Made by a program: the position numbers and the translations under genes
Notes under the pieces: generated by a model
Told to the model about the DNA's origin: nothing
What the model saw: only the letters and a program-made list of their open reading frames with translations
The model's database searches: none
Source: a virus
Lineage: Duplodnaviria > Heunggongvirae > Uroviricota > Caudoviricetes
DNA length: 31,520 nucleotides
IMG/VR virus record: IMGVR_UViG_2917870735_000002
Strand: one strand, 5' to 3'
In this document: positions 1 through 31,520 of the stretch, one piece after another
How positions within the stretch are numbered: the stretch's first letter is position 1
Layout of the letters: each line of letters starts with the position of its first letter

Positions 1-129
1 CTATTTATCGGAAGGTTTATCTTGCTGCGGTTTGTTGTTGACCATATCGCACAACATCGAGAGCAGCATTAACCGTACTTTAAAGGGAGAGTGACTAAAC
101 ACGCGCATACACCTCTTGAACTCATTCAT
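1..129 (-). CDS. small hypothetical protein (42 aa)
   Basis: Not in ORF track (<60 aa). ATG at 129-127 on minus strand with AGGAGG about 5 nt upstream; stop TAG at 3-1. Translation MNEFKRCMRVFSHSPFKVRLMLLSMLCDMVNNKPQQDKPSDK. Function unknown. Confidence 0.35.
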   Translation of the reverse strand: MNEFKRCMRVFSHSPFKVRLMLLSMLCDMVNNKPQQDKPSDK

Positions 130-296
130 AAGACCTCCTGACTTGCTAATCCCGTCGATCCATGAGGGATGATTGCATTACATACAGATATAGCACAGGC
201 TATATTATAAAGCATCAACTATCTACGAAAAACAATAACTTACAGTGTTATCAATAAGTTGCGTTAGTTAATATCTGTGAGTATTCGGCAGTATTT

Positions 297-1337
297 CTAA
301 GCTGTCGCGACATTTTTGCGACATTTTAAGGGGTTAAGTCGCACGGCATCTTCAAGGTGGCTTGGGGCGAAATGGGCATAACGCATTGTCATAGTGATGT
401 CAGCGTGGCCGAGAATTTTTTGCAGAACCAGAATGTTTCCGCCGTTCATCATAAAGTGGCTGGCAAATGTATGGCGCAGTACATGGGTAAGCTGGCCGGA
501 GGGGAGTTCAATGCCTGCACGTTCCAGAGCAGAGCGGAAAGCGTTGTAGCAGGGCTTGGGGAACAGAGCGCCTTTTGTTTCAGGTAATTCGGACAGAAGT
601 TCATCATCAAGGGGAATTGTTCTGTTGCGCTTCCCTTTGGTTTTGACGAACGTGACTTTACCCCCGGCGATCTGGGAGCTTTTCAGCGTTGCCGCCTCAT
701 TCCACCTTGCGCCGGTAGCAAGGCAGATTTTGACAACTAATTCTAGGTACTTAACTTTACTTCGTTTGCATTCCAGTAAAAGCCGATCAATTTCTTCGGT
801 AGTGAGGAAAGCCATTTCGGTTTCATCAGTACGATACTGTCTGACGTTTTCTAGTGGGTTGGGTGCTGACCATTCACCAATCCGTTTCAGCTCGTTGAAC
901 ATAGCCAGGAAGTAAGCATGTTCAAGGTTCATAGTTTTCGGGGAAACCTTAGATACTCTGTTGGTACGGGCATAATGCCCATCCAGCCTTTTAGCGCGGT
1001 AGGCTGTGAACAACTGGGCATTAAATTCTGTGGCCAGCGGGAATCCCATGCATTCCGCCGCCCAGGTCATAGCATTTTTACGCTTTTCGCCATTGCTCAA
1101 AGCTACGCCGTGGCGTTCATACCACATGTTGATTAGGTCGCTTAGAGTACGGAGGTCTTTACCCTCGCCAAGCCAGGGGGAGTTCTCCACTTGCTGAAGC
1201 GTATAGTTCTCGTAGGCCAGGGCTTCGCCTTTTGTAGCGAATTTTTTACGAATACGCTTACCGGCTTTACCATTGCTTCGATCCACCGTGTAGAAATCGG
1301 CAATCCACTGGCCATTTGTTAATTTTCTTACAGACAT
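297..1337 (-). CDS. int: tyrosine integrase, P2 Int family
   Basis: 346 aa. N-terminal GKxGKRIRKKF arm-binding motif; catalytic region LATGARWNEA ... HVLRHTFASHF ... LGHADITMTMRYAHF (R, H-x-x-R, Y) as in P2 Int from memory. 3' end faces the left flank, as in P2 where int reads towards attP. Confidence 0.93.
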   Translation of the reverse strand: MSVRKLTNGQWIADFYTVDRSNGKAGKRIRKKFATKGEALAYENYTLQQVENSPWLGEGKDLRTLSDLINMWYERHGVALSNGEKRKNAMTWAAECMGFPLATEFNAQLFTAYRAKRLDGHYARTNRVSKVSPKTMNLEHAYFLAMFNELKRIGEWSAPNPLENVRQYRTDETEMAFLTTEEIDRLLLECKRSKVKYLELVVKICLATGARWNEAATLKSSQIAGGKVTFVKTKGKRNRTIPLDDELLSELPETKGALFPKPCYNAFRSALERAGIELPSGQLTHVLRHTFASHFMMNGGNILVLQKILGHADITMTMRYAHFAPSHLEDAVRLNPLKCRKNVATA

Positions 1338-1340
1338 AGC

Positions 1341-1910
1341 TTAGCTGTTTAAAATGCGTTGTTTTTGCTGCTGAAATTCTTCTTCAGTAAGAATGCCTTC
1401 TGCTTTCATTTCAGCCAAACGTTCAATTTTATCCATGACATCATCAAATGAAGATTTTTCGTTGGAGCTTGTAGGAGCGGTGATAACTTGTGGCTTGTCC
1501 AGACTATTCCTTGTCTCATTAACAAGGTTGGTAAAAGGAATTACGGAGGATTTTATAACGTTTTTTATGGTGTAATTCTGTCCGCTTGTTGAAATCATTA
1601 TCTCACCAAATATCAGTCCAGTCTTTCCGCCAACGCTTACAATGTTACGAAGGCTAATATCGACCTGCTTAACACCAAATATCATCCCTTTATCGAGGAA
1701 GATAACGCGTTGGTTAGTTAAAGTTATTAACCAGGTGTTGCCATCCATCATACCGCTTACTATGCCAAGCGGTTCCTCGCCGGTGTTTAAAACTTCGGGA
1801 AGATGAAAAAATTCTTTTTTTGTACCAAATGGCGTATCTGAAACAGCGGCGGACAATCGTTTCATTTCTACTTTTAATTGGTCTTTAGATGCAGTCTTGT
1901 AATCTATCAT
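1341..1910 (-). CDS. cargo protein with PH-like beta-rich core and SHOCT-like C-terminus; function unknown
   Basis: ORF 1341..1979 trimmed to ATG at 1910 (MIDYKTASK...) with AAGGA about 8 nt upstream. C-terminal IERLAEMKAEGILTEEEFQQQKQRIL resembles SHOCT; central LITLTNQRVIFLDKG...GLIFGEIMISTSG resembles bacterial PH-like domains. Visibly AT-rich versus neighbours. Lies 14 bp after cI stop and 3 bp before int start, so co-transcribed with the repressor. Confidence 0.7.
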   Translation of the reverse strand: MIDYKTASKDQLKVEMKRLSAAVSDTPFGTKKEFFHLPEVLNTGEEPLGIVSGMMDGNTWLITLTNQRVIFLDKGMIFGVKQVDISLRNIVSVGGKTGLIFGEIMISTSGQNYTIKNVIKSSVIPFTNLVNETRNSLDKPQVITAPTSSNEKSSFDDVMDKIERLAEMKAEGILTEEEFQQQKQRILNS

Positions 1911-1924
1911 TATAATTTTCCTTA

Positions 1925-2503
1925 TTATTTTATAGTTAAGATAATACGACCTAAAATTTTTATATCTTCGATAGCGCAATCAAATGCCATCCCAACGCCA
2001 CTCACTCGAACTTTGCCTACGGGGATGCGCGTAAGGGTTCTCACACTTGTTTTTCCTTCAATTTCAACTAACCAATCATCGTCGTAAACTTCGGGAAAGT
2101 GTTGATCAACAATGTACTGCATTGCGTTGTCAATCACACAGATTGGATTCTGTGGTAAAGGCTTACCAGGTAAAAAAGTAACCTTATCGAGCATTAGCAA
2201 ACCGGAATCATAGAGTTTTCCGTCCACAATCTTCTTACGCGGCAGTTTCATGATGTCTAATTCGTCATCGTTAAACTTTCTTCCTTGCCCAGTCGCAAGC
2301 CATTCCAGAGTTGCTCCCGTTTCAGCCATGCATCTAACAACGATATCTGCTGGAAAAAAATCCCTCTTGTAGCGATTAGCCAGGCTGCTACTTGCTATAT
2401 CAAGATGTTCGGCCAGGGCTAATTTTGTGTTGAAACCATACGCCTGGATGACTCTGTCCAAGACTTCTGATCCGCCATGAGAAAATTCAATTTGTAGCTT
2501 CAC
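1925..2503 (-). CDS. cI: immunity repressor, phage 186 CI-like (192 aa)
   Basis: GTG start at 2503. N-terminal helix-turn-helix-like segment (GFNTKLALAEHLDIASSSLANR). Length matches the 192-aa 186 CI as I recall. Position between int and a divergent Cox/Apl-like gene. Confidence 0.8.
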   Translation of the reverse strand: MKLQIEFSHGGSEVLDRVIQAYGFNTKLALAEHLDIASSSLANRYKRDFFPADIVVRCMAETGATLEWLATGQGRKFNDDELDIMKLPRKKIVDGKLYDSGLLMLDKVTFLPGKPLPQNPICVIDNAMQYIVDQHFPEVYDDDWLVEIEGKTSVRTLTRIPVGKVRVSGVGMAFDCAIEDIKILGRIILTIK

Positions 2504-2534
2504 GAAAATTTTTCCTTGAAATCTTTCTCAAAGC

Positions 2535-2546
2535 GAGTTTAAACTC
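2535..2546. promoter_or_regulatory. 12-bp perfect palindrome GAGTTTAAACTC in the immunity switch region (candidate operator)
   Basis: Verified base by base; 32-43 bp upstream of the cI start, between divergent cI and apl-like genes. Confidence 0.4.
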
Positions 2547-2583
2547 TGCTTTGTAGGTTTAAGTGAATATTGACAGTTACAGC

Positions 2584-2601
2584 CCTGTATTACCGTACAG
2601 G
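2584..2601. promoter_or_regulatory. dyad CCTGTA-N6-TACAGG (candidate operator) beside a TTGACA -35-like hexamer
   Basis: 6-bp perfect inverted arms with 6-bp spacer; TTGACA at 2570-2575 just upstream; about 20-40 bp before the apl-like start. Confidence 0.35.
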
Positions 2602-2622
2602 TTGACTAATGGAGTTTGCCTT

Positions 2623-2844
2623 ATGCGTCCGAGCATTACAATCATCATACCGGAACCTTACCTGCCTTTAGACGAATATTGCCGTCGTACTGGTACAAAC
2701 AAAGAAACTGCCAGAAATCTGATCGAATACGGGAAATTGCCCATTAAACCTAAGGGTAAGCAGAAGAAAGGCCTGGTTGAGGTCAACATGGCCGCGCTAA
2801 CCATTCAGGCTTTAAGTGAATGTGATATTTCACTTAACGCGTAA
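2623..2844 (+). CDS. Apl/Cox-like excisionase and transcriptional regulator (73 aa)
   Basis: ATG at 2623 with GGAG 8 nt upstream (the track ORF from 2563 begins at GTG). Small basic protein (KPKGKQKK), first gene of the rightward operon divergent from cI, as for 186 apl and P2 cox. Assigned by position and size. Confidence 0.55.
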   Translation: MRPSITIIIPEPYLPLDEYCRRTGTNKETARNLIEYGKLPIKPKGKQKKGLVEVNMAALTIQALSECDISLNA

Positions 2845-2874
2845 TTCATCCTACGGATTAGCGAGAGGCAAACA

Positions 2875-3378
2875 ATGTTTGATTACCAGATCTCTAAACA
2901 TGCGCGATTTGATGCGGCTTGCCGAGCATTTGCAATTGAGCACAATCTTGAAGATGTGGCTGTTGCCGTTGGTATAAGGCCGCAGATCCTGCGCAACAAA
3001 CTAAATCCAGCGCAACCGCACCGTTTAACATGCGATGAGCTTATATCCATTACGGATTACACCGAAGATGCACGTTTACTGGATGGGATGTTAAGCCAAA
3101 TTAACTGCCTGCCATCCGTGCCTGTGAATAATGCCACTGAAGGCAACATGCAACTGTGTGCTCTTAGCGCCACTGCGTGCGTGGGGGCGATTGCTGGGGA
3201 AGCCGTATCAACTTGCCATATGACTGCCGCTCGTCGTACTCAAATTCTGGATCGCGCCCGCGATGCAATTCGTAGCTTATCCGTGCTGGCTTATACCGTG
3301 GAAAGTCGTTTTCACTCTACGCCCGTCCTGGCCGCTGCGGTAGCGCTGGTCACAATCAATGCCACCGGCCTGATATGA
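2875..3378 (+). CDS. CII-like lysogeny-establishment regulator (167 aa)
   Basis: ATG 2875 with GAGAGG 6 nt upstream. Size and position (directly after apl-like gene) match 186 CII (about 169 aa as I recall). HTH-like segment LEDVAVAVGIRPQILRNKLN. Confidence 0.55.
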   Translation: MFDYQISKHARFDAACRAFAIEHNLEDVAVAVGIRPQILRNKLNPAQPHRLTCDELISITDYTEDARLLDGMLSQINCLPSVPVNNATEGNMQLCALSATACVGAIAGEAVSTCHMTAARRTQILDRARDAIRSLSVLAYTVESRFHSTPVLAAAVALVTINATGLI

Positions 3379-3387
3379 GGGAGCACT

Positions 3388-3561
3388 ATGAAAGCGTTTG
3401 CCACCTACCTGAAAAATGAATCACCAGCAATGCAGTTGCCAAGTGGATCAACGGGTTGGATAGAACTGCCCAACGGGCAGCGTTGGAACCCCGGTCACAT
3501 GTACAAATTCAATGGCCAGCAACAGCGCCGCCCGTGGTGGTGGCGTTTGATGGGGTTATAA
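3388..3561 (+). CDS. hypothetical early protein (57 aa, Trp-rich)
   Basis: Not in track (<60 aa). ATG 3388 with GAGGGAG 4 nt upstream; MKAFATYLKNESPAMQLPSGSTGWIELPNGQRWNPGHMYKFNGQQQRRPWWWRLMGL. Occupies the slot of 186 fil; no similarity claimed. Confidence 0.4.
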   Translation: MKAFATYLKNESPAMQLPSGSTGWIELPNGQRWNPGHMYKFNGQQQRRPWWWRLMGL

Positions 3562-3578
3562 ATCTAAAGGGGAATAAT

Positions 3579-3761
3579 ATGCGCAAGCCTAAAAAAACCA
3601 GCGGCACGATAGTGTATTTCACCATAAAGCGCCATCCAGAAAGTAGCCGCCAGGGAGATGAACGCGGGCGCGTGTGGTTTCACAATCACTCTTGTTTGGA
3701 CGTTCCGTTTTGTCGCGCGCCACGTCTTGTCCGTCGTCTGTCTTTCAACTTTGATCGTTAA
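3579..3761 (+). CDS. hypothetical early protein (60 aa, basic)
   Basis: Track ORF 3456..3761 starts at TTG; internal ATG 3579 has AAAGGGG upstream. MRKPKKTSGTIVYF... Confidence 0.4.
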   Translation: MRKPKKTSGTIVYFTIKRHPESSRQGDERGRVWFHNHSCLDVPFCRAPRLVRRLSFNFDR

Positions 3762-3790
3762 CTATCACAGCACGGTGGGAAGAGGGCGCT

Positions 3791-4207
3791 ATGGCGATTA
3801 GTCAGGAACAGCAAAAGCGTGGACTTGAGCAATTAAAACAGATCCGCCGTAAATATTTCAGCGAAAGCAGTAAGGCCGCTGAATGGTGGGACGACTTAAC
3901 ACCAGAATGGCGCGGTGTGGTTCTTCATGCTGCTGCGATTACTTCAGGTTCCAGAGTATTTAAAGCTCATTTATGCAAATGCTGCTGGCGGGAGATTTAT
4001 GAACGCCTGGGCTATCGGTACATGATTCAACTGCGTCAGGGGATATCACGGGCGCGATTAACATTTGACGGTTTTGGCAGTTTACGTGACAGCGATTTTT
4101 CGAAACGTACCGCGAATCGGCCAATAAAAAAAGCACATCCAATTTGTAGTAATAGTGGGGTGCAGATGGTGATCGCGCCTCATATCGTCCATAAGTTCCA
4201 GCAATAG
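3791..4207 (+). CDS. hypothetical early protein (138 aa)
   Basis: ATG 3791 with GGGAAGAGGG upstream; rightward early operon between CII-like gene and A. Confidence 0.5.
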   Translation: MAISQEQQKRGLEQLKQIRRKYFSESSKAAEWWDDLTPEWRGVVLHAAAITSGSRVFKAHLCKCCWREIYERLGYRYMIQLRQGISRARLTFDGFGSLRDSDFSKRTANRPIKKAHPICSNSGVQMVIAPHIVHKFQQ

Positions 4208-4218
4208 AGGAATCACTA

Positions 4219-4620
4219 ATGACCATTATTTCCGTTGAGGGTAAATCGTTGCGGGAAGAACTCGCTGTATGGGGCGTCCCTCATATCTATGTTGTATCGT
4301 TTGCAGCGAAAAACACCAGTGAAAATGGTCGCATCGCTTTGCATCCTTTCTTTTTCAATGACGCCGAACACATGATGAATCTGCGCCACTGGTTAGCTAT
4401 TAATGCCGCTTTCTGGTGCTGCGTGTACCGCGAAGCACAGAGCAAAGATGCGCAGATCGAAGCGCTGGCAGGGATTCGCGCGATTTTCTATACAGCCGGG
4501 GCGCTGGGTGTTGGCGAGATAAAATCAATAATCCAGGAGTGGTGGCAGACAACCTATGAGCTGCATCTGATTCCGGCACCGAACTATTCAGCCGCCACAG
4601 TACTAACCCATTTTCACTAA
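4219..4620 (+). CDS. hypothetical early protein (133 aa)
   Basis: ATG 4219 with AGAGGA upstream; 11 bp after previous stop. Confidence 0.5.
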   Translation: MTIISVEGKSLREELAVWGVPHIYVVSFAAKNTSENGRIALHPFFFNDAEHMMNLRHWLAINAAFWCCVYREAQSKDAQIEALAGIRAIFYTAGALGVGEIKSIIQEWWQTTYELHLIPAPNYSAATVLTHFH

Positions 4621-4687
4621 TTAACTGTCTGAATTTTTGGTCACAGTTCAAGTGGCCGGGGATTCTTTTGCCTTAAGGGAACCCAAA

Positions 4688-4921
4688 ATGTATATGACAC
4701 ATCAGGATTTACCCGCAACAAAGCTTGGTACTGATCTACTGGACATGCTTGCTAAAGCCACGCAGGAAGGTAAAGCCGCAGTTGCTGACCTGTGTTCCAT
4801 CCGCCTGGATAAGCTGGCCACTCATGCAGCAAATGAAGGTTTAAGCGCAGCGGAAATCGTTGAGTTGATCCGAGAAGAGGCCGAGGCTATTTGCAGCAAA
4901 GGCGGTGCGGCATGGCAATAA
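4688..4921 (+). CDS. hypothetical early protein (77 aa)
   Basis: Track ORF 4637..4921 starts at TTG; ATG 4688 has AAGGGAA upstream. Acidic, helical-looking. Confidence 0.45.
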   Translation: MYMTHQDLPATKLGTDLLDMLAKATQEGKAAVADLCSIRLDKLATHAANEGLSAAEIVELIREEAEAICSKGGAAWQ

Positions 4922-4967
4922 AAACACCACTAAAATGTCTTTCGCCATCGCTTCTTGAGGCCAGCAT

Positions 4968-6989
4968 ATGATGTTGGCCATAAAGGAACACTTCTATGTT
5001 GTCGATACGTGGCGGCGTGAAACTTTCGCATCTTGCATACCGGCAGACGCGACAATCACAGAACGCCGTTTGTGGGCTGTAAATCCGCAGGATTATGAAT
5101 GGAGAGTCCGGTACCTGCATGAGATACCCGACTGGTTAGCCGGGTATTTTGGCCGTCGTTACGAAAAGCTGTTTGCTGGTCGTGACGGGCGTTGTCGTGC
5201 CAATACATTCCTGCGCCAGACTATCGGCGGGAGTGTATTGCCACGTCTGCGCAAAGTGGCTGCGCGTTACTCGCTGGCCGCTGACGCTGCCGATCTTCCT
5301 TTTGGTAAGTCGCTGGCGCGCTTGCCGTCACTAGACCGTCCTGATCTTAAAAAACTGGCTGGCCAGGTATCTGGCTGGATTTCCCAGTCACTTTATGACT
5401 TCACCGAACAGTTTGACTCCAGCACTGACGACGCCAGAGAGCTGCATCGCCGCACCTTGGAATCATACCGCCATCTTTGCGCGGGTTGCCTGATGCTGAA
5501 TAACCAGCCGCCGTACTGGGCTGAACATGAGGCCAATGAAGGTCAACTGGAAATGCGTAAGGCGGAATCCGGGATACTGCGCATGATGGCGCCGGAATGG
5601 TGGTACCTACGTCTTAAACGTGCGCGTGATATGCAGCGCGAACATATGGCCATCGCGGTGGGACAGGTACAAAAAGCGGCCAGCGCTTATGTATCCCGCA
5701 AAACACTGGACGAATGGATAGACCAGAAAAAGCGGAATCTGGAGTTCTTTAAAAAGTTTGATCTGCTGAATGATGAGGGGCTGCGCATTGCACTGGACAG
5801 CATGGTGCACCGCAGCGTTGCAAATCCGGCGATCCGTCGATGTGAACTAATGGTAAGAATGCGAGGGTTTGAAGATATGGCCAATGAAGAAGGGCTGGCC
5901 GGTGAGTTTTACACCATCACCGCGCCATCACGTTTCCACGCAGTGCACAGCAAAGGTGGCTTTGTATCGCAATGGGATGGATGTACACCGCAGGATACCC
6001 AGCGCTATTTATGCGGCGTATGGGCAAAAGCACGCGCAGCGATCTCGCGTGCGGGTATTCATGTATTTGGGTTTCGGGTTGTTGAGCCACACCATGACGG
6101 GACACCGCACTGGCATATGTTGCTTTTTATGCGTCTGCAGGACGTGGACACGGTACGCGATATTCTTTGCTATCACGCCAGAATTACCGATTCTGAGGAA
6201 CTGCAATCTGAAAAGGCGCTTAAGGCACGTTTTCACGTTGAAGCTATCGATCCCGACAAAGGTTCAGCCACGGGCTACATCGCGAAATACATTTCAAAAA
6301 ATATTGATGGTTTTGCGTTGGATGGTGAGCAGGACGAAGAAACCGGCGAAAACCTGCGTGATATGGCTAAGTCCGTTTCTGCATGGGCTTCACGCTGGCG
6401 CATTCGTCAGTTTCAGCAGATTGGTGGTGCGCCGGTAACCGTCTGGCGTGAGCTGCGTCGGTTGCGGGATCTGGTGCTGACAGATCGCAGAATGGATGCG
6501 GTTCTGGCCGCTGCTGATGTTGGCGATTGGGCTGCATACACCCAAGCACAGGGTGGCGCACTGATTGCCCGCCGTGATCTGGTTGTTCGTCTGGCCTATG
6601 AAATTACGGAACAGGGCAACGAGTACGCAGAGGACGTGCAGCGCGTACAGGGGGTTTATTCTCCTTTGGTTCCTGATTCGGAAGTTTGCACCCGTCTGGT
6701 TAAGTGGCAAAAGGTTGCGAAGTTGGCCGAAGCGCCAGCGGAGGCGGGGTTTTCTGGCGGCAACGCCGCCCCTTGGAGTTCTGTCAATAACTGTACGGAG
6801 GGGGGAATCCTCAGACGGTTAAAACTGGAATTATGCAGTCGGGGTTTTAACGGTTCTAATGAAGAAATAGCCATTCTCCTACGGGGTAGTGGTTTGATGT
6901 TTGGCCAAGGGGGACTGGTTTACCGTAATGGGTGGCTTAAAGAGATTCAAAACGAGCCATTAAACGAGTTATGGCCGGGGTGGGTCTAG
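4968..6989 (+). CDS. A: replication initiation protein A (rolling-circle nicking endonuclease, P2 gpA family)
   Basis: 673 aa; ATG 4968 with GAGG upstream. His-hydrophobic-His motif (HHDGTPHWHMLLF) and tyrosine/lysine motif (TGYIAKYISKN) typical of rolling-circle initiators. Size comparable to 186 A and P2 A from memory. Confidence 0.85.
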   Translation: MMLAIKEHFYVVDTWRRETFASCIPADATITERRLWAVNPQDYEWRVRYLHEIPDWLAGYFGRRYEKLFAGRDGRCRANTFLRQTIGGSVLPRLRKVAARYSLAADAADLPFGKSLARLPSLDRPDLKKLAGQVSGWISQSLYDFTEQFDSSTDDARELHRRTLESYRHLCAGCLMLNNQPPYWAEHEANEGQLEMRKAESGILRMMAPEWWYLRLKRARDMQREHMAIAVGQVQKAASAYVSRKTLDEWIDQKKRNLEFFKKFDLLNDEGLRIALDSMVHRSVANPAIRRCELMVRMRGFEDMANEEGLAGEFYTITAPSRFHAVHSKGGFVSQWDGCTPQDTQRYLCGVWAKARAAISRAGIHVFGFRVVEPHHDGTPHWHMLLFMRLQDVDTVRDILCYHARITDSEELQSEKALKARFHVEAIDPDKGSATGYIAKYISKNIDGFALDGEQDEETGENLRDMAKSVSAWASRWRIRQFQQIGGAPVTVWRELRRLRDLVLTDRRMDAVLAAADVGDWAAYTQAQGGALIARRDLVVRLAYEITEQGNEYAEDVQRVQGVYSPLVPDSEVCTRLVKWQKVAKLAEAPAEAGFSGGNAAPWSSVNNCTEGGILRRLKLELCSRGFNGSNEEIAILLRGSGLMFGQGGLVYRNGWLKEIQNEPLNELWPGWV

Positions 6990-7003
6990 CAGGGTAAATA
7001 TGT

Positions 7004-7019
7004 GAAATGCATGCATTTC
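7004..7019. repeat. 16-bp perfect palindrome GAAATGCATGCATTTC just downstream of A
   Basis: Verified base by base; 15-30 bp after the A stop codon. Confidence 0.6.
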
Positions 7020-7074
7020 TCAGTAGATGGAAGGAAATTAAATTTCACTATTCGTGCTTTACGGTGTACGGTAT

Positions 7075-7092
7075 ACTGGATACTTATCCAGT
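7075..7092. repeat. 18-bp dyad ACTGGATA-ct-TATCCAGT
   Basis: 8-bp perfect inverted arms, 2-bp centre; preceded by TACGGT-g-TACGGT direct repeat. Confidence 0.6.
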
Positions 7093-7114
7093 CACTATTG
7101 CTTGTGGGGGCTAA

Positions 7115-7321
7115 ATGGATCTTTTGGAGGCGTCGGCACAGCTGGAACGCATTGAGTTATTAGCTAAAATTGCCCATGATTACGAAAGTAACCAGAGAGA
7201 AAAAACAATCGCTTTGGCCTGGATTGGAGAACTTGCGGAAGAGGTTCACAAAATGGTTAGAAAGGAAGGGAAAAGCCCTCATTCTGGGGGCTTTTTAGGC
7301 AGCGGGAGTCACTTTCAGTAA
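7115..7321 (+). CDS. hypothetical ORF (68 aa), doubtful
   Basis: ATG 7115 with weak GTGGGGG upstream; 3' end overlaps the convergent ogr-like gene by 27 nt. May be non-coding. Confidence 0.25.
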   Translation: MDLLEASAQLERIELLAKIAHDYESNQREKTIALAWIGELAEEVHKMVRKEGKSPHSGGFLGSGSHFQ

Positions 7322-7564
7322 ATCTAATGCTACCTGGCGCTGAGCGGGAGAAAGTGCACTCAGTATTTTTTGCACCACCGCATCACCCGTTTTAGCGCTG
7401 GGGCTGAGAGTGTGGGAAAATGTCAGATTCATAACAAATGTGTGGCCACATTCAACATCTGAACAGGCGCAGTAAATATCTGCAATTTGCCGATGCTTCC
7501 TGTTCGTTTTACGAATAACAGCCTTTGAGCCGCATTCCGGGCATTCGATTTTCAGAACTCGCAT
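7295..7564 (-). CDS. ogr: late gene transcriptional activator, Ogr/Delta zinc-finger family (89 aa)
   Basis: In-frame ATG at 7564 (MRVLKIECPECG...), GGAG about 11 nt upstream. Cys pattern CPEC ... CACSDVEC matches the C4 arrangement of P2 Ogr/186 B as I recall. About 17 aa longer at the C-terminus than the 72-aa P2/186 proteins. Confidence 0.8.
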   Translation of the reverse strand: MRVLKIECPECGSKAVIRKTNRKHRQIADIYCACSDVECGHTFVMNLTFSHTLSPSAKTGDAVVQKILSALSPAQRQVALDLLKVTPAA

Positions 7565-7614
7565 ATTCCATGCTCCAGCTGTTAAATGAAGCATGGATTT
7601 TAGCCAGTTTCGCA

Positions 7615-8676
7615 TCATGCCGCACCTTTATCTATTGATTCTATGTAACTTAAATCAAAGTTTAGGTGCAACCTTTCCGGTATTTCGGGATCGTTGTTTA
7701 CGGCCAGCATGAAACGGCGCTGGATGGGGGCAATTTCGCTTTTCTTATAAATGCGTTCAGCCTTTTCAACATCCCCCAGTCCGGCAGTGTTCTGCGGGAC
7801 AATACCGGCGAGGCCGGCAGGGAAACGGTGCGCGTTCAGAATATCCTGGGCGCTGATGTTCTTGATGTTGGCAAATTCATCCTTAGCAGAAATATCACCC
7901 ATTTCAATGAATTTGATGGCGTCGCCGTCTCCACCGGGAATGTTTACAAGGATGGTGGAGAAGTTCCCGATCCCTTTGCTGTCACGCAGCTGCTGTTCAA
8001 TTTCTTCCTCCATTTCGTCCGTCATGCTGGGATCGCGGGTATAAAGAATTCCGCCTGTGTGTGCACCGTTGTGGTAGTAGCGGCGTCGGAAAATGACCGC
8101 TTCACTGTTAAGTAACGCGGAATGCACACCGCCGATGTAGTCCGGCAGTCCGTAGATATGCTGTTGAGGGTCATACATTTTGATAAAGATAATATCTTCT
8201 TCTGGCCATATCTGCGGTTCCCCTTCCTGTAACACTACGTAGTCACCGGGCTTATCCAGGGCGTTATCTCTGACTTTGCGGCGGCGTATATACAGACCGG
8301 GTAAGGGTTCAAGTGCGATCACGTCTCCCCAGCCGTTACGAATTTTGGCAATCGCAATATCCCCAAAGGTTATATAGTCATACGCTGCCGCTTCCAGCTG
8401 GTCGTGAATAAGTCCGCCACCCAAGTAATCTGAAACAATCATGTTTTTGCGGGCGTGAATGATGCCGCCGTGCTGACCGTTAAGATTAATCAGCTGTGCG
8501 AGTGCCAGCCGGTCAATCGGCTGGGTGAAGTGATCGGCGGCATTGTCGTACCAGATATCACGGTAATCTGTGCCGGTAGTCAGAACCGGTTCAGGTTTGC
8601 CGAATGTGATAATGCTCATCTTTTTTGATTTGTCGCCGCGCTGGTCGCGCTTAACAAAGCGTTTCTTTTTACTCAT
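7615..8676 (-). CDS. Q: portal protein (P2 gpQ family)
   Basis: 353 aa; conserved blocks (GLPDYIG...LNSEAVIFRRRYYHNGAHTGGILY; DILNAHRFPAGLAG...GDVEKAE) match P2 Q from memory. Start ATG overlaps terminase stop (ATGA). Confidence 0.92.
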   Translation of the reverse strand: MSKKKRFVKRDQRGDKSKKMSIITFGKPEPVLTTGTDYRDIWYDNAADHFTQPIDRLALAQLINLNGQHGGIIHARKNMIVSDYLGGGLIHDQLEAAAYDYITFGDIAIAKIRNGWGDVIALEPLPGLYIRRRKVRDNALDKPGDYVVLQEGEPQIWPEEDIIFIKMYDPQQHIYGLPDYIGGVHSALLNSEAVIFRRRYYHNGAHTGGILYTRDPSMTDEMEEEIEQQLRDSKGIGNFSTILVNIPGGDGDAIKFIEMGDISAKDEFANIKNISAQDILNAHRFPAGLAGIVPQNTAGLGDVEKAERIYKKSEIAPIQRRFMLAVNNDPEIPERLHLNFDLSYIESIDKGAA

Positions 8677-10448
8677 GCAGCCTCTTTCCTTACACCCCAG
8701 CGGGATTTAGGTTTGTTTTCATAGTTAAGGGGTTCGTTATGCAGACCGTGGGTAATCGCCCAGAACGCCTCCGCGTGGCCAGTATCCTGGCTGCGGTCAG
8801 CGACAAACGTCATGGCGTTGCCGCTTTGTGTGGTGGTTCGGCGCACAGACATAAAGCTGGCAGCGATCTCTTTCAGGTTTTTATCCCACTCAATACGTTG
8901 GCTTTCCACCACGTCCACCGCTTTCAGCACCAGTTGATTTTTGGTGTTCAGGTCGTAACGAATAGGGACGGCCACGCGCATGGCAAAATGCTGAATGTTG
9001 TCAAAAACACCTTGGCCAATGCCGGTAACGTCCACACCCAGATAAGTGAAGTTGTATTTTTTAACCAATTGCTCGATCTGTTTTGCCTGGTACCGGAAGT
9101 TCATGCCTTTCCAGTAAATCACCTTCAGAACGCGGAATTTCTCCACGGCGAGTATCGGCGGTGCGATGATGACAAAACAGGACAAATCACCGCTGCGAGC
9201 CGGGTCAAAGCCACCCCATACCGGCCTGTCACCAAATGGCCGCGCTGCATCAGGGTTGTGATCCTGCCAGGTGTCGATTTCAACACCGCAGGCTTCCAGA
9301 TCGGAAAAGCTGAAAACGGAATCTTTGCTGTCAACGAACACGCACATATAGAGCATGTTAAAAGTGGCGTCGTTGTAGCGGTTGCGAAGTTTCTCGATGT
9401 TCGCCAGGTTGAAACCGCCCGCAATGGCATCTCCCATCGTAATGACGTAGCGCCATTGCCCATCCGGGCAGAGTCGCCCGCCGTCACGCATTTCGTTAAA
9501 GGACGGAAACTTAATGGCCGCACGTTTTTTACTGCCTTGTTTCCACTCATCGCCCGTCCAGAACGGGTAAGCCTGGTGCGTTTTTGCCGATGGCGTTGAA
9601 AAATAGGTGATGCGCCACTTGTCATGTGTGGCCATTGCGCTGGCCACTTCGTTAAGTTTTGCAAAGTTTGGCACCCAGAAATATTCGTCACAGTACAGGT
9701 GGCCACTGTAGGACTGGGCGGTGTTTTTGTTGGTGGAGAGAAAACGCAGTTCTGCGCCGTTGCTTAAGCGGATCGGGTTGCCGGTTAGCGTAATACCGAA
9801 ATACTGCTCTGCAATATTCACGATGTAAGACCGGAACACTTCAGCCTGTGCTTTTGACGCTGACAGAAAGATTTGCGGATCGCCGGTCATCACCGCATTT
9901 TCAAACGCTTCAAACGCAAAATACCAGGTCGCACCGATCTGGCGGCTTTTCAGGATGTTCCTGACAAGCTGGCCAATGTTATTGCGCAGGTGTTTCTGAT
10001 ATTCAAAAAGATGTTCCTCAGCCCATGCGTCAAAGTCCTCCTGCGTCAGCGACGTAATATCGTTTTTCTTGTATTTCCGTTTGCTGCGTGGTTCGTCGTC
10101 ATTGTTGCCCCGCGCAGCTGCTTGCCCGGAACTCTGACCGCTGGCCATTTTCTCTTTGTGTTTATTACTCTGCGCACGCAGTTTCGTGGCATGAGCAATG
10201 AGCATGTCCATTTCTTTCAGGTCGAGATCGGTTTTGTTATCGCGGCTGGCCAGCAGCTGGTAACGGCGTTCAATTGCTTCCTCTGTGCTTTCAAAACTGA
10301 GCAAATCCGCCCAGCTGTATTTCTCCGCCCAGTAGTAAATGATCCGCGCATTCGGCAGATTTAATTCAGATGCGATTTCCTTTGGCGTATAGCGGCGCAG
10401 ATAAAGTGCGCGAACAACGCCTTTTAATTCTTCAGAGTATTTAGCCAT
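8673..10448 (-). CDS. P: terminase large (ATPase) subunit, P2 gpP family
   Basis: 591 aa, same length class as P2 gpP; divergent from O/N/M/L exactly as in P2; coupled to Q. Confidence 0.88.
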   Translation of the reverse strand: MAKYSEELKGVVRALYLRRYTPKEIASELNLPNARIIYYWAEKYSWADLLSFESTEEAIERRYQLLASRDNKTDLDLKEMDMLIAHATKLRAQSNKHKEKMASGQSSGQAAARGNNDDEPRSKRKYKKNDITSLTQEDFDAWAEEHLFEYQKHLRNNIGQLVRNILKSRQIGATWYFAFEAFENAVMTGDPQIFLSASKAQAEVFRSYIVNIAEQYFGITLTGNPIRLSNGAELRFLSTNKNTAQSYSGHLYCDEYFWVPNFAKLNEVASAMATHDKWRITYFSTPSAKTHQAYPFWTGDEWKQGSKKRAAIKFPSFNEMRDGGRLCPDGQWRYVITMGDAIAGGFNLANIEKLRNRYNDATFNMLYMCVFVDSKDSVFSFSDLEACGVEIDTWQDHNPDAARPFGDRPVWGGFDPARSGDLSCFVIIAPPILAVEKFRVLKVIYWKGMNFRYQAKQIEQLVKKYNFTYLGVDVTGIGQGVFDNIQHFAMRVAVPIRYDLNTKNQLVLKAVDVVESQRIEWDKNLKEIAASFMSVRRTTTQSGNAMTFVADRSQDTGHAEAFWAITHGLHNEPLNYENKPKSRWGVRKEAA

Positions 10449-10502
10449 GCGGATAATTATGCCGTGGCTGTGATGAAAAAACGGTGGTGTTAATTCGTGT
10501 CT

Positions 10503-10527
10503 GTTCGGTAAAGCGTTATAACCGAAC
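10503..10527. promoter_or_regulatory. dyad GTTCGGT-N11-ACCGAAC in divergent P/O late promoter region
   Basis: 7-bp perfect inverted arms, 11-bp spacer, in the 161-bp gap between P and O starts. Not the TGT-N12-ACA Ogr-site pattern I recall for P2. Confidence 0.35.
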
Positions 10528-10609
10528 TGTTCAGAATAAAGCGTAATGCGGTGGCGGTTTTATTTGGCAATAATTGATTTGCAGCGTCAGGGAGTGGAAC
10601 AGGGGGGAT

Positions 10610-11413
10610 ATGTCACATTTAAAAACTGACTGGCTGTGTGTTGCTACTGAAGGGGATACCGTTGATGGCAGGGTAATTAAACGGCAGTGGATCATTGATA
10701 TGGGGGAAACCTATGACTATAGCCACTATGTCGCTTTAATCTGGCCAGAACATGAGGATGATTGCGGGAATTTTGGTGAAGTGCTGGAAGCCACCTGGAA
10801 TGATGGTGAAGATGGACAGGCACGGTTATATGTCAGCCTTTGCCCGAATATGCGTCTGATTTTCGCAAATCATGAAGATCAGCTTTTGTTCTTCTCCATT
10901 GAGCCGGAAGATAACTGGCGCGGTAGCGGGCGTACTTACCTGAAAGGGCTGGCGGTAACAGATACACCTGCCAGCGTTGGCACCACACGGCTGCGCTTTA
11001 GTAGTCGGCGCAATAAATTAACAAAGCAGGGATATTACAGCTGTGTAATTTCCCGCGACGGAAAAATTAAACAGGAAGCAAGAATGAAGAACTGGCAGAA
11101 ACTGTTTGGTATTAAGCCAAAGTTTGAAGATGAAACGACGCAGGATAATCTTGCTCCGGATGAAGATAAATTACAGGCGCTTGCCAATGTGGTGAACGAT
11201 CTGGAAGCGCGAGTGGCGAAAATTGAAACTCAACTGAATGACGTTCAGGGTGATGTTGACACAATTGCTGAAGTGGTGGATACGCAGGAATTTGCGGCAA
11301 TTCGCGATAATGCAAAAGAAATCGTAACCCGCTTTAACGAACTGGGTAATAAAAACACCCGTACACCGGGGCGTACTATAAAAGATAAAGCCGGGAAATT
11401 TAATTTCCTGTAA
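10610..11413 (+). CDS. O: capsid scaffolding protein (P2 gpO family)
   Basis: Track ORF from 10574; ATG 10610 gives MSHLKTDWLCVATEGDTVDGRVIKRQ, matching P2 O N-terminus (VEGDTCDGRVI) as I recall, plus GLAVTDTPAS block. Long purine-rich G-run upstream. Confidence 0.82.
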   Translation: MSHLKTDWLCVATEGDTVDGRVIKRQWIIDMGETYDYSHYVALIWPEHEDDCGNFGEVLEATWNDGEDGQARLYVSLCPNMRLIFANHEDQLLFFSIEPEDNWRGSGRTYLKGLAVTDTPASVGTTRLRFSSRRNKLTKQGYYSCVISRDGKIKQEARMKNWQKLFGIKPKFEDETTQDNLAPDEDKLQALANVVNDLEARVAKIETQLNDVQGDVDTIAEVVDTQEFAAIRDNAKEIVTRFNELGNKNTRTPGRTIKDKAGKFNFL

Positions 11414-11475
11414 TTCGCTTTATTGCTAATTAGCCCAGAATATATTTTTAAATCGCTTAATTGCGAGGGAGTTTT

Positions 11476-12498
11476 ATGCACCTTAATAATCGTGCGCGGG
11501 ATTTACTGGATAAATATTCGGCGGGGATGGCGCAGCAGTTTGGTGCGCGTGATACCAGTCGATATTTTTCCCTGAATGACCCACAGGAAAATGCGCTGCG
11601 TCTTGCGTTGCTGGAGTCCGTCGAGTTCCTGAACATGATCACCTGTCTGGATGTTGACCAGCTGAGTGGCCAGGTGATCTCTGTCGGTTCCTCTGTGCTG
11701 CATACCGGCCGCAGCGAAAATGGCCGTTTCATTCGTCAGGTAGGCGTTGACGGTAATGACTATTCCCTGGTTGAAACAGACAGCTGTGCCGCGTTGCGCT
11801 GGGATCTGCTTTCTGTCTGGGCAAACGCCGGTAAGGACGAAAACGAGTTTTACAACCTGGTACAGGCATTCACCACGCAGGCTTTTGCGCTGGATATGTT
11901 GCGCATTGGTTTTAACGGTAAAAGTCGCGCGAAAACCACTGATCCGGAAACTAACCCGAACGGCGAGGATGTGAACGTTGGCTGGCATGAGCGTATGAAA
12001 ACGCTGCTGGGCGGCAATCAGATTATGACGGATGCCGTGGTGCTTGATGAGGCCGGGGATTACAAATCACTGGATGCAATGGCGTCCGATCTGATTAACG
12101 CCAAAATCCCGGCACAGTTCCGCAATGACCCGCGTCTGGTTGTTCTGGTTGGTGCCGATCTGGTCGCAGCTGAACAATACCGACTGTATCAGGCAGCAGA
12201 CCGTCCGACTGAAAAAATCGCGGCGCAGATGCTGGGAAGCACCATTGCTGGCCGTCCGGCTATTATCCCGCCGTTTATGCCGGGTAAACGCATGGTGGTT
12301 ACGCCGCTTTCTAACCTGCACATCTACACCCAGCGCAATACCCGTATGCGTAAGGCGGAGTTTGTTGAAGATCGTAAGCAGTTCGAAAACAAATACCTGC
12401 GCAATGAAGGTTACGCGGTGGAAGTGCCGGAGCTGTATGCGGCTATTGATGAATCCGCTGTGACAATCGGCAAAGTCTCCGAACCGGTGGAGGGTTGA
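11476..12498 (+). CDS. N: major capsid protein (P2 gpN family)
   Basis: Track ORF starts at TTG 11461; ATG 11476 with GAGGGAG upstream. Blocks IGFNGKSRAKTTDPETNP, VGWHERMK, GDYKSLDAM, DPRLVVLVG parallel P2 N from memory. Confidence 0.9.
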   Translation: MHLNNRARDLLDKYSAGMAQQFGARDTSRYFSLNDPQENALRLALLESVEFLNMITCLDVDQLSGQVISVGSSVLHTGRSENGRFIRQVGVDGNDYSLVETDSCAALRWDLLSVWANAGKDENEFYNLVQAFTTQAFALDMLRIGFNGKSRAKTTDPETNPNGEDVNVGWHERMKTLLGGNQIMTDAVVLDEAGDYKSLDAMASDLINAKIPAQFRNDPRLVVLVGADLVAAEQYRLYQAADRPTEKIAAQMLGSTIAGRPAIIPPFMPGKRMVVTPLSNLHIYTQRNTRMRKAEFVEDRKQFENKYLRNEGYAVEVPELYAAIDESAVTIGKVSEPVEG

Positions 12499-12501
12499 TA
12501 A

Positions 12502-13203
12502 ATGGCACTTTCCCCCGCGCAGCGTCACAGCCAGCGTATTGCGATGGAACAAAAGCTGAAGCGCAGCCAGGCACTGGAAACCACGGAAAGTATGCACCTG
12601 CTGGTCAGGGCGCTGGAAACTGATGTGGAATATATTCGAAGTCTGCCTACCATCGCCGAGCGCGTCGAGGACAAACGCAATGTGCTGTTGCCGCGCTGGG
12701 TTCCCACTGTGGAAGCCTATCTGGAGAGTGGCCAGGAGTATGCAAATCCGGTTTTCGCCTGGTGTGTTATCTGGCTGTTTGACGTGGGCGATCTGGATAA
12801 GGCGCTGGACTGGGCTGACATTGCTATCAGCCAGCAGCAGGCAACCCCGGATCGGTTACGCAGCAATTTTCCCACTTTCGTGGCGGATACGATGCTGGCA
12901 TGGGCGCAGGAAACCGCAGGGCGCGGGGAAAGTGTGGAGCCTTATTTCACCCGCACGTTTGAGCGGGTGGCAAACACCTGGCGACTGCATGAGCAGGTGA
13001 CGGCCAAATGGTTCAAGTTTGCCGGTCAGGAGTTGCTACGCAATGACGATGGCCAGAAAACGGCGGCGGGTGTGGATGATATTGAAACGCTGGAAAAAGC
13101 CGATCAGCTGCTGGCTATTGCAGAAAAACACTACTCAAAAATTGGCGTCAAAACGGCGCGGCAGACAATTGCCGCCCGTATCCGAAAACTGACTCAAGGG
13201 TAA
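12502..13203 (+). CDS. M: terminase small/endonuclease subunit (P2 gpM family)
   Basis: 233 aa; N-terminus MALSPAQRHSQRIA resembles P2 M (MTSPAQRH...); 3 bp after N stop. Confidence 0.8.
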   Translation: MALSPAQRHSQRIAMEQKLKRSQALETTESMHLLVRALETDVEYIRSLPTIAERVEDKRNVLLPRWVPTVEAYLESGQEYANPVFAWCVIWLFDVGDLDKALDWADIAISQQQATPDRLRSNFPTFVADTMLAWAQETAGRGESVEPYFTRTFERVANTWRLHEQVTAKWFKFAGQELLRNDDGQKTAAGVDDIETLEKADQLLAIAEKHYSKIGVKTARQTIAARIRKLTQG

Positions 13204-13248
13204 AGACTACCGCAAGCCAGGCGGACGCGGTGGAGGGCAGAACACCTT

Positions 13249-13752
13249 GTGTGTAACTGCGCCGTGGAAACCGGCCAGTCCGCCTTTTTCGGGGGATTTA
13301 TGTTTAGCGGAAAGCCGCTGGATTATCAGGATGAACCGCTGTCCAATAACGGATTCTGGCCAGATCTGAATCTGAAGGATTTTCAAGCGCAGCGGTCACT
13401 ACCGCCAGATATTGACGCTGACACCATCAGCCAGGCGTTGCTTGCAGCGGTGGCGGAGGTGAATGCGGAGCTGGAAAACGTGGAGTCCAGTTGGATAGCG
13501 AAAGGCTACACGCTGGCGGCAGAGGTACCAGGTGTAAAAATGGGCGGACTGAACAGCCTGTGCGCCCAGTATATGAAGGCCGTTTTTGCCAGGGCAAAAG
13601 CGGATCTGCTGGGGGAGTTCGCCACTATCGGGCGGCGCGATACTCATCCGGGACAGGAAAGTATGGAAACCCGAGCGGGGTTACTGGCTGAAGCATCGGT
13701 GGTGATCCGCCGTATGAAAGGGCTGAAACGGGCAACGGTGAAAAAAGTATGA
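13249..13752 (+). CDS. L: head completion/stabilisation protein (P2 gpL family)
   Basis: 167 aa from GTG 13249 (GGAGGG upstream); alternative ATG at 13300 with GGGGG upstream. GFWPDLNLKDF resembles the P2 L FFFPDIDPK block; length matches the 169-aa P2 L from the GTG start. Confidence 0.7.
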   Translation: MCNCAVETGQSAFFGGFMFSGKPLDYQDEPLSNNGFWPDLNLKDFQAQRSLPPDIDADTISQALLAAVAEVNAELENVESSWIAKGYTLAAEVPGVKMGGLNSLCAQYMKAVFARAKADLLGEFATIGRRDTHPGQESMETRAGLLAEASVVIRRMKGLKRATVKKV

Positions 13753-14255
13753 GCCAGACGCAGATCCAAAGCCTGACCACATTTTTTAAAGATAACGTCC
13801 CGCCCCGTGCGATGCAGTCATTTGACAGTGTGCTGGATGAGATGAAGTTCATCCCTGCGGCGAAGGATTACGGGCTGGGACAATATCGCCAGGCGGTTAT
13901 CCGATATGACGCGGTTCTGAGCTGGGAGCGTTTCCCGTATCGCCTTTGCCCGCCGCAGTTGCTTATGTCCTTACTGGCTGCGTGGCTGGATGATGCTGAC
14001 AGGGAACTAGTGGATGAAGTGGGGCTGAGTGAAGCTGAACCTGACTGGGATGTGTCGGTGGAGGATGAGGAAGTGGCCACTGTGGTGCTGACTGTTCCGA
14101 TGGTAGAAGAACTGGTGATCAGGCAGGACGAAAACGGGGCTATTCCGTGGCGGGGTGAGCGCTGGTCACTGGTTGAGCCTGAAATCTGGACGGCACTGAC
14201 CGCCAGTATTTACAGCGTGGATGAGGCCGGTGCGCCGGTGGGGGATAGCGAATGA
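13749..14255 (+). CDS. putative head-tail joining / tail completion protein (168 aa, acidic)
   Basis: ATG overlaps L stop (ATGA); located between head completion and virion morphogenesis genes. Function by position only. Confidence 0.45.
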   Translation: MSQTQIQSLTTFFKDNVPPRAMQSFDSVLDEMKFIPAAKDYGLGQYRQAVIRYDAVLSWERFPYRLCPPQLLMSLLAAWLDDADRELVDEVGLSEAEPDWDVSVEDEEVATVVLTVPMVEELVIRQDENGAIPWRGERWSLVEPEIWTALTASIYSVDEAGAPVGDSE

Positions 14256-14956
14256 TTGCTGGTGGCGAGCTGAATAAAAAACAGCTGGCCGAATTGCGCA
14301 AGGCACTGGCCAGCATGGAGCTGCCGCCGAGAAAACGGCAGCGTCTGATCTGGCGTCTGGCCAAATATGGCGTGATTGCTGCGGCAAAACGGCATGTGCG
14401 CAATCAGGAATCCCCGGATGGCAAGTGGCCGGGACGTAAGACAAAACGCAAAGGGAAGATGCTGCGCAACCTGCCAAAGCTGCTGCATATCCGTGAAATG
14501 CCAGAAATTCAGGCTGTGCGGATCTATTTACAGGGTGGTGGATACCGGAACGGGGAAGCGCCGGTACCAGCCGGAACGGTGGGGTACGCGCAACAAAACG
14601 GAATGCGCGTAAAGGTCAGCCGCAGTAATCAGCCACGGAAGGCAGAGGCCGGGAAAATGGCGACGCCTGCCCAGGCCAAAAAATTACGGGCGCTGGGGTA
14701 CCGGGTGAAAACCGGTAAGAGATGGAAAAAGCCCACACTGGGCGAAATCACCAAAACGATGCCATACAGCCAGTCGGGGCTGCTGATTCGAAAACTCAGT
14801 AGTAAAGCCGTGAAAACCAGCTGGACAGTGGATCTTCCTGCTCGTGTGTTTCTGGGCATGAATGATGATGAATTTGACAAGGCGCTGGCGCGTCAGCTTC
14901 AGGCCATCGGCTTTGGCTGGGACGTTAAGGCGCAGGATATTAAGGGGAAAGCATGA
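14252..14956 (+). CDS. phage virion morphogenesis protein (P2 gpS / Mu G-like family)
   Basis: 234 aa, basic; RKRQRLIWRLAKYGVIAAAKRHVRNQESPDGKWPGRK resembles the virion-morphogenesis family signature as I recall. ATGA coupling to upstream gene. Confidence 0.55.
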   Translation: MIAGGELNKKQLAELRKALASMELPPRKRQRLIWRLAKYGVIAAAKRHVRNQESPDGKWPGRKTKRKGKMLRNLPKLLHIREMPEIQAVRIYLQGGGYRNGEAPVPAGTVGYAQQNGMRVKVSRSNQPRKAEAGKMATPAQAKKLRALGYRVKTGKRWKKPTLGEITKTMPYSQSGLLIRKLSSKAVKTSWTVDLPARVFLGMNDDEFDKALARQLQAIGFGWDVKAQDIKGKA

Positions 14957-16080
14957 CCTGGCCAATTGTGACCGTAAACCAGGTAAATCAGCTGATGGGT
15001 GAAACCAATGAGGTGGAACGCACACTGCTGTTTATCGGCACGGGTACCAAAAATGTGGGGAAAACGCTGGCGGTGAATGCCCAGAGTGATTTTGATTCAC
15101 TGCTGGGCGAGGAAGCCAGCCCGCTGAAAAATGATGTTCTGGCTGCGCTGGCGAACGCTGGCCAGAACTGGTGGGGGTTCATTCACGTCCTGCCAGCTGA
15201 CGCGGAGGCGGACGCCTGGGTGAAAGCGGTTTTAGCCGCGCAGGTGGTGTGCTCTGTGGAAGGCGTGGTGCTGTCTGACGATGTCACTGCTAAAGCGCAA
15301 GTAAATCAGGCAGTGACGTTACGAACCACCCTGATTTCAAAGTATGGCCGCTGGGTGTGGTTCATTCTGGCCGCACAGGGAGTGCAGGACGAAGAAGCCC
15401 AGGCTGATTACTTGGTTCGCTTGGCCACTCTTCAGGATGGGGTTGCAGAAAAGTCGGTTCAGTTGGTTCCCCGGCTGTGGGGAAATGAACCGGGTGTGCT
15501 GGCTGGTCGTCTGTGTAGCTGTATGGTGACTATTGCAGATAGTCCGGCGAGGGTTAAAACCGGTGCGCTGATGAATTTGGGCAGTGACGAAATGCCGGTT
15601 GATGGTACCGGAGAAGTTCTTGAGTTGGCCACACTTCAGGCGCTGGAAGCACAGCGTTTCAGTGTGCCAATGTGGTACCCGGATTATGACGGTTTTTACT
15701 GGTCAGATGGCCGCACGTTGGACGTTGAGGGCGGCGATTATCAGTCGATTGAAACTTTGCGCGTCGCGGATAAAGCTGCCCGCCGTGTTCGTTTGCTGGC
15801 TATCAGTAAAATCGCTGATCGTTCGCTGAATAGCACGCCAGGAAGTATCGCCGCACATCAGACACTGTTCGCCAGTCCACTGCGCGAAATGTCTACTGCG
15901 GCCAGCATTAATGGGGTGTCATTTCCCGGAGAAGTGAAGCCGCCGCAGGATGGTGATGTATCCATTGTCTGGAAGAACAAAAAGGCAGTTGATATTTACA
16001 TTGTGGTACGTACCTGGGAAGTGCCACTGCAAATCACCATCAGCCTGTTACTGGATGCCAGTCTGGAGGCTATAGCATGA
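14953..16080 (+). CDS. putative contractile tail sheath protein
   Basis: 375 aa, immediately followed by a coupled 151-aa gene and upstream of chaperone and tape measure; size close to P2 FI. Assignment positional; sequence does not obviously match P2 FI. Confidence 0.5.
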   Translation: MTWPIVTVNQVNQLMGETNEVERTLLFIGTGTKNVGKTLAVNAQSDFDSLLGEEASPLKNDVLAALANAGQNWWGFIHVLPADAEADAWVKAVLAAQVVCSVEGVVLSDDVTAKAQVNQAVTLRTTLISKYGRWVWFILAAQGVQDEEAQADYLVRLATLQDGVAEKSVQLVPRLWGNEPGVLAGRLCSCMVTIADSPARVKTGALMNLGSDEMPVDGTGEVLELATLQALEAQRFSVPMWYPDYDGFYWSDGRTLDVEGGDYQSIETLRVADKAARRVRLLAISKIADRSLNSTPGSIAAHQTLFASPLREMSTAASINGVSFPGEVKPPQDGDVSIVWKNKKAVDIYIVVRTWEVPLQITISLLLDASLEAIA

Positions 16081-16532
16081 CCAAACGTATTTCAGGTATG
16101 TCGTTTGACACTTATATGGATGGCGAACTGATCCATATCGAGAAAATTACGCTCGATATTACGGATAACAGCGTTGCCGCCCAGACGCGTGGCGTCCCTG
16201 ATGGGTATGTAGATGGCGATGTTGCCGCCGAAGGGGAGATTGAAGTCAGTTCAAAAACTCTTCAGGTGCTGACAACCAAAGCCCGCGCAGCGGGTTCATG
16301 GCGCGGACTTCCACCACTTGATTTTCTTTTCTATGCCAAAGCCAGTAGCGAAGAAATGAAGGTGGAGACGTTCGGCAATAAATTGCAGGTCAGCAACCTG
16401 CTGGATATTGATCCGAAGGGGGGCGGCGTGACCACGCACAAAATCAAATATTTCGTGACCAGTCCTAAATTCGTCAACATTAACGGTGTGCCGTATCTGG
16501 AAGCGGAAGCTACAGAAAACCTGATCGGATAA
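16077..16532 (+). CDS. putative tail tube protein
   Basis: 151 aa, ATGA-coupled to the sheath-like gene; size in tail-tube range. Positional assignment. Confidence 0.5.
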   Translation: MTKRISGMSFDTYMDGELIHIEKITLDITDNSVAAQTRGVPDGYVDGDVAAEGEIEVSSKTLQVLTTKARAAGSWRGLPPLDFLFYAKASSEEMKVETFGNKLQVSNLLDIDPKGGGVTTHKIKYFVTSPKFVNINGVPYLEAEATENLIG

Positions 16533-16542
16533 GGACATCGCA

Positions 16543-16845
16543 ATGCAAGAACATGAAAAGAGTCTGTATTCACTGCTAGTTATTGGGGGATTGATTGCTG
16601 TCGGCAATGTGCTGAACAGCAATGACCCGATTACGCCCCGCCTGTTTGCTGGCCGTGTGATCCTGGGCAGTCTGGTTTCTGTGGTAGCAGGGACGGCGTT
16701 GATTCAGATCCCGGATGCCAGTCCGCTGGCCATTCAGGGGCTGGGGGCTGCGTTAGGGATCGCTGGGTATCAAGCGGTGGAAGTGTGGCTGCGCAGGCGT
16801 GCTGTGGGAAAGCAGGATGGGAGCAAAAATAATGACTCTCAGTGA
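16543..16845 (+). CDS. holin
   Basis: 100 aa; ATG 16543 with AAGGA upstream; three hydrophobic segments then charged tail RRRAVGKQDG; directly upstream of endolysin. Confidence 0.65.
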   Translation: MQEHEKSLYSLLVIGGLIAVGNVLNSNDPITPRLFAGRVILGSLVSVVAGTALIQIPDASPLAIQGLGAALGIAGYQAVEVWLRRRAVGKQDGSKNNDSQ

Positions 16846-17236
16846 AAAACAGCAATTGTTTACTGTCATGGTGGCCAATCTGATCCTCTGGGCAGAAGAA
16901 CATGGCTACCGACTGACATTCGGTGAGGCTTACCGTACACCAGAACAGGCTGCGCTGAACGAGAAGAAAGGCAGTGGTATTCCTAACAGTCTGCACACCC
17001 AGCGGTTGGCGGTGGATTTCAATCTGTTCGTGAACGGTCAGTACAAAACCCGTACAGAAGATTATCAGCACTGGGGGAATACTGGGAATCACTGGGTGGT
17101 TCCTGGGGCGGACGCTTCAAATCCAGACCTGATGGTAATCATTTCAGTCTGGAACATAACGGGGTGCGCTGATGAGCAGCGGGCAGTGGTTGGTTGTGGT
17201 GGCGCTGGCGTTTGTCTGGGGCTGGCTAACCGCTGA
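16832..17236 (+). CDS. endolysin, peptidase M15-like (134 aa)
   Basis: ATG 16832 with GGGAG 8 nt upstream (track ORF from GTG 16799). H-x6-D motif (SLHTQRLAVD) and downstream His (GNHW) consistent with M15 zinc peptidases. Confidence 0.68.
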   Translation: MTLSEKQQLFTVMVANLILWAEEHGYRLTFGEAYRTPEQAALNEKKGSGIPNSLHTQRLAVDFNLFVNGQYKTRTEDYQHWGNTGNHWVVPGADASNPDLMVIISVWNITGCADEQRAVVGCGGAGVCLGLANR

Positions 17237-17510
17237 CTGGCGGCGTGATAGCTTAGAGCTGGCAATCAATACAGCGGCGCAGGTGGCCGGTAATGAATCG
17301 CGAAAAGCAATGCAGGGTATTGCCAGTGATTCGGCCAGAGCGCTGGAAGATAAACTGGAGGCGTTAAAAAATGTGGCACCGCGAGAGATACGCACTGAAG
17401 TGCTTAAGCCTGTTTTTACCAGTCGTTGCCTGTCTGATGAGTTTGTCAGCATGTACAACCGTGCCGCAACCGGTACCGAACGTGCGTTATCAGGAAAATC
17501 TGAAAACTAA
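17172..17510 (+). CDS. i-spanin (Rz-like)
   Basis: 112 aa; N-terminal TM (WLVVVALAFVWGWLTA) followed by charged helical periplasmic region; overlaps endolysin 3' end and contains the o-spanin start. Confidence 0.65.
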   Translation: MSSGQWLVVVALAFVWGWLTADWRRDSLELAINTAAQVAGNESRKAMQGIASDSARALEDKLEALKNVAPREIRTEVLKPVFTSRCLSDEFVSMYNRAATGTERALSGKSEN

Positions 17511-17670
17511 ATGTGCCACGCAGTTGCCGCGCCTGAATGGTGCGACAGGAAAAGACTCAGCGGAATTACTGACGATTTATCTTGAGTTATATGGTCAGTG
17601 TGCTGCACGTCATAATCAGTTAGTGGATGAAATTATTTTAAGAGAGAGAGTTATTGATGGAACAAATTAA
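17371..17670 (+). CDS. o-spanin (Rz1-like lipoprotein), partly embedded in the i-spanin gene
   Basis: 99 aa in a different frame from the i-spanin; signal peptide with lipobox LSAC (Cys at residue 28); ATG 17371 with GGAG 10 nt upstream. Overlapped architecture like P2 lysB/lysC. Confidence 0.6.
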   Translation: MWHRERYALKCLSLFLPVVACLMSLSACTTVPQPVPNVRYQENLKTKCATQLPRLNGATGKDSAELLTIYLELYGQCAARHNQLVDEIILRERVIDGTN

Positions 17671-17914
17671 ACTGTGTGTTTGTGGTGTTGAAATTATTTT
17701 TGAACCAAACCAGACTGCCTACAATAAATTTATTAATGAAATGGCAATGGACAATAAGGTTGCTCCTGCGCATAACTATCTGACACGAATTGTTGCGATT
17801 GAAAGTAAAGCCTCACTTTGTGAAGTATTAAATCGTCCGGGTGCTGCACTTCAACTGGTTGGCAAAGTAAATGATATTTATGCGCCTGAACTAGAAATTG
17901 AAGTAAAAAACTGA
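17657..17914 (+). CDS. tail assembly chaperone (P2 gpE-like), short form
   Basis: 85 aa from ATG 17657 (GAGAGAG upstream); immediately upstream of tape measure; LNRPGAALQLVG resembles the RPG block of gpE as I recall. Ends in slippery heptamer A AAA AAC (17905-17911). Confidence 0.55.
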   Translation: MEQIKLCVCGVEIIFEPNQTAYNKFINEMAMDNKVAPAHNYLTRIVAIESKASLCEVLNRPGAALQLVGKVNDIYAPELEIEVKN

Positions 17915-18105
17915 CAAAGCGAGTCCATGAAATTGAAATGAATGGACTCGAACAATATTTAATTCTACGCCGTCATTATTTACCACATGGTCAGGATTCC
18001 GTTGATGATATCGCCGCCGCTATCTGGCTGGACAATCGTCACTGGGAATATACGGGAATAGCTGTGGCCAATGGTGTGGCAAAAGCATTTAAAGGCAGTG
18101 AATGA
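17657..18105 (+). CDS. tail assembly chaperone, predicted -1 programmed frameshift fusion product (E+E'-like)
   Basis: The -1 frame is open from 17902 to stop 18103-18105 and overlaps the short form only across A AAA AAC. Extension reads KKLTKRVHEIEMNGLEQYLILRRHYLPHGQDSVDDIAAAIWLDNRHWEYTGIAVANGVAKAFKGSE; its TGA overlaps the tape measure ATG (ATGA). Confidence 0.4.
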
Positions 18106-19292
18106 AACAATTAGATTTTACATTAAGCCTGATTGATAAATTATCCCGCCCGTTAAAACAGGTGCAAGGTAACGTCACCGGCTTTGCGGAAAAATCAAAA
18201 GCAGCCTTTATGCAGATCGGTGGTGGCGTTCTGGCGCTGGCAGGTATCGGGATGGAGATCAAAAGTGCTTTATCACCGGCAATTGAAATGTATGACGCGC
18301 TGAATGATGCCGCCGCAAAAGGTATTGATGATTCGGCACTTAAGACAGTTCAGCGTGATGCCCTGCGCTTCAGTACAACCTATGGTGCCAGTGCGGTGGA
18401 GTTTGTTAAATCCACGGAAAATATTAACGCTTCCATTGCCGGACTGACGGGTAATGAACTGCCGAAGGTGACGAAAGTCGCCAATACCCTGGCTTTTGCG
18501 CTCAAGTCCACAGCGGCGGACACGGCGGAATTTATGGGGCAGATGTTCGGTAACTTTTCCGCCGATGCCACCAGACTGGGCAAGGTTGAATTTGCCGAGC
18601 AGCTGGCAGGCAAGATGGTTTATATGCGCAAAACCTTTGGCACAGAAATGGCCACTATCAAGGATTTGATGGAAGGTGCGCGCGGCGTCGGGACTAACTA
18701 CGGCGTGGGACTGGATGAACAACTGGCCGTGCTGGGGCAACTTCAGCGGACGCTGGGAACAGAAGCCAGCAGCGCCTATGAAGGGTTTATGACCGGCGCG
18801 GTTGATGGCGCTAAAAAGCTGGGGCTGTCCTTTACTGACTCCACCGGCAAAATGTTGTCCATGCCTGAAATGCTGATCAAGTTGCAAGGCAAATATGGCA
18901 AAAGCCTTGAAGGGAATCTGAAAGCCCAGGCGGAACTGGATGCAGCCTTTGGTAACAGTTCTGCAGTGGTTAAACATCTTTACGGCAATGTCGCGTTACT
19001 TCAGCGGAACATCACCGAACTGGGCAGTACGGACGGCCTGAAGCGTACCCAGGAAATGGCACAAAAAATGGTTAAGCCGTGGGATCGCTTTGTACAAATC
19101 CTGAAAGCCATTCAGACCGTGATCGGACTGACGCTGATCCCGGTGCTGTATCCGGTTCTGAATCGCCTGGCTGATATGGGGCAGACCTTTGCTCGTTGGA
19201 TGCAGTTATTTCCTAACATTGCCCGTGTGATTGGTTATGCGTCGGTGGCACTACTGAGCTTTGCCGCCGTGGGTGCGGTTGCAATATCGTGA
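18102..19292 (+). CDS. tail tape measure protein, N-terminal ORF
   Basis: 396 aa, Ala/Gly-rich helical with hydrophobic C-terminal segment; directly follows chaperone. Confidence 0.7.
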   Translation: MKQLDFTLSLIDKLSRPLKQVQGNVTGFAEKSKAAFMQIGGGVLALAGIGMEIKSALSPAIEMYDALNDAAAKGIDDSALKTVQRDALRFSTTYGASAVEFVKSTENINASIAGLTGNELPKVTKVANTLAFALKSTAADTAEFMGQMFGNFSADATRLGKVEFAEQLAGKMVYMRKTFGTEMATIKDLMEGARGVGTNYGVGLDEQLAVLGQLQRTLGTEASSAYEGFMTGAVDGAKKLGLSFTDSTGKMLSMPEMLIKLQGKYGKSLEGNLKAQAELDAAFGNSSAVVKHLYGNVALLQRNITELGSTDGLKRTQEMAQKMVKPWDRFVQILKAIQTVIGLTLIPVLYPVLNRLADMGQTFARWMQLFPNIARVIGYASVALLSFAAVGAVAIS

Positions 19293-20068
19293 TGGGGGTA
19301 TCCAGATTCATCATGATGGGATTACGTGGGATCTGGGGGGCGTTAACGGCGGTTACGAAAATCTACACGGCGACTGTCTGGCTGGCGCAAATGGCGGTAA
19401 TCGCCTGGAATACCACGCTGAAGTTTTTACGCGGCGCGTTACTGGCGGTACGCATGGCCGCAATGATGACCGGAATTGGTATCAATCTGATGAGCTGGCC
19501 AATCCTGCTTGTGATTGGTGCCATTGCGCTGCTTGTTGCTGGTTGTTATCTGCTGGTTAAGCACTGGAACACGATAAAAGCATCGGTGATGAATACCGAA
19601 GCCTTCCAGGCATGTGCTGCCGTAGTGAAATGGCTAGCGGGGATCTTTGTTTTAGCCTGGCAATATGTCAGTGATGGATGGAACAGTTTTATTTCTATGC
19701 TGACAGGATTTTCACCATCTGAGGCATTAAATGGAATGGCCACCGGTATTATGTCACTGTTTGATATTGTCTGGAACTCAATCAAAGAGGGATTTCTTAA
19801 GTCGTGGAACTGGATTGTTCAGAAACTGAATGAAATTCCCGGCGTGGATATTTCTCTGGCGAGTGAAACCTTACAGCCGTTAACTGGTAATACGCTGTCT
19901 ACGGGGGGCGATTTAAAAGGTGTGGATAATGGCGGTATCAGTAAAACAATCAGCAGCAACACAACATCCGTAATCGATAACAGCCGGAAAATTGGTGAAG
20001 TGCATTTCCATACCAAAGAAGCATTATCTCCACTCCAGCTTATGGAATGGCAGGAGCTTGGTGCATGA
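19292..20068 (+). CDS. tape measure protein C-terminal portion, or separate hydrophobic tail protein
   Basis: 258 aa from ATG 19292 (track gives GTG 19289); -1 frame relative to preceding ORF, joined at TGATG; multiple hydrophobic segments typical of tape-measure central regions. Confidence 0.55.
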   Translation: MGVSRFIMMGLRGIWGALTAVTKIYTATVWLAQMAVIAWNTTLKFLRGALLAVRMAAMMTGIGINLMSWPILLVIGAIALLVAGCYLLVKHWNTIKASVMNTEAFQACAAVVKWLAGIFVLAWQYVSDGWNSFISMLTGFSPSEALNGMATGIMSLFDIVWNSIKEGFLKSWNWIVQKLNEIPGVDISLASETLQPLTGNTLSTGGDLKGVDNGGISKTISSNTTSVIDNSRKIGEVHFHTKEALSPLQLMEWQELGA

Positions 20069-20394
20069 GTAATATTCTTTATATTGATTTGCTGATTCAG
20101 GGCGGTGATTTTGTTCTGAATACCGGTAATGAACCTGAATTATGTAATAACCGAAAAAGTATCGGACAGGACATTATTCATTCCATTATTGAAAGTGGTT
20201 TGGCTACGGAATTAATAGCCGAACGTAGCCCGACAATGAGAGCGGATATTTTTACCCGTATGGAATTACTGATTGAATATGATGAACGCATTGTGCCAGG
20301 TACGGTGGAAATCAGTGAAGAAAGTCAGAAGCGGCTGTGGGTAACCGCGAGTACATACGATTTTGGTGGGATCTCTGCGCAGGTGGATTTATGA
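20065..20394 (+). CDS. putative baseplate assembly protein (gpW position, 109 aa)
   Basis: ATG 20065 overlapping upstream stop (ATGA), GGAG 9 nt upstream; immediately precedes baseplate J-like gene. Confidence 0.45.
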   Translation: MSNILYIDLLIQGGDFVLNTGNEPELCNNRKSIGQDIIHSIIESGLATELIAERSPTMRADIFTRMELLIEYDERIVPGTVEISEESQKRLWVTASTYDFGGISAQVDL

Positions 20395-21575
20395 CGGAAA
20401 AACCGCAGGTCGATTTTGAAGAAGTGGTGAAGGACAGCGGTATGCCGGTAACGGAATCCGAAGTGTGGGAACACTTCAATGCGATTGCAGCGGATGAGGG
20501 AATTATCACCAATACATCCCGAATGTCACCGTTCTGGCGATTAATCACCGCCATTGTGACCGCTCCTGTGATGTGGCTGAAAGACGTTCTGGTATTGACC
20601 GTGCTGGCTAATATGTTTGTGGCAACGGCCAGCGGGAGCATGTTGCGTCTGCTGGCCTGGGCTGTGAACGTCACGGCAAAACCGGCGAGCGCTGCACAGG
20701 GGGTGATCCGCTTCTTCAAAGAAGATGCAAAGGCCGTTGTGACGGTGAAAGCCGGGACGGTTATCCAGACAGAACGCATTAACGGGCGAGTTTATGAGCT
20801 GGCCACCACTGAAGATGTGGTGATCGCTTCCAGTGCAGCCAGCGCATTACTGCCGGTGCAAGCCACTGGTACCGGGGGCGCTTATAACCTTGCGCCTGGA
20901 TACTACCGCATTCTGCCGGTGGCGGTCAGTGGTATCAGCCATGTGGCCAGTGAGGAAAACTGGCTGACCGTGCCGGGAGCTGACGAGGAGAGCGATGATG
21001 AACTGCGCGAGCGTTGTCGCAATCAGTTCAATCTGGTGGGGAATTACCACACTGATGCGGTTTATCGCTCAATGATCGCCAGCGTTGCTGGGTTGAGTAT
21101 CGATAGGATTTTCTTTGAGCATGAAGCACCGAGGGGACCTGGAACAGCAAACGCATTTCTATTGCTGGATAGTGGGGTGACCTCGGCACCGTTCTTGGAT
21201 GCAGTGAATGACTATATCAACACCCAGGGGCATCACGGACATGGTGATGATATGCAGTGTTATCCCATTCCGGAAACGTTTCACGATCTGGCCGTTACGG
21301 TTTATGTCGAGAATCTGAATAATTTCAGCGATGAGGAAAGGAAAAGCCTGAAGGATGGCGTTGAAAACATTATCCGCTGCGCTTTTCGTGAAAATGCTGA
21401 TTTTGACGTCAGAAAGACGTGGCCATATTCACGGTTTTCATTTTCGCAACTGGGGCGGGAAATTCATAAAACCTTTGCACAGACGGAATCACTGACATTT
21501 TCGCTCGGAGACATTACTAGTGAACTGGGCGTGCCGCGTCTGAAATCACTGACGGTGAATATTGATAATGAATGA
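20391..21575 (+). CDS. baseplate assembly protein J-like
   Basis: 394 aa from ATG 20391 (overlaps upstream stop); position W-J-I-fibre as in P2; size in range for baseplate J family. Confidence 0.6.
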   Translation: MTEKPQVDFEEVVKDSGMPVTESEVWEHFNAIAADEGIITNTSRMSPFWRLITAIVTAPVMWLKDVLVLTVLANMFVATASGSMLRLLAWAVNVTAKPASAAQGVIRFFKEDAKAVVTVKAGTVIQTERINGRVYELATTEDVVIASSAASALLPVQATGTGGAYNLAPGYYRILPVAVSGISHVASEENWLTVPGADEESDDELRERCRNQFNLVGNYHTDAVYRSMIASVAGLSIDRIFFEHEAPRGPGTANAFLLLDSGVTSAPFLDAVNDYINTQGHHGHGDDMQCYPIPETFHDLAVTVYVENLNNFSDEERKSLKDGVENIIRCAFRENADFDVRKTWPYSRFSFSQLGREIHKTFAQTESLTFSLGDITSELGVPRLKSLTVNIDNE

Positions 21576-22155
21576 GTTTATGGAAAAGCTGGCCGGGATG
21601 GTCTTGCCTTCCTGGATGAATAAAGGCGAACCGGGGAAATTGCTGAAAACGGCGCAGCGTTTTTGGGCTGAGGTTTACAACTGGGTTACCTGGCCAATAA
21701 ATCAGTTTGATCCGCTGACGTGTACACCGGCATTACTGAACCTGCTGGCTTATGACCGGGATATTACCCGCTTTGATGGTGAACCGTTGAGCCTGTTTCG
21801 CAAACGCGTGGCTTTTGCCTTCGTTAATGCGCGGGATGCTGGTTCAGTAGAGGGATTTATTAATATCTTTGATCGGTTGGGCATCGGTTATGTGGAACTG
21901 TTAGAACGGCAACCGGATATCGACTGGGATGTGATTCTGGTTCGGGTTACAGACAGCCAGATTGCAGACAACACGCAGCTGCTGATCCAGATAATCCGCC
22001 AGTATGGGCGAACATGCCGCCGTTATCAGTTTGAGGTGATCACGTCTGAAAGCCTGGTAATCCAGGCTGGGTGGGATCATGGGGAATATGTGGTTTTCCC
22101 GGCGACGTTAGCAGGGACGGAAGCCCGCAGCGCAACATTCAGCGCGAGTTTGTAA
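21568..22155 (+). CDS. tail protein I-like (baseplate, tail-fibre proximal)
   Basis: 195 aa from ATG 21568 (ATGAATGA overlap with J stop); located between J-like gene and tail fibre, as P2 gpI. Confidence 0.55.
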
Positions 22156-22165
22156 GGAGATTTTT

Positions 22166-23740
22166 ATGTCACAGACAGCCATCACACTGGCGTTTGAAAA
22201 CTGGAAAGCACAGCAGGGCGCAACAGGTGAACCGGTACTACTGGACGAATTTGTTTTTGCCAGTGTGCCGGATTTAAACGCGGATATCCCTGTTGATCGC
22301 AATGAAGGGTTGCCCCCGACAGCACAGATTGTTCACCGGCAAGCTGTTACCCGTACCGGTGTGGTGGATGAAAACAGGGTGGTCTATTCCGTAGTGCTGG
22401 GCGCAGATGTGGGGGATTTCAGTTTTAACTGGATTGGTCTGCTCAATAAGGCCAGCGGTACGCTGGCAATGATTGTTCATGCACCAGCACAGCAGAAACT
22501 GAAAACAAAAGAAGGGCAACAGGGGAACGTGCTGACCCGCTCGTTTCTGATGGAGTACAACGGTGCACAAACAGAAACTGGGATTAATACGCCCGCTGAA
22601 ACCTGGCAGATTGATTTTACTGCACGTTTGGCCGGAATTGATGAGCGCCAGCGTCTGGAAAATACAGATATTTATGGCGCGGCGGCGTTTTTTGGTAACG
22701 GGTATCTGGTAGCCAAAACCGGCAATCAGTTTTATGTCACGAAAGGCACGGGGTATGTGGCTGGACTGCGTGTGTCACTGGATGCGAATCAGGATATTAC
22801 AGTGACGACAAAGTCGGTAAAAGTCTGGCTGGATGTGTGCTGGACAGGGATTCTGAGCAGTGTCTGGAGTGTACAGAGTAAAGTCACGGTTGTAGAAAAT
22901 CTGACTGATTATGTTCAGAACGGTATTCAGCATTTTGTATTTGCGGTGGCCAGCATTGATGTGGATGGCAACATCACGGATTTAAGGCCAAAAGGCAGTC
23001 TGAGCGATCAACAGGCCAGCAGCGATTTTTTGCGTAAGGATGCAAACCTTGCCGATATCAATGACAAGGCGGAAGCCAGAAAAAATCTTGGGCTGGGTGA
23101 GCTGGCGGTCTTAAGCATTAGCGATGTTGTGCCGGTTGGAGTACCACTTCCTTGGCCGACTGATATTCCACCAGCGGGTCACGCAATCATGCAGGGGCAG
23201 GTGTTTGATCCAGTGGCTTACCAGCGACTGGCTATTGCATACCCATCGGGTGTTCTTCCTGATATGCGCCGCCAGACGATCAAAGGAAAACCTGATGGCC
23301 GTGCAGTTTTGTCCTATGAAGATGATGGCAATAAATCCCATGCCCACACCGCTAGTGCATTCAGTACCGATCTGGGGACGAAGTCAACATCATCCTTTGA
23401 CTACGGCACTAGAGCTGTGAGCACATTTGATTACGGAACCAAAACAACCGATACAACTGGTGCACATACTCATACATATGTTAAGGGGCAGGCCACTCAA
23501 AACGGAGATATCAATAGAGGTCAGGGCGGCGATAACGTAACAACTGGTAATACGGATTTGGCTGGCAACCATGCTCATATTGTAGGAATTGGCGCACATA
23601 GCCATTCTGTAGGAATTGGAGCTCACTCTCATACCGTAGCAATAGGCGCACACAGTCACACCATTACTGTCGCCGCGTCGGGCAATGAAGAAACGACCGT
23701 TAAAAACATCGTATTTAACTACATAGTGAGACTCGCATAA
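22166..23740 (+). CDS. tail fibre protein with C-terminal His-box repeat receptor-binding region
   Basis: 524 aa; ATG 22166 with AAGGAGA upstream; C-terminal G-A-H-S-H repeats (VGIGAHSHS / VGIGAHSHT / VAIGAHSHT) and FDYGT-x repeats typical of T4 gp37 / Mu S / P2 H-type fibres. Confidence 0.85.
23582..23662 (+). repeat. three tandem 27-nt repeats encoding V(G/A)IGAHSH(S/T) inside tail fibre gene
   Basis: gtaggaattggcgcacatagccattct / gtaggaattggagctcactctcatacc / gtagcaataggcgcacacagtcacacc read directly from sequence. Confidence 0.85.
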
Positions 23741-24327
23741 TGACTTTTAAAATGAGTGAAACGGATCAAACAGTTACCGTTTATAACCTGCGTTCTGACA
23801 CGAATGAATTTATTGGGTTGGGTGACGCTTTTATACCTGCGCATACTGGACTGCCAGCCAACTGCACCACAATAAAACCACCGGTAATAAAAGCGGGGTT
23901 TGTGGCAATTTTTGATTCAGAGAAGCAAAAATGGGTTTCTCGTGAGGATCATCGTGGTGAGGTGTTGTTTGATACAGAAAACGGTAATGAGCTGGTGATC
24001 ACCGAACCAGGCGCTTATCCGGAAAGGACAACCACGTTAGCACCAGCTAATGCCTGGCAAAAATGGAATGGTAAGGCGTGGGTGGATGATGCGGAGGCCA
24101 TGCGAATTGCATTAGTCAGCGAGGCAGATGCCGAAAAGAAAAGACTGTTTAAACAGGCCAGTGACGCCATTGCCACACTGCAGGATGCCATTGATTTAGA
24201 TATGGCGACTGAAGAAGAAGAGTTGTCTCTTACTGCATGGAAAAAATACCGTGTTTTACTGAACCGTATTCAACCGGAAGATGTGCCAGAAATTGTGTGG
24301 CCGGAGATACCTGGAAATGTGGCGTGA
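23740..24327 (+). CDS. tail fibre assembly protein (Tfa, P2 gpG-like chaperone)
   Basis: 195 aa; ATG overlaps fibre stop (TAATG); N-terminus [26 protein letters not shown] and overall composition typical of enterobacterial Tfa proteins. Confidence 0.8.
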   Translation: MTFKMSETDQTVTVYNLRSDTNEFIGLGDAFIPAHTGLPANCTTIKPPVIKAGFVAIFDSEKQKWVSREDHRGEVLFDTENGNELVITEPGAYPERTTTLAPANAWQKWNGKAWVDDAEAMRIALVSEADAEKKRLFKQASDAIATLQDAIDLDMATEEEELSLTAWKKYRVLLNRIQPEDVPEIVWPEIPGNVA

Positions 24328-25042
24328 AGCACGTCTGGCCTTCACGGATTCTGTTGCTGCGCTGAACTGTTCGATAGTCCCTGCGCATCCGTGGATTTAT
24401 GGGCTGGGACAGCAGACAGCGAACGGGGCATATCTCAGCCCGGTTAATGCCGTTCGCTATCTTGCTGAACGCCTGGCCGGAACTGGGGGGAATGCGGACG
24501 TGGTGATTATGATGGTCACTGGACAGACGCAGGAAAACTTTATGACCAGCCTGAATAACCTGGCCGGGATTTTCCCTGCCCCGGCATTCACGCAGGTCAA
24601 ACGGCTGGTGCAATCCGCCGCAGCGCTGGCTATTGAAAAGATGCAGATCCCGGCGAAAGCTGCCGCAGCGTTACCTGCGTCCATTCCACTGTCTGTACCA
24701 ACCACCAGGGCAGCTTTATCTGCTGCGGCAATCAGCCAGGCACAAAAGGCGGCGGGTGCCGGGTTTGATATCGAAGGGCTGAAAAAACAGCTGGGCGAGT
24801 TCACGCAGCTGCGTGACCAGCTTATCAGTGATGTGGCCAGCGGCCTGAATGATTTACAAGGTAAAAGTGCCAGAGTATGGGTTTTTACTGCCAGCGGAGA
24901 CACCGGCACCTCGTTACTGGAATTGGTGAAGGACATTCCGCAGCAGTCTGCCGTTTACACCGCAGCCATGATGCTGGTTGGCGATAATCTTGATGGAATA
25001 AAGGGAATGATTCATGACTTCGATCCCGACACTGGCGCTTAA
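24317..25042 (+). CDS. hypothetical tail-associated protein (241 aa, Ala-rich)
   Basis: ATG 24317 with GGAGA 9 nt upstream (alternative ATG 24281); overlaps Tfa 3' end; phage-like GC composition. Confidence 0.45.
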   Translation: MWREARLAFTDSVAALNCSIVPAHPWIYGLGQQTANGAYLSPVNAVRYLAERLAGTGGNADVVIMMVTGQTQENFMTSLNNLAGIFPAPAFTQVKRLVQSAAALAIEKMQIPAKAAAALPASIPLSVPTTRAALSAAAISQAQKAAGAGFDIEGLKKQLGEFTQLRDQLISDVASGLNDLQGKSARVWVFTASGDTGTSLLELVKDIPQQSAVYTAAMMLVGDNLDGIKGMIHDFDPDTGA

Positions 25043-25559
25043 TGGCGAGGCCATCCAGCTGAAAAACATGCGGGTGACTGTTTCACAGCAATTTCAGGAT
25101 AAAGATCAGTCCGGCCAGACCAGTGCCACAACAAAATCAGAGCAGGGAGCAAAGGGAAAGGAACTGCGGATCAGCGGTGAAATACCTTTTAAACAGCCTG
25201 AAGTACTAAAGCGTATTTTTGAGCTGGCCAGTACTACCGATGCCAGTGGTAATCGTCAGAAATATCGCGTGGTGCATGAAGTTGCCCGTGCTGTTAACTT
25301 TCGTGAAGCAACGTTCAGCGGAACGGTGGATGCACCCCAGCAGGACGGGAAGATGTCCTGGTTGGTGACATTCACACTGGCGGAACATATCAGCGTGCAG
25401 GAAAAGCAAGAGGCCAGGGCAACAGGTAAGACGACCGCAAAAAAACAGACTGCCGGTAGTGCGGGACAGTCCGGTGGCCAGTCTGCCGGAGAAGATGAAG
25501 AAAAACTGACGTGGTTTGAACGCAAGGTACTGAAGCCCGTCAATGATGCTTTGGGTTAA
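25014..25559 (+). CDS. putative tail protein (gpU position, 181 aa)
   Basis: ATG 25014 with AAGGGA upstream; precedes large distal tail gene; positional assignment only. Confidence 0.4.
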   Translation: MTSIPTLALNGEAIQLKNMRVTVSQQFQDKDQSGQTSATTKSEQGAKGKELRISGEIPFKQPEVLKRIFELASTTDASGNRQKYRVVHEVARAVNFREATFSGTVDAPQQDGKMSWLVTFTLAEHISVQEKQEARATGKTTAKKQTAGSAGQSGGQSAGEDEEKLTWFERKVLKPVNDALG

Positions 25560-27262
25560 TGATGAAACCAGTAAAACGCCTATACCTTTCAACGGATGAA
25601 GTTCACCTGGTGGATGCCAGCCTGGTACTGGAGCTGAACAGCTGCGGCCGGGGCTTCATCACCGCAGAGACAACAACCGATTACACCGGAAAACTGGTGA
25701 GGCTGGATGTGGGGTATACCGAACTGCTTTTGCGCTGGTTTACGGGGTATGTGGAGCGATCGCAGCCCGCTGAAAACGGTTTTCAGCGTCTGTTCATTCG
25801 TGAGTTGGCAGGTGTGTTTGAAAGGATGTGGCCATGTTCGTTTCAACACCCGACTTTGCGTGAAATTGCGGTCTGGTTGGAAGAAAATAGCGGGATCACG
25901 GTCAGTGTGCCTGACGCACAGTACAGCGATACCCCTATCCCACATTTTACCCATAACGGTACTGGTTATCAGTTGCTGAACAATCTGGGAAGGGCGTTCA
26001 GTATCCAGGATTACATCTGGTACCAGTTTCCTGATGGTTCGCTTTACGTCGGTGGCGCAGAAAAGTCATTGTTTGCCGGTCGTCCCGTAGAAATCCCATC
26101 AGAATTCAGCCAGGGGGCTGCTGGCGGTAACTCTGTGACATTACCAGTGATCCAGACTATGCGGCCAGGGGTGGAGATGAACGGTGAACGCGTGACTAAG
26201 GTTCATCTGACGAATGACACGATGGCGATCACATGGATGCCGAGAAACCGCGTAACGGGTAAACCTTTGCAGAAAACACCGGCACAAAGGCAGATTGAAA
26301 GCCATTACCCTGAACTGGCATCTGGGCTTCATTTGCCAAAGATGGCCAGAGTCGTGGCGTATTCAGAGCCGGTAAAAAGCGGTAACTTTGCCGATCCCTT
26401 CCGACCACGTTACGCCGTGGACGTGCAGCTTCTTGACGCAGACGGAAACCCGGACAATCAGACACCTGTTTATTCAGCGGTGCCGTTGCCAGTACCGATG
26501 GCTGGGAATGATTCAGGTATGTTTCAGTTTCCGCCAGAAGGGACGCTGGTTGAGGTTGCATTCACGGGAGGCAGACCTGATAAACCCTTTATCAGGCAGA
26601 CGCTGCCGGATGGTACCAGCCTGCCGGACGTTAAACCCGGTGAGCAATTGCAGCAGCAGCGGGAAGAAGTATCCCAGAGGGTGACTCAGGCTGGAGACTG
26701 GGTAAGGCAGACCGATCAGACCATCAGTGAAACATCGATGGTGCGAACGGTAAAAGCCGATACGGAACAGCGCGAACTGGTCAGCCGTGAAACCGCGGTG
26801 AAAGCTACGGATAAAACTACGGTACTGGGAACCGCCATATTGCTGGCTGGAGCCATCCAGCAGGTCAGCGCCGGTGATTATAGCCAGGCGGTGAAAGGTA
26901 ACAGGCTGTCCAGTATTGAAGGAAACGAAGAAACGGACATAACAGGACTGCAGTCCACTAAAGTGGGGGGGGCTGTAGTCGTGGAGGTTGGCGAAAGCCT
27001 GACAGAGAAGATTGCAGCACTGCGTAAATCAGTAGCCACTGGAGGTCAGCAGGTCATGGGGGCAACTGTCCATATTGGCAGTGAGAGTATCAACGCCCTG
27101 ACCATGATGCTGGACACCATTGATTTACTGGAAGAGCTGGCGCAGCTATGTGCGAGCCATTCTCATCCCTCCGTTGGGATGCCAACCAATGCCGCCGCGT
27201 TCACCCAGACAGGGACGAAAGCCGGGCAGACCCGGGAAAAATACCAGGGGATTATTGCCTAA
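25559..27262 (+). CDS. putative baseplate hub / late control D-like tail protein (567 aa)
   Basis: TAATG-coupled to upstream gene; last gene of late operon as gpD is in P2; no firm motif recognised. Confidence 0.4.
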   Translation: MMKPVKRLYLSTDEVHLVDASLVLELNSCGRGFITAETTTDYTGKLVRLDVGYTELLLRWFTGYVERSQPAENGFQRLFIRELAGVFERMWPCSFQHPTLREIAVWLEENSGITVSVPDAQYSDTPIPHFTHNGTGYQLLNNLGRAFSIQDYIWYQFPDGSLYVGGAEKSLFAGRPVEIPSEFSQGAAGGNSVTLPVIQTMRPGVEMNGERVTKVHLTNDTMAITWMPRNRVTGKPLQKTPAQRQIESHYPELASGLHLPKMARVVAYSEPVKSGNFADPFRPRYAVDVQLLDADGNPDNQTPVYSAVPLPVPMAGNDSGMFQFPPEGTLVEVAFTGGRPDKPFIRQTLPDGTSLPDVKPGEQLQQQREEVSQRVTQAGDWVRQTDQTISETSMVRTVKADTEQRELVSRETAVKATDKTTVLGTAILLAGAIQQVSAGDYSQAVKGNRLSSIEGNEETDITGLQSTKVGGAVVVEVGESLTEKIAALRKSVATGGQQVMGATVHIGSESINALTMMLDTIDLLEELAQLCASHSHPSVGMPTNAAAFTQTGTKAGQTREKYQGIIA

Positions 27263-27316
27263 TGCTGACACTCACATGATAAGTTGAAACGTTCTGGACT
27301 TGCTGATAGCAGTATT

Positions 27317-27913
27317 TCAGTTGTTGTGTAGTTCAAGATAGTTAGAGGTGGAGTGCGTATCAAGCGGTAGTAGTTGTGCGGCTCTGCGGGTTATAAAGAC
27401 ACTATTGGCAGGAATGTTTCGGTTAACGAATGACATAGCACCAATTGTCACATTATCACCAATGGTCAGATCATCACCGATGATGCATGAATTTGCGCCA
27501 ATCTCGACATTGTCTCCGATCCTGATGGCTTTGATTCCTTCAACTGTTTTTAATCCAATCGTTGTGTTTTGTCGGATACGAACATTTTTTCCAATCACAG
27601 CCTGGGGACAAATGACTATTCCAACGAAGTGATAAATTTTGAATTTTTCCCCGATCTGTGCCCCCAATCCAATATCAGTATTGTATTTTGAAACAAGTCT
27701 CCGGTGGATTCTTCGTGCCCACTTAATACTTGATTTCCCTCCCTGACAGTAAAGGCAATTCGCTATCCTCCACCAACACATGAATCTGTGTCCGGGTTGT
27801 CTCCAGCAACGTAGTATGATTCTCCTCCAGGAGAAATTTTTACTGCTGTGCAGTATGTCCGCGCACAACAACTTCTTCATATCCTCATAATGCGACTTTT
27901 TGTTGTTGCTCAT
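27317..27913 (-). CDS. hexapeptide-repeat acetyltransferase, serine acetyltransferase (CysE)/WcaB-like
   Basis: 198 aa; ATG 27913 with AGGGAGA upstream. Helical N-terminus (HRFMCWWRIANCLY) then left-handed beta-helix repeats (DIGLGAQIGEKFKIYHFVGIVICPQAVIGKNVRIRQNTTIG ... IGDNVEIGANSCIIGDDLTIGDNVTIGAMSFV) paralleling the CysE core pattern. AT-rich; convergent with the last tail gene. Confidence 0.75.
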   Translation of the reverse strand: MSNNKKSHYEDMKKLLCADILHSSKNFSWRRIILRCWRQPGHRFMCWWRIANCLYCQGGKSSIKWARRIHRRLVSKYNTDIGLGAQIGEKFKIYHFVGIVICPQAVIGKNVRIRQNTTIGLKTVEGIKAIRIGDNVEIGANSCIIGDDLTIGDNVTIGAMSFVNRNIPANSVFITRRAAQLLPLDTHSTSNYLELHNN

Positions 27914-27928
27914 AAATTATTCTCCCTA

Positions 27929-27945
27929 ATAATCCTGAGGATTAT
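27929..27945. promoter_or_regulatory. 17-bp perfect palindrome ATAATCCTGAGGATTAT adjoining the acetyltransferase RBS
   Basis: 8-bp arms around a central G, verified base by base; 16-32 bp upstream of the start codon at 27913. Confidence 0.45.
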
Positions 27946-28466
27946 CGTACATGAGAATGATCTGATTTTCTGCTAACAACATTAAGTTATGTGGTCGGAA
28001 CTGATAATTGGCTACTTAATCCCAAATAATTAGTTGAATTACTAACAAAACATCTTTCTTATCTTGTCATAGATGTCGGCAGAGGGATTATTAACCCTTT
28101 AATAACAAACCTAACTTGGTCACTAAGTATAAAAGAACAGAATTGTAGCGTTGCGCTGGTATGGTGATATGGCGACAAAATAAATCCTTTGCAGACAAAA
28201 ACGGCGCTACACCGCACCCGCCTGCGGTTTCTGGATCTGGAAAATTTTTCAGTTTTATTTTTTTACAAACAGCACCGCCAGACCGCGCCACGGTTGGCTG
28301 CTTGCCAAAGAACAGGAACTGAAAAGATTGAAAAGAATTTCAGCATTTTTCAGTTTAGAGGATCTGTAAAGGATCTAAGTGGAAAGGCAAGCAATTGAAA
28401 TATAATAATAAATTTTATATTTGTGGAGTGGAGAAGATCAAATGTCGAAGGCAATGTGTAGGAGGA

Positions 28467-28499
28467 AAAACCCGCAATGCCAGTTGTGGTGCGGGTTTT
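28467..28499 (-). terminator. rho-independent terminator-like hairpin (10-bp stem AAAACCCGCA/TGCGGGTTTT, 13-nt loop)
   Basis: Perfect stem verified; on the minus strand the stem ends in UUUU followed by UCCUCC; about 70 bp downstream of the minus-strand 122-aa gene. Confidence 0.55.
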
Positions 28500-28566
28500 A
28501 GGGGGATTAGATTAAATTCAGAAAGTGAAATTAGCATACCTATACTTTAAGTGCGCCAATAGGTAA

Positions 28567-28935
28567 TCAATTTTCATCAATATGACTTTCGTTTTCATCT
28601 TTGTACCATGTGGGCAAATTATCTGTAATTTGTTCATTAATTACATTTTGAGTGTCAGCAGGTAGCAGTTTAAAAATCTCAAAAATAAAGTTTGATATTT
28701 CAACTTTTACATCAGCAGTAGGGCCATAAAAATCATCTTTAACATAATCCCATTTATGCTTTATTAAAGTTGATTCTGGATATTGTATTTTGACTAAGCC
28801 AATTTGTTTGTAAATCCAATTTATGGCGCTATCTGCTCCAGAGAAGGCCTCATTACCGCTATTAATAAATGGCCCAACATCATAGACACGTTTAGTGTTA
28901 TTATCTAAAACTCTTACATAACAATTGGTTGCCAT
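28567..28935 (-). CDS. hypothetical small acidic protein (122 aa)
   Basis: ATG 28935 with AAGGTGG upstream; 15 bp after the 104-aa gene on the same strand; AT-rich; acidic C-terminus. Confidence 0.6.
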   Translation of the reverse strand: MATNCYVRVLDNNTKRVYDVGPFINSGNEAFSGADSAINWIYKQIGLVKIQYPESTLIKHKWDYVKDDFYGPTADVKVEISNFIFEIFKLLPADTQNVINEQITDNLPTWYKDENESHIDEN

Positions 28936-28950
28936 ACCCCACCTTTTTTA

Positions 28951-29265
28951 TTAGCCAATGTACCGTACACGATTGCCGTTATATAATGGCCATTCGTTTA
29001 GCAAATCTCTAAGTAGTCTTTCCATGTGAGTTGCATCTTCTGCTGCATTTTTTCCAACATAGTCATTTCCACGTTGGAAAGTTTCATAACGCATTGCCAT
29101 TGATGGGGTGTTTTCTTCAAAGCCAATTGGAGACAAATCATTTATTTGTGTAACTGCTACATCGCCAGATTTAGATACCCAGAGAATATGATGACCTGCG
29201 TTATCGTCGCAAGCAGAGATTAGTTGTGAGAGTTGGCTTACTGTAGGGTTATTGTTTAAGTTCAT
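28951..29265 (-). CDS. hypothetical small protein (104 aa)
   Basis: ATG 29265 with AAGAGG 8 nt upstream; first gene of a two-gene cassette. Confidence 0.6.
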   Translation of the reverse strand: MNLNNNPTVSQLSQLISACDDNAGHHILWVSKSGDVAVTQINDLSPIGFEENTPSMAMRYETFQRGNDYVGKNAAEDATHMERLLRDLLNEWPLYNGNRVRYIG

Positions 29266-29474
29266 TTAAATACCTCTTTTAATAAGATTTAGTTATAACG
29301 TAAAACAAGCCACAAATTGATTATCTATCCTCATAGGCTGCATATCAACTTTAGATTTTAGGCGGTGTGGATCGTGGTAAGCCAGAGATTATAGAGATAA
29401 GCCCGCTTGTAAGAACTGGCGCGGGCTGCACGTAAATTTATGAAATCTTCACAACTGAAATTTGTTCAGCGAAA

Positions 29475-30101
29475 TTACAGCACTGTTTCTGCGGAACGGG
29501 ACGCTTCTTTTGTCGCATTGCCAGTGATAAAAGGCTGCTTTTCCTGATATTCCGACTGCGGTAGTTTGGATGTATACACTGGCGTGATCTTGTTTTTATA
29601 AACGGTGTCACTGGGGATGTTCTGAAGCACCAGTGAATGCGCACCAATGGTGACATTGTTTCCGATTGTAATCTTGCCGCCCAGAATGGACGAGTTACAG
29701 CCAATATCAACATGATCACCAATGATTATCATTGCGTCGACACTGTCGGTGCGTAACCCTATGGTGATGCCTTGCTTCAGGTCGGCGAAATCACCAATCA
29801 CGCAATTGTCAGTAATGACAATACCGTTCAAATGAGCAATGTTTAACCCCTTGCCGATTTTGCACGACAGAGAAATATCAACGCTGTGCCGGTACTTGAG
29901 GCGGTTTTCAATTCTGCGGGCAATGCGCTTTTTGAACTTACTATTCTGGCCATAGAGCCATGAAGCAATACGCCACCAGAACAGGAAGTGCTTCTTCTGG
30001 TTGCGTCGGGTACGAAGTAACGCTTTACGCCATGAAAAGGCTTTGTCATGGCCAATGACTTCAAGGCGGATACATTCTTTACGATGGTCGTAGGAAGTCA
30101 T
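29475..30101 (-). CDS. hexapeptide-repeat acetyltransferase, CysE/WcaB-like (divergent paralog of 27317..27913)
   Basis: 208 aa; shares N-terminal motif (FSWR..., WWRIASWLY) and beta-helix repeats (IGDFADLKQGITIGL ... IGDHVDIGCNSSILGGKITIGNNVTIGAHSLV) with the other acetyltransferase. Confidence 0.75.
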   Translation of the reverse strand: MTSYDHRKECIRLEVIGHDKAFSWRKALLRTRRNQKKHFLFWWRIASWLYGQNSKFKKRIARRIENRLKYRHSVDISLSCKIGKGLNIAHLNGIVITDNCVIGDFADLKQGITIGLRTDSVDAMIIIGDHVDIGCNSSILGGKITIGNNVTIGAHSLVLQNIPSDTVYKNKITPVYTSKLPQSEYQEKQPFITGNATKEASRSAETVL

Positions 30102-30210
30102 GATTAGTCATCCTGACAGAATATTATAGGTACTTGAAATTATGCTTCCATTTGATTGCTAATGGAAGAGAATGGCCATATTTTGAATTTTATAAAAAAT
30201 ATGAGGGAGT

Positions 30211-30245
30211 ATCACCCTTACCACTCATGGAGTGGTAAGGGTGAT
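30211..30245. repeat. 35-bp inverted repeat ATCACCCTTACCACTC-atg-GAGTGGTAAGGGTGAT (16-bp perfect arms)
   Basis: All 16 pairs verified; between the 411-aa gene stop (30285) and acetyltransferase 2 start (30101). On the minus strand a T6 run lies about 10 nt after the stem. Confidence 0.8.
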
Positions 30246-30284
30246 TGAACTAAGTAAATATTGTAGAATAATCGAGCTAAAGTT

Positions 30285-31520
30285 TTAGAGGTGAAACCAA
30301 GAATAAGTAGCTTCATCTTTTTCAAAAATATACTGTATATGTAATTCAACTAACCAGAGACTAACTATTTTAAGCGTAAGTTTATTACATAAATGAATAT
30401 ACCTTGTATAACTTATTTCTCTTTCAGCTCCTGTACCCCCACTTTTGTATCGAACAGATTCTCCATCATGCCATATTGATGCGTGATGCGAGCCATTCCT
30501 AATTGTAGATTCTAAATCATCTTCACAAAAGGCGGTAAATAATTCATTGTCTTTAAATGGATTTATCTTTCCTTCTTTATTAACATCTTTTATATATTTG
30601 TTTAGTGTCATTGTTTTGAATTGATCAAAACTCCTTCCATTAATAATGTTATTAATGCAGGCTAATATTGTCATGTTAGATGTTAAAGTTTCATAAGCAT
30701 CACCATAGTAATTACGGATTTTATCAAAGTTTTTTGAACTGATGATTTTGGTGTCAATTTCATCGTTGTTTATTCTTGCGTAATATATTAGTTGGCCAAA
30801 ATGATCTCGACGAGACATGAAGTCTGATATGATGTTTATATATCTTTGTTGATTTTCAACCTGTAGGTTTTGTTTATAAAATTTATAGAAATCGTCCAGT
30901 AATCCATTTTTTTTAAGCTCGTCAATTTCTAGCTTTATAGGTTCGGCAATGTCATGAACACGAGGGTAGAAAAGCCAATCTAAAAACTCATAACTAATTG
31001 AAGTGAAAGAGTACATTGAATCCTTTTTGTAAAGAGGTAATTCTTCATTTCGTGACTGCATGTATAATTTTGCTGTACGCTGTGCTTTTTCTATTTCCCC
31101 ATTGTTAATAAGTTTTGCAATGGATTTTAAATAAGCCCATTTTGACGGAGCGTTAGGAATATCAAATTGGTGTGAAATGCTGATAATTCTTTGTCCAGGT
31201 GGCATCCTCATATGCTTATGGAGCATGCTCGTTAACTCAAGGGATGGGAAAGTTGTTGGTGAATGAATTTCATCTTTGTCGAAAGCACAAGCTGGGTGAA
31301 AATTAACTACTTTATGTTCTAAGCTATATTCAACAATAATACAATTTTCTTCAACTTGAATGTAAGCGCTGGGGGGAATAGCTTTTACAGCAAAAACAAT
31401 TGGCATATTACATTCAAAACAATCCATGAAATGCTTTTGATATTTATCAATTCCGACCCCAACCCTTACACGATAAATAGCGTTACATGACTGACATTGG
31501 ATGCTATTACCGATTACCAT
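30285..31520 (-). CDS. hypothetical Cys-rich protein (at least 411 aa); zinc-ribbon-like N-terminus; 5' end at window edge
   Basis: ORF runs to the last base; first ATG is at 31520-31518 so the true start may lie outside. N-terminus has CQSC-x22-CFEC spacing; very AT-rich; no recognisable catalytic motif. Confidence 0.6.
   Translation of the reverse strand: MVIGNSIQCQSCNAIYRVRVGVGIDKYQKHFMDCFECNMPIVFAVKAIPPSAYIQVEENCIIVEYSLEHKVVNFHPACAFDKDEIHSPTTFPSLELTSMLHKHMRMPPGQRIISISHQFDIPNAPSKWAYLKSIAKLINNGEIEKAQRTAKLYMQSRNEELPLYKKDSMYSFTSISYEFLDWLFYPRVHDIAEPIKLEIDELKKNGLLDDFYKFYKQNLQVENQQRYINIISDFMSRRDHFGQLIYYARINNDEIDTKIISSKNFDKIRNYYGDAYETLTSNMTILACINNIINGRSFDQFKTMTLNKYIKDVNKEGKINPFKDNELFTAFCEDDLESTIRNGSHHASIWHDGESVRYKSGGTGAEREISYTRYIHLCNKLTLKIVSLWLVELHIQYIFEKDEATYSWFHL

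Follow-up and report, generated by a model that had tools for sequence, protein, structure and literature searches.

The stretch of DNA analysed here (31,520 nucleotides in full, hereafter the window) carries a 186-type prophage of E. coli, and we evaluated a 189-aa gene that lies inside its lysogenic operon, between the immunity repressor and the integrase. We refer to it as the cargo gene, and the features around it are as follows.

Positions 129 to 1, minus strand: host mntS, beyond int and the att region (mntS/opgE flank).
Positions 297 to 1337, minus strand: int, a tyrosine integrase of 346 aa and the last gene of the operon (Pfam Int_N and Phage_integrase).
Positions 1338 to 1340, minus strand: 3-nt spacer, GCT, from the cargo stop codon to the int ATG.
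Positions 1341 to 1910, minus strand: the cargo gene, 189 aa, ATG at 1910 to TAA at 1343-1341.
Positions 1911 to 1924, minus strand: 14-nt spacer from the cI stop codon to the cargo start, with the ribosome-binding site AAGGAAAA.
Positions 1925 to 2503, minus strand: cI, a 186-type CI immunity repressor of 192 aa with a GTG start, the first gene of the lysogenic operon (Pfam Phage_CI_repr, 2e-25, and Phage_CI_C, 1e-30).
Positions 2504 to 2622, no strand assigned: the cI/apl divergent control region, with gene order as in phage 186.

Reading the sequence directly placed the cI stop codon (TAA) at 1927-1925 and the int ATG at 1337, with the 14-nt spacer upstream of the cargo gene reading TAAGGAAAATTATA, in agreement with the first-pass annotation, which had reported a 189-aa open reading frame between repressor and integrase with 14-bp and 3-bp spacers around it. 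These two spacers mimic the 1-nt cI/int coupling of relatives that have nothing between the two genes, and the tight 3-nt junction implies that int translation would be coupled to the cargo gene, as to cI in those relatives. A longer reading of the gene from a TTG codon (1979, 212 aa) was rejected; the start falls at the MIDYK/MINYK position in all 39 aligned homologues, and on that ground we take the ATG at 1910 to be the real start. The cargo gene has a GC content of 0.384 (GC3 0.368), whereas cI has 0.421, int 0.489 and the remainder of the prophage 0.490, such that its earlier description as clearly lower in GC stands relative to int and the phage and holds only modestly relative to cI, which is also AT-rich.

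An apl/cox-like gene and cII (CP76) run divergently from cI as judged by Pfam, and the lysogenic promoter is presumed to lie within 2504-2622 or inside apl, by analogy with phage 186. A consensus scan of the control region revealed one promoter-like site only, on the plus strand at 2516-2545, and from 2503 to 297 the same scan gave none on the coding strand; the single terminator-like hairpin in that interval is weak and lies inside cI, and the counts were not above those of shuffled sequences. Aligning the control region with that of phage 186 gave no useful match, the immunity regions being too diverged to place pL. In the phage 186 record, int overlaps cI by 1 nt and is followed by orf69, and the annotated pL (lysogens) and pE (establishment) transcripts run cI-int-orf69, while in P2 the C and int genes are separated by a gene-free interval of 115 nt, which bears out the earlier statement that repressor and int are adjacent in both phages. 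Because the cargo gene fits tightly into the cI-int operon and neither a promoter-like nor a convincing terminator-like site intervenes, the natural inference is that it would be co-transcribed with cI.

The cargo protein has the following layout.

Residues 1-40: N-terminal helical region with a conserved FGTKKEFFHLP motif.
Residues 41-132 (positions 1515 to 1790, minus strand): bPH_3 domain (PF14470), Pfam E=1.8e-18; in the structural model, strands within 47-119 and a helix at 120-136.
Residues 160-187 (positions 1350 to 1433, minus strand): SHOCT domain (PF09851), an acidic amphipathic helical hairpin, Pfam E=3.1e-9; in the structural model, helices at 155-170 and 176-188.

Both matches exceed the Pfam cut-offs and are far beyond chance, and they occur in the order bPH_3 then SHOCT, joined by a variable linker; the profile search that had been suggested for a PH-like core and a SHOCT-like tail was thus positive for both. 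A further match is to phrog_2700, of unknown function, at 6e-72. In an AlphaFold2 model derived from the homologue alignment (mean pLDDT 88), an N-terminal helix at residues 9-22 is followed by a short helical segment with the FGTKKEFFHLP motif; next comes a PH core of seven strands, with helix 120-136 as its cap, and a disordered linker (141-153) then leads to the two-helix SHOCT hairpin (155-188). No TM helix, signal peptide or N-terminal hydrophobic segment was found on Kyte-Doolittle analysis with a 19-residue window (KD19), the maximum of 1.21 falling inside the PH beta-sheet. The SHOCT tail carries a net charge of -4 with a muH of 0.53 (family mean charge, -2.2), and this acidity, which speaks against binding to anionic membranes, weakens direct membrane anchoring by SHOCT as a candidate mode of attachment.

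Database scans of the cargo protein returned no family from PADLOC-DB v2.0.0 at E<=1 and none from NCBIfam, and a sequence-profile search of the PDB with the cargo family gave nothing below E=0.4, such that no solved member was found by sequence. No enzymatic domain was detected in the cargo protein or fused to the module in longer relatives, where the fusions are to ankyrin repeats, a Zn-ribbon, WG repeats/LprI, tandem PH copies or a TM segment, or to a tail that on inspection by eye seems L7/L12-CTD-like. The bacterial PH domains of Pfam (bPH_1 to bPH_3) were described by Xu 2010 (as cited in PMC3581485), and the co-occurrence of SHOCT with the bacterial PH domain PF03703 (bPH_2) has already been noted in work where a test for SHOCT oligomerisation was negative (Eberhardt 2013, PMC3581485). 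These bPH and SHOCT domain papers assign no biological function (Xu 2010; Eberhardt 2013, PMC3581485); other work predicts that SHOCT-like domains tether domains to the inner leaflet (PMC11237479).

Comparison across related prophages revealed that the gene is accessory. In the closest complete E. coli genomes, the mntS site is likewise occupied by a prophage, ~90% identical to this one, with a gap of 1 nt between cI stop and int start, and a DNA-level homologue of the cargo gene occurs in only 1 of 5426 complete E. coli genomes (72.8% identity), where it again fills the cI-int interval, this time of a different 186-type prophage located near ypjA. Public sequencing runs contain the identical protein on 13 independent contigs; the five places displayed all have the order cI-gene-int, and mntS comes next in the two that reach the flank. 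Scanning IMG/VR with the CI of the window recovered 49 related loci, among which the cI-int interval takes three forms.

Gap of 4-19 nt: slot empty, 21 of 49 loci.
Gap of 571-597 nt: slot with a PH-SHOCT gene, 16 of 49 loci.
Gap of 481-1907 nt: slot with other cargo, 12 of 49 loci.

The PH-SHOCT gene is the commonest slot occupant among these sampled loci. The alternative cargo has a GC content of 0.31-0.39, against 0.40-0.48 in the flanks, and the following occupants of the cI-int slot were recorded.

A TM protein with a WYL domain (locus L095).
Proteins of ~305 aa matching the PADLOC 'Effector TIR' model at 5e-9 (L135-137).
A trio of a 369-aa protein, a DUF4325 (STAS-like) protein and a 152-aa protein.
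A pair of 110-aa and 249-aa proteins.
A multi-TM protein.
Two different proteins with apparent signal peptides (N-termini judged by eye).

Slot state varies even inside clusters with at least 90% identical CI, that is, of the same immunity type: in one such cluster the slot is empty in L092-94 and L097, holds the TM-WYL gene in L095 and the PH-SHOCT gene in the window, and in another it holds a PH-SHOCT gene in L134 and TIR-like genes in L135-137. The window cI is 93% identical to that of the four empty-slot relatives in its cluster, and some relatives without the gene are also 94% identical in int. Sliding identity against empty-slot relatives identified two tracts of reduced identity bordering the gene.

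Positions 1943 to 2092, minus strand: 3' end of cI, 78-80% identity, against 90-96% further upstream.
Positions 1109 to 1318, minus strand: 5' end of int, 68-81% identity, against 90-100% further downstream.

The dip takes in the final ~150 nt of cI and the opening ~230 nt of int, with identity elsewhere mostly 90-100%, and this mosaic pattern is a signature of cassette exchange by homologous recombination. Because gene, empty and other-cargo states alternate at the same place and a recombination tract flanks it, the cI-int junction of 186-type prophages is a polymorphic cargo slot. The comparison of int-cI intervals that had been proposed earlier thus found variable presence, and the original claim that the gene is an insertion was upheld (1 nt between cI and int in relatives; the gene in 16 of 49 viral contigs and 1 of 5426 E. 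coli genomes); universal presence in relatives with phage-like composition, which would have spoken against that claim, is not what was seen, given the variable presence and a GC of 0.384 versus 0.490.

Beyond these prophages, a word-indexed search recovered 356 homologues, nearly all of 182-195 aa with both domains, across Enterobacterales and also in Pseudomonas, Burkholderia, Cupriavidus and others, with identity dropping roughly with host distance. When 1.84 billion cluster representatives were searched with a profile, 215 clusters scored E<=1e-30, rising to 1307 with a threshold of E<=1e-10 and to 6680 with E<=1e-3; the RefSeq label for the family is 'PH domain-containing protein' only. 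Among species-representative genomes, intact cI-gene-int modules were found in Mixta, Siccibacter, Erwinia, an Escherichia sp. and Gilliamella. Estimates of dN/dS (NG86) between the window and its relatives were set aside, and since synonymous sites are saturated in those comparisons (pS about 0.8; pN 0.11-0.27) we substituted pN/pS on closer pairs, which for the cargo gene was 0.02-0.06 in unsaturated pairs. Relative to locus L099, dN was 0.123 for the cargo gene, 0.150 for cI and 0.156 for int. The cargo gene is under strong purifying selection.

Copies of the gene also outlast the prophages that carried them. Intact copies lie beside cI or int fragments in Serratia (L012), Lonsdalea (L013 and L016) and L039, and orphan copies adjoin ubiF-like and miaB-like genes in seven Sodalis/Acerihabitans loci without cI or int. 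This retention after prophage decay argues that the product benefits the cell and does not merely service the lysogeny switch. Many family members occur in non-phage contexts. In some genomes the architecture lies near toxin or restriction genes, a point in favour of the anti-phage proposal set out below. In ten distant loci a conserved ~90-aa protein with two TM segments (2-TM) is encoded immediately downstream of the homologue, and in some relatives a TM segment directly follows SHOCT; together with the inner-leaflet prediction (PMC11237479), these are hints of a membrane-proximal location. The window itself encodes no such ~90-aa partner anywhere, and the neighbours of the cargo gene are cI and int only.

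Homologues extend to phages of Gram-positive hosts. Searching phage genomes with tblastn revealed 32-41% identical proteins in many temperate phages of Staphylococcus, Lactococcus, Streptococcus, Lactobacillus and Blautia, and in three of the four phage records inspected the homologue belongs to the lysogeny module and shares its strand with repressor and integrase.

TP901-1 (lactococcal): cI - Orf3 - Orf2 - int, same strand.
phiETA2 (Staphylococcus): HTH - ORF5 - ORF4 - ORF3 - xis - int.
Blautia Montmirail: homologue in the lysogeny module, same strand.
Moraxella Mcat13: homologue among tail genes, the exception.

TP901-1 Orf2 and phiETA2 ORF4 are bPH_3+SHOCT proteins whose upstream neighbours are Peptidase_M78 (ImmA/IrrE-like) proteins, and the cargo protein is 34% identical to TP901-1 Orf2 over 167 aa (blastp, E=1e-24). 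Orf2 has 181 aa and no TM helix (maximum KD19, 1.63), and we speculate that its 'membrane-associated' label may come from hydrophobic PH beta-strands.

This homologue has a published phenotype. TP901-1 Orf2/3 are 100% identical to SieF7/2AB of L. lactis F7/2 (Ruiz-Cruz 2020, PMC7693887), a two-component phage-resistance system of lactococcal P335 phages (McGrath 2002, as cited in PMC7693887). The efficiency of plaquing (EOP) data were obtained with orf2 and orf3 cloned together on pNZ44 (strain 3107::pNZorf2/3), and show strong reductions for phages WRP3 (<=9e-11), P087 (<=1.6e-9), 66901 (2.2e-6) and 62601 (6.7e-4), values of 0.02 for 86501, 0.01 for Dub35A and 0.12 for 949, and values of 0.8-1 for TP901-1, LC3 and 63301; a single-copy TP901-1 lysogen gave the same pattern for 66901, WRP3 and P087 (all PMC7693887). 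The first-pass annotation had held that a PH-like fold with a SHOCT-like tail has no assigned function in phage immunity, and this needs qualifying, as TP901-1 Orf2, together with Orf3, confers resistance to heterologous phages. The source paper does not call Orf2 a PH or SHOCT protein (PMC7693887), and a literature search on PH-domain or SHOCT proteins in the context of phages, prophages or defence turned up no paper that connects this architecture with phage resistance. A homologue at the equivalent position is thus part of a prophage-expressed defence against heterologous phages, tested as the Orf2+Orf3 pair.

The resemblance to SieF7/2AB is close in several respects: Orf2 and the cargo protein are both bPH_3+SHOCT proteins of similar length with an FGTKKE..LP motif, and both genes lie between repressor and integrase on the same strand. 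In contrast to Orf2, whose gene is adjacent to that of an M78 peptidase, the cargo gene comes without M78 (tblastn of the whole window with TP901-1 Orf3 and phiETA2 ORF5 gave nothing better than E=0.67), and it belongs to a P2/186-type myovirus of a Gram-negative host with a different repressor type.

Taking position, family and phenotype together, we propose that the cargo gene is a lysogen-expressed, non-enzymatic anti-phage resistance gene of the exclusion type, a proposal that we regard as having an even chance of being correct. Because the gene sits exactly at the cI-int junction of the lysogenic operon, lysogens would produce its protein constitutively, on one transcript with the repressor. 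The product would be a soluble, non-enzymatic binding protein comprising a PH-like domain and an acidic SHOCT hairpin, in which SHOCT would probably dock onto a partner associated with the membrane and the PH domain would hold a ligand of phage or host origin. Bound from the cytoplasmic side, probably near the inner membrane, it would block an early step of infection, such that the lysogen would be protected from heterologous phages by exclusion and not by enzymatic attack on DNA; we place considerably less confidence in this early, cytoplasmic-side mode of action than in the anti-phage role itself. The cassette moves among related prophages via homologous recombination in the flanking cI and int genes. 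Counting against the anti-phage proposal, the tested homologue is only 34% identical and was tested as a pair with the M78 peptidase Orf3, the window encodes neither an M78 nor a 2-TM partner, the cargo protein lacks the membrane segment of classical superinfection-exclusion (Sie) proteins and has no PADLOC or NCBIfam match, fusions in relatives point to no activity, and many family members occur in non-phage contexts.

The cargo protein could instead be an abortive-infection sensor, in which the PH domain recognises a phage protein and SHOCT activates a host or partner effector, so that the infected cell is killed or arrested. The reduced plaque size conferred by orf2/3 and its phage-specific EOP (WRP3 at <=9e-11 versus 949 at 0.12) fit such a sensor, as do the recurrent partners of the family (M78 in TP901-1 and phiETA2, the 2-TM protein in ten loci), which supply candidate effectors in Firmicutes and in distant homologues, respectively. 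We consider this improbable, as neither partner is encoded in the window, the cargo protein lacks an effector domain, and a solitary binder would need a further host effector.

A further alternative is a lysogenic-conversion factor unrelated to phage, namely a membrane-proximal scaffold altering host envelope or stress physiology. SHOCT-like domains are tied to envelope-stress (PSP) contexts (PMC11237479), relatives have TM partners or fusions, and orphan copies are kept in chromosomes. Against this, no envelope-stress gene linkage is seen in the window, the strongest positional association of the family is with prophage lysogeny modules across phyla, and its only experimental data concern phage resistance; we judge such a role unlikely.

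Position within the operon could instead reflect an accessory regulator of the lysogeny switch that modulates the repressor, integrase/excision or induction. The gene lies inside the cI-int operon, directly before int and with translational-coupling geometry, and its Firmicutes neighbour is an ImmA/IrrE-type M78 peptidase, a kind that usually acts on the repressor. However, the gene is missing from most relatives, even those with a 93% identical cI and a 94% identical int; unrelated cargo occupies the same slot; intact copies are retained as orphans or beside broken cI or int; and orf2/3 affects heterologous phages but leaves TP901-1 itself untouched, all of which makes a regulator quite unlikely. 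That the gene is a functionless passenger or an annotation artefact is effectively refuted by its Pfam matches (1e-18 and 3e-9), the 356 homologues of the same length and architecture, pN/pS of 0.02-0.06 and the identical protein on 13 independent contigs in the same context.

Returning to the exclusion-type proposal, its setting and its candidate mechanism can be compared with those of known prophage systems. The cargo gene resembles Sie2009 of Tuc2009 in being a small gene beside repressor and integrase, Sie2009-type proteins being lysogen-expressed and blocking heterologous phages (PMC7693887). The cargo gene would share its lysogenic transcript with the repressor. Ltp of TP-J34, SieA and SieB of P22 and Sim of P1 are classical prophage superinfection-exclusion proteins. 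Unlike such classical Sie proteins, which are membrane proteins or lipoproteins with a hydrophobic N-terminus, the cargo protein is unrelated in sequence and has no TM helix or signal peptide, and for the latter reason it cannot act as classical membrane Sie proteins do.

The slot likewise extends a known picture. As at the defence hotspots of P2-like phages (Rousset 2022, PMC9122126; NAR 2026, PMC13586616), AT-rich cargo is swapped at a fixed position, and the cargo gene shares with hotspot cargo its fixed junction, variable presence, deviant composition and replacement by alternative cargo. The main sites described there are gpA-gpQ and the tail region, as opposed to cI-int here; the gpA-Q interval of the window has no ORF of at least 110 aa. 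Neither the exact cI-int junction of 186-type phages nor the cargo family is mentioned there, and in the paper checked for the terms 'PH domain' and 'SHOCT' both are absent.

Defence or exclusion cargo in the prophage lysogeny module and swappable hotspots in P2-like phages were already known. New here are the homology that ties a large unannotated family to the phenotype of TP901-1 Orf2/3, a solitary version without partner in a P2/186-type phage of a Gram-negative host, and the nucleotide-level definition of the cI-int cassette slot with its mostly uncharacterised other occupants. A broader reading, which we offer tentatively and regard as rather doubtful, is that solitary bPH_3-SHOCT proteins represent a phylum-spanning, non-enzymatic anti-phage class missing from PADLOC and acting at an early step from the cytoplasmic side, that cI-int is a cassette slot unmapped at this resolution, and that its other occupants are largely undescribed defence genes. 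If the cargo protein works alone, its mechanism would be unlike those of classical Sie proteins and enzymatic defence systems. The alternative occupants look like defence genes, extending the known P2/P4 hotspot picture, and if our reading is true the occupants of the slot (TIR-like, TM-WYL, the DUF4325 trio, and secreted or membrane proteins) would be directly minable. The prediction sits in E. coli and is testable in days.

Evaluating the interval between the repressor and integrase genes (cI|int) of related 186-type prophages, we found at least 7 cargo types besides the bPH_3-SHOCT gene, all of them AT-rich and most without a match in Pfam or PADLOC (IMG/VR loci related to the window by CI, each with its own coordinates):

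L095:4087-4998, TM plus WYL protein
L133:4093-5970, trio of a 369-aa protein, DUF4325 (STAS-like) and a 152-aa protein
L135:4089-4991, L136:4090-5034 and L137:4090-5025, ~305-aa TIR-like proteins (PADLOC Effector TIR, 5e-9)
L096:2397-3110, L098:4103-4819, L116:4105-4542, L118:4110-5191, L132:4117-5192, L139:4129-4656 and L140:4130-4657, remaining types: two proteins that appear to be secreted, a pair of 110 and 249 aa, and one protein with multiple TM segments

The gpA-gpQ interval is a major defence hotspot of P2-like phages (PMC9122126, PMC13586616). In the window it spans just ~625 nt (6990-7614) with no ORF of at least 110 aa, and the cargo of this prophage is therefore placed elsewhere. 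The tail-gene end (27300-31520, minus strand) holds a second AT-rich block (GC 0.29-0.46 versus ~0.52 upstream), which is probably a further cargo island. Across E. coli its conservation is no more than patchy, coverage reaching 27% at best. Its role is possibly surface-polysaccharide modification, and it carries two more ORFs without a Pfam match in addition to:

27317-27913, minus strand, hexapeptide-repeat acyltransferase
29475-30101, minus strand, hexapeptide-repeat acyltransferase

At the other end (window 1-296), the prophage integration point lies ~170 nt upstream of mntS, which is co-oriented with the cI-cargo-int operon such that the operon is directed into it. No terminator-like site was detected there on the operon strand past int, so that, judging from this arrangement, lysogenic read-through into this manganese-regulator gene would be conceivable.

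Assessing the genes beside bPH_3-SHOCT homologues revealed that, in 10 phylogenetically distant genomes, a two-TM protein of ~90 aa is encoded 0-12 nt downstream. It is conserved and has the motif LYFFFGI..KFLWGW...TNNWQ..LYF; no Pfam family listed for the downstream neighbours was as numerous. These sequences suggest a hitherto undescribed two-gene module, which the window lacks. The two-TM genes are:

L036:3028-3297, L037:5563-5832, L043:5546-5815, L045:886-1152, L050:3978-4250
L051:5550-5822, L058:5550-5828, L059:5482-5763, L065:1924-2193, L076:393-665

A different partner, Peptidase_M78 (ImmA/IrrE-like), immediately precedes the bPH_3-SHOCT gene beside the repressor in Staphylococcus phiETA2 (L002:2083-3510) and Lactococcus TP901-1 (L001:2436-3477), a pairing kept in these two Firmicute genera and absent from the proteobacterial versions.

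Finally, in 7 of the 8 Sodalis/Acerihabitans loci (L022-L028 and L030), intact orphan copies (50-56% identity) adjoin genes of the miaB-like and ubiF-like (FAD-monooxygenase) kinds, and the neighbourhood lacks cI, int and gpA. These copies look like a domesticated remnant retained across species.

Follow-up and report, generated by a model that had tools for sequence, protein, structure and literature searches.

In P2-like phages the promoters of the lysis-lysogeny switch stand face to face, 40-60 bp apart, and the direct-repeat sites of a recombination directionality factor (RDF) are found between them and at att (PMC7498355). At both of these locations, the RDFs Apl and Cox recognize direct repeats placed one helical turn apart (PMC7498355). 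The window analyzed here is a stretch of 31,520 nucleotides from a virus of the Caudoviricetes, and its 119-bp non-coding interval at 2504-2622 is, judging from the sequence, probably the control region of a switch of this 186/P2 type. Since it would be a heteroimmune member of a well-studied design, the switch alone adds little. What the interval presents is a known kind of switch combined with one undescribed, conserved structural element.

The start of the window corresponds to the end of a 186-like prophage, with int, an inserted bPH/SHOCT gene, cI, a 73-aa gene, cII and the replicase gene in this order. The integrase gene (297-1337, stop codon at 297-299) and cI (1925-2503) are on the minus strand, while the 73-aa apl/cox-like gene (2623-2844) and cII (2875-3378) run rightward on the plus strand, with the replicase gene (4968-6989) downstream. 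The order int-cI / apl-cII-fil is shared with 186 (Eganvirus). The cI gene encodes a 186-type immunity repressor of 192 aa with the same two Pfam domains as the 186 protein, PF07022 (Phage_CI_repr, HTH; residues 13-76, E = 2e-25) and PF16452 (Phage_CI_C, oligomerisation; residues 87-188, E = 1e-30). By BLASTP, it is only 40% identical to 186 CI (E = 3e-42), with a near-identical recognition helix (IASSSLANRY here, IASSSLSNRY in 186). In P2, the repressor is instead the C protein.

The 73-aa product is a predicted winged-helix RDF and repressor of the Cox/Xis type. It belongs to phrog_575 ("Cox-like excisionase and repressor", E = 3e-27), and the best sequence-profile match of its family profile by hmmsearch was P2 Cox (4LHF, E = 0.004). 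In addition, a Foldseek search with an AlphaFold model (pLDDT 74; database homologues) gave 4LHF at the top (fold match probability 1.0, TM 0.61, identity about 21%), followed by Pukovnik Xis and RdfS excisionases. BLASTP gave no similarity to 186 Apl, another difference from that phage. A dual role like that of P2 Cox, an RDF that represses the switch through direct repeats between convergent promoters (PMC7498355), would be expected for this protein.

The presence of a 186-type cI next to a rightward gene of the Cox/Apl type bears out the initial annotation of this interval as the immunity switch of a 186-like prophage. The two start codons that bound the interval, both of which had been proposed there, also hold. 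The GTG of cI (CAC at 2501-2503) is followed by an N-terminus M(K/N)LQI(E/D)FS; relatives use the same start codon, with ATG at this place in several of them. For apl, translation from the ATG at 2623-2625 gives a product that aligns with phrog_575 from residue 1, and the indels of relatives upstream of this ATG are not multiples of 3. A Shine-Dalgarno sequence, GGAG (2611-2614), is located 8 nt 5' of this ATG, inside an invariant block, GGAGTTTGCC. Direct reading of the sequence likewise confirmed the coordinates of the elements described previously: the 12-bp palindrome GAGTTTAAACTC at 2535-2546, a second dyad with arms CCTGTA (2584-2589) and TACAGG (2596-2601), and the hexamer TTGACA at 2570-2575.

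A consensus scan of 2400-2950 returned a single sigma-70-like site, the predicted lytic promoter pR on the plus strand (2516-2545), with -35 TTGAAA at 2516-2521, an 18-bp spacer, -10 TAAACT at 2540-2545 and a start near 2552. Counted from the cI start codon, its -35 and -10 begin at 13 and 37 nt, compared with 15 and 38 nt for the annotated pR of 186, and at the same position phages of other CI classes carry TTGACA-17-TAATCT. The predicted lysogenic promoter pL on the minus strand (2641-2613; -35 TTGTAA at 2641-2636, 17-bp spacer, -10 CAAACT at 2618-2613, start near 2606) is weak by consensus (7 of 12 positions match) and was not called by the scan, whose threshold it does not reach. Its sequence is conserved in relatives and its offsets are exactly those of the annotated 186 pL, with the -10 ending 5 nt before the apl ATG and the -35 at ATG+13 to +18. 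The pL -10 shares the invariant block GGAGTTTGCC with the apl ribosome-binding site.

By homology, pR would fire rightward into apl-cII and the early genes and pL leftward into cI-int, from convergent starts about 54 bp apart (62 bp in 186), which falls in the range given above for P2-like phages. The genes had been described as divergent, which is right, whereas the promoters converge by positional homology with 186. The promoter offsets match the GenBank record of 186, where pR, pL and the CI and Apl sites are annotated. A promoter role for TTGACA at 2570-2575 was not sustained: it has no -10 at 16-18 bp, and TTGAAA-18-TAAACT is the only promoter called by the scan. The hexamer lies downstream of the predicted pR start, within the first of the direct repeats described below, and is not conserved, being found in 5 of 44 distinct relatives at that column, where TTGCCT is the commonest sequence.

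About 160 related loci were gathered via their CI and Apl-like proteins. All their CI proteins are of the 186 type, 52-93% identical to that of the window, and they fall into classes set by the recognition helix. The left part of the interval, to about 2568, which includes the cI start, pR and the surroundings of the 12-mer, differs completely between CI classes, and the right 55 bp or so are common to phages of different CI classes. The CCTGTA/TACAGG arms of the second dyad occur with seven CI helices, and the CI helix of the window occurs with three arm types. Since the left half tracks the CI class and the right half is shared, the palindrome belongs to an immunity-specific module and the second dyad does not. 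Within the interval itself, 5000 dinucleotide-preserving shuffles of the 119 bp gave a perfect 12-mer palindrome in 3.2% of cases and at least two inverted repeats (6-bp arms, spacer 0-10) in 11.8%. Significance from composition alone being weak, the case for non-randomness rests on the relatives. These suggest, as a new element, that an immunity-specific module (cI and the pR operators) and a shared module (RDF boxes, pL and apl) recombine independently.

The right half, the module shared by heteroimmune relatives, would hold the RDF boxes between the two start sites, three in phase and one out of phase. In an alignment of 44 distinct sequences (A2), the three boxes (2567-2595; 2567-2606 with a fourth) have the consensus ATATTGCC (ATATTGMC) at exact 10-bp spacing, all on the plus strand. 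Box 1 (ATATTGACA / ATATTGAC, 2567-2575) contains the TTGACA hexamer. Box 2 (TTACAGCCC / TTACAGCC, 2577-2585) is weak in the window and reads TATTGCC or TATAACC in relatives, and box 3 (GTATTACCG / GTATTACC, 2587-2595) consists of the end of the left arm of the second dyad plus its loop. A possible fourth box, AGGTTGAC (2599-2606, plus strand), is out of phase, reads GGTTAAC in relatives and falls in the conserved columns 43-51 of A2. The number of boxes, three or four, is lower than the seven of 186.

A position-weight matrix was built from the three 10-bp-phased boxes of the 44 relatives and used to scan the 31.5 kb on both strands. The switch array at 2567 was the best match (26.0), and the second (20.4) was located at 263-294, ahead of the next at 16.0. 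This second array, ATACTGCC-ATACTCAC-ATATTAAC on the minus strand in the att arm, keeps the 10-bp phase and ends 2 nt before the int stop. The pattern of boxes at the switch and at int is reproduced in six related prophages: equivalent arrays adjoin int in L005, L007, L008 and L003, lie near it in L010 (with one ORF between) and close to its stop in L165. The two-place pattern of switch and int is present in L005, L007, L008 and L010, whose integrases differ. The att-arm arrays also end in ATATTAAC. How they are oriented with respect to the switch array varies from one integrase group to another, and in the window the orientation is ambiguous. ESSI2_ev015 and Yersinia phage vB_YenM_324 present the same two-place pattern with their own variants, GAATGTTG and GAATATTA, and where a sub-lineage carries another Apl variant, its 10-bp repeats differ as well, e.g., AAATAGAnA and AGTATTGAGT. 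In L076, a 10-bp tandem duplication adds one box.

Phased direct repeats with this distribution are the signature of Apl/Cox operators and, by analogy, they would be bound by the Cox/Apl-type excisionase-repressor, the same protein also binding the array by int for excision. RDF sites both between face-to-face promoters and at att are a further likeness to 186. The second dyad had been proposed as the Apl/Cox operator "as in the 186 switch", but 186 Apl uses direct repeats (PMC7498355), and these are present both here and beside int. With ATATTGCC in 10-bp phase at switch and att, there would now be a usable operator consensus, a new one, for a Cox-like RDF family that is widespread among Enterobacterales prophages and uncharacterised. 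It differs from the cox-box of P2.

The second dyad (2584-2601, plus strand) consists of CCTGTA and TACAGG around the loop TTACCG, at about +33 to +50 of the predicted pR transcript. In nearly all of about 110 distinct relatives it is kept as a dyad and not as a sequence. In A2, its seven pairs are formed in 86% of cases, compared with 11-44% when the 3' partner is slid, and double changes occur in every one of the seven (60 cells in total, compared with 20 ± 3 in shuffles). Pair 28-41 is UA in 24 sequences, GC in 16, AU in 2 and CG in 2, and is never broken, while pair 29-40 is GC in 25, AU in 17 and UG in 1. The same 5-pair core was recovered by RNAalifold. Across both locus sets there are about 20 stem variants, including CCTGTA, CCGATA, CCTATA, CTGACA, CGGATA, CGTGTA, TGAATG, TGAACT, TGAGCG, TGAGTG, TGAGCA, TGAATA and TGAGTA, with a 6-nt loop and a fixed position 38-43 nt before the ATG. 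Single-sided changes in the inner five pairs were found in three independent lineages (L050, L079/84/87 and L121), and all of them give G.U on the plus strand and none A.C. The predicted stability of the stem is -7 to -9 kcal/mol, and it ends 9 nt upstream of the apl ribosome-binding site and 5 bp before the predicted pL start.

Across the first locus set, identity among the Apl-like proteins is 88-99%, and the arms covary freely and without relation to the CI class. Since the arms vary while the protein is nearly invariant, and the att arrays have no dyad, selection acts on the pairing and not on a recognized sequence. The second dyad is not a second operator; most likely, the pR transcript forms it as an RNA stem-loop within the apl leader, although only three independent wobble events assign it to the plus strand. 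The stem, of 6 bp and closed by a 6-nt loop, is superimposed on the last in-phase box. L006 lacks it, as do the sub-lineages whose boxes are of other types, and therefore it is not essential to the switch. No Rfam family matches the region, and no intrinsic terminator overlaps either dyad. Among the features annotated in the 186 record, there is no such short stem-loop over the last box in phase. When the 186 leader was folded, no equivalent short hairpin formed; the result was a long stem spanning the Apl sites, which was not significant (z = -0.18).

A second covarying hairpin, TTAAGTGAA-N8-TTCACTTAA (2812-2837, plus strand), was found inside the last apl codons. Its paired synonymous Ser codons are AGC/TCG in 61 distinct sequences, AGT/TCA in 16 and AGT/TCG (U.G) in 9, while AGC/TCA (C.A) is found in none. 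Overall, the wobble asymmetry is 11 distinct sequences with U.G versus 0 with C.A, which points to action in the plus-strand RNA. Folding predicts -12.4 kcal/mol for it (z = -4). About 3 bp separate its end from the expected pE start (about 2840, by the offset from the 186 annotation), and the parallel between this pair, hairpin and pE, and that of the first hairpin and pL is suggestive. Two short hairpins of the predicted lytic transcript, kept by compensatory evolution and directly adjoining the convergent lysogenic promoters, are a further new point.

For the stem in the apl leader, an effect on mRNA stability or on apl translation, or pausing of RNA polymerase over pL, can be proposed, and our confidence in any specific one of these functions is low. 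More generally, the two hairpins might protect the apl segment of the early mRNA or pause the polymerase over the convergent promoters. The lambda tR1/PRE case offers a parallel: there, the lytic transcript forms a hairpin immediately upstream of the convergent promoter for lysogeny (PMC6593788), and in the window 3-5 bp separate the ends of the hairpins from the predicted starts of pL and pE. Lambda is so far the only case in which pause-enhanced occlusion, of PRE by tR1, has been documented (PMC6593788). The hairpins described here have no U-tract and form no terminator, and pausing is purely hypothetical. That both plus-strand hairpins are pause signals in the pR transcript, parking RNA polymerase on pL and pE and strengthening interference, seems to us quite unlikely. 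Were it so, the stem over the last Apl box could couple Apl occupancy to the pause. Models of the switch have dealt solely with protein-DNA binding and polymerase collisions; should the hairpins affect apl expression or transcriptional interference, a further layer, at the level of RNA, would be added to it.

The left half, to about 2568, would contain pR together with sites for CI, and here two overlapping dyads compete for the central site, the 12-mer and a 7+N8+7 dyad being the best candidates. The 12-mer GAGTTTAAACTC overlaps the pR -10. In 186, CI binds at this place over pR, which makes it plausible by analogy that a CI operator covers the -10 here, and to this extent the original reading of the palindrome as the CI operator stands. 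The caveat is the behavior of its symmetry in relatives. Of 17 phages in the CI class of the window, 13-17 retain the palindrome core, and 90% of cells are symmetric in this register, but the 17 distinct class sequences show no compensatory change, and deviations hit the left arm only, while the right arm, which is the -10, stays. Since the right arm is the -10 and compensatory change is absent, the symmetry could be incidental. The overlapping dyad (2528-2549), GCGRAGT-N8-ACTYCGC in relatives with 4 of 7 pairs formed in the window, is paired in 83% of cases among the 17 class members (slid controls, 20-45%), and three of its pairs show compensatory changes. Its geometry of arms plus N8 is like that of the central 186 pR inverted repeat, ATCTC-N8-GAGAT.

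It might be argued that the 12-mer is no operator at all, its symmetry being a by-product of the -10 TAAACT joined to a TTTAAA core, and that CI binds elsewhere, for instance, at an 18-bp direct repeat. The left copy of this repeat, TTTGTAGCTTCACGAAAA (2491-2508, plus strand), spans the cI start codon and is a candidate CI site; the right copy, TTTGTAGGTTTAAGTGAA (2550-2567, plus strand), is located at the pR +1. The consensus in the CI class is TTTGTAGGTTYAMGRAAG. These flanking repeats are more strongly conserved than the 12-mer, with 16 of 18 positions shared by both copies in L139, and GTGAAT, with which the right copy ends on its right side, varies with the CI class, which together with the one-sided changes of the 12-mer favors this explanation. 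Nevertheless, we consider it rather unlikely, since the annotated CI-binding region of 186 covers pR, with an inverted repeat between -35 and -10, and the dyad overlapping the 12-mer does have compensatory changes in relatives. The exact set of CI operators cannot be fixed from sequence; the flanking operators of 186 are likewise degenerate (PMC3675496). Near the switch, there are no further copies of either dyad with up to 2 mismatches, and a search for distal copies like FL and FR, which in 186 are about 300 bp away, with up to 3 mismatches gave only chance-level matches. The 186 FL/FR inverted repeat TTCAC-N5-GTGAA was not found inside cI, and in this absence of FL/FR-type distal CI sites, the locus differs from 186. 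An analogy with FR had also been considered from putative CI half-sites, sought on the basis of the recognition helix common to this CI and that of 186, the pentamers GTGAA/TTCAC at 2499, 2563, 2816 and 2829, which are in the opposite order to 186 FL/FR. It was dropped because the pentamer pair at the end of apl covaries at synonymous sites, independently of the CI class.

For the second dyad, three other explanations were weighed against a stem-loop in the apl leader. Following the initial annotation, each dyad could be an operator of its own, for CI in one case and for a dimeric Apl/Cox in the other, and TTGACA could serve as a -35 in the interval. Both dyads are indeed real, and the second lies where Apl binds in 186, between pR and pL. 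However, RDFs of the Apl/Cox/Xis type bind phased direct repeats (PMC7498355), which are present here and recur at att without the dyad. Some 20 arm sequences face an Apl-like protein of near-constant sequence, whose putative recognition-helix R/K change is untied to the arm type. Taken with a TTGACA that is neither conserved nor partnered by a -10, this makes two such operators very unlikely. Alternatively, the dyad could act in the leftward pL (cI) RNA, about 5 nt from its 5' end, stabilising the mRNA, and the hairpin at the 3' end of apl would do likewise for pE. Both hairpins end just before the predicted starts of these promoters (about 2606 for pL and, by the 186 offset, about 2840 for pE), and folding of the minus strand keeps the hairpin in the minimum-free-energy and centroid structures. 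The wobble changes go against it, since every single-sided change gives G.U on the plus strand and an A.C mismatch on the minus strand, in three lineages for the first hairpin and in 11 sequences versus 0 for the second; action in the pL RNA is therefore unlikely.

The remaining explanation takes the second dyad as a LexA box, CTGT-N8-ACAG, tying the switch to DNA damage. The sequence CCCTGTATTACCGTACAGGT fits this core and is in the top 0.013% of window positions in a heterology-index matrix made from 21 E. coli SOS boxes, with indices of 0.4-9.9 for these training sites. Yet the index of the dyad, 12.7-13.3, is outside that range, the commonest variant of relatives reaches 13.1-15.5, and covarying variants (CGAT/ATCG, GAATG/CATTC and others) exceed 25, the relatives swapping CTGT/ACAG for other complementary arms. 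In addition, LexA at +5 to +22 of pL would block the repressor's own promoter in the lysogen. A far better SOS box is available elsewhere in the window. Given the index outside the range, the variant arms and this better box, LexA binding at the switch is unlikely, and we regard a LexA role for the dyad as very improbable, keeping the RNA stem-loop as the preferred reading. The best SOS box of the window, TACTGGATACTTATCCAGTC at 7074-7093, has an index of 6.7 and precedes a 68-aa ORF resembling the N-terminus of 186 Tum. As in 186, it comes after the replicase gene and in front of a Tum-like gene, the induction route of that phage, and the p95-tum arrangement of 186 is thus matched by this SOS box and the Tum-like ORF.

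The final codons of apl, the Cox/Apl-type excisionase-repressor gene, contain a plus-strand hairpin (2812-2837) whose stem is 9 bp and whose loop is 8 nt long. Among the relatives, two synonymous Ser codons that face each other in the stem occur as the pairs AGC/TCG (61), AGT/TCA (16) and AGT/TCG (9), and AGC/TCA is not found (0). Since the paired synonymous codons preserve the stem, this pattern implies a putative RNA structure in the rightward transcript. The 3' limit of the hairpin lies about 3 bp short of the position at which the 186 annotation would place the start of pE, and its GTGAA/TTCAC arms are similar to the FR half-sites of 186, although their order is reversed in the window.

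For the short hairpin in the apl leader of the predicted pR transcript (2584-2601), there is no clear equivalent in the pR leader of 186, because the 186 leader does not fold better than shuffled sequences (z = -0.18). The 186 leader does contain, at 1580-1620, an 8-bp inverted repeat (CAATTGAT...ATCAATTG) across several Apl operators.

The predicted lytic promoter pR is flanked by two copies of an 18-bp direct repeat (2491-2508 and 2550-2567) located 59 bp apart, the left one containing the start codon of the repressor gene cI. The repeat reads TTTGTAGGTTYAMGRAAG in relatives, and in one of them (L139) the two copies agree with each other at 16 of the 18 positions; CI may use the repeat as one of its operators.

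Regarding the RDF boxes, the direct repeats in 10-bp phase that are candidate Apl/Cox-type sites, a relative (IMG/VR UViG_2731957711_000008) carries a 10-bp tandem duplication, CCATTATTGC, upstream of apl. The interval is thereby 129 bp long instead of 119 bp and gains one in-phase box, so that, as judged from sequence, the locus is a naturally occurring variant in predicted box number. Inside apl, TTTAGACGAATATTGCCGTCGTAC (2667-2690, codons for LDEYCRRT) is similar to the switch segment TTTAAGTGAATATTGACAGTTAC and, with 15.4, ranks third in the window by RDF-box score; either this is an additional box or the likeness is a chance product of conserved coding sequence.

Between int and cI, a gene for a protein with bPH_3 (bacterial PH) and SHOCT domains is inserted on the minus strand (1341-1910). 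As int and cI adjoin directly in the closest E. coli relative, the insert probably represents a moron or cargo gene; in Yersinia phage YenM_324, a hypothetical gene likewise occupies this place.

Immediately after the replicase gene, 7074-7321 has the appearance of an SOS induction module of the p95/tum type. At 7074-7093, TACTGGATACTTATCCAGTC is the top-scoring LexA-like box of the window; it shares positions with a promoter-like TATACT and is followed by a 68-aa ORF (7115-7321, phrog_698), whose product shows 34% identity with the N-terminal part of the Tum antirepressor of 186 across 32 aa.

Finally, the att arm adjoining mntS (130-262) is almost identical to its counterpart in E. coli strain 573. 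An IHF-like sequence, TATCAATAAGTTG (249-261), and the block AAAAACAATAACTTACAG (approximately 225-242), the latter also conserved in ESSI2_ev015, are possible binding sites for IHF or for the arm-binding domain of Int.

Follow-up and report, generated by a model that had tools for sequence, protein, structure and literature searches.

Five conserved small genes, two of them of the Fil and DUF2732 families, in the early operon of a 186-like P2-type prophage

Introduction

The early operons of temperate phages are known as a source of small proteins directed at the host. In phage 186, the early promoter pR lies between cI and apl, and is followed by apl, cII, fil, small genes, a terminator, a DUF2732 gene (orf80) and finally the replication gene A. 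According to the annotations of the 186 record, overexpression of fil "blocks cell division" (the sole source used here for the mechanism of Fil), the terminator tR1 is "anti-terminated during early lytic" development, and orf80 is "not essential". The early operon of P2 is organized in a related manner and consists of cox, orf78, B, a terminator, orf80-83 and A. A literature search on Fil, Dhr, DUF2732, DUF2724 and the early ORFs of P2 returned nothing relevant.

The present analysis deals with a block of small genes in IMG/VR record IMGVR_UViG_2917870735_000002, the whole 31,520-nucleotide stretch of which is referred to as the window. The block occupies positions 3388-4921 of the + strand, with the CII gene on one side and the replication gene A on the other, and comprises five co-directional ORFs designated O1 to O5. 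An earlier note had placed it in the region where 186 carries fil; the location in a 186-type early operon, between CII and A, was recognized properly, but the block itself contains fil.

The gene order of the window thus resembles that of 186, with several differences. Phage 186 possesses dhr, whereas the window has O2, O3 and O4 in its place and no Dhr homologue, bearing in mind that Dhr has no Pfam family to compare against. The 186 genes orf81-84 (DksA-like, exonuclease, DUF5405 and PAPS reductase) are absent from the window, where the DUF2732 gene is directly followed by A. Like the window, P2 carries small non-structural ORFs, a terminator and a DUF2732 gene (orf80), all located upstream of A. 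However, P2 lacks the CII gene found in the window, its B protein has no counterpart there (hhalign probability <1%), and its orf78, which is devoid of any Pfam match, shares with Fil and O1 a 12-residue N-terminal motif only. The closest resemblance occurs with the Quadragintavirus phages ESSI2_ev015 and ev040 and related enterobacterial prophages, about 91% identical in DNA over the region, in which Fil, O3, O4, the terminator and DUF2732 follow each other in the order of the window. These relatives differ from the window by the absence of O2 and by the presence, between DUF2732 and A, of an exonuclease, a DUF3850 gene and a Dam methylase which the window does not contain.

Organization of the Early Operon and Type of Prophage

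The features of the region are the following:

2516-2545, + strand: candidate pR-like early promoter (TTGAAA-18-TAAACT), called solely by its match to the consensus
2623-2844, + strand: Apl/Cox-like excisionase-repressor, first gene of the early operon (phrog_575, E 2.9e-27)
2875-3378, + strand: CII (CP76) regulator (Pfam Phage_CP76, 148.8 bits)
3388-3561, + strand: O1, short-form Fil-family protein of 57 aa (PF10893, phrog_816)
3579-3761, + strand: O2, very basic protein of 60 aa, pI 11.2 (phrog_17199, E 3.6e-31)
3791-4207, + strand: O3, basic helical protein of 138 aa, pI 10.0 (phrog_33841)
4219-4620, + strand: O4, protein of 133 aa (phrog_3935)
4631-4675, + strand: intrinsic-terminator-like hairpin with its stem at 4631-4665, followed by TTTTGCC (terminator scan and homology to 186 tR1)
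4688-4921, + strand: O5, acidic DUF2732 protein of 77 aa, pI 4.8 (PF10809, phrog_128)
4968-6989, + strand: replication initiator A (Pfam Phage_GPA, 349 bits)

The prophage was typed by the Pfam and PHROG families of its CI, Apl/Cox, CII, A, Ogr, portal and terminase proteins, and its identity to Escherichia phage ESSI2_ev015 amounts to 91.6%. By these criteria, the host element is a 186-like P2-type prophage (Peduoviridae, Quadragintavirus-related) of an Escherichia species. A promoter scan of positions 2400-7700 detected a single sigma-70-like site, the candidate at 2516-2545, and none inside the O1-O5 block; its location matches that of pR in 186.

All five ORFs described previously, of 57-138 aa and each with its own ribosome-binding site, were recovered on the + strand over 3388-4921. 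Shine-Dalgarno-like purine-rich motifs (GGGAG, GGGGA, GAGGG, AGAGGA and AAGGGA, from O1 to O5) occur 4-7 nt upstream of the start codons, and the intergenic spacers of the block measure 9-29 nt with a single exception of 67 nt. The earlier observation that two of these genes had been missed by the mechanical ORF track was sound in spirit but too low in number, three of the five being affected: O1 falls below 60 aa, whereas O2 and O5 are masked by TTG codons. The mechanical ORF of O2 begins at TTG 3456 and that of O5 at TTG 4637, the real starts being ATG 3579 and ATG 4688, respectively. For O2, the TTG start was rejected on account of a 106-nt overlap with O1 and of a homology that begins at the ribosome-binding site preceding ATG 3579. 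Antisense ORFs of 83-88 aa lying within O3-O4 were also discarded, as they are not conserved in relatives. Each of the five proteins matches a PHROG family, with E values of about 1e-21 to 1e-48, and, as judged by sequence comparison with relatives (pairwise Nei-Gojobori dN/dS), O1-O5 are real, conserved genes that are all under purifying selection.

Pfam matches among the five proteins are limited to Fil and DUF2732, and the PHROG matches other than Fil all belong to families of "unknown function". NCBIfam and PADLOC scans of the five proteins gave zero matches, PDB sequence searches (profiles for O3 and O4, sequences for O1, O2 and O5) returned nothing below E 0.09, Foldseek against BFVD found nothing with E <= 0.001, and no Rfam family reached the gathering score over the whole window. 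None of the five proteins showed a significant match to the anti-restriction or Acr families of Pfam and PHROGs (Ral, Ocr, ArdA, Acr and others).

O1, a Short-Form Member of the Fil Family

The genes of the block had been regarded as unrecognizable by sequence, which proved wrong for two of them, O1 (Fil, 42.6 bits) and O5 (DUF2732, 46.5 bits). The O1 score against Pfam PF10893 (Phage_186_Fil; cut-off 25, E 4.8e-11) corresponds to profile positions 1-34 of 56, and O1 also matches phrog_816, annotated as "cell division inhibitor", over residues 3-56 (E 8.3e-9). Residues 3-35 align by BLASTP with residues 7-36 of 186 Fil at 39% identity, and in E. coli RefSeq genomes the genes underlying matches of 84-88% identity bear the name "phage filamentation protein Fil family protein". 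The position of the gene is equally conserved, with a start codon located 9 nt past the cII stop and an order, directly after cII, which recurs in 186 and in 14 related loci. These matches indicate that O1 belongs to the Fil family; its dN/dS is 0.04-0.06.

In contrast to 186 Fil, a protein of 75 aa with a hydrophobic C-terminal tail, the 57-aa O1 (pI 10.5) lacks this tail and ends with a basic, Trp-rich C-terminus. Because the Pfam match is confined to the N-terminal part and the C-termini differ, the activity of O1 may depart from that of 186 Fil. By homology, O1 produced in quantity would block the division of the host cell, and such a Fil-type arrest would be the sole host-directed role in the block for which homology can be invoked.

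O2, an Optional Cassette Shared by Unrelated Phages

Relative to phage ESSI2_ev015, O2 forms a clean insertion of approximately 226 bp between fil and O3. Among the relatives that possess the CII-Fil-O3-O4-DUF2732 arrangement, it is restricted to the window lineage and to prophages of Citrobacter farmeri. The O2 family is rare, with 5 clusters only in 5.8 billion proteins, but its members reside in very distinct phages. In the P22-like phages L, ST64T and ST160, homologues occupy the interval that separates nutL from gene 24, and others are present in Erwinia phage 59, in the Morganella T4-like phage vB_Mm5 and in Murrayvirus ST231. The P22-like copies represent one closely related set, and the spread of O2 therefore rests on about five independent contexts. 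The ORF of phages L, ST64T and ST160 shares 68-70% protein identity with O2, has the same length, is preceded by a ribosome-binding site only, and likewise comes first in an early transcript; it differs by its location in a lambdoid pL leader among unrelated neighbours, as opposed to the P2-like pR operon of the window. No similarity links O2 to Dhr or to P2 orf78 in BLASTP and profile comparisons (probability <1% for Dhr).

Gene calls for a public prophage identical to the present one leave O2 unannotated, as do the records of ST64T, L and ST160. This omission and the rarity of the family could suggest that the intergenic insertion holds an ORF only by chance, or that it is a non-coding RNA element. 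Such a reading is very improbable and already close to refuted by the comparison of the copies: the frame is intact in all of them, similarity between the P2-like and lambdoid prophage copies starts at the ribosome-binding site and stops at the stop codon, with pN (0.19-0.21) well under pS (0.80-0.83), and eight diverged homologues retain in their alignment the invariant core KRRPE..R.GDERGRVW[FY]H...L..F.RAP. Moreover, the O2 region has no match in Rfam.

O2 would behave as a separately mobile cassette made of a ribosome-binding site and a coding sequence, found elsewhere at the start of the pL transcript in P22-like phages and also in a virulent T4-like phage. Its occurrence in unrelated types of phages argues for a target common to enterobacterial hosts rather than for a phage-specific partner.

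The neighbourhood of O2 could also be taken to mean that the protein supports adjoining unstable early regulators (N/gp24, or CII in the window), for example by a protease or nuclease inhibition similar to that of lambda CIII. Whichever immunity repressor is present, a gp24-type N gene follows the homologue after 23 nt in 14 of 16 IMG/VR loci. The copy of Erwinia phage 59 is flanked by an N-like gene on each side, and in the window O2 lies two genes after cII. However, the 14 gp24-linked loci carry one closely related allele and effectively count as one event, while P22 possesses gene 24 despite the absence of an O2 homologue. Since, in addition, the 5-kb stretches examined around the T4-like and Murrayvirus copies contain no annotated N or CII gene, and O2 resembles neither CIII nor any protease inhibitor in Pfam, this function appears improbable.

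O3 and O4, a Conserved Adjacent Pair

The genes O3 and O4 are conserved side by side in P2-like prophages from about ten genera of enterobacteria. The order CII-Fil-O3-O4-DUF2732 was found in 14 loci distributed among Kluyvera, Erwinia, Enterobacter, Buttiauxella, Raoultella, Franconibacter, Kosakonia, Siccibacter, Citrobacter and an Escherichia phage. Values of dN/dS are 0.06-0.08 for O3 and 0.16-0.17 for O4. In relatives the O3 stop codon overlaps the O4 start codon, which suggests coupled translation. The predicted fold of O4 consists of a beta-alpha-alpha-beta-beta unit followed by a three-helix bundle.

Neither protein matches a functionally described family, a solved structure or a predicted viral fold in Pfam, PHROGs, PDB and BFVD. 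With the O4 profile, HMMER retrieved only 33 clusters when 1.84 billion representatives were searched exhaustively, and the ten of these that were scanned contain no Pfam domain. Profile comparisons of O3 and O4 with the Apl and CII proteins of the window, and with each other, remained below 1% probability. The Cys residues of O3 were considered as a zinc site and dropped, the Cys columns being variable.

Co-inherited with CII, Fil and DUF2732, O3-O4 fill the slot held by dhr in 186 and by B in P2. Their identification with the DnaB-interacting B protein of P2 (hhalign probability 0.1-0.2%) or with 186 Dhr (<1%) was rejected, and the pair appears unrelated to both. Judged by position, their role would be either host-directed or accessory to replication or regulation.

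The second of these roles could take the form of a P2 B-like helper for A-dependent rolling-circle replication, of a factor allowing read-through of tR1, or of a Dhr-like inhibitor of host replication. It is consistent with the location of the pair directly upstream of the terminator-DUF2732 junction, in the slot of B and dhr, with its strict association to a single CII/A lineage and with the suggested translational coupling. The basic and helical character of O3 and the N-terminal unit of O4, which in the prediction recalls winged-helix DNA binders, would also agree with it, and the 186 record describes terminators that are anti-terminated by a mechanism it does not state. Even so, a service of O3-O4 to phage replication or regulation seems to us rather unlikely.

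Somewhat less probable still is an anti-defence function (anti-restriction, anti-CRISPR or inhibition of abortive infection) of O2, O3 and/or O4, which would be expressed first after induction or infection; this is the reading preferred in the earlier note. All three are small proteins with folds devoid of known matches, encoded promoter-proximally in the early operon, ahead of the terminator. O2 is, moreover, an optional cassette exchanged among P2-like, P22-like and T4-like phages, and its homologue in P22-like phages lies two genes upstream of the restriction-alleviation gene ral. However, O2-O4 show no similarity to the anti-restriction or Acr families of Pfam and PHROGs, and no defence-system partner was identified for them. 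O3 and O4 are furthermore stably co-inherited over about ten genera with dN/dS values of 0.06-0.17, whereas counter-defence genes are typically patchy and fast-evolving. The comparison with Fil, Dhr and anti-restriction or anti-CRISPR proteins that had been advocated for the block was thus fruitful for Fil (O1) but gave no match to the others in Pfam, PHROGs or hhalign. For O2, O3 and O4, no function can be assigned from sequence, profile or structure searches.

The tR1-Like Terminator and O5

The exceptional 67-nt spacer upstream of O5 contains a tR1-like hairpin followed by a T-tract. The hairpin folds with an energy of -18.1 kcal/mol, a value which is not unusual (z only -1.1), and the terminator is called by homology. 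Upon alignment, GCCGGGGATTCTTTTGCC is common to the hairpin of the window and to the annotated tR1 of 186, and GCCGGG(G/C)ATTCTTTTGCC represents the terminator sequence shared by both. A weaker match links it to the putative terminator of P2, at the equivalent position upstream of the DUF2732 gene. The hairpin at 4631-4665 is homologous to 186 tR1 in both sequence and position, termination itself being predicted.

O5, located immediately downstream of this element and upstream of the replication genes, matches PF10809 (DUF2732) well above the cut-off of 25 bits and phrog_128 with an E value of 9e-21. It is 40% identical to 186 orf80 over 53 residues and displays a dN/dS of 0.14-0.17. By family and position, O5 is the counterpart of orf80 from both 186 and P2. 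The terminator would separate O1-O4, on the promoter side, from O5 and A, which lie distal to it.

Proposed Role of the Block

Taken together, O1-O5 are best regarded as accessory, probably non-essential genes of a pR-type early lytic operon, for which a host-directed role is the most likely one; we consider this reading likely, short of firmly established. Upon lifting of the repression by CI, the block would be transcribed from the candidate promoter upstream of apl. O1-O4 would be made immediately, along with Apl and CII, while O5 and gene A, lying past the terminator, would need read-through. We infer this joint expression and its control from the layout of the operon, and the biochemical activities of the proteins would follow from homology or position.

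A bolder proposal, which we advance as tentative, would make O2 an overlooked, horizontally mobile immediate-early effector. Its target would be conserved among enterobacteria, for example a factor that binds nucleic acids, a protease or a component of immunity, and P2-like, P22-like, lambdoid and T4-like phages would all have acquired it at the head of an early transcript. O3-O4, for their part, could form a new module of two proteins, active in host shutoff or replication, which in a single P2-like lineage stands in for Dhr or B.

Significance

The block is largely ordinary: it represents a typical accessory set of an early operon and no novel type of system. The gain is one of annotation, in that the reading of two genes is corrected (Fil and DUF2732) and O3-O4 are defined as a conserved, structurally unmatched pair. 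The tR1-DUF2732 junction is shown to be a landmark conserved in P2, in 186 and in the lineage of the window. Finally, attention is drawn to a 60-aa gene, O2, which the public annotations of the model phages L, ST64T and ST160, like that of an identical prophage, fail to include. As L and ST64T are Salmonella phages amenable to experiment, for which P22 provides a natural comparator devoid of O2, the function of the O2 family is directly testable.

Organization of the left part of the window

The left part of the window is the end of a P2/186-type prophage that carries its regulatory and replication genes, with five small reading frames (O1-O5) between the CII gene and gene A:

1-129, minus strand, mntS
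297-1337, minus strand, integrase
1341-1910, minus strand, bPH_3+SHOCT gene (189 aa; phrog_2700 match), between int and cI
1925-2503, minus strand, 186-type CI repressor
2623-2844, plus strand, Apl/Cox-like gene
2875-3378, plus strand, CII/CP76 gene
3388-3561, plus strand, O1 (57 aa)
3579-3761, plus strand, O2 (60 aa)
3791-4207, plus strand, O3 (138 aa)
4219-4620, plus strand, O4 (133 aa)
4688-4921, plus strand, O5 (77 aa)
4968-6989, plus strand, replication gene A
after A, Ogr/Delta zinc-finger gene, then portal and terminase

Among named phages, Escherichia phage ESSI2_ev015 (Peduoviridae, Quadragintavirus; hereafter ev015) comes closest, with 91.6% identity across 87% of 2500-7000, and a contig of the public Escherichia sp. 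genome GCA_004745215.1 matches the block itself (3388-4921) at 100% identity. The integration site is adjoined by mntS (1-129, minus strand; 130-296), with a sulfatase gene further out in related contigs, and Citrobacter farmeri and Escherichia sp. genomes harbor a prophage at the same mntS site. Downstream of A, a 68-aa frame without family (7115-7321, plus strand) converges on the Ogr/Delta gene (7295-7618, minus strand) and overlaps it at its 3' end; the Ogr/Delta gene is called as 107 or 89 aa depending on the genome.

The gene at 1341-1910 (minus strand) occupies a position in the lysogenic operon and belongs to a family, phrog_2700, of unknown function; its protein gave no match in PADLOC. 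In ev015 and the C. farmeri prophage int directly abuts cI without this gene, which is therefore inserted cargo, predicted to be expressed in the lysogen, with a possible role in exclusion or conversion. Past the tail genes, at the opposite end of the window, two hexapeptide-repeat acyltransferase-like frames (27317-27913 and 29475-30101, both minus strand), surrounded by frames devoid of any Pfam match, may represent lysogenic-conversion cargo or host DNA; a "serine acetyltransferase" adjoins int in ev015.

Coding status of the five reading frames

The earlier note described five genes at 3388-4921, each with its own ribosome-binding site, and this description is borne out: a Shine-Dalgarno-like motif occurs 4-7 nt upstream of every start, and all five frames match a PHROG family (phrog_17199, phrog_33841 and phrog_3935 for O2, O3 and O4, respectively). 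A mechanical ORF list began O2 at TTG 3456 and O5 at TTG 4637, both upstream of the ATG; the ATG starts are preferred because of the Shine-Dalgarno-like motifs and the point where homology begins. Against the ev015 and C. farmeri copies, dN/dS reaches 0.04-0.06 for O1, 0.06-0.08 for O3, 0.16-0.17 for O4 and 0.14-0.17 for O5, while the comparison of O2 with its lambdoid copy gives pN 0.19 and pS 0.80, the synonymous sites being saturated. Purifying selection thus acts on all five.

Transcriptional frame

From the CII gene through O1-O5 to A, the spacers measure 9, 17, 29, 11, 67 and 46 nt. The sole long one, between O4 and O5, contains a hairpin (4631-4665) followed by TTTTGCC. Its folding energy is unremarkable on its own (z -1.1); its sequence aligns with tR1, the annotated early-operon terminator of phage 186, and more loosely with a putative P2 terminator, and all three lie just upstream of a DUF2732 gene. 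The 186 record describes anti-termination at tR1 in early lytic development. No promoter-like site was found within the block, the single one in 2400-7700 being located at 2516-2545, at the position of 186 pR. O1-O4 would be expressed together with apl and cII, and expression of O5 and A would need read-through of the terminator-like hairpin.

O1 and O5 belong to known families

The earlier note stated that none of the five can be recognized by sequence. This fails for two of them, since O1 (Phage_186_Fil, 42.6 bits) and O5 (DUF2732, 46.5 bits) both exceed their Pfam threshold of 25. O1 also matches the PHROG "cell division inhibitor", shares 39% identity with residues 7-36 of 186 Fil, and matches at 84-88% identity E. 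coli RefSeq genes named "phage filamentation protein Fil family protein". Instead of the block standing in the position of 186 fil, fil itself is thus found inside it. The Fil match spans the N-terminal two thirds of O1. 186 Fil ends in a hydrophobic tail, which the shorter C-terminus of O1 (RRPWWWRLMGL) does not resemble; longer forms of 71 aa occur in relatives. O5 is 40% identical to 186 orf80, and P2 orf80 belongs to the same DUF2732 family.

The interval between the DUF2732 gene and A (4921-4968) is minimal in the window, A following directly. Most relatives (among comparison loci L001, L004, L005 and L008-L019) carry here mixed sets of 3'-5' exonuclease, DUF3850, Dam methylase and PAPS reductase genes, none of which occurs in the window, and the interval is a second variable slot of the same operon.

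O3 and O4, a conserved pair

O3 and O4 each possess roughly 80-100 homologue clusters, all annotated "hypothetical" and all from Enterobacterales. Fourteen loci, spread over about ten genera, keep the order CII-Fil-O3-O4-DUF2732, and relatives have an O3 stop that overlaps with the start of O4. An exhaustive profile search with O4 (1.84 billion representatives) yielded only 33 clusters, with no Pfam domain in the 10 scanned. Profile comparisons of O3 and O4 with P2 B, 186 Dhr and the window's own Apl and CII were all negative. The pair therefore sits where 186 has dhr and P2 has B, and is related to neither; a function would be suggested by gene position. One Salmonella enterica protein (P0180, 96 aa) is a chimera of the N-terminal 40 residues of Fil fused to the middle of O4 (RHWLAINAAFWCCVYREAES), implying a deletion variant without O3 and the start of O4.

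O2, a rare mobile gene

O2, strongly basic (pI 11.2), stands out as the most unusual member of the block. It is rare, with only 5 clusters among 5.8 billion proteins; IMG/VR contains 16 loci. Among P2-like prophages it is restricted to the lineage of the window and C. farmeri, where about 226 bp are cleanly inserted between the fil stop and the O3 ribosome-binding site. P22-like prophages and phages L, ST64T and ST160 possess a 68-70% identical copy, which follows pL and the annotated nutL boxA/boxB and precedes gene 24 (N analogue) by 23 nt; at the DNA level the P2-like and lambdoid copies resemble each other only in the ribosome-binding site and coding sequence. P22 lacks the frame between nutL and gene 24, the distance being 157 nt vs about 345 nt in phage L. 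More distant relatives (36-49% aligned identity) occur in Erwinia phage 59, where two N-like genes flank it, the T4-like Morganella phage vB_Mm5 and Murrayvirus ST231.

The P22-like copy is left without annotation in most of those records, e.g., ST64T (NC_004348 12359-12538; L020 1801-1980), phage L (X94331; L025 about 1621-1800) and ST160. The gene calls of GCA_004745215.1 (L027 3843-4073, identical to window 3561-3791) also omit O2, its frame being intact, and three sister genomes show a single substitution (P20L).

Since O2 enters the earliest transcripts of unrelated phages as a bare unit of ribosome-binding site and coding sequence, its most likely target would be the host or something that these hosts share. 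Its association with N genes is suggestive, and is based on essentially two independent events. As for the anti-defence role proposed for these small genes, circumstantial indications hint weakly at it, mainly for O2.

Relationship to phage 186

The analysis of the five frames found no support for a categorically new system. The block is a variant of the 186 accessory early region and would work in the same way; the two have in common the operon frame, the Fil and DUF2732 families and the terminator; unlike 186, the block lacks Dhr and possesses instead three lineage-specific or mobile genes (O2, O3 and O4). The annotation of O1 and O5 is thereby corrected, O3-O4 are recognized as a conserved pair, and O2 as a member of an under-annotated family of small genes, which can be tested directly by comparing phage L or ST64T with P22.

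Follow-up and report, generated by a model that had tools for sequence, protein, structure and literature searches.

A gene order flagged as mosaic is the published standard layout of HP1-branch phages in the P2 family

The window (the whole stretch of 31,520 nt that was analysed, IMG/VR record IMGVR_UViG_2917870735_000002) was annotated by profile searches (Pfam and PHROG), from which the gene identities in Table 1 derive. As seen in Table 1, the head genes Q-P and O-N-M-L are followed by an R-like terminator, an S-like completion protein, sheath, tube, holin, M15-type endolysin, overlapped spanins, a chaperone with a -1 extension and the tape measure, and 13749–18105 are exact ORF boundaries. 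An earlier note on this DNA had described the lysis genes as lying between tube and chaperone, the head genes as Q, P, O, N, M and L, and an Ogr-like gene as adjoining Q (between A and Q, on the portal strand); ORF coordinates and profile searches confirm the order, and Pfam matches confirm the head genes and the Ogr-like gene.

Table 1. Features of the head, tail and lysis regions (positions in the window; identities are between proteins)
Feature	Coordinates	Strand	Evidence
Ogr/Delta-like zinc-finger late activator, predicted	7295..7618	-	PF04606 E=9.7e-20, phrog_603
Portal (P2 Q homologue)	7615..8676	-	PF04860; 49% to HP1 Q, 33% to P2 Q
Terminase large subunit (P2 P homologue)	8673..10448	-	PF03237, PF17289, PF06056; 51% to HP1/K139, 41-42% to P2/186
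Perfect dyad GTTCGGT-N11-ACCGAAC	10503..10527	.	Divergent P/O control region, upstream of P
Capsid scaffold/protease (P2 O homologue)	10574..11413	+	PF05929 E=4e-36
Major capsid (P2 N family)	11461..12498	+	PF05125 E=6e-99
Terminase small subunit (P2 M homologue)	12502..13203	+	PF05944 E=5e-38
Head completion (P2 L homologue)	13249..13752	+	PF05926 E=2e-38, phrog_71
Tail terminator (P2 gpR family)	13749..14255	+	PF06891 E=2e-22, phrog_65 (P2 R's PHROG)
Tail completion/Neck1, P2 gpS-like ('virion morphogenesis')	14252..14956	+	phrog_26 E=5e-31 (P2 S's PHROG)
Contractile tail sheath, HP1 type (DUF2586)	14953..16080	+	PF10758 E=7e-134, phrog_907 'tail sheath'
Tail tube, HP1 type	16077..16532	+	PF10772 'Phage_HP1_Orf24' E=6e-63, phrog_1182
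Holin, P2 gpY family	16543..16845	+	PF04550 E=4e-39
M15-type peptidase endolysin, disrupted	16832..17172	+	PF13539 (Peptidase_M15_4) E=3.7e-11, repaired protein
i-spanin (Rz / P2 LysB-like)	17172..17510	+	phrog_1152 E=4e-34
o-spanin (Rz1 / P2 LysC-like), overlapped	17371..17670	+	PF23793 LysC E=1.4e-6, phrog_456
Tail assembly chaperone (P2 E analogue)	17654..17914	+	PF10963 E=6e-34
Slippery heptamer A_AAA_AAC (17905-17911), then 66-codon -1-frame extension (P2 E+E' analogue)	17905..18105	+
DUF6890 ORF, -1 frame	17938-18105	+	PF21830 E=3.5e-24
Tape measure	18102..20068	+	PF10145, phrog_28

The window has a single divergent control region between P and O, with P, Q and ogr leftward and about 16.7 kb of same-strand genes without large gaps rightward (the series from O to the tape measure in Table 1, then baseplate and fibre genes). 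Gene spacing and strand suggest a single long operon, in support of which no promoter or terminator call was reliable; the lysis genes, placed between tube and chaperone, would then share a transcript with the tail genes. The late genes would be switched on by the Ogr/Delta-type protein encoded beside Q, whose translation shows a CxxC...CxxxxC motif and shares 57% identity with K139 orf13 and 92% with the regulator of Escherichia phage ESSI2_ev015 (translation may really begin at the ATG at 7564, giving 89 aa as in the ev015 annotation). The canonical P2 Ogr site, TGT-N12-ACA, was searched for in the P/O region and is absent, so the target of the activator can only be inferred. The dyad in this region is a candidate operator of the Ogr-like activator: it matches exactly once in the window, and its core, TTCGG-N13/14-CCGAA, is present a single time in each of the genomes of ev015, ESSI-2, K139, phiO18P, YenM324 and SMHB1, always in the P/O region. 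The L homologue probably starts near 13300; PGAP annotates a 150-aa version in an E. coli relative.

Among the tail proteins, the gpS-like protein has no Pfam match and is 29% identical to HP1 orf22. The sheath shares 51% identity with HP1 orf23 and 80% with that of ESSI-2 (modelled as a one-domain sheath, PMC9230969), and has no match in P2 or 186. The tube (58% to HP1 orf24) belongs to a Pfam family named after that HP1 protein, and the chaperone is 40% identical to HP1 orf26. The heptamer and the -1 extension are conserved in eight phages, including ev015, ESSI-2, HP1, SI7, phiO18P, phi3 and an E. coli prophage; by analogy with P2 E/E+E', a longer chaperone product would be made by -1 frameshifting at A_AAA_AAC.

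In the lysis cassette, the holin has two to three hydrophobic segments, shares 54-57% identity with P2 Y and 186 orf24, and has no match in HP1 or K139. The i-spanin has an N-terminal hydrophobic stretch (QWLVVVALAFVWGWL), and the o-spanin, which contains the lipoboxes VVAC and LSAC, overlaps Rz by 140 nt and runs 160 nt past the Rz stop. The endolysin ORF as encoded has no Pfam match; its M15 assignment is obtained only after repair of a 1-nt deletion near 17069 (relative to ev015 and an E. coli prophage), downstream of which the ORF runs out of frame to 17236. By the same comparison, a 1-nt deletion near 19282 splits the tape measure into ORFs of 396 aa and 259 aa. An independent Logan assembly, made from run SRR6156173 and 100% identical over window positions 15102–21437, has the tape measure lesion too, although it may derive from the same isolate; the two deletions may be either real or shared read errors. 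With lesions in the endolysin and the tape measure, the prophage is probably defective, unable to lyse its host or to build tails.

The closest named relatives are Escherichia phages ESSI2_ev015, ev129 and ev040 (Quadragintavirus, Peduoviridae; Mathieu et al. 2020, PMC6969025), which share the gene order from int to baseplate, 93-94% nucleotide identity over 86-91% of a 24-kb query, late proteins at 76-99%, and the holin, M15 endolysin, spanins, chaperone and tape measure. According to megablast (query 7000–31000), ev015 matches 91% of the query at 93.6% identity; the one-way nucleotide similarity of the window to ev015 is about 83.5%, under the 95% species line. The three phages differ from the window in right-end cargo and in the two frameshifts, and ev015 differs further in its diverged int (57%), cI (71%) and cox (66%) and in a DNA methylase beside A, which the window lacks. 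Cronobacter phage ESSI-2 (Seongnamvirus ESSI2) shares the layout, late proteins at 52-90%, an endolysin of the M15 type and a reading frame for a P2-type holin, but is of another genus, with about 76% nucleotide identity over only 43% of the query. The annotated gene order of both ev015 and ESSI-2 is that of the window, and 25 complete E. coli genomes contain the region at coverage of at least 80%. A cos site and a right-hand attachment site were looked for in the window and not found.

The resemblance to HP1 that the earlier note had pointed out is correct. All 23 window proteins with a match in HP1 (Haemophilus, Hpunavirus) and all 25 with a match in K139 (Vibrio, Longwoodvirus) keep their order and orientation, giving the shared layout int-cI-cox...rep...ogr-like-Q-P, then O-N-M-L-R-S-sheath-tube-holin-endolysin-spanin-chaperone-tape measure-DUF2590-J-I-fibre; at the position of the ogr-like gene, K139 has orf13, a zinc-finger regulator. 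The differences from HP1 and K139 are a protein identity of only 25-60%, other holin and endolysin families, and early genes nearer 186. Twelve well-described ICTV genera of Peduoviridae, among them Hpunavirus, Longwoodvirus, Seongnamvirus and Quadragintavirus, have L followed by terminator, Neck1, sheath, tube, lysis genes, chaperone, tape measure, DUF2590 and baseplate J, in this order. P2 (Peduovirus) and 186 (Eganvirus) share with the window the head order and head Pfam families, the R, S and J PHROG families, the holin family, LysB/LysC-like overlapped spanins, an Ogr/Delta activator, a CI/Apl/CII switch of the 186 type and a chaperone extended by -1 frameshifting. In contrast, their lysis genes sit after L-X and before R-S, an F operon of its own, placed after the fibre genes, carries their sheath, tube, E, T, U and D, their ogr/B lies after D beside att, and their endolysin is not M15.

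The flagged gene order is therefore ordinary: it is the standard layout of the HP1 branch, already published and seen here in a close relative of Escherichia ESSI2-like phages. We are highly confident that the window holds a prophage of the HP1 group of Peduoviridae, lying beside host mntS and belonging to an ESSI-2-like lineage (genus level with Quadragintavirus), with 13749–18105 as the canonical late operon of that group; no evidence contradicting the HP1-group classification was met. HP1-like viruses are described as sharing six capsid genes in P2 order and having dissimilar tail genes (PMC2771037); the HP1/P2 tail split and a lysis module among the tail genes are both reported in PMC10612066 (whose Table 2 assigns Seongnamvirus to the HP1 group), and for K139 and Smhb1 an ogr flanked by the portal and replication genes is reported (PMC8537503).

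The deep tail divergence between HP1 and P2 is likewise a published observation at subfamily level (PMC2771037, PMC10612066) and not a feature of this window. Time-trees of portal and sheath have led to the proposal that one of the two Peduoviridae branches took up a much older paralogous tail module (PMC10612066), in which case every HP1-group phage, this one included, would be mosaic in deep time. The sheath, tube, chaperone, W-like and I-like proteins belong to PHROG families other than those of P2 FI, FII, E, W and I, and the head genes share Pfam families with P2, as such a replacement would have it; however, R, S and J remain in families common with P2, and faster divergence of tail genes fits the same data and is indistinguishable with the tools used. 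We regard the replacement as a serious possibility, somewhat short of an even chance; being a property of the whole group, it is compatible with the standard HP1-group layout.

The earlier note had read the region as P2/186-type heads and switch joined to a different tail module, that is, as a recent recombinant, and its interpretation overall is partly supported. The holin identities given above, early genes nearest 186 (int 62%, cI 40%, cII 44% and A 46%, versus 30-51% to HP1) and tail proteins with no tblastn match in P2 or 186 speak for such a fusion. The heads, however, are at 34-51% identity to HP1/K139 versus 27-42% to P2/186, and the tail proteins, which match only HP1-group phages, are likewise nearer HP1/K139, so the heads and tails of this genome do not differ in ancestry. 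Searches with the capsid and with the sheath lead to the same neighbours (outside the ESSI2 phages, the capsid is nearest to HP1-group phages of Aeromonas and Vibrio, at 46-55%, versus 27% for P2), collinearity with HP1 and K139 extends over the whole genome, and the R, S and J families held in common with P2 mark the tail as a diverged homologue rather than an unrelated import. With the layout common to twelve genera, a recent fusion is very improbable. Two frameshifts in neighbouring genes could hint at an artefact of assembly or prophage calling, for instance a chimeric contig, but this is even less credible, given the identical Logan assembly, the 25 E. coli genomes and the same order in sequenced virions of the ESSI2_ev phages (PMC6969025).

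We propose that the layout was passed on vertically within the HP1 group and that only the contents of the lysis slot were swapped. Real module exchange is confined to two places, the lysis slot and the early region. The early/lysogeny region is closest to 186, which bears out the 186-type switch of the earlier note, and a 186-type lysogeny module is described in PMC8537503. The lysis slot holds a P2-type holin and an M15 peptidase instead of the HP1-type holin and lysozyme of HP1 and K139, and the earlier note's view of an endolysin unlike P2 gpK, acquired by module exchange, holds for this slot, with the caveat that the gene is frameshifted in this copy. The slot is variable across the group, with PF16080 and PF00959 in HP1 and K139, PF05106 in phiO18P, and PF04550 with PF13539 in SI7 and the window.

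We compared 45 ORFs of the window by tblastn with the P2, 186, HP1 and K139 genomes. All 23 proteins that match HP1 and all 25 that match K139 keep the order and orientation they have there, and the lysis cassette is likewise placed between the tube and chaperone genes; this bears out the resemblance to HP1 drawn in the earlier note. The HP1 order is int-cI-cox-...-rep-...-Q-P, then the divergent O-N-M-orf20(L), followed by orf21-orf22-orf23(sheath)-orf24(tube)-hol-lys-orf25-orf26-orf27(tape measure)-orf28...orf35. P2 and 186, in contrast, have the lysis genes after L-X and ahead of R-S, the sheath and tube genes set apart as an F operon that comes after the fibre genes, and ogr/B after D, adjoining att. 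The window does not follow this organisation, since R, S, sheath and tube come after L, the lysis genes come after the tube, and ogr lies beside Q. The block L / terminator / Neck1 / sheath / tube / lysis / chaperone / tape measure / DUF2590 / J was found in twelve genera: Quadragintavirus (Escherichia phage ESSI2_ev015, ev015 in the following), Seongnamvirus (ESSI-2), the genera of HP1 and K139, Irrigatiovirus (SI7), Bielevirus (phiO18P), Phitrevirus (phi3), Tresduoquattuorvirus (vB_YenM_324), Irtavirus (F108), Playavirus (SMHB1), Vulnificusvirus (PV94) and Catalunyavirus (C5a). The gene order that the earlier note took as a mosaic is standard in twelve P2-family genera, which is the finding named there as refuting that reading; the observation itself is confirmed, and its interpretation is supported only in part. 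The architecture is one already known from the HP1 group, carried here by a relative, new at the species level, of Quadragintavirus phages already described. An order that seems strange beside P2 is the textbook one for the sister HP1 lineage, in which tail-embedded lysis cassettes are the norm, and it makes a calibration point: P2 is not the sole reference architecture for Peduoviridae. We note that the sheath gene (DUF2586) of vB_YenM_324 (OM095401, 6501-7640) is labelled 'topoisomerase' in GenBank, an evident misannotation.

Gene identities were taken from an ORF map and profile searches against Pfam and PHROG, listed in the table below. Every gene that the earlier note had named is borne out by them, and the stretch 13749-18105, in which it had placed the junction, falls exactly on gene boundaries. 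The P2-family head module is present, with Q and P on one strand and O-N-M-L divergent on the other. There is a single divergent P/O intergenic region, and from O as far as 27262 every gene is on one strand, separated from the next by no more than about 50 nt; the lysis genes would be co-transcribed with the tail genes. A promoter and terminator scan of 6900-20400 gave fewer promoter-like sites than shuffled sequence and about as many terminator-like ones, and was set aside for the definition of operons. The i-spanin has a hydrophobic N-terminus and the o-spanin has the lipoboxes VVAC and LSAC; the o-spanin gene overlaps Rz by 140 nt in a different frame and continues 160 nt past the Rz stop, the overlapped two-component architecture of P2 LysB/LysC.

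Features of the window, with the profile match or other basis of each assignment
Feature	Coordinates	Strand	Basis
Host DNA, mntS side	1-306		
Integrase			PF00589
bPH_3 + SHOCT protein	1341-1979		
CI			PF07022 + PF16452
cox/apl ORF	2563-2844		Position and 66% identity to ev015 cox only
CII			PF06892
Ogr/Delta zinc-finger gene	7295-7618	minus	PF04606, E=9.7e-20
Portal Q	7615-8676	minus	PF04860
Large terminase P	8673-10448	minus	PF03237 + PF17289
P/O dyad	10503-10527		GTTCGGT-N11-ACCGAAC
Scaffold O	10574-11413	plus	PF05929
Capsid N	11461-12498	plus	PF05125
Small terminase M	12502-13203	plus	PF05944
Head completion L	13249-13752	plus	PF05926
gpR-family tail terminator	13749-14255	plus	PF06891
gpS-like completion protein	14252-14956	plus	phrog_26
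Sheath	14953-16080	plus	DUF2586
Tube	16077-16532	plus	Pfam family named 'Phage_HP1_Orf24'
Holin	16543-16845	plus	PF04550
Endolysin	16832-17172 (as encoded, out-of-frame ORF runs to 17236)	plus	
i-spanin	17172-17510	plus	phrog_1152
o-spanin	17371-17670	plus	PF23793
Tail chaperone	17654-17914	plus	PF10963
Slippery heptamer	17905-17911		A_AAA_AAC
Small DUF6890 ORF, -1 frame	17938-18105	plus	PF21830
Tape measure	18102-20068	plus	
DUF2590, baseplate J, I-like protein, fibre, fibre chaperone, two unknown proteins		plus	
Hub/spike-like protein	end at 27262	plus	
Low-GC cargo	27317-31520		33-45% GC
Hexapeptide-repeat acetyltransferase	27317-27913		
Hexapeptide-repeat acetyltransferase	29475-30101		

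A further claim was that P2/186-type heads had been joined to a tail module of other ancestry. Between head and tail this genome is not such a mosaic, as the head identities and the neighbours of capsid and sheath point to the HP1 group alike (see the second table). Searches of all phage records with the capsid and with the sheath returned the same neighbours, ESSI-2-like phages first and next Aeromonas, Vibrio, Pasteurella and Haemophilus phages 29-38 kb in size; capsids of P2 type reached only about 27-31% in the capsid search. The tail proteins include a sheath, tube, chaperone and DUF2590 protein of HP1 type. By tblastn they share 25-60% identity with those of HP1 and K139 (29-60% with HP1); against P2 and 186 the one match was in the C-terminal third of the fibre chaperone. 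R, S and J belong to the PHROGs of their P2 namesakes (phrog_65, 26 and 6), and the sheath, tube, chaperone, W-like and I-like proteins fall in PHROGs different from those of their P2 counterparts. By its profiles the tail is related to the P2 set, though diverged from it, and is not an import. These features of the architecture (the HP1 group, the deep tail split, the ogr position and the variable lysis genes) are already published: 'HP1-like viruses' were defined by Lavigne et al. 2009 (PMC2771037), the HP1/P2 split has been documented to go far deeper in the tail genes than in the head genes (PMC10612066, with the HP1 group in its Table 2), and a K139 and Smhb1 ogr homologue located between the portal gene and the replication gene, a lysogeny module of 186 type, and a holin and endolysin not conserved among close relatives have all been described (PMC8537503). 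PMC13100340 contains nothing on gene order.

Identity of window proteins to their counterparts (tblastn of window ORFs)
Gene	HP1	K139	P2	186
int	51%	40%	38%	62%
cI	30%	29%	none	40%
cII	none	25%	none	44%
A	39%	34%	36%	46%
Q	49%	45%	33%	33%
P	51%	51%	42%	41%
O	34%	51%	34%	34%
N	34%	48%	27%	29%
M	39%	39%	30%	28%
L	39%	41%	32%	29%

What stands of the mosaic interpretation are two modest signs of exchange, one in the early region and one in the lysis slot. The 186-type lysogeny module int-cI-cox/apl-cII is present in that order, and the early region is, by these identities, closest to 186, a real if modest sign of exchange. Immediately upstream of A, ev015, ESSI-2 and an E. coli prophage carry a DNA adenine methylase gene (4943-5808 in record L007); the window, at 4921-5001, is without it. 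The variable content of the lysis slot is likewise a real, modest sign. Here HP1 and K139 have PF16080 with PF00959, phiO18P has PF05106 and an inserted methylase, phi3 has PF00959, and SI7 and the window have PF04550 with PF13539. The window holin shares 54-57% identity with P2 Y and 186 orf24, and neither HP1 nor K139 has a match to it. Beyond ESSI-2-like, Yersinia or Salmonella relatives, the nearest kin of the endolysin are found in non-P2-family Aeromonas, Pseudomonas and Vibrio phages. As encoded, the endolysin ORF has no Pfam match and its DGNHF motif is out of frame. With the frame repaired, it matches PF13539 (Peptidase_M15_4; E=3.7e-11), and SLHTQRLAVD and DGNHF can both be read in it; the motifs sought for this family were an N-terminal H-x6-D and a C-terminal D-x-x-H (zinc and catalytic). 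By this match and these motifs the endolysin is of M15 ancestry. A PDB sequence search with the repaired protein gave one relevant match, the Listeria phage L-alanyl-D-glutamate peptidase 2vo9, and a weak one (E=0.37) that was given no weight.

Megablast of 7000-31000 against phage records gave ev015 at 93.6% identity over 91% (ev129 and ev040 were similar) and ESSI-2 at 76%, and the RefSeq annotations of ev015 and ESSI-2 show the same genes in the same order as the window. One-way BLASTN aligned 91% of the prophage length to ev015, and 83.5% of the prophage's bases were identical. Under the ICTV criteria (a genus threshold of about 70% nucleotide similarity across the genome; a species line of 95%), the prophage falls within the genus Quadragintavirus, which has three species, and would be a different species from ev015 (83.5%, below the 95% line). 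Sequence, annotation and classification of near-identical phages already exist; the ESSI2_ev phages were reported by Mathieu et al. 2020, with Escherichia albertii or Citrobacter suggested as their source (PMC6969025), and the sheath of ESSI-2, to which the window sheath is 80% identical, has been modelled as a one-domain contractile sheath (PMC9230969). A related region is present in 40 of 5,426 complete E. coli genomes (25 at >=80% coverage). In E. coli CM2010-0578/1 a related prophage lies between mntS and mntR, and PGAP lists there, in the same order, 'M15 family metallopeptidase', 'ogr/Delta-like zinc finger family protein' and 'DUF2586'. The host DNA at the left end of the window matches that strain at 98.7% identity from mntS as far as the integrase start; mntR and the right attachment site are absent from the window. 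A comparison of the left end with the right-end cargo for attachment-site repeats gave just a 12-mer at chance level, and no cos sequence was identified in the window; the linear ESSI-2 and ev015 records have their ends between int and the baseplate genes, no more than a hint as to cos.

Two mildly useful leads are a conserved dyad upstream of P and the inactivated look of this prophage copy. The Ogr-like protein has the four cysteines of an Ogr_Delta zinc finger in translation (CPEC...CACSDVEC), and in K139 the zinc-finger regulator orf13 is likewise encoded on the portal strand, with rep on one side and Q on the other. In HP1 (NC_001697), an unannotated reading frame at 10447-10635 (minus), just downstream of Q, is 41% identical to the window protein; the second zinc-finger half is kept (CACKNPLCGH), with no obvious first CxxC. 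The P2 Ogr site TGT-N12-ACA is not found in the P/O intergenic region of the window, and elsewhere in the window it has 5 matches against 9.1 expected by chance. The same intergenic region contains a perfect dyad. The genomes of ev015, ESSI-2, YenM324, K139 (15489-15512), SMHB1 and phiO18P each have a single copy of its core, TTCGG-N13/14-CCGAA, and it lies in their P/O region (in phiO18P overlapping the annotated O start). The distance between the P start codon and the start of the dyad is 56 nt in the window, ESSI-2, YenM324 and K139 and 48 nt in SMHB1. HP1, SI7 and F108 have degenerate versions, and the core is absent from P2 and 186. This dyad is a candidate operator for the Ogr-like late activator, which would activate the divergent late promoters. 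We propose only tentatively, and with more doubt than belief, that the Ogr/Delta-like activators of the HP1 group recognise an operator of their own, TTCGG-N13/14-CCGAA, instead of the P2 site. If the dyad is an operator, one bidirectional control region would drive both the P-Q-ogr operon, with positive feedback on the activator, and the ~16.7 kb morphogenesis operon with its embedded lysis genes.

The tail chaperone gene ends in GTA AAA AAC TGA, within which lies a canonical slippery heptamer; an extension of 66 codons in the -1 frame comes after it and overlaps the start of the tape measure gene. The heptamer and a -1 extension of 62-66 codons are conserved in eight HP1-group phages. These sequence features match the -1 frameshift pairs lambda G/GT and P2 E/E+E', and the chaperone gene would yield a similar pair of products by -1 frameshifting. 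In most relatives, including HP1, ev015 and K139, the extension is unannotated or given as a separate small ORF.

A 22-kb alignment with ev015 and the E. coli prophage contains exactly two out-of-frame coding indels, both 1-nt deletions. One, near 17069 in the endolysin gene, puts the C-terminal DGNHF motif off frame, and the ORF enters the Rz gene; the other, near 19282, splits the tape measure gene into ORFs of 396 and 259 aa. Both lesions are present in an independent Logan assembly of SRR6156173, which is 100% identical over 15102-21437. Rescue of the endolysin and tape measure by programmed frameshifting was rejected, since neither lesion site has a slippery heptamer and the relatives have intact single ORFs. 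Because neither site is slippery, the prophage is probably defective, and the two lesions suggest that it was recently inactivated.

The low-GC cargo at the right end encodes, besides the two acetyltransferases, two small unknown ORFs and a 411-aa ORF that has no Pfam or PADLOC match and whose start codon is the window's final base. PADLOC gave no match for any of the cargo ORFs. At the other end, the bPH_3 + SHOCT protein is encoded between int and cI, the place occupied by glo in K139. The genes at both places may serve lysogenic conversion or exclusion.

What the first reader, a model, noticed from the sequence alone, without database searches (positions are those of the whole stretch)
17657..18105. 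Predicted -1 programmed ribosomal frameshift in the tail assembly chaperone (slippery A AAA AAC at 17905-17911)
The 85-aa chaperone ORF ends two codons after the heptamer A AAA AAC. The -1 frame is open from exactly this point for a further 66 codons, and that extension ends in a TGA overlapping the tape measure ATG. This is the conserved G/GT (lambda) and E/E+E' (P2) arrangement; the 55-aa downstream ORF is absent from the track. The chaperone is more AT-rich than its neighbours, so an inserted moron is a weaker alternative.
Basis: partly seen in the sequence, partly recalled or inferred. Interest (0 to 1): 0.45.

Follow-up and report, generated by a model that had tools for sequence, protein, structure and literature searches.

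The report
Frameshift signal in phage tail chaperone
This is the usual -1 ribosomal frameshift site that lets a phage make a short and a long tail assembly chaperone from one start codon; here it sits in an HP1/ESSI-2-type prophage, is real and strongly conserved, and is of a well-known kind.

Summary
An 85-aa ORF (17657-17914, Pfam Phage_TAC_10) ends with the in-frame heptamer A AAA AAC (17905-17911), and TGA follows directly. The -1 frame opens one codon before the heptamer. It runs 64 codons past the slip point to a TGA (18103-18105) that overlaps the tape measure ATG (18102).

The heptamer alone is not significant: 12 copies in the window against 9.5 expected. Comparison with relatives decides the question. 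In 254 related loci (HP1, phiO18P, SI7, PV94, ACA1 and Pseudomonas relatives) the extension, Pfam DUF6890, always follows the chaperone. In 253 of them it lies in the -1 frame, with exactly one in-frame A AAA AAN heptamer in the overlap.

The extension evolves as coding sequence right from the slip site and has no conserved start codon. The ATG at 17938 is unique to this window. An 8-9 bp stem-loop lies 8 nt downstream and is kept, with compensatory changes, in the ESSI-2-like clade.

The proteins show no detectable sequence similarity to P2 E/E+E'. The system is therefore analogous to P2 E/E+E' and lambda G/GT and belongs to neither family. A relative, phage ACA1, already carries this frameshift annotation.

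Verdict: new member of a known kind, low interest. The prophage itself has 1-nt deletions in its endolysin and tape measure genes.

The parts
17657..17914 (+). Tail assembly chaperone ORF (the short, 'G-like' product; 85 aa, stop included)
17899..17901 (+). TGA in the -1 frame, which closes that frame upstream. With the zero-frame stop it leaves a 13-nt window (17902-17914) in which the frame change must happen.
   Evidence: The same 13-nt overlap occurs in 83 of the 253 -1-frame loci.
17905..17911 (+). Slippery heptamer A AAA AAC, correctly phased as X XXY YYZ
   Evidence: It is invariant in 84 close loci. Family-wide there is exactly one in-frame heptamer per locus: AAAAAAC 144, AAAAAAG 80, AAAAAAA 29.
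17912..17914 (+). Zero-frame stop codon directly after the heptamer; a possible 'shifty stop' stimulator
   Evidence: A stop is adjacent in 104/104 unique AAAAAAC sequences (TGA 52, TAA 31, TAG 21) and in 26/27 AAAAAAA sequences. It lies 7 codons away in 76/76 AAAAAAG sequences. A stimulatory role is inferred.
17911..18105 (+). -1 frame extension (the 'T-like' domain, 64 aa plus stop). Joined to the chaperone it gives a 149-aa fusion.
   Evidence: Pfam PF21830 DUF6890 at E 2e-23 and phrog_7050. Nucleotide diversity at codon positions 1/2/3 is 0.115/0.084/0.344 in 58 unique sequences. The same pattern holds in the 9 codons before ATG 17938. The AF2 model is helical with pLDDT 76.
17920..17950 (+). 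Stem-loop: 9 bp (17920-17928 with 17942-17950), 13-nt loop, 8-nt spacer after the heptamer. Candidate stimulator of the frameshift.
   Evidence: MFE is -14 kcal/mol, z -4.2, and 0 of 200 shuffles fold as well. In 33 distinct ESSI-2-like sequences 8 pairs are always paired. Two pairs show changes on both sides (AU to GC in 14 sequences, GC to AU in 1), and slid controls pair in 9-40% of cells.
18102..20068 (+). Tape measure gene, whose ATG overlaps the stop of the extension. In this window it is split into 18102-19292 and 19289-20068.
   Evidence: PF10145 and phrog_28. Relatives have a single 655-aa ORF. The window lacks one C at about 19282.

Best explanation
The site is a -1 programmed ribosomal frameshift that yields two tail assembly chaperones from the single start at 17657.

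Products and slip (inferred from sequence and conservation):
- Most ribosomes terminate at TGA 17912-17914 and release the 85-aa chaperone.
- A minority slip back one base on A AAA AAC (17905-17911).
- The slip could be tandem, with tRNA-Lys and tRNA-Asn moving together.
- Alternatively peptidyl-tRNA-Asn could slip from AAC to AAA while the slowly decoded stop codon waits in the A site.
- Either route continues in the -1 frame at CTG 17911 for 64 more codons and gives a 149-aa fusion (...EIEVKN-LTKRV...).
- The stem-loop at 17920-17950, 8 nt downstream, and the adjacent stop codon probably raise the slip frequency of this rather weak heptamer.

Function (inferred by analogy with lambda gpG/gpGT and P2 gpE/gpE+E'):
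- The shared N-terminal domain coats the tape measure protein.
- The C-terminal DUF6890 domain of the rare long form recruits the tail tube protein.
- Neither product ends up in the virion.

Shown here: the sequence anatomy, the family assignment, the chaperone fold, the conservation of the arrangement, the coding constraint on the extension and the conserved hairpin.

Inferred: that the slip occurs, its frequency, and the protein partners.
For: 1. Anatomy. The heptamer is correctly phased inside the 13-nt overlap of the two frames, and the extension ends on the tape measure ATG.
3. Conservation. 84 of 84 close loci keep AAAAAAC and a 63-64-codon -1 extension, which in nearly all ends in an ATGA overlap with the tape measure ATG. 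HP1 (40% identity), phiO18P, SI7, YenM324, PV94, ACA1 and PfPro keep GTA AAA AAN and a homologous extension. Across 254 loci the T domain always follows the chaperone. It is in the -1 frame in 253, each with one in-frame heptamer.
4. The extension is translated from the slip site. Third-position diversity is three to four times that of positions 1 and 2, including the 9 codons upstream of ATG 17938.
5. There is no independent start. ATG at codon 10 occurs in 1 of 58 unique sequences, and 29 have no ATG at all. Database entries for DUF6890 are 45-71 aa with scattered starts, and none is fused.
6. Stem-loop. It lies 8 nt downstream, has z -4.2, and keeps pairing with compensatory changes. A spacer of 5-8 nt is typical for -1 frameshift stimulators (PMC3458567).
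7. Precedent. GenBank OR438928 (phage ACA1) annotates a joined CDS in this family as a 'projected programmed frameshift analogous to that in phage P2'. The lambda and P2 mechanisms are described in PMC5009743 and PMC3091744.
Against: - There is no experimental evidence for this phage group. Nothing here measures a fusion protein.
- A AAA AAC is much less shift-prone in E. coli than A AAA AAG (PMC5009743), so efficiency may be low. A low rate is nevertheless what the lambda G:GT ratio of about 30:1 requires.
- The stem-loop is conserved only in the ESSI-2-like clade. It is not at the same place in YenM324, HP1 or PV94.
- Its covariation rests on two pairs among related sequences, and both arms are also coding sequence.
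- No SD-like element is visible upstream of the heptamer (sequence).
- The prophage in this window has frameshifted endolysin and tape measure genes. The signal may therefore no longer serve a working tail.
- Single-sequence statistics are unremarkable.
Confidence: 0.87

Rival explanations
1. Transcriptional slippage. RNA polymerase occasionally adds one A in the A6 run (17905-17910). A subset of mRNAs then encodes the same fusion in frame, without any ribosomal slip.
For: - The invariant element across the family is the A6 run, while the seventh base varies among C, A and G.
- One locus (L105) has A8 where its relatives have A7. That puts the two domains in frame, so the run is prone to length change at some level.
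- Poly-A runs are known sites of programmed transcriptional realignment (PMC3711429).
Against: - Known programmed transcriptional realignment uses runs longer than 7 A or 8 T (PMC3711429). Here the run is 6.
- The run is always phased as X XXY YYZ (253/253). Polymerase slippage would not require that phasing.
- A conserved hairpin 8 nt downstream and an invariably adjacent stop codon are features of ribosomal signals, not transcriptional ones.
Confidence: 0.07
2. There are two separate genes. The 55-aa ORF (ATG 17938 to 18105) is translated on its own as a stand-alone DUF6890 protein, which is how gene callers and PGAP treat it.
For: - The window has an ATG at 17938.
- Databases list DUF6890 as a stand-alone family.
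Against: - That ATG is present in 1 of 58 unique relatives, and 29 of them have no ATG in the extension.
- PGAP has to invoke a CTG start exactly at the slip site.
- That position is not conserved as a start-like codon in PV94, ACA1 or PfPro, where the extension begins with Ile or Ala.
- Called lengths range from 45 to 71 aa.
- The 9 codons upstream of the ATG are under coding constraint in the -1 frame.
- The ATG has no SD upstream and lies in the loop of the hairpin.
Confidence: 0.04
3. It is a broken gene or a sequencing error. Originally one chaperone gene, it is now interrupted by a 1-nt indel in a homopolymer.
For: - The window does carry two real 1-nt deletions in neighbouring genes.
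- Homopolymers are error-prone.
Against: The same two-frame arrangement is present in 253 of 254 loci from several genera, with all three stop codons used after the heptamer. An accident would not be preserved like this.
Confidence: 0.01
4. It is an inserted AT-rich moron unrelated to tail assembly.
For: GC is 36-40% over 17500-18100, against about 50-57% in the flanks.
Against: - The gene is a Phage_TAC_10 member with a chaperone fold.
- It occupies the same slot before the tape measure gene in HP1, phiO18P, SI7, PV94, ACA1, PfPro and YenM324.
- No promoter or terminator excess flanks it.
Confidence: 0.01

Closest known systems
Pseudoalteromonas phage ACA1 gp36/gp36a, with HP1 orf26 and the rest of the Phage_TAC_10 (PF10963) chaperones of HP1-type Peduoviridae
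   Same: - Same Pfam family for the chaperone, and a homologous -1 extension.
- Same position before the tape measure gene.
- Same A AAA AAN heptamer.
- ACA1 already carries a joined CDS annotated as a projected programmed frameshift.
   Different: - ACA1 uses A AAA AAA, and its zero-frame stop is 7 codons downstream.
- It is about 33% identical to the window protein.
- The ESSI-2-like clade adds a conserved hairpin 8 nt downstream.
- In RefSeq the ESSI-2-like phages and E. coli prophages have no joined CDS.
Phage P2 gpE / gpE+E' (-1 frameshift at T TTT TTG; Christie et al. 2002, Xu et al. 2004, as cited in PMC3091744)
   Same: - Same virus family (Peduoviridae).
- Same gene slot before the tape measure gene.
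- Similar sizes: 91 and 142 aa in P2, 85 and 149 aa here.
- A -1 shift near the end of the short ORF, with the extension ending at or overlapping the tape measure start.
   Different: - Different Pfam families for both domains: PF10109 + PF06528 against PF10963 + PF21830.
- No BLASTP alignment, and hhalign probability is 0.1%.
- A different heptamer.
- P2 is reported to have no downstream structure (PMC3091744).
- In P2 the chaperone directly follows the tube gene. Here a lysis cassette lies between them.
Phage lambda gpG / gpGT (-1 frameshift at G GGA AAG)
   Same: The logic is the same: a short abundant chaperone and a rare frameshift-extended form, encoded between the major tail protein gene and the tape measure gene. 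G binds the tape measure and T binds the tail tube protein (PMC5009743).
   Different: - Lambda has a non-contractile tail.
- Its proteins are larger (G about 140 aa and GT about 280 aa, from my own knowledge).
- No lambda G or T Pfam family was hit.
- The heptamer differs.
E. coli dnaX frameshift signal (A AAA AAG with an upstream SD-like element and a downstream hairpin)
   Same: An A-rich heptamer of the same form with a downstream stem-loop. The Pseudomonas branch of this family uses exactly A AAA AAG (PMC3711429).
   Different: - No upstream SD-like element is visible here.
- The seventh base is C, which is much less shift-prone in E. coli (PMC5009743).
- In dnaX the shifted frame ends quickly and gives the shorter product. 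Here the shift gives the longer product.

Membership tests
Frameshift-coupled tail assembly chaperone pair (lambda G/GT-type arrangement, Xu et al. 2004) | The genes lie between the tail tube (major tail) gene and the tape measure gene, directly upstream of the latter. | tested here: met
   Gene order is sheath 14953-16080, tube 16077-16532, lysis cassette, chaperone 17657-17914, extension, tape measure from 18102. HP1 and the other relatives have the same order.
Frameshift-coupled tail assembly chaperone pair (lambda G/GT-type arrangement, Xu et al. 2004) | The second ORF overlaps the end of the first in the -1 frame and has no conserved start codon of its own. | tested here: met
   The overlap is 13 nt. 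It is in the -1 frame in 253 of 254 loci. An ATG is present at this position in only 1 of 58 unique sequences.
Frameshift-coupled tail assembly chaperone pair (lambda G/GT-type arrangement, Xu et al. 2004) | A canonical X XXY YYZ slippery heptamer lies in phase inside the overlap and is conserved in relatives. | tested here: met
   A AAA AAC at 17905-17911. There is one in-frame A AAA AAN per locus in 253 of 253.
Frameshift-coupled tail assembly chaperone pair (lambda G/GT-type arrangement, Xu et al. 2004) | The N-terminal product has the tail assembly chaperone fold. | tested here: met
Frameshift-coupled tail assembly chaperone pair (lambda G/GT-type arrangement, Xu et al. 2004) | Both the short and the frameshifted long protein are made at a fixed low ratio, both are needed for tail assembly, and both are absent from virions. 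| not testable with these tools
   This needs mass spectrometry, a reporter assay and genetics.
Phage_TAC_10 (PF10963) plus DUF6890 (PF21830), the HP1-type chaperone | Scores above the Pfam gathering thresholds for both domains. | tested here: met
   PF10963 scores 116.5 bits against a cut-off of 25.7. PF21830 scores 82.3 bits against 23.6. phrog_1214 and phrog_7050 also match.
P2 gpE / gpE+E' (PF10109 Phage_TAC_7 plus PF06528 Phage_P2_GpE) | Detectable sequence homology to P2 E and E'. | tested here: not met
   The Pfam scan of the fusion does not hit PF10109 or PF06528, whereas P2 E+E' hits both. BLASTP finds no alignment. hhalign gives probability 0.1%. The P2 side was a single sequence, so very remote homology is not excluded.
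P2 gpE / gpE+E' (PF10109 Phage_TAC_7 plus PF06528 Phage_P2_GpE) | T TTT TTG slip site. | tested here: not met
   The site here is A AAA AAC. P2 has TTTTTTG (PMC3091744).
Lambda gpG / gpT protein families | Sequence membership in the lambda G and T Pfam families. | tested here: not met
   Only PF10963 and PF21830 were reported at E <= 0.01.
dnaX-type tripartite -1 frameshift signal | A heptamer plus an upstream SD-like element plus a downstream hairpin. | tested here: inconclusive
   The heptamer and the hairpin are present. No GGAG, GAGG or AGGA core occurs in the 20 nt upstream (read). The hairpin is clade-specific.

The most novel reading that the evidence does not exclude
Within one chaperone family there seem to be two interchangeable designs of frameshift signal.
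- Design 1: the highly shift-prone A AAA AAG. It has no adjacent stop (7 codons away in 76 of 76 unique sequences) and no excess downstream structure (mean z +0.3).
- Design 2: the weaker A AAA AAC or A AAA AAA. A stop codon follows directly in 130 of 131 unique sequences, all three stop codons are used, and downstream structure is significant (mean z -2.3 to -2.9).

If this is more than shared ancestry, the adjacent stop codon is a functional stimulator of the -1 shift. That would be a 'shifty stop' acting on peptidyl-tRNA-Asn/Lys with the hairpin at the mRNA entrance. The family would then be a natural titration series for how phages set the short-to-long chaperone ratio.
Probability: 0.3. 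Interest if true: 0.4.

Novelty: new member of a known kind. Interest (0 to 1): 0.2.

Why it matters
The practical value lies mostly in annotation. In ESSI-2-like and HP1-like prophages of Enterobacteriaceae the long chaperone is not annotated at all. Its C-terminal half is filed as a stand-alone 'DUF6890 family protein' or 'hypothetical protein', with arbitrary start codons.

The evidence here shows that DUF6890 (PF21830, phrog_7050) is the frameshift-encoded C-terminal domain of the Phage_TAC_10 chaperone. That assigns a role to a domain of unknown function and corrects hundreds of gene models.

Biologically it adds one more well-supported case to a textbook phenomenon. It also offers a clade-specific hairpin, and a relation between heptamer type, stop-codon adjacency and downstream structure, that could be tested with simple reporters.

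Tried and rejected
- Single-sequence statistics. The heptamer count and a scan of all ORF ends for in-frame XXXYYYZ show the motif is not unusual on its own. Other hits, such as TTTGGGT at 25550 before the 567-aa ORF, reflect ordinary ATGA gene overlaps.
- Rfam. No family matches 17600-18200.
- NCBIfam. No model hits the fusion.
- Solved structures. There are no sequence relatives in the PDB. Foldseek of the T-domain model gave only meaningless matches to helical proteins, with E above 4.
The two halves were modelled separately instead.
- Homology to P2 E+E'. BLASTP and hhalign were negative.
- Literature. Christie et al. 2002 (PMID 12426340, PMC135442) is not held. No paper in the library mentions DUF6890 or PF10963. 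The ACA1 and Smhb1 papers do not discuss the chaperone frameshift. I could therefore not verify from text whether HP1 orf26 was listed by Xu et al. 2004.
- Promoter and terminator scan around the gene found nothing above the shuffled expectation. This argues against an autonomous moron.
- The hairpin was looked for at the same position in distant relatives and is not conserved there.

Full report
**1. What is in the sequence**

The window is a P2/HP1-type (Peduoviridae) prophage. It runs from an integrase (297-1337, minus strand) through replication, portal, terminase and capsid genes to the tail genes.

Around the finding the gene order is as follows:
- tail sheath 14953-16080 (DUF2586, phrog_907);
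- tail tube 16077-16532 (Phage_HP1_Orf24);
- holin 16543-16845;
- an M15-type endolysin;
- Rz-like and Rz1-like spanins;
- the 85-aa ORF 17657-17914;
- the tape measure gene from 18102.

The closest annotated relatives are the ESSI-2-like phages ESSI2_ev040, ev015 and ev129 (about 92% DNA identity). Similar prophages occur in 38 of 5426 complete E. coli genomes. The 55-aa ORF is 100% identical to a protein recorded from Escherichia marmotae.

**2. Check of the observation**

- The ORF from ATG 17657 ends ...GTA AAA AAC TGA. A AAA AAC (17905-17911) is therefore a correctly phased X XXY YYZ heptamer, and the stop codon follows directly.
- The -1 frame has a TGA at 17899-17901 and is then open to TGA 18103-18105, which overlaps the tape measure ATG at 18102.
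- The two frames overlap by only 13 nt, and the heptamer fills the middle of that overlap.
- From the slip point the extension is 64 codons. The fusion is 149 aa.
- On its own the motif is not statistically unusual. There are 12 AAAAAAC in the window against 9.5 expected, and several ORF ends carry some in-frame XXXYYYZ.

**3. Identity of the two parts**

- The 85-aa protein is Pfam Phage_TAC_10 (PF10963, E 6e-34) and phrog_1214.
- The extension is Pfam DUF6890 (PF21830, E 2e-23) and phrog_7050.
- The extension models as a small helical domain (pLDDT 76). It has no informative structural match.

**4. Comparative evidence**

This is what decides the question.
- All 84 close loci keep AAAAAAC and a 63-64-codon -1 extension, which in nearly all ends in an ATGA overlap with the tape measure ATG. 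The flanking codons vary (GAA/GAG, ATT/ATC/ATA, TGA/TAA).
- Distant relatives keep GTA AAA AAN followed by a homologous -1 extension. These are HP1 (40% identity), phiO18P, SI7, YenM324, PV94, ACA1 and the Pseudomonas phage PfPro.
- I built HMMs of the two domains and searched 255 fetched loci. 254 have the chaperone, and all 254 have the T domain after it.
- In 253 of them the T domain is in the -1 frame, each with exactly one in-frame heptamer in the overlap: AAAAAAC 144, AAAAAAG 80, AAAAAAA 29.
- The single exception (L105) has A8 where its relatives have A7. This fuses the two domains in frame and gives exactly the predicted junction.

**5. The extension is translated from the slip site, not from its own start**

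- In 58 unique ESSI-2-like sequences, nucleotide diversity at codon positions 1/2/3 of the -1 frame is 0.115/0.084/0.344. This is the same pattern as in the chaperone itself (0.110/0.059/0.371).
- The pattern already holds in the nine codons between the heptamer and the window's ATG 17938.
- That ATG is present in this one sequence only. 29 sequences have no ATG anywhere in the extension, and 28 have one only at codon 48.
- Public protein sets hold DUF6890 only as stand-alone calls of 45-71 aa with scattered starts. No fused entries exist.
- PGAP resorts to a CTG 'start' exactly at the slip site.

**6. Possible stimulators**

- A 9-bp stem-loop (17920-17928 with 17942-17950, 13-nt loop) starts 8 nt after the heptamer. 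Its MFE is -14 kcal/mol, z is -4.2, and none of 200 shuffles folds as well.
- In 33 distinct ESSI-2-like sequences, eight pairs are paired in every sequence.
- Two pairs change on both sides: AU to GC in 14 sequences, with one GU intermediate, and GC to AU in one. Partner-slid controls pair in only 9-40% of cells.
- One of these compensatory changes couples a His/Gln-to-Arg replacement with a synonymous Asn change 16 nt away.
- An 8-nt spacer is at the upper end of the usual 5-8 nt range (PMC3458567).
- The hairpin is not found at the same place in YenM324, HP1 or PV94, although PV94 and HP1 have other structures there.
- Family-wide, a stop codon follows AAAAAAC and AAAAAAA heptamers directly in 130 of 131 unique sequences, and all three stop codons are used. 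In AAAAAAG lineages the stop lies 7 codons away in 76 of 76.
- The AAAAAAC and AAAAAAA heptamers also have excess downstream structure (mean z -2.3 and -2.9). AAAAAAG lineages have none (z +0.3; mononucleotide shuffles).
[quoted passage not shown] Slow-to-decode A-site codons favour slippage (same review). This suggests that the weaker heptamers are helped by the stop codon and a hairpin. It is an inference, and shared ancestry of each lineage is an alternative reading.

**7. Mechanism and rivals**

The best explanation is a -1 programmed ribosomal frameshift that makes an 85-aa and a 149-aa chaperone from one start. By analogy with lambda gpG/gpGT, the shared domain binds the tape measure protein and the extension recruits the tube protein (PMC5009743). 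P2 gpE/gpE+E' is the parallel case in contractile tails (PMC3091744).

Rivals:
- Transcriptional slippage on the A6 run would give the same protein and cannot be excluded from sequence. Known cases use longer runs (PMC3711429), and the strict phasing, the hairpin and the adjacent stop all point to the ribosome.
- Independent initiation, a broken gene and an AT-rich moron are each contradicted by the conservation data.

**8. Relation to known systems**

- In organisation this is the lambda G/GT and P2 E/E+E' arrangement.
- In sequence it is neither. P2 E+E' is PF10109 plus PF06528. BLASTP finds nothing and hhalign gives 0.1% probability.
- It is a member of the HP1-type Phage_TAC_10 group.
- For that group the GenBank record of Pseudoalteromonas phage ACA1 already annotates a joined CDS as a 'projected programmed frameshift analogous to that in phage P2'.
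- RefSeq records of the ESSI-2-like phages, HP1, phiO18P, SI7 and PV94, and of the E. coli prophages, do not annotate it.
- I could not read Christie et al. 2002 or Xu et al. 2004. Whether HP1 was listed there remains unverified.

**9. Verdict**

The finding is correct and well supported by comparison, and it is of a well-known kind. Its main use is to correct annotation: DUF6890 is the frameshift-encoded C-terminal domain of the chaperone. The clade-specific hairpin and the relation between heptamer type, stop adjacency and structure are modest leads that simple reporters could test.

In this particular prophage the endolysin and tape measure genes each carry a 1-nt deletion relative to a 97.7% identical relative. 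The same truncated tape measure protein is found in an independent read-set assembly. The element is therefore probably defective, although the frameshift signal itself is intact.

Noticed in passing
window 18102-20068 (break at about 19282): The tape measure gene is split into 396-aa and 259-aa ORFs. One C is missing (GTTGC-AAT against GTTGCCAAT in L005). Relatives have one 655-aa ORF. The exact truncated protein also occurs in an independent Logan assembly (SRR6156173), so the deletion is probably real rather than an assembly error.
   Followed up: partly
window 16799-17236 (break at about 17069): The endolysin gene also has a 1-nt deletion relative to L005. It changes the C-terminal third and lengthens the ORF (113 aa in relatives). 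Together with the split tape measure gene this suggests a decaying prophage.
   Followed up: partly
L105 1449-1456 (IMGVR_UViG_2767802213_000001): A Vibrio-type relative has A8 where its close relatives have A7 at the slip site. This puts the chaperone and DUF6890 in one frame, reading ...KVKK-IDAL.... It could be a homopolymer sequencing error, or a natural variant that makes only the long form.
   Followed up: no
L004 2112-2306 (E. coli CP043414) and proteins P0113-P0149: PGAP annotates the -1 extension as a separate 'DUF6890 family protein' starting at a CTG exactly at the slip site. Database entries for this family range from 45 to 71 aa with arbitrary starts. phiO18P gp37 and SI7 gp15 ('hypothetical protein') are the same mis-called extension.
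   Followed up: yes
L001-L255, slip sites: Heptamer type goes together with the rest of the signal. AAAAAAC and AAAAAAA are directly followed by a stop in 130 of 131 unique sequences and have excess downstream structure. AAAAAAG has its stop 7 codons away in 76 of 76 and no excess structure.
   Followed up: partly
window 19600-20400: A second AT-rich stretch (GC 0.40-0.43) covers the end of the tape measure gene and the next small gene (20047-20394). The cause was not examined.
   Followed up: no
window 1341-1979 (-) and 27317-31520 (-): These are genes not typical of the phage core. A bPH_3 plus SHOCT domain protein lies next to the integrase. Two hexapeptide-repeat (acetyltransferase-like) proteins and an unassigned 411-aa ORF that runs off the right end lie beyond the tail fibre genes. 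They could be cargo or flanking host genes.
   Followed up: no
window 17938-17940: The ATG that creates the 55-aa ORF lies in the loop of the conserved hairpin and is unique to this sequence among 58 unique relatives. It is probably a neutral loop substitution, not a start codon.
   Followed up: yes

Follow-up and report, generated by a model that had tools for sequence, protein, structure and literature searches.

The window (the whole stretch of DNA that was analysed, 31,520 nucleotides of IMGVR_UViG_2917870735_000002) is an almost complete ESSI-2-like prophage of the P2 family (Peduoviridae), integrated next to mntS in a chromosome of Escherichia coli type. P2-type capsid, terminase, portal, sheath/tube, baseplate and integrase genes, as well as CI, Cox, CII and Ogr genes, are present in collinear order, and the Pfam families found on an identical Logan contig agree with this assignment. 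At the left end, the following features were identified.

1-296, no strand assigned: host flank with mntS, on the attL side of the prophage (nucleotide identity to E. coli genomes and a match to MntS)
4-129, minus strand: mntS (MntS, 100% amino acid identity)
297-1337, minus strand: integrase gene (integrase domains), adjoining the host flank

The 296-nt host flank is found at 98.8% nucleotide identity in 5422 of 5426 complete E. coli genomes, and it is from the mntS flank that we infer an E. coli-type host. E. coli 1919D3 carries a prophage of the same type at the same site, between mntR and mntS; the right (mntR-side) end of the prophage and mntR fall outside the window. Neither significant att direct repeats nor tRNA genes were found in the window. 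The integrase gene is followed by genes for the CI/Cox/CII regulators, a replication gene, ogr, and the portal, terminase, scaffold, capsid, head completion, sheath and tube genes; beyond the tube lie the holin, M15 endolysin, Rz/Rz1-type spanin, tail chaperone, tape measure protein (TMP), DUF2590, baseplate J, tail fibre and hub genes. Over positions 17600-20400, the nearest phage records are those of Escherichia phages ESSI2_ev040, ev129, and ev015 (93.4-93.6% nucleotide identity), while ev239 (79%) and Cronobacter ESSI-2 (76%) are more distant.

The gene content of the window has some peculiarities. A 212-aa protein with bPH_3 and SHOCT domains is encoded at 1341-1979 (minus strand), between the integrase and CI genes. 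It belongs to PHROG 2700 (unknown function) and has no PADLOC match. Neither ev040 nor the 1919D3 prophage has it at this place, and it resembles a moron. At 4921-4968, the window is without the DNA adenine methylase that ev040 and 1919D3 have between the replication gene and DUF2732, and also without the exonuclease and RNA-binding genes found there in ev040. The tail completion gene has an in-frame 3-nt deletion at 14423 compared with all close relatives (234 aa versus 235 aa). Past the baseplate hub, a cargo region (27317-31520), shared only in part with E. coli prophages, contains genes for two acetyltransferases of the hexapeptide-repeat type, at 27317-27913 and at 29475-30101. It also has two small ORFs and, truncated where the window stops, an ORF of 411 aa. 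A Pfam search of the cargo genes other than the two small ORFs matched the acetyltransferases and returned nothing for the 411-aa ORF; the two small ORFs and the 411-aa ORF had no PHROG match, and a PADLOC scan of the cargo genes produced no matches.

To assess the intactness of the prophage, the full sets of annotated proteins from ev040 and from the 1919D3 prophage were run against the window with tblastn. From the integrase to the baseplate hub, every gene with a counterpart in ev040 or 1919D3 gave a single full-length match in one frame, with two exceptions: the TMP gene and the M15 endolysin gene. The relevant features of this part of the late region, all on the plus strand, are as follows.

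16832-17236, plus strand: M15 endolysin gene with a one-base deletion after 17068 (matches in two frames and alignments; 134 aa versus 113 aa)
17657-17914, plus strand: tail assembly chaperone gene (PF10963), ending GTA AAA AAC TGA, with the heptamer A AAA AAC at 17905-17911
17911-18105, plus strand: DUF6890 ORF (PF21830), which extends the chaperone in the -1 frame and corresponds to P2 E' and lambda T
18102-19292, plus strand: ORF1, N-terminal TMP fragment of 396 aa, comprising 394 native codons, two out-of-frame codons (Ile-Ser) and TGA (PF10145 and PHROG 28, by homology)
19280-19285, plus strand: TMP lesion, one base missing after C19282 (GGCCAAT or GGCAAAT in relatives, TGCAAT in the window)
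19290-19294, plus strand: TGATG, in which the out-of-frame TGA (19290-19292) overlaps the native internal Met398 ATG (19292-19294)
19292-20068, plus strand: ORF2, C-terminal TMP fragment of 258 aa, native residues 398-655 in the native frame (PHROG 28, by homology)

An earlier note on this DNA had described two ORFs of 396 and 258 aa, the second in the -1 frame, joined at TGATG, and these coordinates were confirmed. ORF2 ends at 20068 and may start at GTG 19289 (259 aa) or at ATG 19292 (258 aa). Its frame is open upstream to 19217, as the note had it, behind a TAA at 19214-19216. ORF1 matches PF10145 (PhageMin_Tail) with an E-value of 5.7e-23, above the gathering score, and the two ORFs match consecutive parts of the TMP profile PHROG 28 (positions 224-620 for ORF1, E-value 3.4e-81; positions 605-724 for ORF2, E-value 4.8e-13). 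A hydropathy scan with 19-residue windows revealed hydrophobic blocks at aa 330-349, 373-408, 454-489, and 501-523 of the repaired TMP. The second of these spans the ORF1/ORF2 junction (~395), so ORF1 does end within a hydrophobic segment, and the two blocks that follow bear out the note's further hydrophobic segments in the second ORF.

The location of the gene is that of a TMP. It is preceded by the tail assembly chaperone (PF10963) and DUF6890 genes and followed by DUF2590 and Baseplate_J, an order that is identical in ev040, ev239, ESSI-2, and 1919D3; with the mntS/mntR integration site, this makes the locus like those of the ev040 type. The ev040 TMP itself (YP_009877491.1; Peduoviridae, Quadragintavirus), whose orthologues are found in E. 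coli and Citrobacter prophages (e.g., WP_040080369.1 in E. coli 1919D3), is related to the window gene at 93-94% DNA identity, and at the protein level at 96% identity in the N-terminal part and 90-91% in the C-terminal part. Like TMPs in general, such as P2 gpT and lambda gpH, the window gene follows a frameshifting chaperone pair in the tail module and encodes a PhageMin_Tail domain and central hydrophobic segments, the comparison with P2 gpT being one of family profile only and the window copy being interrupted. Indeed, unlike the 1968-nt, 655-aa single ORF of the ev040 type, the window TMP is split into 396 and 258 aa: the polypeptide is not continuous, since the loss of one base disrupts the frame after codon 394. 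The split gene is thus a TMP pseudogene and not an intact member of the family.

The lesion was placed using DNA alignments against eight relatives. Where the relatives read GTGGCCAAT, the window reads GTTGCAAT, with the missing base 8 nt before the out-of-frame TGA. In codons, GCG GTG GCC AAT ATC GTG ATG GGG of the relatives (GCA AAT in one of them) has become GCG GTT GCA ATA TCG TGA, which includes a window-private G>T change at 19280, next to the deletion. At the TGATG stretch, intact genes read ATC GTG ATG GGG. Given the base missing after 19282, the stop/start overlap is therefore nothing but the native Ile-Val-Met (ATC GTG ATG) read one base out of frame. The TMP gene measures 1967 nt in the window (18102-20068), compared with a single 1968-nt CDS (655 aa) in ev040, ev239, and 1919D3, and insertion of one C restores a 655-aa ORF. 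In tblastn searches with the ev040 and 1919D3 TMPs, one frame gave the match to aa 1-394, at 96% identity, and the other the match to aa 391-655, at 90-91%. Counted against seven relatives, the only gaps specific to the window in the late region (16102-22000) are those after 17068 and after 19282. The idea of one tape measure of about 650 aa cut in two, by a single base missing somewhere in 19217-19290, is thus borne out, with an intact protein of 655 aa, collinear fragments, and the missing base at 19282/19283.

A single TMP gene is the rule among relatives. Alignment to intact TMP genes, which the earlier note had proposed as a check, placed both ORFs collinearly on one protein. Among the best 120 homologues of the repaired TMP (from Citrobacter, Escherichia, Salmonella, Kluyvera, Pluralibacter, and Shigella), 119 are 655-656 aa long and one is 615 aa, and a single TMP gene is annotated in all 38 matching complete E. 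coli genomes. In a search of 1.84 billion cluster representatives, ORF2 aligned in distant relatives to residues ~398-655 of TMPs of 640-700 aa. In the collection searched, a single other contig encodes proteins identical to the 396-aa and 258-aa products, and a 43-nt sequence spanning the lesion had no exact match in species-representative genomes. The same stop/start junction was present in no relative, and a conserved two-gene arrangement was rejected; homologous phages with the same organisation, the outcome that would have spoken for a genuine pair of translationally coupled genes, did not turn up. Four ESSI2_ev phages with a single TMP gene are plaque-forming temperate coliphages from infant viromes (PMC6969025), and since these carriers were isolated as plaque-forming phages, the single gene can be taken as the working form.

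Several database entries resembled a free-standing ORF2. P0179, a 258-aa look-alike with the same boundaries, is a gene cut by the end of a 1469-nt contig; P0147 is the C-terminal piece of a nonsense-mutated TMP, and P0146 is a deletion remnant. The starts of C-terminal fragments cluster at aa 358-413, which reflects ascertainment and a gene-caller effect and is no sign of a preferred split point.

Programmed -1 frameshifting is known from tail gene modules, where it joins two overlapping frames in lambda (G/GT) and P2 (E/E+E'). The example of this in the window is the chaperone/DUF6890 pair. After the heptamer at the end of the chaperone gene, the -1 frame continues as LTKRVHEIEMNG... through the DUF6890 ORF to 18105, where the DUF6890 stop overlaps the TMP start (ATGA). 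All nine relatives checked, Cronobacter ESSI-2 among them, have the same A AAA AAC heptamer, whereas an ATG present in the window at 17938 has no counterpart in most of the nine. The site fits the known G/GT and E/E+E' type of frameshifting. In public annotations, DUF6890 appears as a separate small gene or is left out. It could be argued that the same device, or transcriptional slippage, yields full-length TMP from the two frames, which do overlap over 19217-19292. The TMP junction is, however, unlike G/GT and E/E+E': it has no slippery site and is conserved in no relative. No X XXY YYZ heptamer is present in ORF1, no run of four or more identical bases occurs in the 19217-19292 overlap, the relatives, being in a single frame here, need no frameshift, and the conserved slippery site of the module lies elsewhere, in the chaperone gene. 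We consider recoding at the TMP junction exceedingly improbable.

The second lesion is found in the M15 endolysin gene. Relatives have CTGCCACTG where the window has CAGCACTG (codons TAT CTG CCA CTG GGG and TAT CAG CAC TGG GGG, respectively). The endolysin of relatives is a 113-aa protein with PF13539, while the profile match of the 134-aa window ORF is limited to aa 1-80. The conserved C-terminus, ...GGRFKSRPDGNHFSLEHNGVR, is out of frame in the window; it holds the DGNHF motif, the His of which we presume, by analogy with other M15 peptidases, to be a zinc ligand. The possibility that the 134-aa form is a legitimate variant was rejected, as its two 134-aa cluster mates, P0144 and P0145, are independent lesions with frameshifts at different nearby positions; the DGNHF motif is lost in all, and the three proteins are grouped in one cluster because they have a common out-of-frame tail. 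A further E. coli protein, P0143 (112 aa), contains a frameshift that is restored ~10 codons later. Downstream, in the region 17172-17670, the spanin pair has an overlapped architecture: Rz occupies 17172-17510, and a 62-aa lipoprotein-type Rz1/LysC-like ORF (17482-17667) with the lipobox LSAC continues past the end of Rz and overlaps the beginning of the chaperone gene.

Could both deletions be errors of sequencing or assembly, the real genome having an intact 1968-nt TMP gene and an intact endolysin gene? The proteins encoded by ORF1, ORF2, and the 134-aa endolysin ORF are each found in exact form on one other contig only, perhaps derived from the same reads, and genes other than these two are all intact. 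In addition, both deletions (17067-17069 and 19280-19283, 2.2 kb apart) have the same odd form, NGCCA>N'GCA, in which the base two positions before the lost C has undergone a transversion private to the window; the chance of such a common form with a transversion at both sites is roughly one in twenty-five, and the shared form could stem from a systematic error in the consensus or be the signature of a compound mutation. On the other hand, neither deletion site is a homopolymer (there is a run of only two bases at each), and a noisy technology would be expected to produce more uncompensated coding indels, while none besides these two were found in ~27 kb of conserved genes. A 15.7-kb contig is present in the Logan assembly made from run SRR6156173, and 13,336 nt of it were retrieved; they are 100.000% identical to window positions 8102-21437, with 0 mismatches and 0 gaps, and cover both lesions. 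Because this is a separate, k-mer-based assembly, its identity to the window argues against an artefact of a single assembler, although the contig may come from the same run and reads as the window assembly. Comparable real lesions are also common in sister prophages, one of them being present in nine contigs from several samples. We infer that the TMP and endolysin deletions are probably real mutations. The sequencing indel that the earlier note had listed among its options is accordingly the less likely choice, albeit one that deserves a minor share of belief.

The age of the lesion can be judged from the differences private to the window lineage, which amount to 304 of 5798 sites (5.2%) relative to all seven aligned relatives. 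Most private TMP substitutions are synonymous, with 25 against 10 nonsynonymous ones in the N-terminal half and 30 against 24 in the C-terminal half; there is no excess over neighbouring genes, the ratio in baseplate J (44 to 20) being similar. Such a pattern fits a recent lesion, and equally well no lesion at all: since the TMP has been under purifying selection for nearly all of the divergence, the frameshift is either recent or not real.

The length of a tape measure protein determines how long the tail is. The tape measure of lambda (gpH) and of P2-type tails is one continuous chain that extends from the baseplate hub to the tail terminator; one end is anchored in the baseplate, and the other sets the point where polymerisation of the tube stops. 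With one base lost after 19282, the ribosome would read two wrong codons and stop at the TGA, making the 396-aa N-terminal fragment the main product. The 258-aa fragment would be made in small amounts at most, through inefficient termination-reinitiation at UGAUG; reinitiation is expected to be inefficient because no Shine-Dalgarno-like sequence is present within ~12 nt upstream of the ORF2 ATG. As a tape measure must be a continuous chain, the split TMP is most likely non-functional, and a cut chain should abolish or derange tail assembly. With both lesions, the prophage is probably unable to assemble normal tails or to lyse its host cell efficiently, and the TMP split together with the broken endolysin most likely makes the element cryptic.

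A functional two-piece tape measure would require both fragments to be made, by reinitiation at UGAUG, and to be joined through their hydrophobic segments into a working ruler. Overlapping stop and start codons are what such coupling would use, the split is unusually clean, with just three native residues lost, so that the two fragments may retain some residual function, and a cut inside the hydrophobic block at aa 373-408 could support non-covalent association. Yet this organisation is seen in no relative at any distance, the overlap is a by-product of the shifted native codons, the ORF2 start is poorly equipped for translation for the reason given above, and length determination needs one continuous chain, as established for lambda gpH and P2 gpT. 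The broken endolysin of the same prophage, moreover, fits decay rather than innovation. A working two-piece ruler is therefore very improbable. Marginally less credible still is the proposition that the split is tolerated in just this way, with the 396-aa and 258-aa fragments both produced through UGAUG coupling and reassembled via the hydrophobic segments; if true, it would show that a tape measure can consist of more than one covalent chain. The best supported of the options raised in the earlier note is the inactivating frameshift in a defective prophage, and the second frameshift, in the endolysin gene, strengthens it. We conclude that the two ORFs are likely a frameshifted TMP pseudogene in a recently inactivated, defective (cryptic) prophage and not a two-gene design, loss of function and reality of the deletions being deduced from the comparisons described above.

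Inactivated TMP genes were also found in other strains. Truncations judged from the protein ends to be stop mutations have arisen independently, one following aa 326 in 13 contigs and one following aa 275; another strain has a TMP frameshift near aa 270, and in a remnant left by a large deletion the early genes adjoin the C-terminal part of the TMP. In an ev239-like prophage, codon 364 (locus positions 2986-2988 in L012-L014) has become an in-frame stop, which divides the TMP into 363 and 287 aa in nine contigs from several samples, namely E. coli 7-233-03_S4_C1 (GCA_000713525.1) and eight others. As in the window, the TMP is cut in the central hydrophobic region of an otherwise complete prophage; the 7-233-03_S4_C1 case differs in that the lesion is an in-frame stop, the phage lineage is another one, and the endolysin is intact (113 aa). 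Because the codon-364 split is common to nine contigs, TMP pseudogenes evidently persist in lineages. Their repeated occurrence is ordinary prophage decay.

For annotation, the two ORFs should be merged into a single tape measure pseudogene with a frameshift, and the 134-aa "endolysin" should likewise be labelled as frameshifted. The prophage, despite its complete look, should be scored as probably defective. The phenomenon is of a known kind and implies no new biology; what the window would offer is a small, clean example of the earliest prophage decay, with two point lesions in late genes and every other gene intact.

What the first reader, a model, noticed from the sequence alone, without database searches (positions are those of the whole stretch)
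22166..24327. Tail fibre with tandem His-box repeats in the receptor-binding C-terminus, followed by a single Tfa and no invertible segment
The fibre C-terminus has three perfect-register 27-nt tandem repeats (GAHSH motifs), which are prone to slippage and recombination and common in receptor-binding tips. Unlike Mu or P1 there is no inverted alternative fibre segment and no invertase nearby, so host range is fixed. The repeat block is a likely point for host-range variation between relatives.
Basis: seen in the sequence. Interest (0 to 1): 0.35.

Follow-up and report, generated by a model that had tools for sequence, protein, structure and literature searches.

The report
T4 gp37-type fibre tip, ordinary prophage
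The repeats are real, but they are the well-known histidine (HxH) metal-binding core of a T4 gp37-type tail-fibre tip; host-range variation sits in a short loop just upstream of them, so this is an ordinary prophage tail fibre.

Summary
ORF 22166-23740 is a 524-aa tail fibre. It is followed, with a 1-nt overlap, by one lambda-type Tfa chaperone gene (23740-24327). Three in-register 27-nt units (23582-23662) encode [27 protein letters not shown]. The window holds no invertase and no inverted second fibre copy.

Fibre residues 317-524 are homologous to the solved T4 gp37 receptor-binding tip (PDB 2XGF, E=1.3e-66). By that homology, the HxH units are the returning strand of the metal-binding needle, a structural scaffold and not the receptor contact.

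The units are only 70-74% identical in DNA, so they are poor slippage substrates. Copy number is the same in all nine close relatives aligned and in every full-length member of the protein's 90% cluster. The last about 60 residues are nearly invariant.

Variation is concentrated in a roughly 30-aa loop (nt about 23474-23569) bounded by two HxH motifs. This loop matches the experimentally mapped T4 receptor-binding tip and has at least five alleles among ten sequences.

Across the wider family the returning strand has 3-6 HxH units. This number always changes together with the 10-aa DxGTK or HxH units on the outgoing strand.

The exact protein is already in NCBI (Escherichia marmotae). Known biology, low interest.

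The parts
22166..23740 (+). Tail fibre gene (524 aa plus stop)
   Evidence: ORF. Pfam PF12571 and PF07484. 85-88% aa identity to the annotated 'tail fiber protein' of Escherichia phages ESSI2_ev015/ev040/ev239/ev129. The exact sequence is in NCBI as a phage tail protein of Escherichia marmotae.
22172..22642 (+). N-terminal tail-collar-fibre domain (aa 3-159). I infer it is the baseplate-attachment end.
   Evidence: PF12571, E=8.8e-31. Conserved at 90-100% nt identity in relatives of the same phage type. Also retained in L005, whose distal half is unrelated.
23114..23737 (+). T4 gp37-type receptor-binding tip module (aa 317-524): collar, needle and head
   Evidence: phmmer against PDB: 2XGF chain A (T4 long tail fibre protein gp37), E=1.3e-66, query 317-524 against chain 24-242.
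23138..23281 (+). Collar domain core (aa 325-372)
   Evidence: PF07484, E=3.3e-07. Aligns to the T4 gp37 D10 collar, residues 811-881.
23339..23347 (+). HxH motif 1 (H392-A-H394), outgoing strand
   Evidence: Aligns to T4 H883/H885. Invariant in 10 of 10 sequences.
23360..23449 (+). Three 10-aa DxGTK units (STDLGTK / FDYGTR / FDYGTK) on the outgoing strand
   Evidence: Sequence. Mean entropy 0.47 bits. Their number tracks the number of returning HxH units across the family.
23465..23473 (+). HxH motif 2 (H434-T-H436); left edge of the variable cassette
   Evidence: Aligns to T4 H929/H931. DNA identity to relatives carrying other alleles collapses immediately after it.
23474..23569 (+). Head loop (aa 437-468); hypervariable, and the inferred receptor-binding tip
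   Evidence: At least 5 alleles in 10 sequences. 25-40% nt identity to L003/L004/L006-L009 but 83-93% to L001/L002. Mean entropy over aa 438-465 is 2.66 bits, against 0.3-1.0 bits in the flanking segments. Positionally equivalent to T4 residues 932-965, which hold the residues mapped for LPS and OmpC binding.
23555..23662 (+). Four returning-strand 9-aa HxH units (DLAGNHAHI plus the three below)
   Evidence: Align to T4 H966/968, H980/982, H989/991 and H998/1000. The histidines are invariant in the relatives.
23582..23662 (+).
   Evidence: TRF score 79, with 0 of 100 shuffles reaching it. 19-20 of 27 nt shared pairwise. Entropy 0.68 bits.
23663..23737 (+). Conserved C-terminal segment ([25 protein letters not shown]), which by homology returns to the collar
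   Evidence: Mean entropy 0.32 bits, the lowest of all segments. Aligns to the T4 C-terminus; T4 residues 1010-1026 are part of the D10 collar.
23740..24327 (+). Tail fibre assembly chaperone (Tfa, 195 aa)
   Evidence: PF02413, E=8.4e-35. Start codon overlaps the fibre stop codon. The N-terminal part is conserved wherever the fibre has this tip type, including the P2-like L010 (60% overall identity). It differs in L005, whose fibre tip is unrelated. The C-terminal helix region is shared by all, including Mu U.

Best explanation
This is the tail fibre and chaperone pair of an HP1/P2-like (Peduoviridae, Quadragintavirus-like) prophage, probably of Escherichia marmotae. The fibre is a mosaic. Its N-terminal tail-collar-fibre domain is specific to this phage type, and it is fused to a distal module homologous to the receptor-binding tip of T4 gp37.

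By homology to the solved T4 structure, three chains form a collar. They then run outward along a thin needle (HxH 1, three DxGTK units, HxH 2) and turn in a small head domain of about 32 residues. They run back along the needle through four 9-residue HxH units and end in the collar.

Each HxH motif from the three chains supplies six histidines that would coordinate one buried metal ion (Fe2+ in T4). The window has six such motifs; T4 has seven.

The three 27-nt repeats are therefore the structural spine of the needle and are kept by purifying selection on the protein. Receptor specificity lies in the head loop between HxH 2 and HxH 3. That loop is exchanged as a cassette between relatives, and the conserved His-box DNA on each side marks its edges and probably serves as the homology for recombination.

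The downstream Tfa folds and trimerises the fibre. Its N-terminal domain matches this tip type and its conserved C-terminal helices mediate trimerisation.

Shown here: the homology, the motif positions, the variability profile, the cassette edges, and the absence of an inversion system. Inferred: metal binding, the trimer geometry, the receptor-binding role of the loop, and the recombination mechanism.
For: - PDB 2XGF matches aa 317-524 at E=1.3e-66, and six of T4's seven HxH motifs align.
- In T4 the needle holds seven irons bound by HxH histidines, and alanine scanning places the receptor contacts at residues 929-953 in the tip (PMC6957217). HxH-Fe sites are a general fibre and spike feature (PMC6116203).
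- The histidines and the unit number are invariant in nine relatives and in a P2-like fibre that is only 38% identical overall.
- Entropy is 2.66 bits in the head loop against 0.68 in the three units and 0.32 at the C-terminus, across 88 distinct tips.
- DNA identity to relatives carrying other alleles falls to 25-40% only between about 23474 and 23560. It recovers exactly at the GCTGGCAACCATGC (AGNHA) box.
- The Tfa N-terminal domain varies with tip type while its C-terminal region is conserved. This matches the modular Tfa model summarised in PMC9608196.
- The prophage context is complete: integrase, CI, CII, gpA, portal, terminase, P2-type capsid, HP1-type tail genes and baseplate. The region is 92.6% identical in DNA to Escherichia phage ESSI2_ev015.
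Against: - Nothing here measures metal content, trimer formation or receptor binding; these rest on homology with T4.
- The window has a DxGTK unit where T4 has its second HxH, so the metal count (six) is a prediction.
- The receptor is unknown.
- The tape-measure gene carries a 1-nt deletion relative to its relatives. If that is real, this copy of the prophage may not build tails at all.
Confidence: 0.9

Rival explanations
1. The 27-nt repeats are a slippage- or recombination-prone contingency tract, and their copy number changes to alter host range among related prophages.
For: - The repeat is real and in register.
- Across distant family members the returning strand has 3, 4, 5 or 6 HxH units: 36, 114, 13 and 1 of 165 distinct tips.
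- His boxes lie exactly at the mosaic edges.
Against: - The units are only 19-20 of 27 nt identical and use different Ser codons, so there is little substrate for slippage and no sign of homogenisation.
- No copy-number change occurs in nine close relatives, in the 90% cluster (nine of ten members are 524 aa, the tenth is a 472-aa fragment), or among the listed fully covering E. coli hits (spans of 2162 or 2165 nt).
- Where the number does differ, the outgoing strand changes by a matching 10-aa unit. Span pairs are 32/18, 42/27, 52/36 and 62/45, with Spearman 0.96. A single slippage event would therefore put the two strands out of step.
- The repeat residues are among the least variable in the protein.
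Confidence: 0.05
2. The HxH repeats themselves take part in host recognition. One version is that fibre-bound iron mimics a siderophore-iron complex (the 'Ferrojan/Trojan horse' idea). In that case the repeat block would be a functional ligand and not only a scaffold.
For: The hypothesis exists in the literature for HxH-bearing fibres (PMC11705849). The motifs are strongly conserved.
Against: - In T4 the irons are described as metal-binding motifs critical for fibre folding and structure. In pyocin fibres the corresponding iron is buried in the shaft.
- T4 receptor contacts map to tip-loop residues.
- Here the specificity-like variation lies in the loop, not in the HxH units.
Confidence: 0.03
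3. The fibre belongs to a decaying, tail-defective prophage. Its features would then be inherited relics with no present function in this genome.
For: The tape-measure gene is split into 396-aa and 259-aa ORFs by one missing C at about 19281, relative to three relatives that have an intact 1968-nt gene.
Against: - All other structural genes scanned, including the fibre and the Tfa, are intact, and the element is 92.6% identical to sequenced phage genomes.
- A single-base indel may be a sequencing error.
- This rival concerns activity in this one genome, not what the fibre is.
Confidence: 0.15

Closest known systems
T4 gp37 long-tail-fibre receptor-binding tip (PDB 2XGF; domains D10 collar and D11 needle/head)
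   Same: - aa 317-524 align end to end at E=1.3e-66.
- The collar, the HxH motifs at equivalent positions, the VGIGAHxHTVAIGxHxHTITV returning strand and the [11 protein letters not shown] C-terminus are all shared.
- The head loop is of similar size (about 32 aa, against about 34 aa between the flanking HxH motifs in T4).
   Different: - There are six HxH motifs, not seven. A third DxGTK unit replaces T4's H915/H917, and the spacers near the head are 4-5 residues shorter on both strands.
- The tip is carried on a 524-aa temperate-phage fibre with a P2-type N-terminus, not on the 1026-aa T4 protein.
- The neighbouring chaperone is a lambda-type Tfa, not T4 gp38 and gp57A (the T4 chaperones are named).
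Tail fibres of Escherichia phages ESSI2_ev015, ev040, ev129 (Quadragintavirus) and ev239 (Evevirus), and related E. coli prophages
   Same: - Same gene order: baseplate J, gpI-like, fibre, Tfa, three baseplate genes.
- 85-88% aa identity, and the same number and spacing of HxH and DxGTK units.
   Different: - The head-loop allele is shared only with ev015 and ev040. Relatives ev239, ev129 and the E. coli prophages carry other alleles.
- In the window, the stretch around the collar (nt 23066-23275) is unusually divergent from all of them, at 63-81%.
P2 gpH/gpG-type and lambda Stf/Tfa-type fibre and chaperone pairs
   Same: - A P2-like prophage (L010: V, W, J, I, fibre, Tfa, sheath, tube) carries the same tip, and its Tfa is 60% identical.
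- Some database hits are named 'side tail fiber protein'.
- That T4 gp37, lambda Stf and P2 H share C-terminal homology, and that lambda Tfa can substitute for T4 gp38, is from my own recollection of the literature of the 1980s and 1990s. I did not check it here.
   Different: The N-terminal and shaft regions are unrelated (38% overall identity with L010, concentrated in the tip).
Mu S/U-S'/U' G segment with Gin, and P1 C segment with Cin (invertible host-range switches)
   Same: A fibre gene followed by a Caudo_TAP-type chaperone. Mu U aligns to the window Tfa C-terminus at E=5.6e-09.
   Different: There is no invertase, no second inverted fibre-tip and chaperone set, and no flanking crossover repeats. 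Most P2/HP1-like phages also lack such a switch (my own knowledge), so the absence is not unusual.

Membership tests
T4 gp37-type receptor-binding tip (2XGF fold family) | Significant sequence homology across collar, needle, head and the C-terminal strand | tested here: met
   phmmer E=1.3e-66, query 317-524 against chain 24-242.
T4 gp37-type receptor-binding tip (2XGF fold family) | HxH motifs at the positions of the iron-binding histidines | tested here: met
   Six of T4's seven motifs align: H883/885, H929/931, H966/968, H980/982, H989/991 and H998/1000. T4's H915/917 is replaced by a DxGTK unit. The histidines are invariant in the relatives.
T4 gp37-type receptor-binding tip (2XGF fold family) | Homotrimer with buried Fe2+ ions, each coordinated octahedrally by six histidines | not testable with these tools
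   Needs purified protein, a structure or a metal analysis. Inferred from homology.
T4 gp37-type receptor-binding tip (2XGF fold family) | Receptor specificity carried by the head domain between the outgoing and returning strands | tested here: inconclusive
   The equivalent loop is the hypervariable segment (2.66 bits; at least 5 alleles), and the T4 contacts map there. No binding data exist for this protein.
Phage tail-collar fibre (P2 gpH-like N-terminus, PF12571) | N-terminal Phage_tail_fib domain, with the gene placed after the baseplate J and gpI-like genes | tested here: met
   PF12571 E=8.8e-31. Upstream genes match PF04865 (Baseplate_J) and PF09684 (Tail_P2_I), the latter just below its curated cutoff (20.1 against 20.6 bits).
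Lambda-type tail fibre assembly chaperone (Caudo_TAP, PF02413) | Profile match; encoded immediately downstream of its fibre; variable N-domain matched to the tip type plus a conserved C-terminal helical region | tested here: met
   PF02413 E=8.4e-35. 1-nt overlap with the fibre stop codon. Domain pattern in the alignment; the model is described in PMC9608196.
Invertible fibre-switch systems (Mu G/Gin, P1 C/Cin) | Serine invertase gene next to the fibre locus | tested here: not met
   tblastn with Mu Gin: best E=0.34. No resolvase-type domain in the ORFs scanned.
Invertible fibre-switch systems (Mu G/Gin, P1 C/Cin) | A second, inverted fibre C-terminus and chaperone set, flanked by inverted crossover sites | tested here: not met
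   The fibre and Tfa queries hit only themselves. The inverted repeats found are 22 nt or shorter and 73-88% complementary.
Slippage-prone contingency repeat | Near-identical tandem DNA units | tested here: not met
   19-20 of 27 nt identical between units.
Slippage-prone contingency repeat | Copy-number polymorphism among close relatives | tested here: not met
   Same unit number in nine relatives. All full-length members of the 90% cluster are 524 aa. The listed full-length E. coli hits span 2162 or 2165 nt.

The most novel reading that the evidence does not exclude
The gp37-type needle may be built from paired modules. Each 9-aa HxH unit on the returning strand is matched by one 10-aa DxGTK (or HxH) unit on the outgoing strand. 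Evolution would then lengthen or shorten the needle only by concerted gain or loss of both. The observed classes have 3, 4, 5 or 6 returning units, with outgoing/returning spans of 32/18, 42/27, 46/32, 52/36, 56/41 and 62/45 residues. If so, needle length could be a tunable and adaptive trait, for example to reach a receptor through O-antigen or capsule layers of different thickness. I do not know whether this pairing rule has been stated explicitly in the literature, and I could not read the 2XGF paper.
Probability: 0.25. Interest if true: 0.35.

Novelty: already known. Interest (0 to 1): 0.13.

Why it matters
It matters little as a discovery. The exact protein is already in NCBI, close phage relatives are sequenced and annotated, and the tip fold has a crystal structure and detailed mutagenesis in T4.

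The practical value is in annotation and engineering. To predict or change host range in this fibre family, the segment to compare or swap is the roughly 30-aa loop between HxH 2 and HxH 3 (nt 23474-23569 here), not the HxH repeat block. Any change to the number of HxH units should be matched by a change in the DxGTK units on the outgoing strand.

Tried and rejected
- Invertible segment. I searched with Mu Gin, S, U, S' and U' proteins, and by self-comparison on the opposite strand. Nothing was found.
- Slippage hot spot. Rejected on unit identity and the lack of polymorphism.
- 'One layer shorter than T4'. I first thought the window's needle had one layer fewer than T4's. Counting units shows both have five outgoing and four returning units. 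The window only replaces one HxH with a DxGTK unit and has shorter spacers.
- Motif counting by regular expression. A simple pattern for DxGTK units produced apparent exceptions to the pairing rule. Inspection showed these were degenerate units such as FNHGTK, DLGTV and FDYGMK. A motif-free measure of span lengths gave clean classes, with 163 of 165 tips falling in them.
- Papers. The Bartual et al. 2010 paper could not be read by DOI or by PMC id. A search for 'His box' found no open-access paper using the term. The attribution of that term to Tétart and Krisch is from memory; only the 1998 title was confirmed through a reference list.
- Structure prediction. Not run. A monomer model would add nothing to a 1e-66 match to a solved structure, and the tool returns no coordinates with which to test strand pairing.
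Full report

Yes. The + strand carries a 524-aa ORF at 22166-23740 and a 195-aa ORF at 23740-24327. The second ORF's ATG overlaps the first ORF's TAA (TAATG).

Pfam identifies the first as a tail fibre: Phage_tail_fib PF12571 at aa 3-159 (E=8.8e-31) and Collar PF07484 at aa 325-372. It identifies the second as a lambda-type tail fibre assembly protein: Caudo_TAP PF02413, E=8.4e-35.

Tandem Repeats Finder reports a period-27 array with 3.1 copies, no indels and score 79 at 23574-23658. None of 100 dinucleotide shuffles of the whole window reached that score; the highest was 62.

In codon register the three units are 23582-23608, 23609-23635 and 23636-23662. They encode [18 protein letters not shown] and [10 protein letters not shown] degenerate fourth unit (DLAGNHAHI) lies just upstream.

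The units are in perfect register but are not perfect copies. They share only 19-20 of 27 nt, and the same serine is encoded by AGC, TCT and AGT in different units.

**2. Context**

The window is a complete HP1/P2-like prophage. It holds a tyrosine integrase (297-1337, minus strand), CI and CII regulators, gpA replication protein, portal and large terminase, P2-type scaffold, capsid and small terminase, and HP1-type tail genes. These are followed by the tape measure, DUF2590, baseplate J, a gpI-like gene, the fibre, the Tfa, a conserved hypothetical gene, HP1_ORF34 and a spike/hub protein. Two acetyltransferase genes then lie on the opposite strand.

The fibre region is 92.6% identical in DNA to Escherichia phage ESSI2_ev015 (Peduoviridae, Quadragintavirus). 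The exact fibre protein is in NCBI as a phage tail protein of Escherichia marmotae and unnamed Escherichia clades.

**3. No inversion system**

Mu Gin finds nothing in six-frame translation of the window (best E=0.34). The fibre and the Tfa match only themselves. Mu S' finds nothing and Mu U' only a chance-level match (E=0.82); Mu U matches only the window's own Tfa. Inverted repeats around the locus are short and imperfect. From my own knowledge it is also the normal state for P2/HP1-like phages.

**4. What the repeats are**

A search of PDB sequences with the fibre gives one strong hit, the T4 long tail fibre protein gp37 tip (2XGF). The E-value is 1.3e-66 and the match covers aa 317-524 end to end.

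In T4 this fragment comprises the D10 collar (residues 811-881 plus 1010-1026) and the D11 needle and head (882-1009). Seven iron atoms lie along the needle, each bound by HxH histidines from the three chains. The receptor contacts were mapped by alanine scanning to tip residues around 929-953 (PMC6957217). HxH-iron sites with octahedral six-histidine coordination are a general feature of phage fibres and spikes and are thought to aid folding and stiffness (PMC6116203).

The alignment, converted to T4 numbering (chain index plus 784, which reproduces H929, H931 and G964), gives this mapping:

| Window motif | T4 equivalent |
|---|---|
| H392/394 | H883/885 |
| H434/436 | H929/931 |
| H469/471 | H966/968 |
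| H478/480 | H980/982 |
| H487/489 | H989/991 |
| H496/498 | H998/1000 |

T4's remaining motif (H915/917) is replaced in the window by a third DxGTK unit. This is the returning strand of the needle stem, which is scaffold and not receptor surface.

**5. Where relatives differ**

I aligned the fibre with nine others: four ESSI2 phages, four E. coli prophages of the same type, and one P2-like prophage that is only 38% identical overall.

- All histidines, the number of units and the last 60 residues or so are conserved.
- The segment between GAHTHT and AGNHAH differs completely, with at least five alleles among the ten sequences.

A sliding DNA comparison shows 25-40% identity to L003/L004/L006-L009 only between about 23471 and 23577. 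Identity to ev015 and ev040, which share the window's allele, is 83-93% there.

At base resolution the alleles diverge immediately after the HxH 2 codons. They re-converge at the GCTGGCAACCATGC box that encodes AGNHA. The His boxes therefore frame a swappable cassette. This fits the published idea that conserved motifs in T-even adhesin genes act as recombination sites (Tétart et al. 1998, seen only as a citation).

Over 88 distinct tips from the large protein database, mean column entropy by segment is as follows:

| Segment | Mean entropy (bits) |
|---|---|
| Head loop | 2.66 |
| Three repeat units | 0.68 |
| DxGTK units | 0.47 |
| C-terminus | 0.32 |

A second mode of variation is replacement of the whole distal half. 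A Salmonella phage contig (L005) keeps the first 290 aa or so, then has an unrelated distal part of about 450 aa. Its Tfa has a different N-terminal domain.

**6. Copy number**

Among close relatives there is no variation:
- nine relatives have the same unit number;
- nine of the ten members of the protein's 90% cluster are 524 aa, and the tenth is a 472-aa fragment;
- every fully covering E. coli hit that was listed spans 2162 or 2165 nt, and the 3-nt difference lies in the head loop.

Deeper in the family the number does vary. Among 165 distinct tips, the returning strand has 3, 4, 5 or 6 HxH units in 36, 114, 13 and 1 cases. The variation is strictly coupled. The span from the first to the last outgoing HxH, paired with the span of the returning HxH block, falls into discrete pairs: 32/18, 42/27, 46/32, 52/36, 56/41 and 62/45 residues. 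163 of 165 tips fall in these classes (Spearman 0.96).

Inspection shows that each extra 9-aa returning unit is accompanied by an extra 10-aa DxGTK unit, or an extra HxH, on the outgoing strand. This is what an antiparallel needle requires. It means a single slippage event in the 27-nt tract would put the strands out of step.

These counts are not phylogenetically independent. They come from the best 120 and 150 hits of two searches.

**7. The chaperone**

The Tfa N-terminal 110 aa or so are conserved wherever the fibre carries this tip type, including the P2-like L010 (60% overall identity). They differ in L005 and in Mu U. The C-terminal helical region is shared by all. This matches the modular Tfa model, in which a variable N-domain binds the fibre and a conserved C-domain trimerises (PMC9608196).

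The Tfa's 90% cluster is spread over Escherichia, Citrobacter, Salmonella and Kosakonia. The fibre's cluster is confined to E. marmotae and related Escherichia.

**8. Verdict**

The feature is real but ordinary. It is a T4 gp37-type, HxH metal-binding fibre tip on a P2/HP1-like prophage fibre, with its cognate Tfa. It lies in the head loop framed by the His boxes, not in the repeat block.

The only mildly new point is the strict pairing of outgoing and returning repeat units across the family. It follows directly from the known fold. Novelty: already known. Interest: low.

Noticed in passing
window 18102-20068 (indel at about 19281): The tape-measure gene is split into a 396-aa ORF and a 259-aa ORF, 1967 nt in total. 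Three relatives have one intact 1968-nt gene, and the alignment shows a single missing C (GGTTG-CAATATC against GGTGGCCAATATC). This is either a real frameshift, making the prophage tail-defective, or a sequencing error.
   Followed up: partly
window 23360-23449: Three 10-aa DxGTK units (STDLGTK / FDYGTR / FDYGTK) lie on the outgoing strand of the needle. Across the family their number tracks the number of returning HxH units.
   Followed up: yes
window 23066-23275: The DNA just before and within the collar domain is only 63-81% identical to every relative compared, while the flanks are 86-93% identical. This looks like a separate mosaic patch specific to this prophage.
   Followed up: no
L005 1393-4301 (Salmonella phage S.Kent 1-2-1 contig): The fibre N-terminus (about 290 aa) and the surrounding baseplate genes are the same, but the distal part (about 450 aa) is unrelated. 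Its Tfa has a different N-terminal domain. This is whole-module replacement, with the junction near LRPKG..EQQAS.
   Followed up: partly
window 27317-27913 (-) and 29475-30101 (-): Two hexapeptide-repeat acetyltransferase genes lie on the opposite strand just past the tail module. Relatives carry serine acetyltransferase or acyltransferase genes in the same place. They are likely lysogenic-conversion cargo, possibly modifying the O-antigen. The 18-nt tandem repeat at 27439-27482 lies inside the first gene.
   Followed up: no
window 24281/24317-25042, 25014-25559, 25559-27262: Three more baseplate genes follow the fibre and Tfa: a conserved hypothetical gene with no Pfam match, HP1_ORF34, and a 567-aa spike/hub with weak Phage_base_V and Gp5_C matches. 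This order is conserved in all Quadragintavirus-like relatives.
   Followed up: partly
window 30285-31520 (-), 28567-29265 (-): A 411-aa ORF with no Pfam match starts at the right edge of the window. Two small ORFs of 104 and 122 aa also have no match. None was characterised.
   Followed up: no

Follow-up and report, generated by a model that had tools for sequence, protein, structure and literature searches.

The region at positions 27263-31520 of the window, by which we mean the entire 31,520-nt stretch of DNA analysed, is very probably a variable cargo hotspot with two slots flanking cos, filled by independently acquired transcription units with putative functions in surface acetylation and defence. 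Because its modules are found singly and the contents of its slots differ among sibling phages, we regard it as a variable moron/defence hotspot, which is an already-known kind of locus, and not as one system.

Boundaries, composition and cos site of the prophage

We identify the window as an HP1-like prophage of the P2 family (genus Quadragintavirus) that is located between mntS and mntR in Escherichia sp. E5028. In its backbone it is 92-93% identical to three Quadragintavirus phages, ev015, ev129 and ev040. It starts within host mntS (1..129, minus strand), which identifies it as an integrated prophage: window positions 1-374 are 96% identical to positions 11209-10837 of the sibling L006, in which a 42-aa MntS gene (PF26599) is called at 11081-11209. 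The attL core (GACATTTTTGCGACATT / CGACATTTTTGCGACAT, 309-325) lies within the 3' end of int (297-1337). It is a 17-nt exact repeat that is found again in the sibling prophages L004 and L006, where it occupies positions 7773-7789, adjoins host mntR and lies 212 bp upstream of the 411-aa gene. By analogy, attR of the window should lie about 212 bp beyond its end, and the distance from the attL core to this predicted attR, about 31.4 kb, is normal for P2-family genomes.

The last late gene (25559..27262, plus strand) is the left anchor of the hotspot and encodes a 567-aa baseplate hub/spike protein with matches to Phage_base_V, Gp5_C and Gp5_trimer_C, all weak; its synteny with an HP1_ORF34-like gene holds in all relatives. 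As originally predicted, composition drops sharply past the stop of this gene at 27262. GC content in sliding windows falls directly from 0.55 to 0.29-0.42, and is 0.50 over positions 1500-27262 versus 0.376 over 27263-31520, with individual modules varying from 0.31 to 0.47 against the 0.50 of the backbone. Five minus-strand ORFs (198, 122, 104, 208 and 411 aa) were located where five genes had been predicted, and since all five belong to conserved protein families, they are real genes rather than chance ORFs.

Hairpins of their own, also part of that prediction, were found 3' of three of the four transcription units. Past the 411-aa stop lies a strong hairpin (30211..30245, minus strand) with a perfect 16-bp stem (dG -28.1 kcal/mol, z -7.2), and the 104-122 operon ends in an intrinsic terminator (28467..28499, minus strand) in which a 10-bp stem (AAAACCCGCA/TGCGGGTTTT) is followed by U5. 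The hairpin past the 208-aa stop (29400..29427, minus strand; 7-bp GC stem, 14-nt loop) is weak, and the 90-nt stretch holding it has a fold z of -2.15. None was found 3' of the 198-aa gene.

A conserved non-coding cos region (about 28173..28380) with the motifs TTTTTCAGTT and ACTGAAAAGATTGAAAAGAATTTCAG is 78-96% conserved in E. coli, Salmonella, Yersinia and Cronobacter relatives regardless of the adjoining cargo; Rfam and tRNA searches of 28173-28380 returned no family and no tRNA. Within it we place the 15-nt cos cohesive end (CTACACCGCACCCGC, 28207..28221), with cleavage positions inferred from database records. The record of Cronobacter phage ESSI-2 has the identical 15-mer at both termini (a 15-nt terminal redundancy), the independent virion assemblies of ev015, ev040 and ev129 all show Nextera adapter meeting genome inside these 15 nt, and the order annotated in the HP1 record, cosL-attP-int, matches that of the window. 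As cos falls inside the island, between the 198-aa acetyltransferase gene and the other four genes, the island is divided between both ends of the virion DNA molecule. In the layout we propose, slot R extends from the last tail gene to cos and contains one acetyltransferase (198 aa), and slot L extends from cos to attR and contains the 104-122 operon, the 208-aa acetyltransferase and the solitary 411-aa gene. The transcription units were probably gained independently of one another, with the tail gene, cos and att/int as conserved anchors between which recombination could exchange cassettes.

Predicted functions of the cargo genes

The solitary gene at 30285..31520 (minus strand) encodes a 411-aa protein with an N-terminal zinc-ribbon/beta domain and an alpha-helical domain, for which the structural model is confident. 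It had been described as Cys-rich and at least 411 aa long. The protein is in fact complete, as its ATG forms the final three bases of the window and homologues of 396-420 aa align from residue 1, and its 9 Cys, including the 4 that form an invariant CxxC...CxxC zinc ribbon, do not make it especially rich. Invariant residues in the helical domain are R341-N-G-S-H-H346 and G361-G-T-G364. On mobile elements, integrative conjugative elements among them, the family occurs solitary and beside integrases. Sequence-profile comparison with HEPN families gave no match to any of them, nor did a Foldseek search return a match, and the structural resemblance to HEPN RNases is weak. We tentatively interpret this single-gene module, with its RNxxxH (HEPN-type) motif, as most likely an abortive-infection RNase triggered by infecting phage. 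The protein is widespread and uncharacterised, and its gene can reasonably be put forward as a candidate new anti-phage gene.

Two small proteins are encoded by the 104-122 operon. The conserved core of this pair is a 104-aa acidic protein (28951..29265, minus strand; pI 4.95) with enzyme-like invariant residues; 15 nt holding a Shine-Dalgarno sequence separate its gene from that of a 122-aa acidic protein (28567..28935, minus strand; pI 4.6), whose place as second gene of the pair is supported by synteny. The small, acidic nature of both proteins would also fit immunity or anti-defence proteins. Upstream of the 104-aa gene lies the best promoter-like site (29320..29348, minus strand; TTGATA-17-GATAAT, 10/12 matches in a consensus scan only). 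The 122-aa protein evolves faster than its partner: homologues formed only 8 clusters, and synteny with the 104-aa gene extends to Salmonella and Yersinia, where the protein is 57% and 48% identical, respectively. Searches of Pfam, PADLOC, NCBIfam, PHROG and PDB gave no match to the 122-aa protein, and for the pair we found no homology or fold match and no detectable relatives of known function. We consider the pair a two-protein module with a conserved core and a fast-evolving partner, for which another exclusion or immunity module is the leading, but doubtful, assignment.

We consider unlikely the alternative in which the two small proteins, perhaps along with the 411-aa protein, act for the phage itself or counter other threats, through anti-defence or as orphan immunity against bacterial toxins, and are not necessarily anti-phage. 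Neither small protein has a nuclease- or toxin-like domain, both are acidic, a Pseudomonas 104-aa homologue lies in an array with an Imm-NTF2-2 immunity gene, and the genes are at the extreme end of the packaged DNA. However, AbiTii and AbiH genes are likewise present in that Pseudomonas array, sibling phages carry defence genes in the slot, and, like lysogen-expressed morons, the genes run in the direction of int and the repressor, with a promoter-like site and a terminator of their own.

The remaining two genes encode left-handed beta-helix acetyltransferases, as judged from profile matches: a 198-aa protein (CysE/WcaB-like, phrog_2154; 27317..27913, minus strand) in the tail-cos slot, and its 208-aa paralogue (29475..30101, minus strand; 43% identical) in the cos-att slot. 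The 198-aa protein matches Hexapep (E 1.8e-12) and phrog_2154 (E 5.9e-58), is below the NCBIfam cut-offs for EpsC, CysE and WcaB, and shares 89% identity with the gene that ev040 carries in the matching slot. The 208-aa protein likewise matches the Hexapep family, matches phrog_2154 at E 8.6e-54 and scores 87.8 bits for EpsC (cut-off 150) and 81 bits for cysE (cut-off 210); it matches PDB serine acetyltransferases at about E 1e-14, in the beta-helix part only. When aligned to solved serine acetyltransferases, both proteins retain the catalytic His, and IHP (DIHP), DH and GDRHP are replaced. The earlier label 'CysE-like' is apt for the fold, but with the replaced motifs and the sub-cut-off scores the proteins do not qualify as serine acetyltransferases.

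These proteins may well be cytoplasmic O-acetyltransferases of the CysE/WcaB branch, minus the serine-binding residues of CysE, that most likely acetylate a cell-surface polysaccharide precursor of the lysogen. Such surface acetylation would alter receptors, resulting in lysogenic conversion or superinfection exclusion. Counting against acetylation of a glycan, classical phage O-antigen acetylases are membrane proteins. Homologues in unrelated phages directly adjoin tail-fibre or tail genes, an adjacency that is circumstantial, and the sequences point to no particular glycan substrate. It is very unlikely that the two proteins are instead true serine O-acetyltransferases, encoded by auxiliary metabolic genes and serving to raise cysteine synthesis or the level of the CysB inducer O-acetylserine. 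Such an activity would agree with the NCBI annotation ('serine acetyltransferase') and with CysE and EpsC as the top PDB and NCBIfam matches, but scores of 70-88 bits compare with equivalog cut-offs of 150-210, only about 70 residues precede the beta-helix, with no SATase_N match, the DIHP, DH and GDRHP of the solved enzymes are replaced, and the C-termini (…LELHNN and …AETVL) are unlike the CysK-binding tail, which in CysE ends in Ile.

Distribution of the modules among relatives

Comparison with related prophages, which the original prediction had proposed as a check, revealed a highly variable locus. The 411-aa gene is found alone in L004-L009, the 104/122 pair alone in Salmonella L013-L015, and an acetyltransferase of the 208-aa type alone in ev129 and L028. 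An acetyltransferase is paired with an ATPase gene in L003 and lies beside 104/122 in ev015, and ev040 has an acetyltransferase on one side of cos and an AbiJ-like gene on the other; the cargo slots of ESSI-2 are empty. Elsewhere, the cos-to-att slot holds AbiJ-like (E 3e-16), HEC-04-like ATPase (E 3e-33), PDC-S64 (E 2.5e-47) or DUF6338 genes, or nothing. In the virion-derived ev015, ev040 and ev129, acetyltransferases and 104/122 are located between cos and int. Together with the att core repeat, the virion genomes and this variability bear out the prediction that the region is accessory cargo carried by the phage, beyond the tail genes and near the right attachment site.

The further prediction of a single undescribed five-gene system was not supported. 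One cooperating system, in which for example the acetyltransferases modify a target sensed by the 411-aa and 104/122 proteins, would be in keeping with contiguous genes of common orientation and low GC throughout, and with the frequent position of an acetyltransferase beside other cargo, as in ev015 and L003 or across cos from AbiJ in ev040. We nevertheless consider it highly improbable, as every module is seen alone in some sibling phage, hairpins or terminators plus gaps of 180-650 bp part the modules, GC differs from module to module, cos parts the 198-aa gene from the other four, and members of the 411 family stand alone on unrelated mobile elements. We give almost no credence to the region being host chromosomal DNA or a separate island adjoining the prophage, the outcome that the original prediction had tied to finding the island without the prophage: between its mntS and mntR genes L006 does carry both the conserved non-coding block and the 411-aa gene, with phage genes nearly absent, and the 411-aa gene is in none of the phage collection's sequenced virion genomes, but L006 still contains attL together with 78 bp of int and ~440 bp from the end of the tail gene and is thus a decayed prophage, which has lost 26 kb of phage genes and kept cos and an intact 411-aa gene, and, moreover, the att core repeat sits outside the cargo, the three virion genomes carry the other modules between cos and int, a 411 homologue occupies the matching slot of a 30-kb IMG/VR viral contig, and the span between the att sites is of normal P2-family size.

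Comparison with known systems

P2-like phages carry the old/tin defence locus beside cos (Rousset et al. 2022, PMC9122126) and have more hotspots, one of them between integrase and att (bioRxiv 10.64898/2026.02.27.708500). P2-family hotspots near cos and att harbour defence genes, and in P4 satellite hotspots 6/8 unknown loci were protective on testing (PMC9122126; bioRxiv 10.64898/2026.02.27.708500). Our hotspot resembles these in belonging to a Peduoviridae prophage, in having variable genes between conserved anchors beside cos, in its low-GC units with their own expression signals, and in the recognised defence genes, AbiJ-like, HEC-04-like and PDC-S64, that fill the slot of relatives. It differs in that all five resident genes are absent from PADLOC 2.0, which recognised 0/5 of the proteins when searched. 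In P2, cos lies between the replication gene and the portal gene, whereas here it is of the HP1 type, between the last tail gene and attP-int, so the hotspot extends on both sides of cos and ends at attR. Haemophilus phage HP1 (NC_001697: cosL 1-9, attP 251-694, int 698-1711) shares with the window the order tail genes-cos-attP-int, an HP1_ORF34-like gene ahead of the last tail gene, and the TTTTTCAGTT motif 25-40 nt inside the left end. However, HP1 has only about 250 bp and no cargo between cos and attP, an interval that contains 3.3 kb of cargo in the window phage, where a further gene of 0.6 kb lies across cos.

The acetyltransferases are similar to WcaB and WcaF (colanic acid) and WbbJ, which are likewise small cytoplasmic hexapeptide-repeat beta-helix enzymes of about 160-210 aa, and WcaB models match them at E 1e-17 to 1e-19; unlike WcaB and WbbJ, they score far under the cut-offs and have no polysaccharide gene cluster nearby. 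A precedent is NeuO of prophage CUS-3, a prophage-borne enzyme of beta-helix fold that alters a surface glycan, the K1 capsule, and that has phase-variable repeats. With CysE they share the beta-helix core and catalytic His, which align with solved structures (E 1e-12 to 1e-16), but they have a shortened N-terminal helical domain, lack the serine-binding residues and score under the equivalog cut-offs. For the 411-aa protein, the comparison is with the single-protein HEPN abortive-infection RNases AbiD/AbiF (Abi_2), AbiJ, AbiU2 and AbiV; a 'zinc ribbon + Abi2/Swt1 HEPN' architecture has been given for Npun_R5629 (Anantharaman et al. 2013, PMC3710099). Features of the 411-aa protein that set it apart from these RNases are an additional invariant SGGTG loop and a beta-hairpin inserted past the motif.

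Gene content and prophage context of the AT-rich region

Base composition changes abruptly at the stop codon of the 567-aa tail gene (25559–27262, plus strand). Sliding-window GC falls from 0.55 to 0.29–0.42 directly past 27262, and overall GC is 0.50 in the phage backbone (1500–27262) compared with 0.376 in 27263–31520, confirming the sharp drop that the original prediction had placed there. The five minus-strand genes it had listed were recovered at the same coordinates as the only substantial ORFs beyond 27262, encoding proteins of 198 aa (27317–27913), 122 aa (28567–28935), 104 aa (28951–29265), 208 aa (29475–30101) and 411 aa (30285–31520). We take all five to be real genes because each falls in a conserved protein family. 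The last had been described as at least 411 aa long; its ORF proved to be complete, as its ATG occupies the final codon of the window and homologues of 396–420 aa, 195 in number, align from residue 1. The expectation that these genes have their own hairpins held downstream of three of the four transcription units (198, 104–122, 208 and 411), in the form of a perfect 16-bp stem at 30211–30245 (z −7.2), a canonical terminator at 28467–28499 and a weak stem at 29400–29427, and failed for the 198-aa gene, downstream of which no hairpin was found. In ev015, ESSI-2 and other relatives, a strong late-operon terminator, GCCCGC...GCGGGCTTTTTT, lies directly 3' of the tail gene (L010, the ev015 locus, 190–236; relative L027, 150–198). 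It is missing from window 27263–27316, where the 198-aa gene is inserted, and late transcription may therefore run antisense into that gene.

The window backbone is 92–93% identical to Escherichia phages ESSI2_ev015, ev129 and ev040 (Peduoviridae, Quadragintavirus), and the exact protein sequences of the window are recorded from Escherichia sp. E5028. Positions 1–374 are a 96% match to the mntS side of the E. coli mntS–mntR interval, with host mntS at 1–129 (reverse complement), and a 17-nt att core lies at 309–325 within the 3' end of int. Sibling prophages repeat this core 212 bp upstream of the 411-aa gene, adjoining mntR. Together, mntS at the window start and the repeat of the core identify the window as an integrated prophage, covered from attL almost as far as attR, so the right attachment site does lie just past the window end, as predicted.

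At the mntS–mntR site of one strain (L006, GCA_017730315, 7500–11300), which we compared with window 1–374, 26797–27234, 28174–28356 and 30285–31499, about 26 kb have been lost, from int to the tail gene; the locus retains attL, cos and the 411-aa gene, the latter in intact form. This retention marks the region as a decayed prophage rather than native host DNA, in which the cargo outlived the phage. Similar remnants with cos-side cargo kept were seen at three further loci (L002, L029 and L030).

A cos site within the region

A non-coding block at approximately 28173–28380 is 78–96% conserved in every relative (E. coli, Salmonella, Yersinia and Cronobacter phages or prophages), whatever cargo flanks it. 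The complete-genome record of Cronobacter phage ESSI-2 carries the 15-mer CTACACCGCACCCGC at both ends, identical to window 28207–28221, and in three independent assemblies (ev015, ev040 and ev129) a Nextera adapter abuts the genome inside the same 15 nt, as expected of a physical DNA end. The HP1 record has the order cosL (1–9), attP (251–694) and int (698–1711), the same as here, and the gene preceding the last tail gene matches Pfam HP1_ORF34. On the basis of the ESSI-2 terminal 15-mer, the adapter junctions and the HP1 gene order, we infer from the DNA ends of relatives that the block is an HP1-type cos, with its cohesive end at 28207–28221, between the last tail gene and attP–int.

Other readings of the block were rejected. 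About 50 E. coli chromosomes match 28173–28380 without annotation, which had raised the suspicion of an attachment site (attP/attB); the block is internal in intact prophages, with cargo and the true att core lying beyond it. An RNA gene was also rejected, as no Rfam family, tRNA or tmRNA was matched in 28173–28380. Annotated ORFs that cross the block (62 aa, minus strand, in ev015; 88 aa, plus strand, in L003, an E. coli prophage; 84 aa in relative L004) were treated as spurious because their lengths disagree, as do the strands in ev015 and L003.

With cos inside the region, the right end of the virion DNA would finish with the 198-aa gene and the left end would start with the 122-, 104-, 208- and 411-aa genes. 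When the DNA is circular or integrated, the slots (tail gene to cos, and cos to attR) make up one region around cos.

Adapter sequence (CTGTCTCTTATACACATCT... / ...AGATGTGTATAAGAGACAG) stands at cos in three RefSeq genomes, at sites equivalent to window 28207–28221: ESSI2_ev015 (NC_049395; L010 1–50), ev040 (NC_049393; L011 ~930–975) and ev129 (NC_049394; L012 1–50). In ev040 it is internal to the record, joining the two genome ends. Immediately left of cos, L003 (~4930–4990) carries a tandem expansion of GGCGCTGCGCT-like units, which are present once or twice in window 28145–28165 and in other relatives; the expansion may represent a variable array for terminase binding (cosB-like). All relatives conserve the motifs TTTTTCAGTT and ACTGAAAAGATTGAAAAGAATTTCAG..TTTTTCAG to the right of the cohesive end (window 28242–28262 and 28315–28356), and TTTTTTCAGTT is found at a comparable distance from the left end of HP1 (L026 30–46). 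These motifs are probably binding sites for packaging proteins or IHF.

Variable cargo around cos

The original prediction proposed a single undescribed five-gene system, carried as phage cargo near the attachment site. The second part was confirmed: the region between the 567-aa tail gene, cos and att varies across related phages, with at least ten different gene contents. ESSI-2 has no cargo around cos; ev129 and the L028 relative have a single acetyltransferase; and ev015 has the 122- and 104-aa genes with an acetyltransferase. A lone 411-aa homologue occupies six loci (L004–L009) and an IMG/VR contig (L033), and a lone 104/122 pair occupies three Salmonella loci (L013–L015), with two other small genes joining the pair in Yersinia (L016) and Serratia (L042). 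DUF6338 is accompanied by two small genes in L031. Recognised defence genes occur in the slot of some relatives: an AbiJ-like protein (Abi_C; PADLOC AbiJ, E = 3e-16) right of cos in ev040, which has an acetyltransferase left of cos; an HEC-04-like ABC ATPase (E = 3e-33) with an acetyltransferase in L003; and PDC-S64 (E = 2.5e-47) with DUF6338 in L002.

The idea of one five-gene system was not sustained, as contents vary between phages, modules occur alone and GC differs by module (0.31, 0.39, 0.43, 0.47 and 0.33). Given these differences, the region is instead a cargo hotspot prone to recombination, with the tail gene, cos and att as its boundaries. Here it holds four independent units, none with a characterised function.

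Integration sites among close relatives comprise tRNA, mntS–mntR, mug–rpoD (Salmonella) and smpB/ssrA (Yersinia and Serratia). In ev015, the attP region (L001 2060–2226) has a different integrase module, with the 3' end of a tRNA-like sequence adjoining int. Integration sites thus vary among relatives, and the cos-side hotspot stays the same.

Predicted functions of the cargo and comparison with known systems

The 208-aa and 198-aa proteins share 43% identity and fall in phrog_2154 (E = 1e-54 and 1e-58, respectively) as well as in the hexapeptide-repeat family. Against Pfam Hexapep (cut-off 27), the 198-aa protein reaches 46.8 bits; the 208-aa protein, at 24.7 bits, is slightly under this cut-off and matches 31 solved beta-helix acyltransferases (best E = 7e-15). 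Both belong to the left-handed beta-helix (hexapeptide-repeat) acyltransferase superfamily.

Their top NCBIfam matches are EpsC, CysE and WcaB, at 64–88 bits against cut-offs of 150–210. Identification as CysE serine O-acetyltransferases was not borne out by the CysE models TIGR01172 and NF008349, the two proteins scoring 81 and 70 bits against the cysE equivalog cut-off of 210.65 and 62 and 46 against the PRK11132 cut-off of 397. Alignment to solved serine acetyltransferases is limited to the beta-helix, where the catalytic His is kept and DIHP, DH and GDRHP are replaced: the 198-aa protein has DIGL, YH and GIKAIR opposite these motifs of chains 7bw9 and 4n69, and the 208-aa sequence reads DISL and AH opposite the first two and lacks RHP altogether. 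Neither protein matches the SATase_N Pfam domain, and matches to CysE chains begin at chain residue ~105–125. The sub-cut-off scores and replaced motifs therefore suggest CysE/WcaB-like O-acetyltransferases with a different substrate, for which the name given in databases misleads; phrog_2154, a common phage family, is probably wrongly annotated as ‘serine acetyltransferase’.

Homologues from phrog_2154 adjoin tail-fibre, tail-fibre-assembly or other tail structural genes in unrelated phages, namely E. coli vB_EcoM-613R2 (L036 283–846), Hafnia yong2 (L037 3492–4037) and Streptococcus thermophilus 9871 (L038 3507–4034), and the 198-aa gene likewise abuts the last tail gene here. This adjacency points to receptor modification. 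NeuO is a prophage enzyme that, with WcaB and WbbJ, provides an analogy for surface-glycan O-acetylation; following this analogy, the two acetyltransferases would most likely O-acetylate a surface glycan precursor, altering the receptors of the lysogen. A literature search for serine acetyltransferases linked to phage defence returned nothing relevant.

The 104-aa and 122-aa genes are small and closely coupled, as in type II toxin–antitoxin pairs, with a 15-nt spacer that contains a Shine–Dalgarno sequence. No toxin domain or DNA-binding antitoxin domain was recognisable in either protein. The operon has its own promoter-like site and terminator, both products are acidic and soluble, and the pair is syntenic in Escherichia, Citrobacter, Salmonella, Yersinia and Serratia. 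The conserved partner is the 104-aa protein (64–79% identity across Enterobacterales); its relatives extend to Pseudomonas, Marinobacter and Chlorobium, and its N-terminus and several polar residues are invariant. The first residues, M-N-L, do not vary in an alignment reaching from Enterobacterales to Chlorobium, and N4 hardly varies, an unusual degree of conservation for an N-terminus. Divergence is faster in the 122-aa partner (57% identity in Salmonella, 48% in Yersinia), and in distant taxa other neighbours replace its gene beside the 104-aa homologue.

The 411-aa family comprises 537 clusters at 50% identity (175 at E < 1e-30), has a uniform length of ~400 aa, and ranges over Enterobacterales, Vibrio, Shewanella, Aeromonas, cyanobacteria and Bacteroidota. 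Its gene is always solitary, with gaps on both sides, and occurs in prophages, in integrative and conjugative elements (ICEs) adjacent to RelA_SpoT, methylase and ArdC genes, in a Vibrio conjugative element and beside a cyanobacterial integrase. In ICEs with a 419-aa homologue (L019–L022), the neighbouring gene (7802–8827) encodes a 341-aa protein with a RelA_SpoT domain and may be another defence-type gene.

Four of the nine Cys in the 411-aa protein form an invariant CxxC...CxxC (C9, C12, C34 and C37, a zinc ribbon); R341-N-G-S-H345-H346 and G361-G-T-G364 are also invariant. R-N-x-x-x-H is a HEPN signature, and R341 and H346 are invariant in 41 diverse homologues, in agreement with the Rx4-6H motif. 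The AlphaFold model is confident (pLDDT 89.5, pTM 0.90), with a beta domain at the N-terminus and a helical domain after it. Foldseek of the model against the PDB gave no match, nor did PADLOC and NCBIfam searches of the protein; none of the HEPN Pfam families matched the 41 family members at E ≤ 1, and hhalign against the AbiJ-like protein of the sibling phage gave a probability of 0.3%. When the 411-, 104- and 122-aa proteins were searched in Pfam, PADLOC, NCBIfam, PHROGs and PDB sequences, the sole results were weak matches to Cys_rich_CPXG and to phrog_13366, a family without assigned function. A profile search of 1.84 billion representatives with the 411-aa family recovered the same architecture again, along with shorter variants without informative domains, and a full-text literature search with the accession numbers of these proteins found no paper. 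We tentatively propose, at somewhat less than even odds, that the 411-aa protein acts on its own as an abortive-infection RNase, the zinc ribbon being its sensor or regulatory domain. Its combination of a zinc ribbon and a HEPN-type motif resembles the description of cyanobacterial Npun_R5629 in a 2013 survey, where it is listed as a zinc ribbon fused to an Abi2/Swt1-type HEPN domain (PMC3710099).

Because the 411-aa family is large, taxonomically broad, confidently modelled and intact in a decayed prophage, it is the most promising lead and a cheap candidate for experimental testing. We regard as less likely than not the fuller combination in which this family is an undescribed, widespread single-gene anti-phage protein whose zinc-ribbon sensor is joined to an RNase of highly divergent HEPN-like type, the 104/122 pair is a second new module with a fold absent from the PDB, and both sit in an undescribed cos-straddling hotspot of HP1-like Peduoviridae.

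This type of locus is already documented in P2-family prophages; its value here is practical. The tail gene, cos and att are firm anchors by which the HP1-like coliphage hotspot can be mined for new cargo across Enterobacterales, and three uncharacterised modules are singled out at the position where siblings carry AbiJ-like, HEC-04-like and PDC-S64 genes. Cargo and defence hotspots of P2-like phages, one next to cos among them, have been described (PMC9122126; bioRxiv 10.64898/2026.02.27.708500), and the present locus is a prophage hotspot of this known kind; what is new is that it straddles an HP1-type cos, which had not previously been pointed out.
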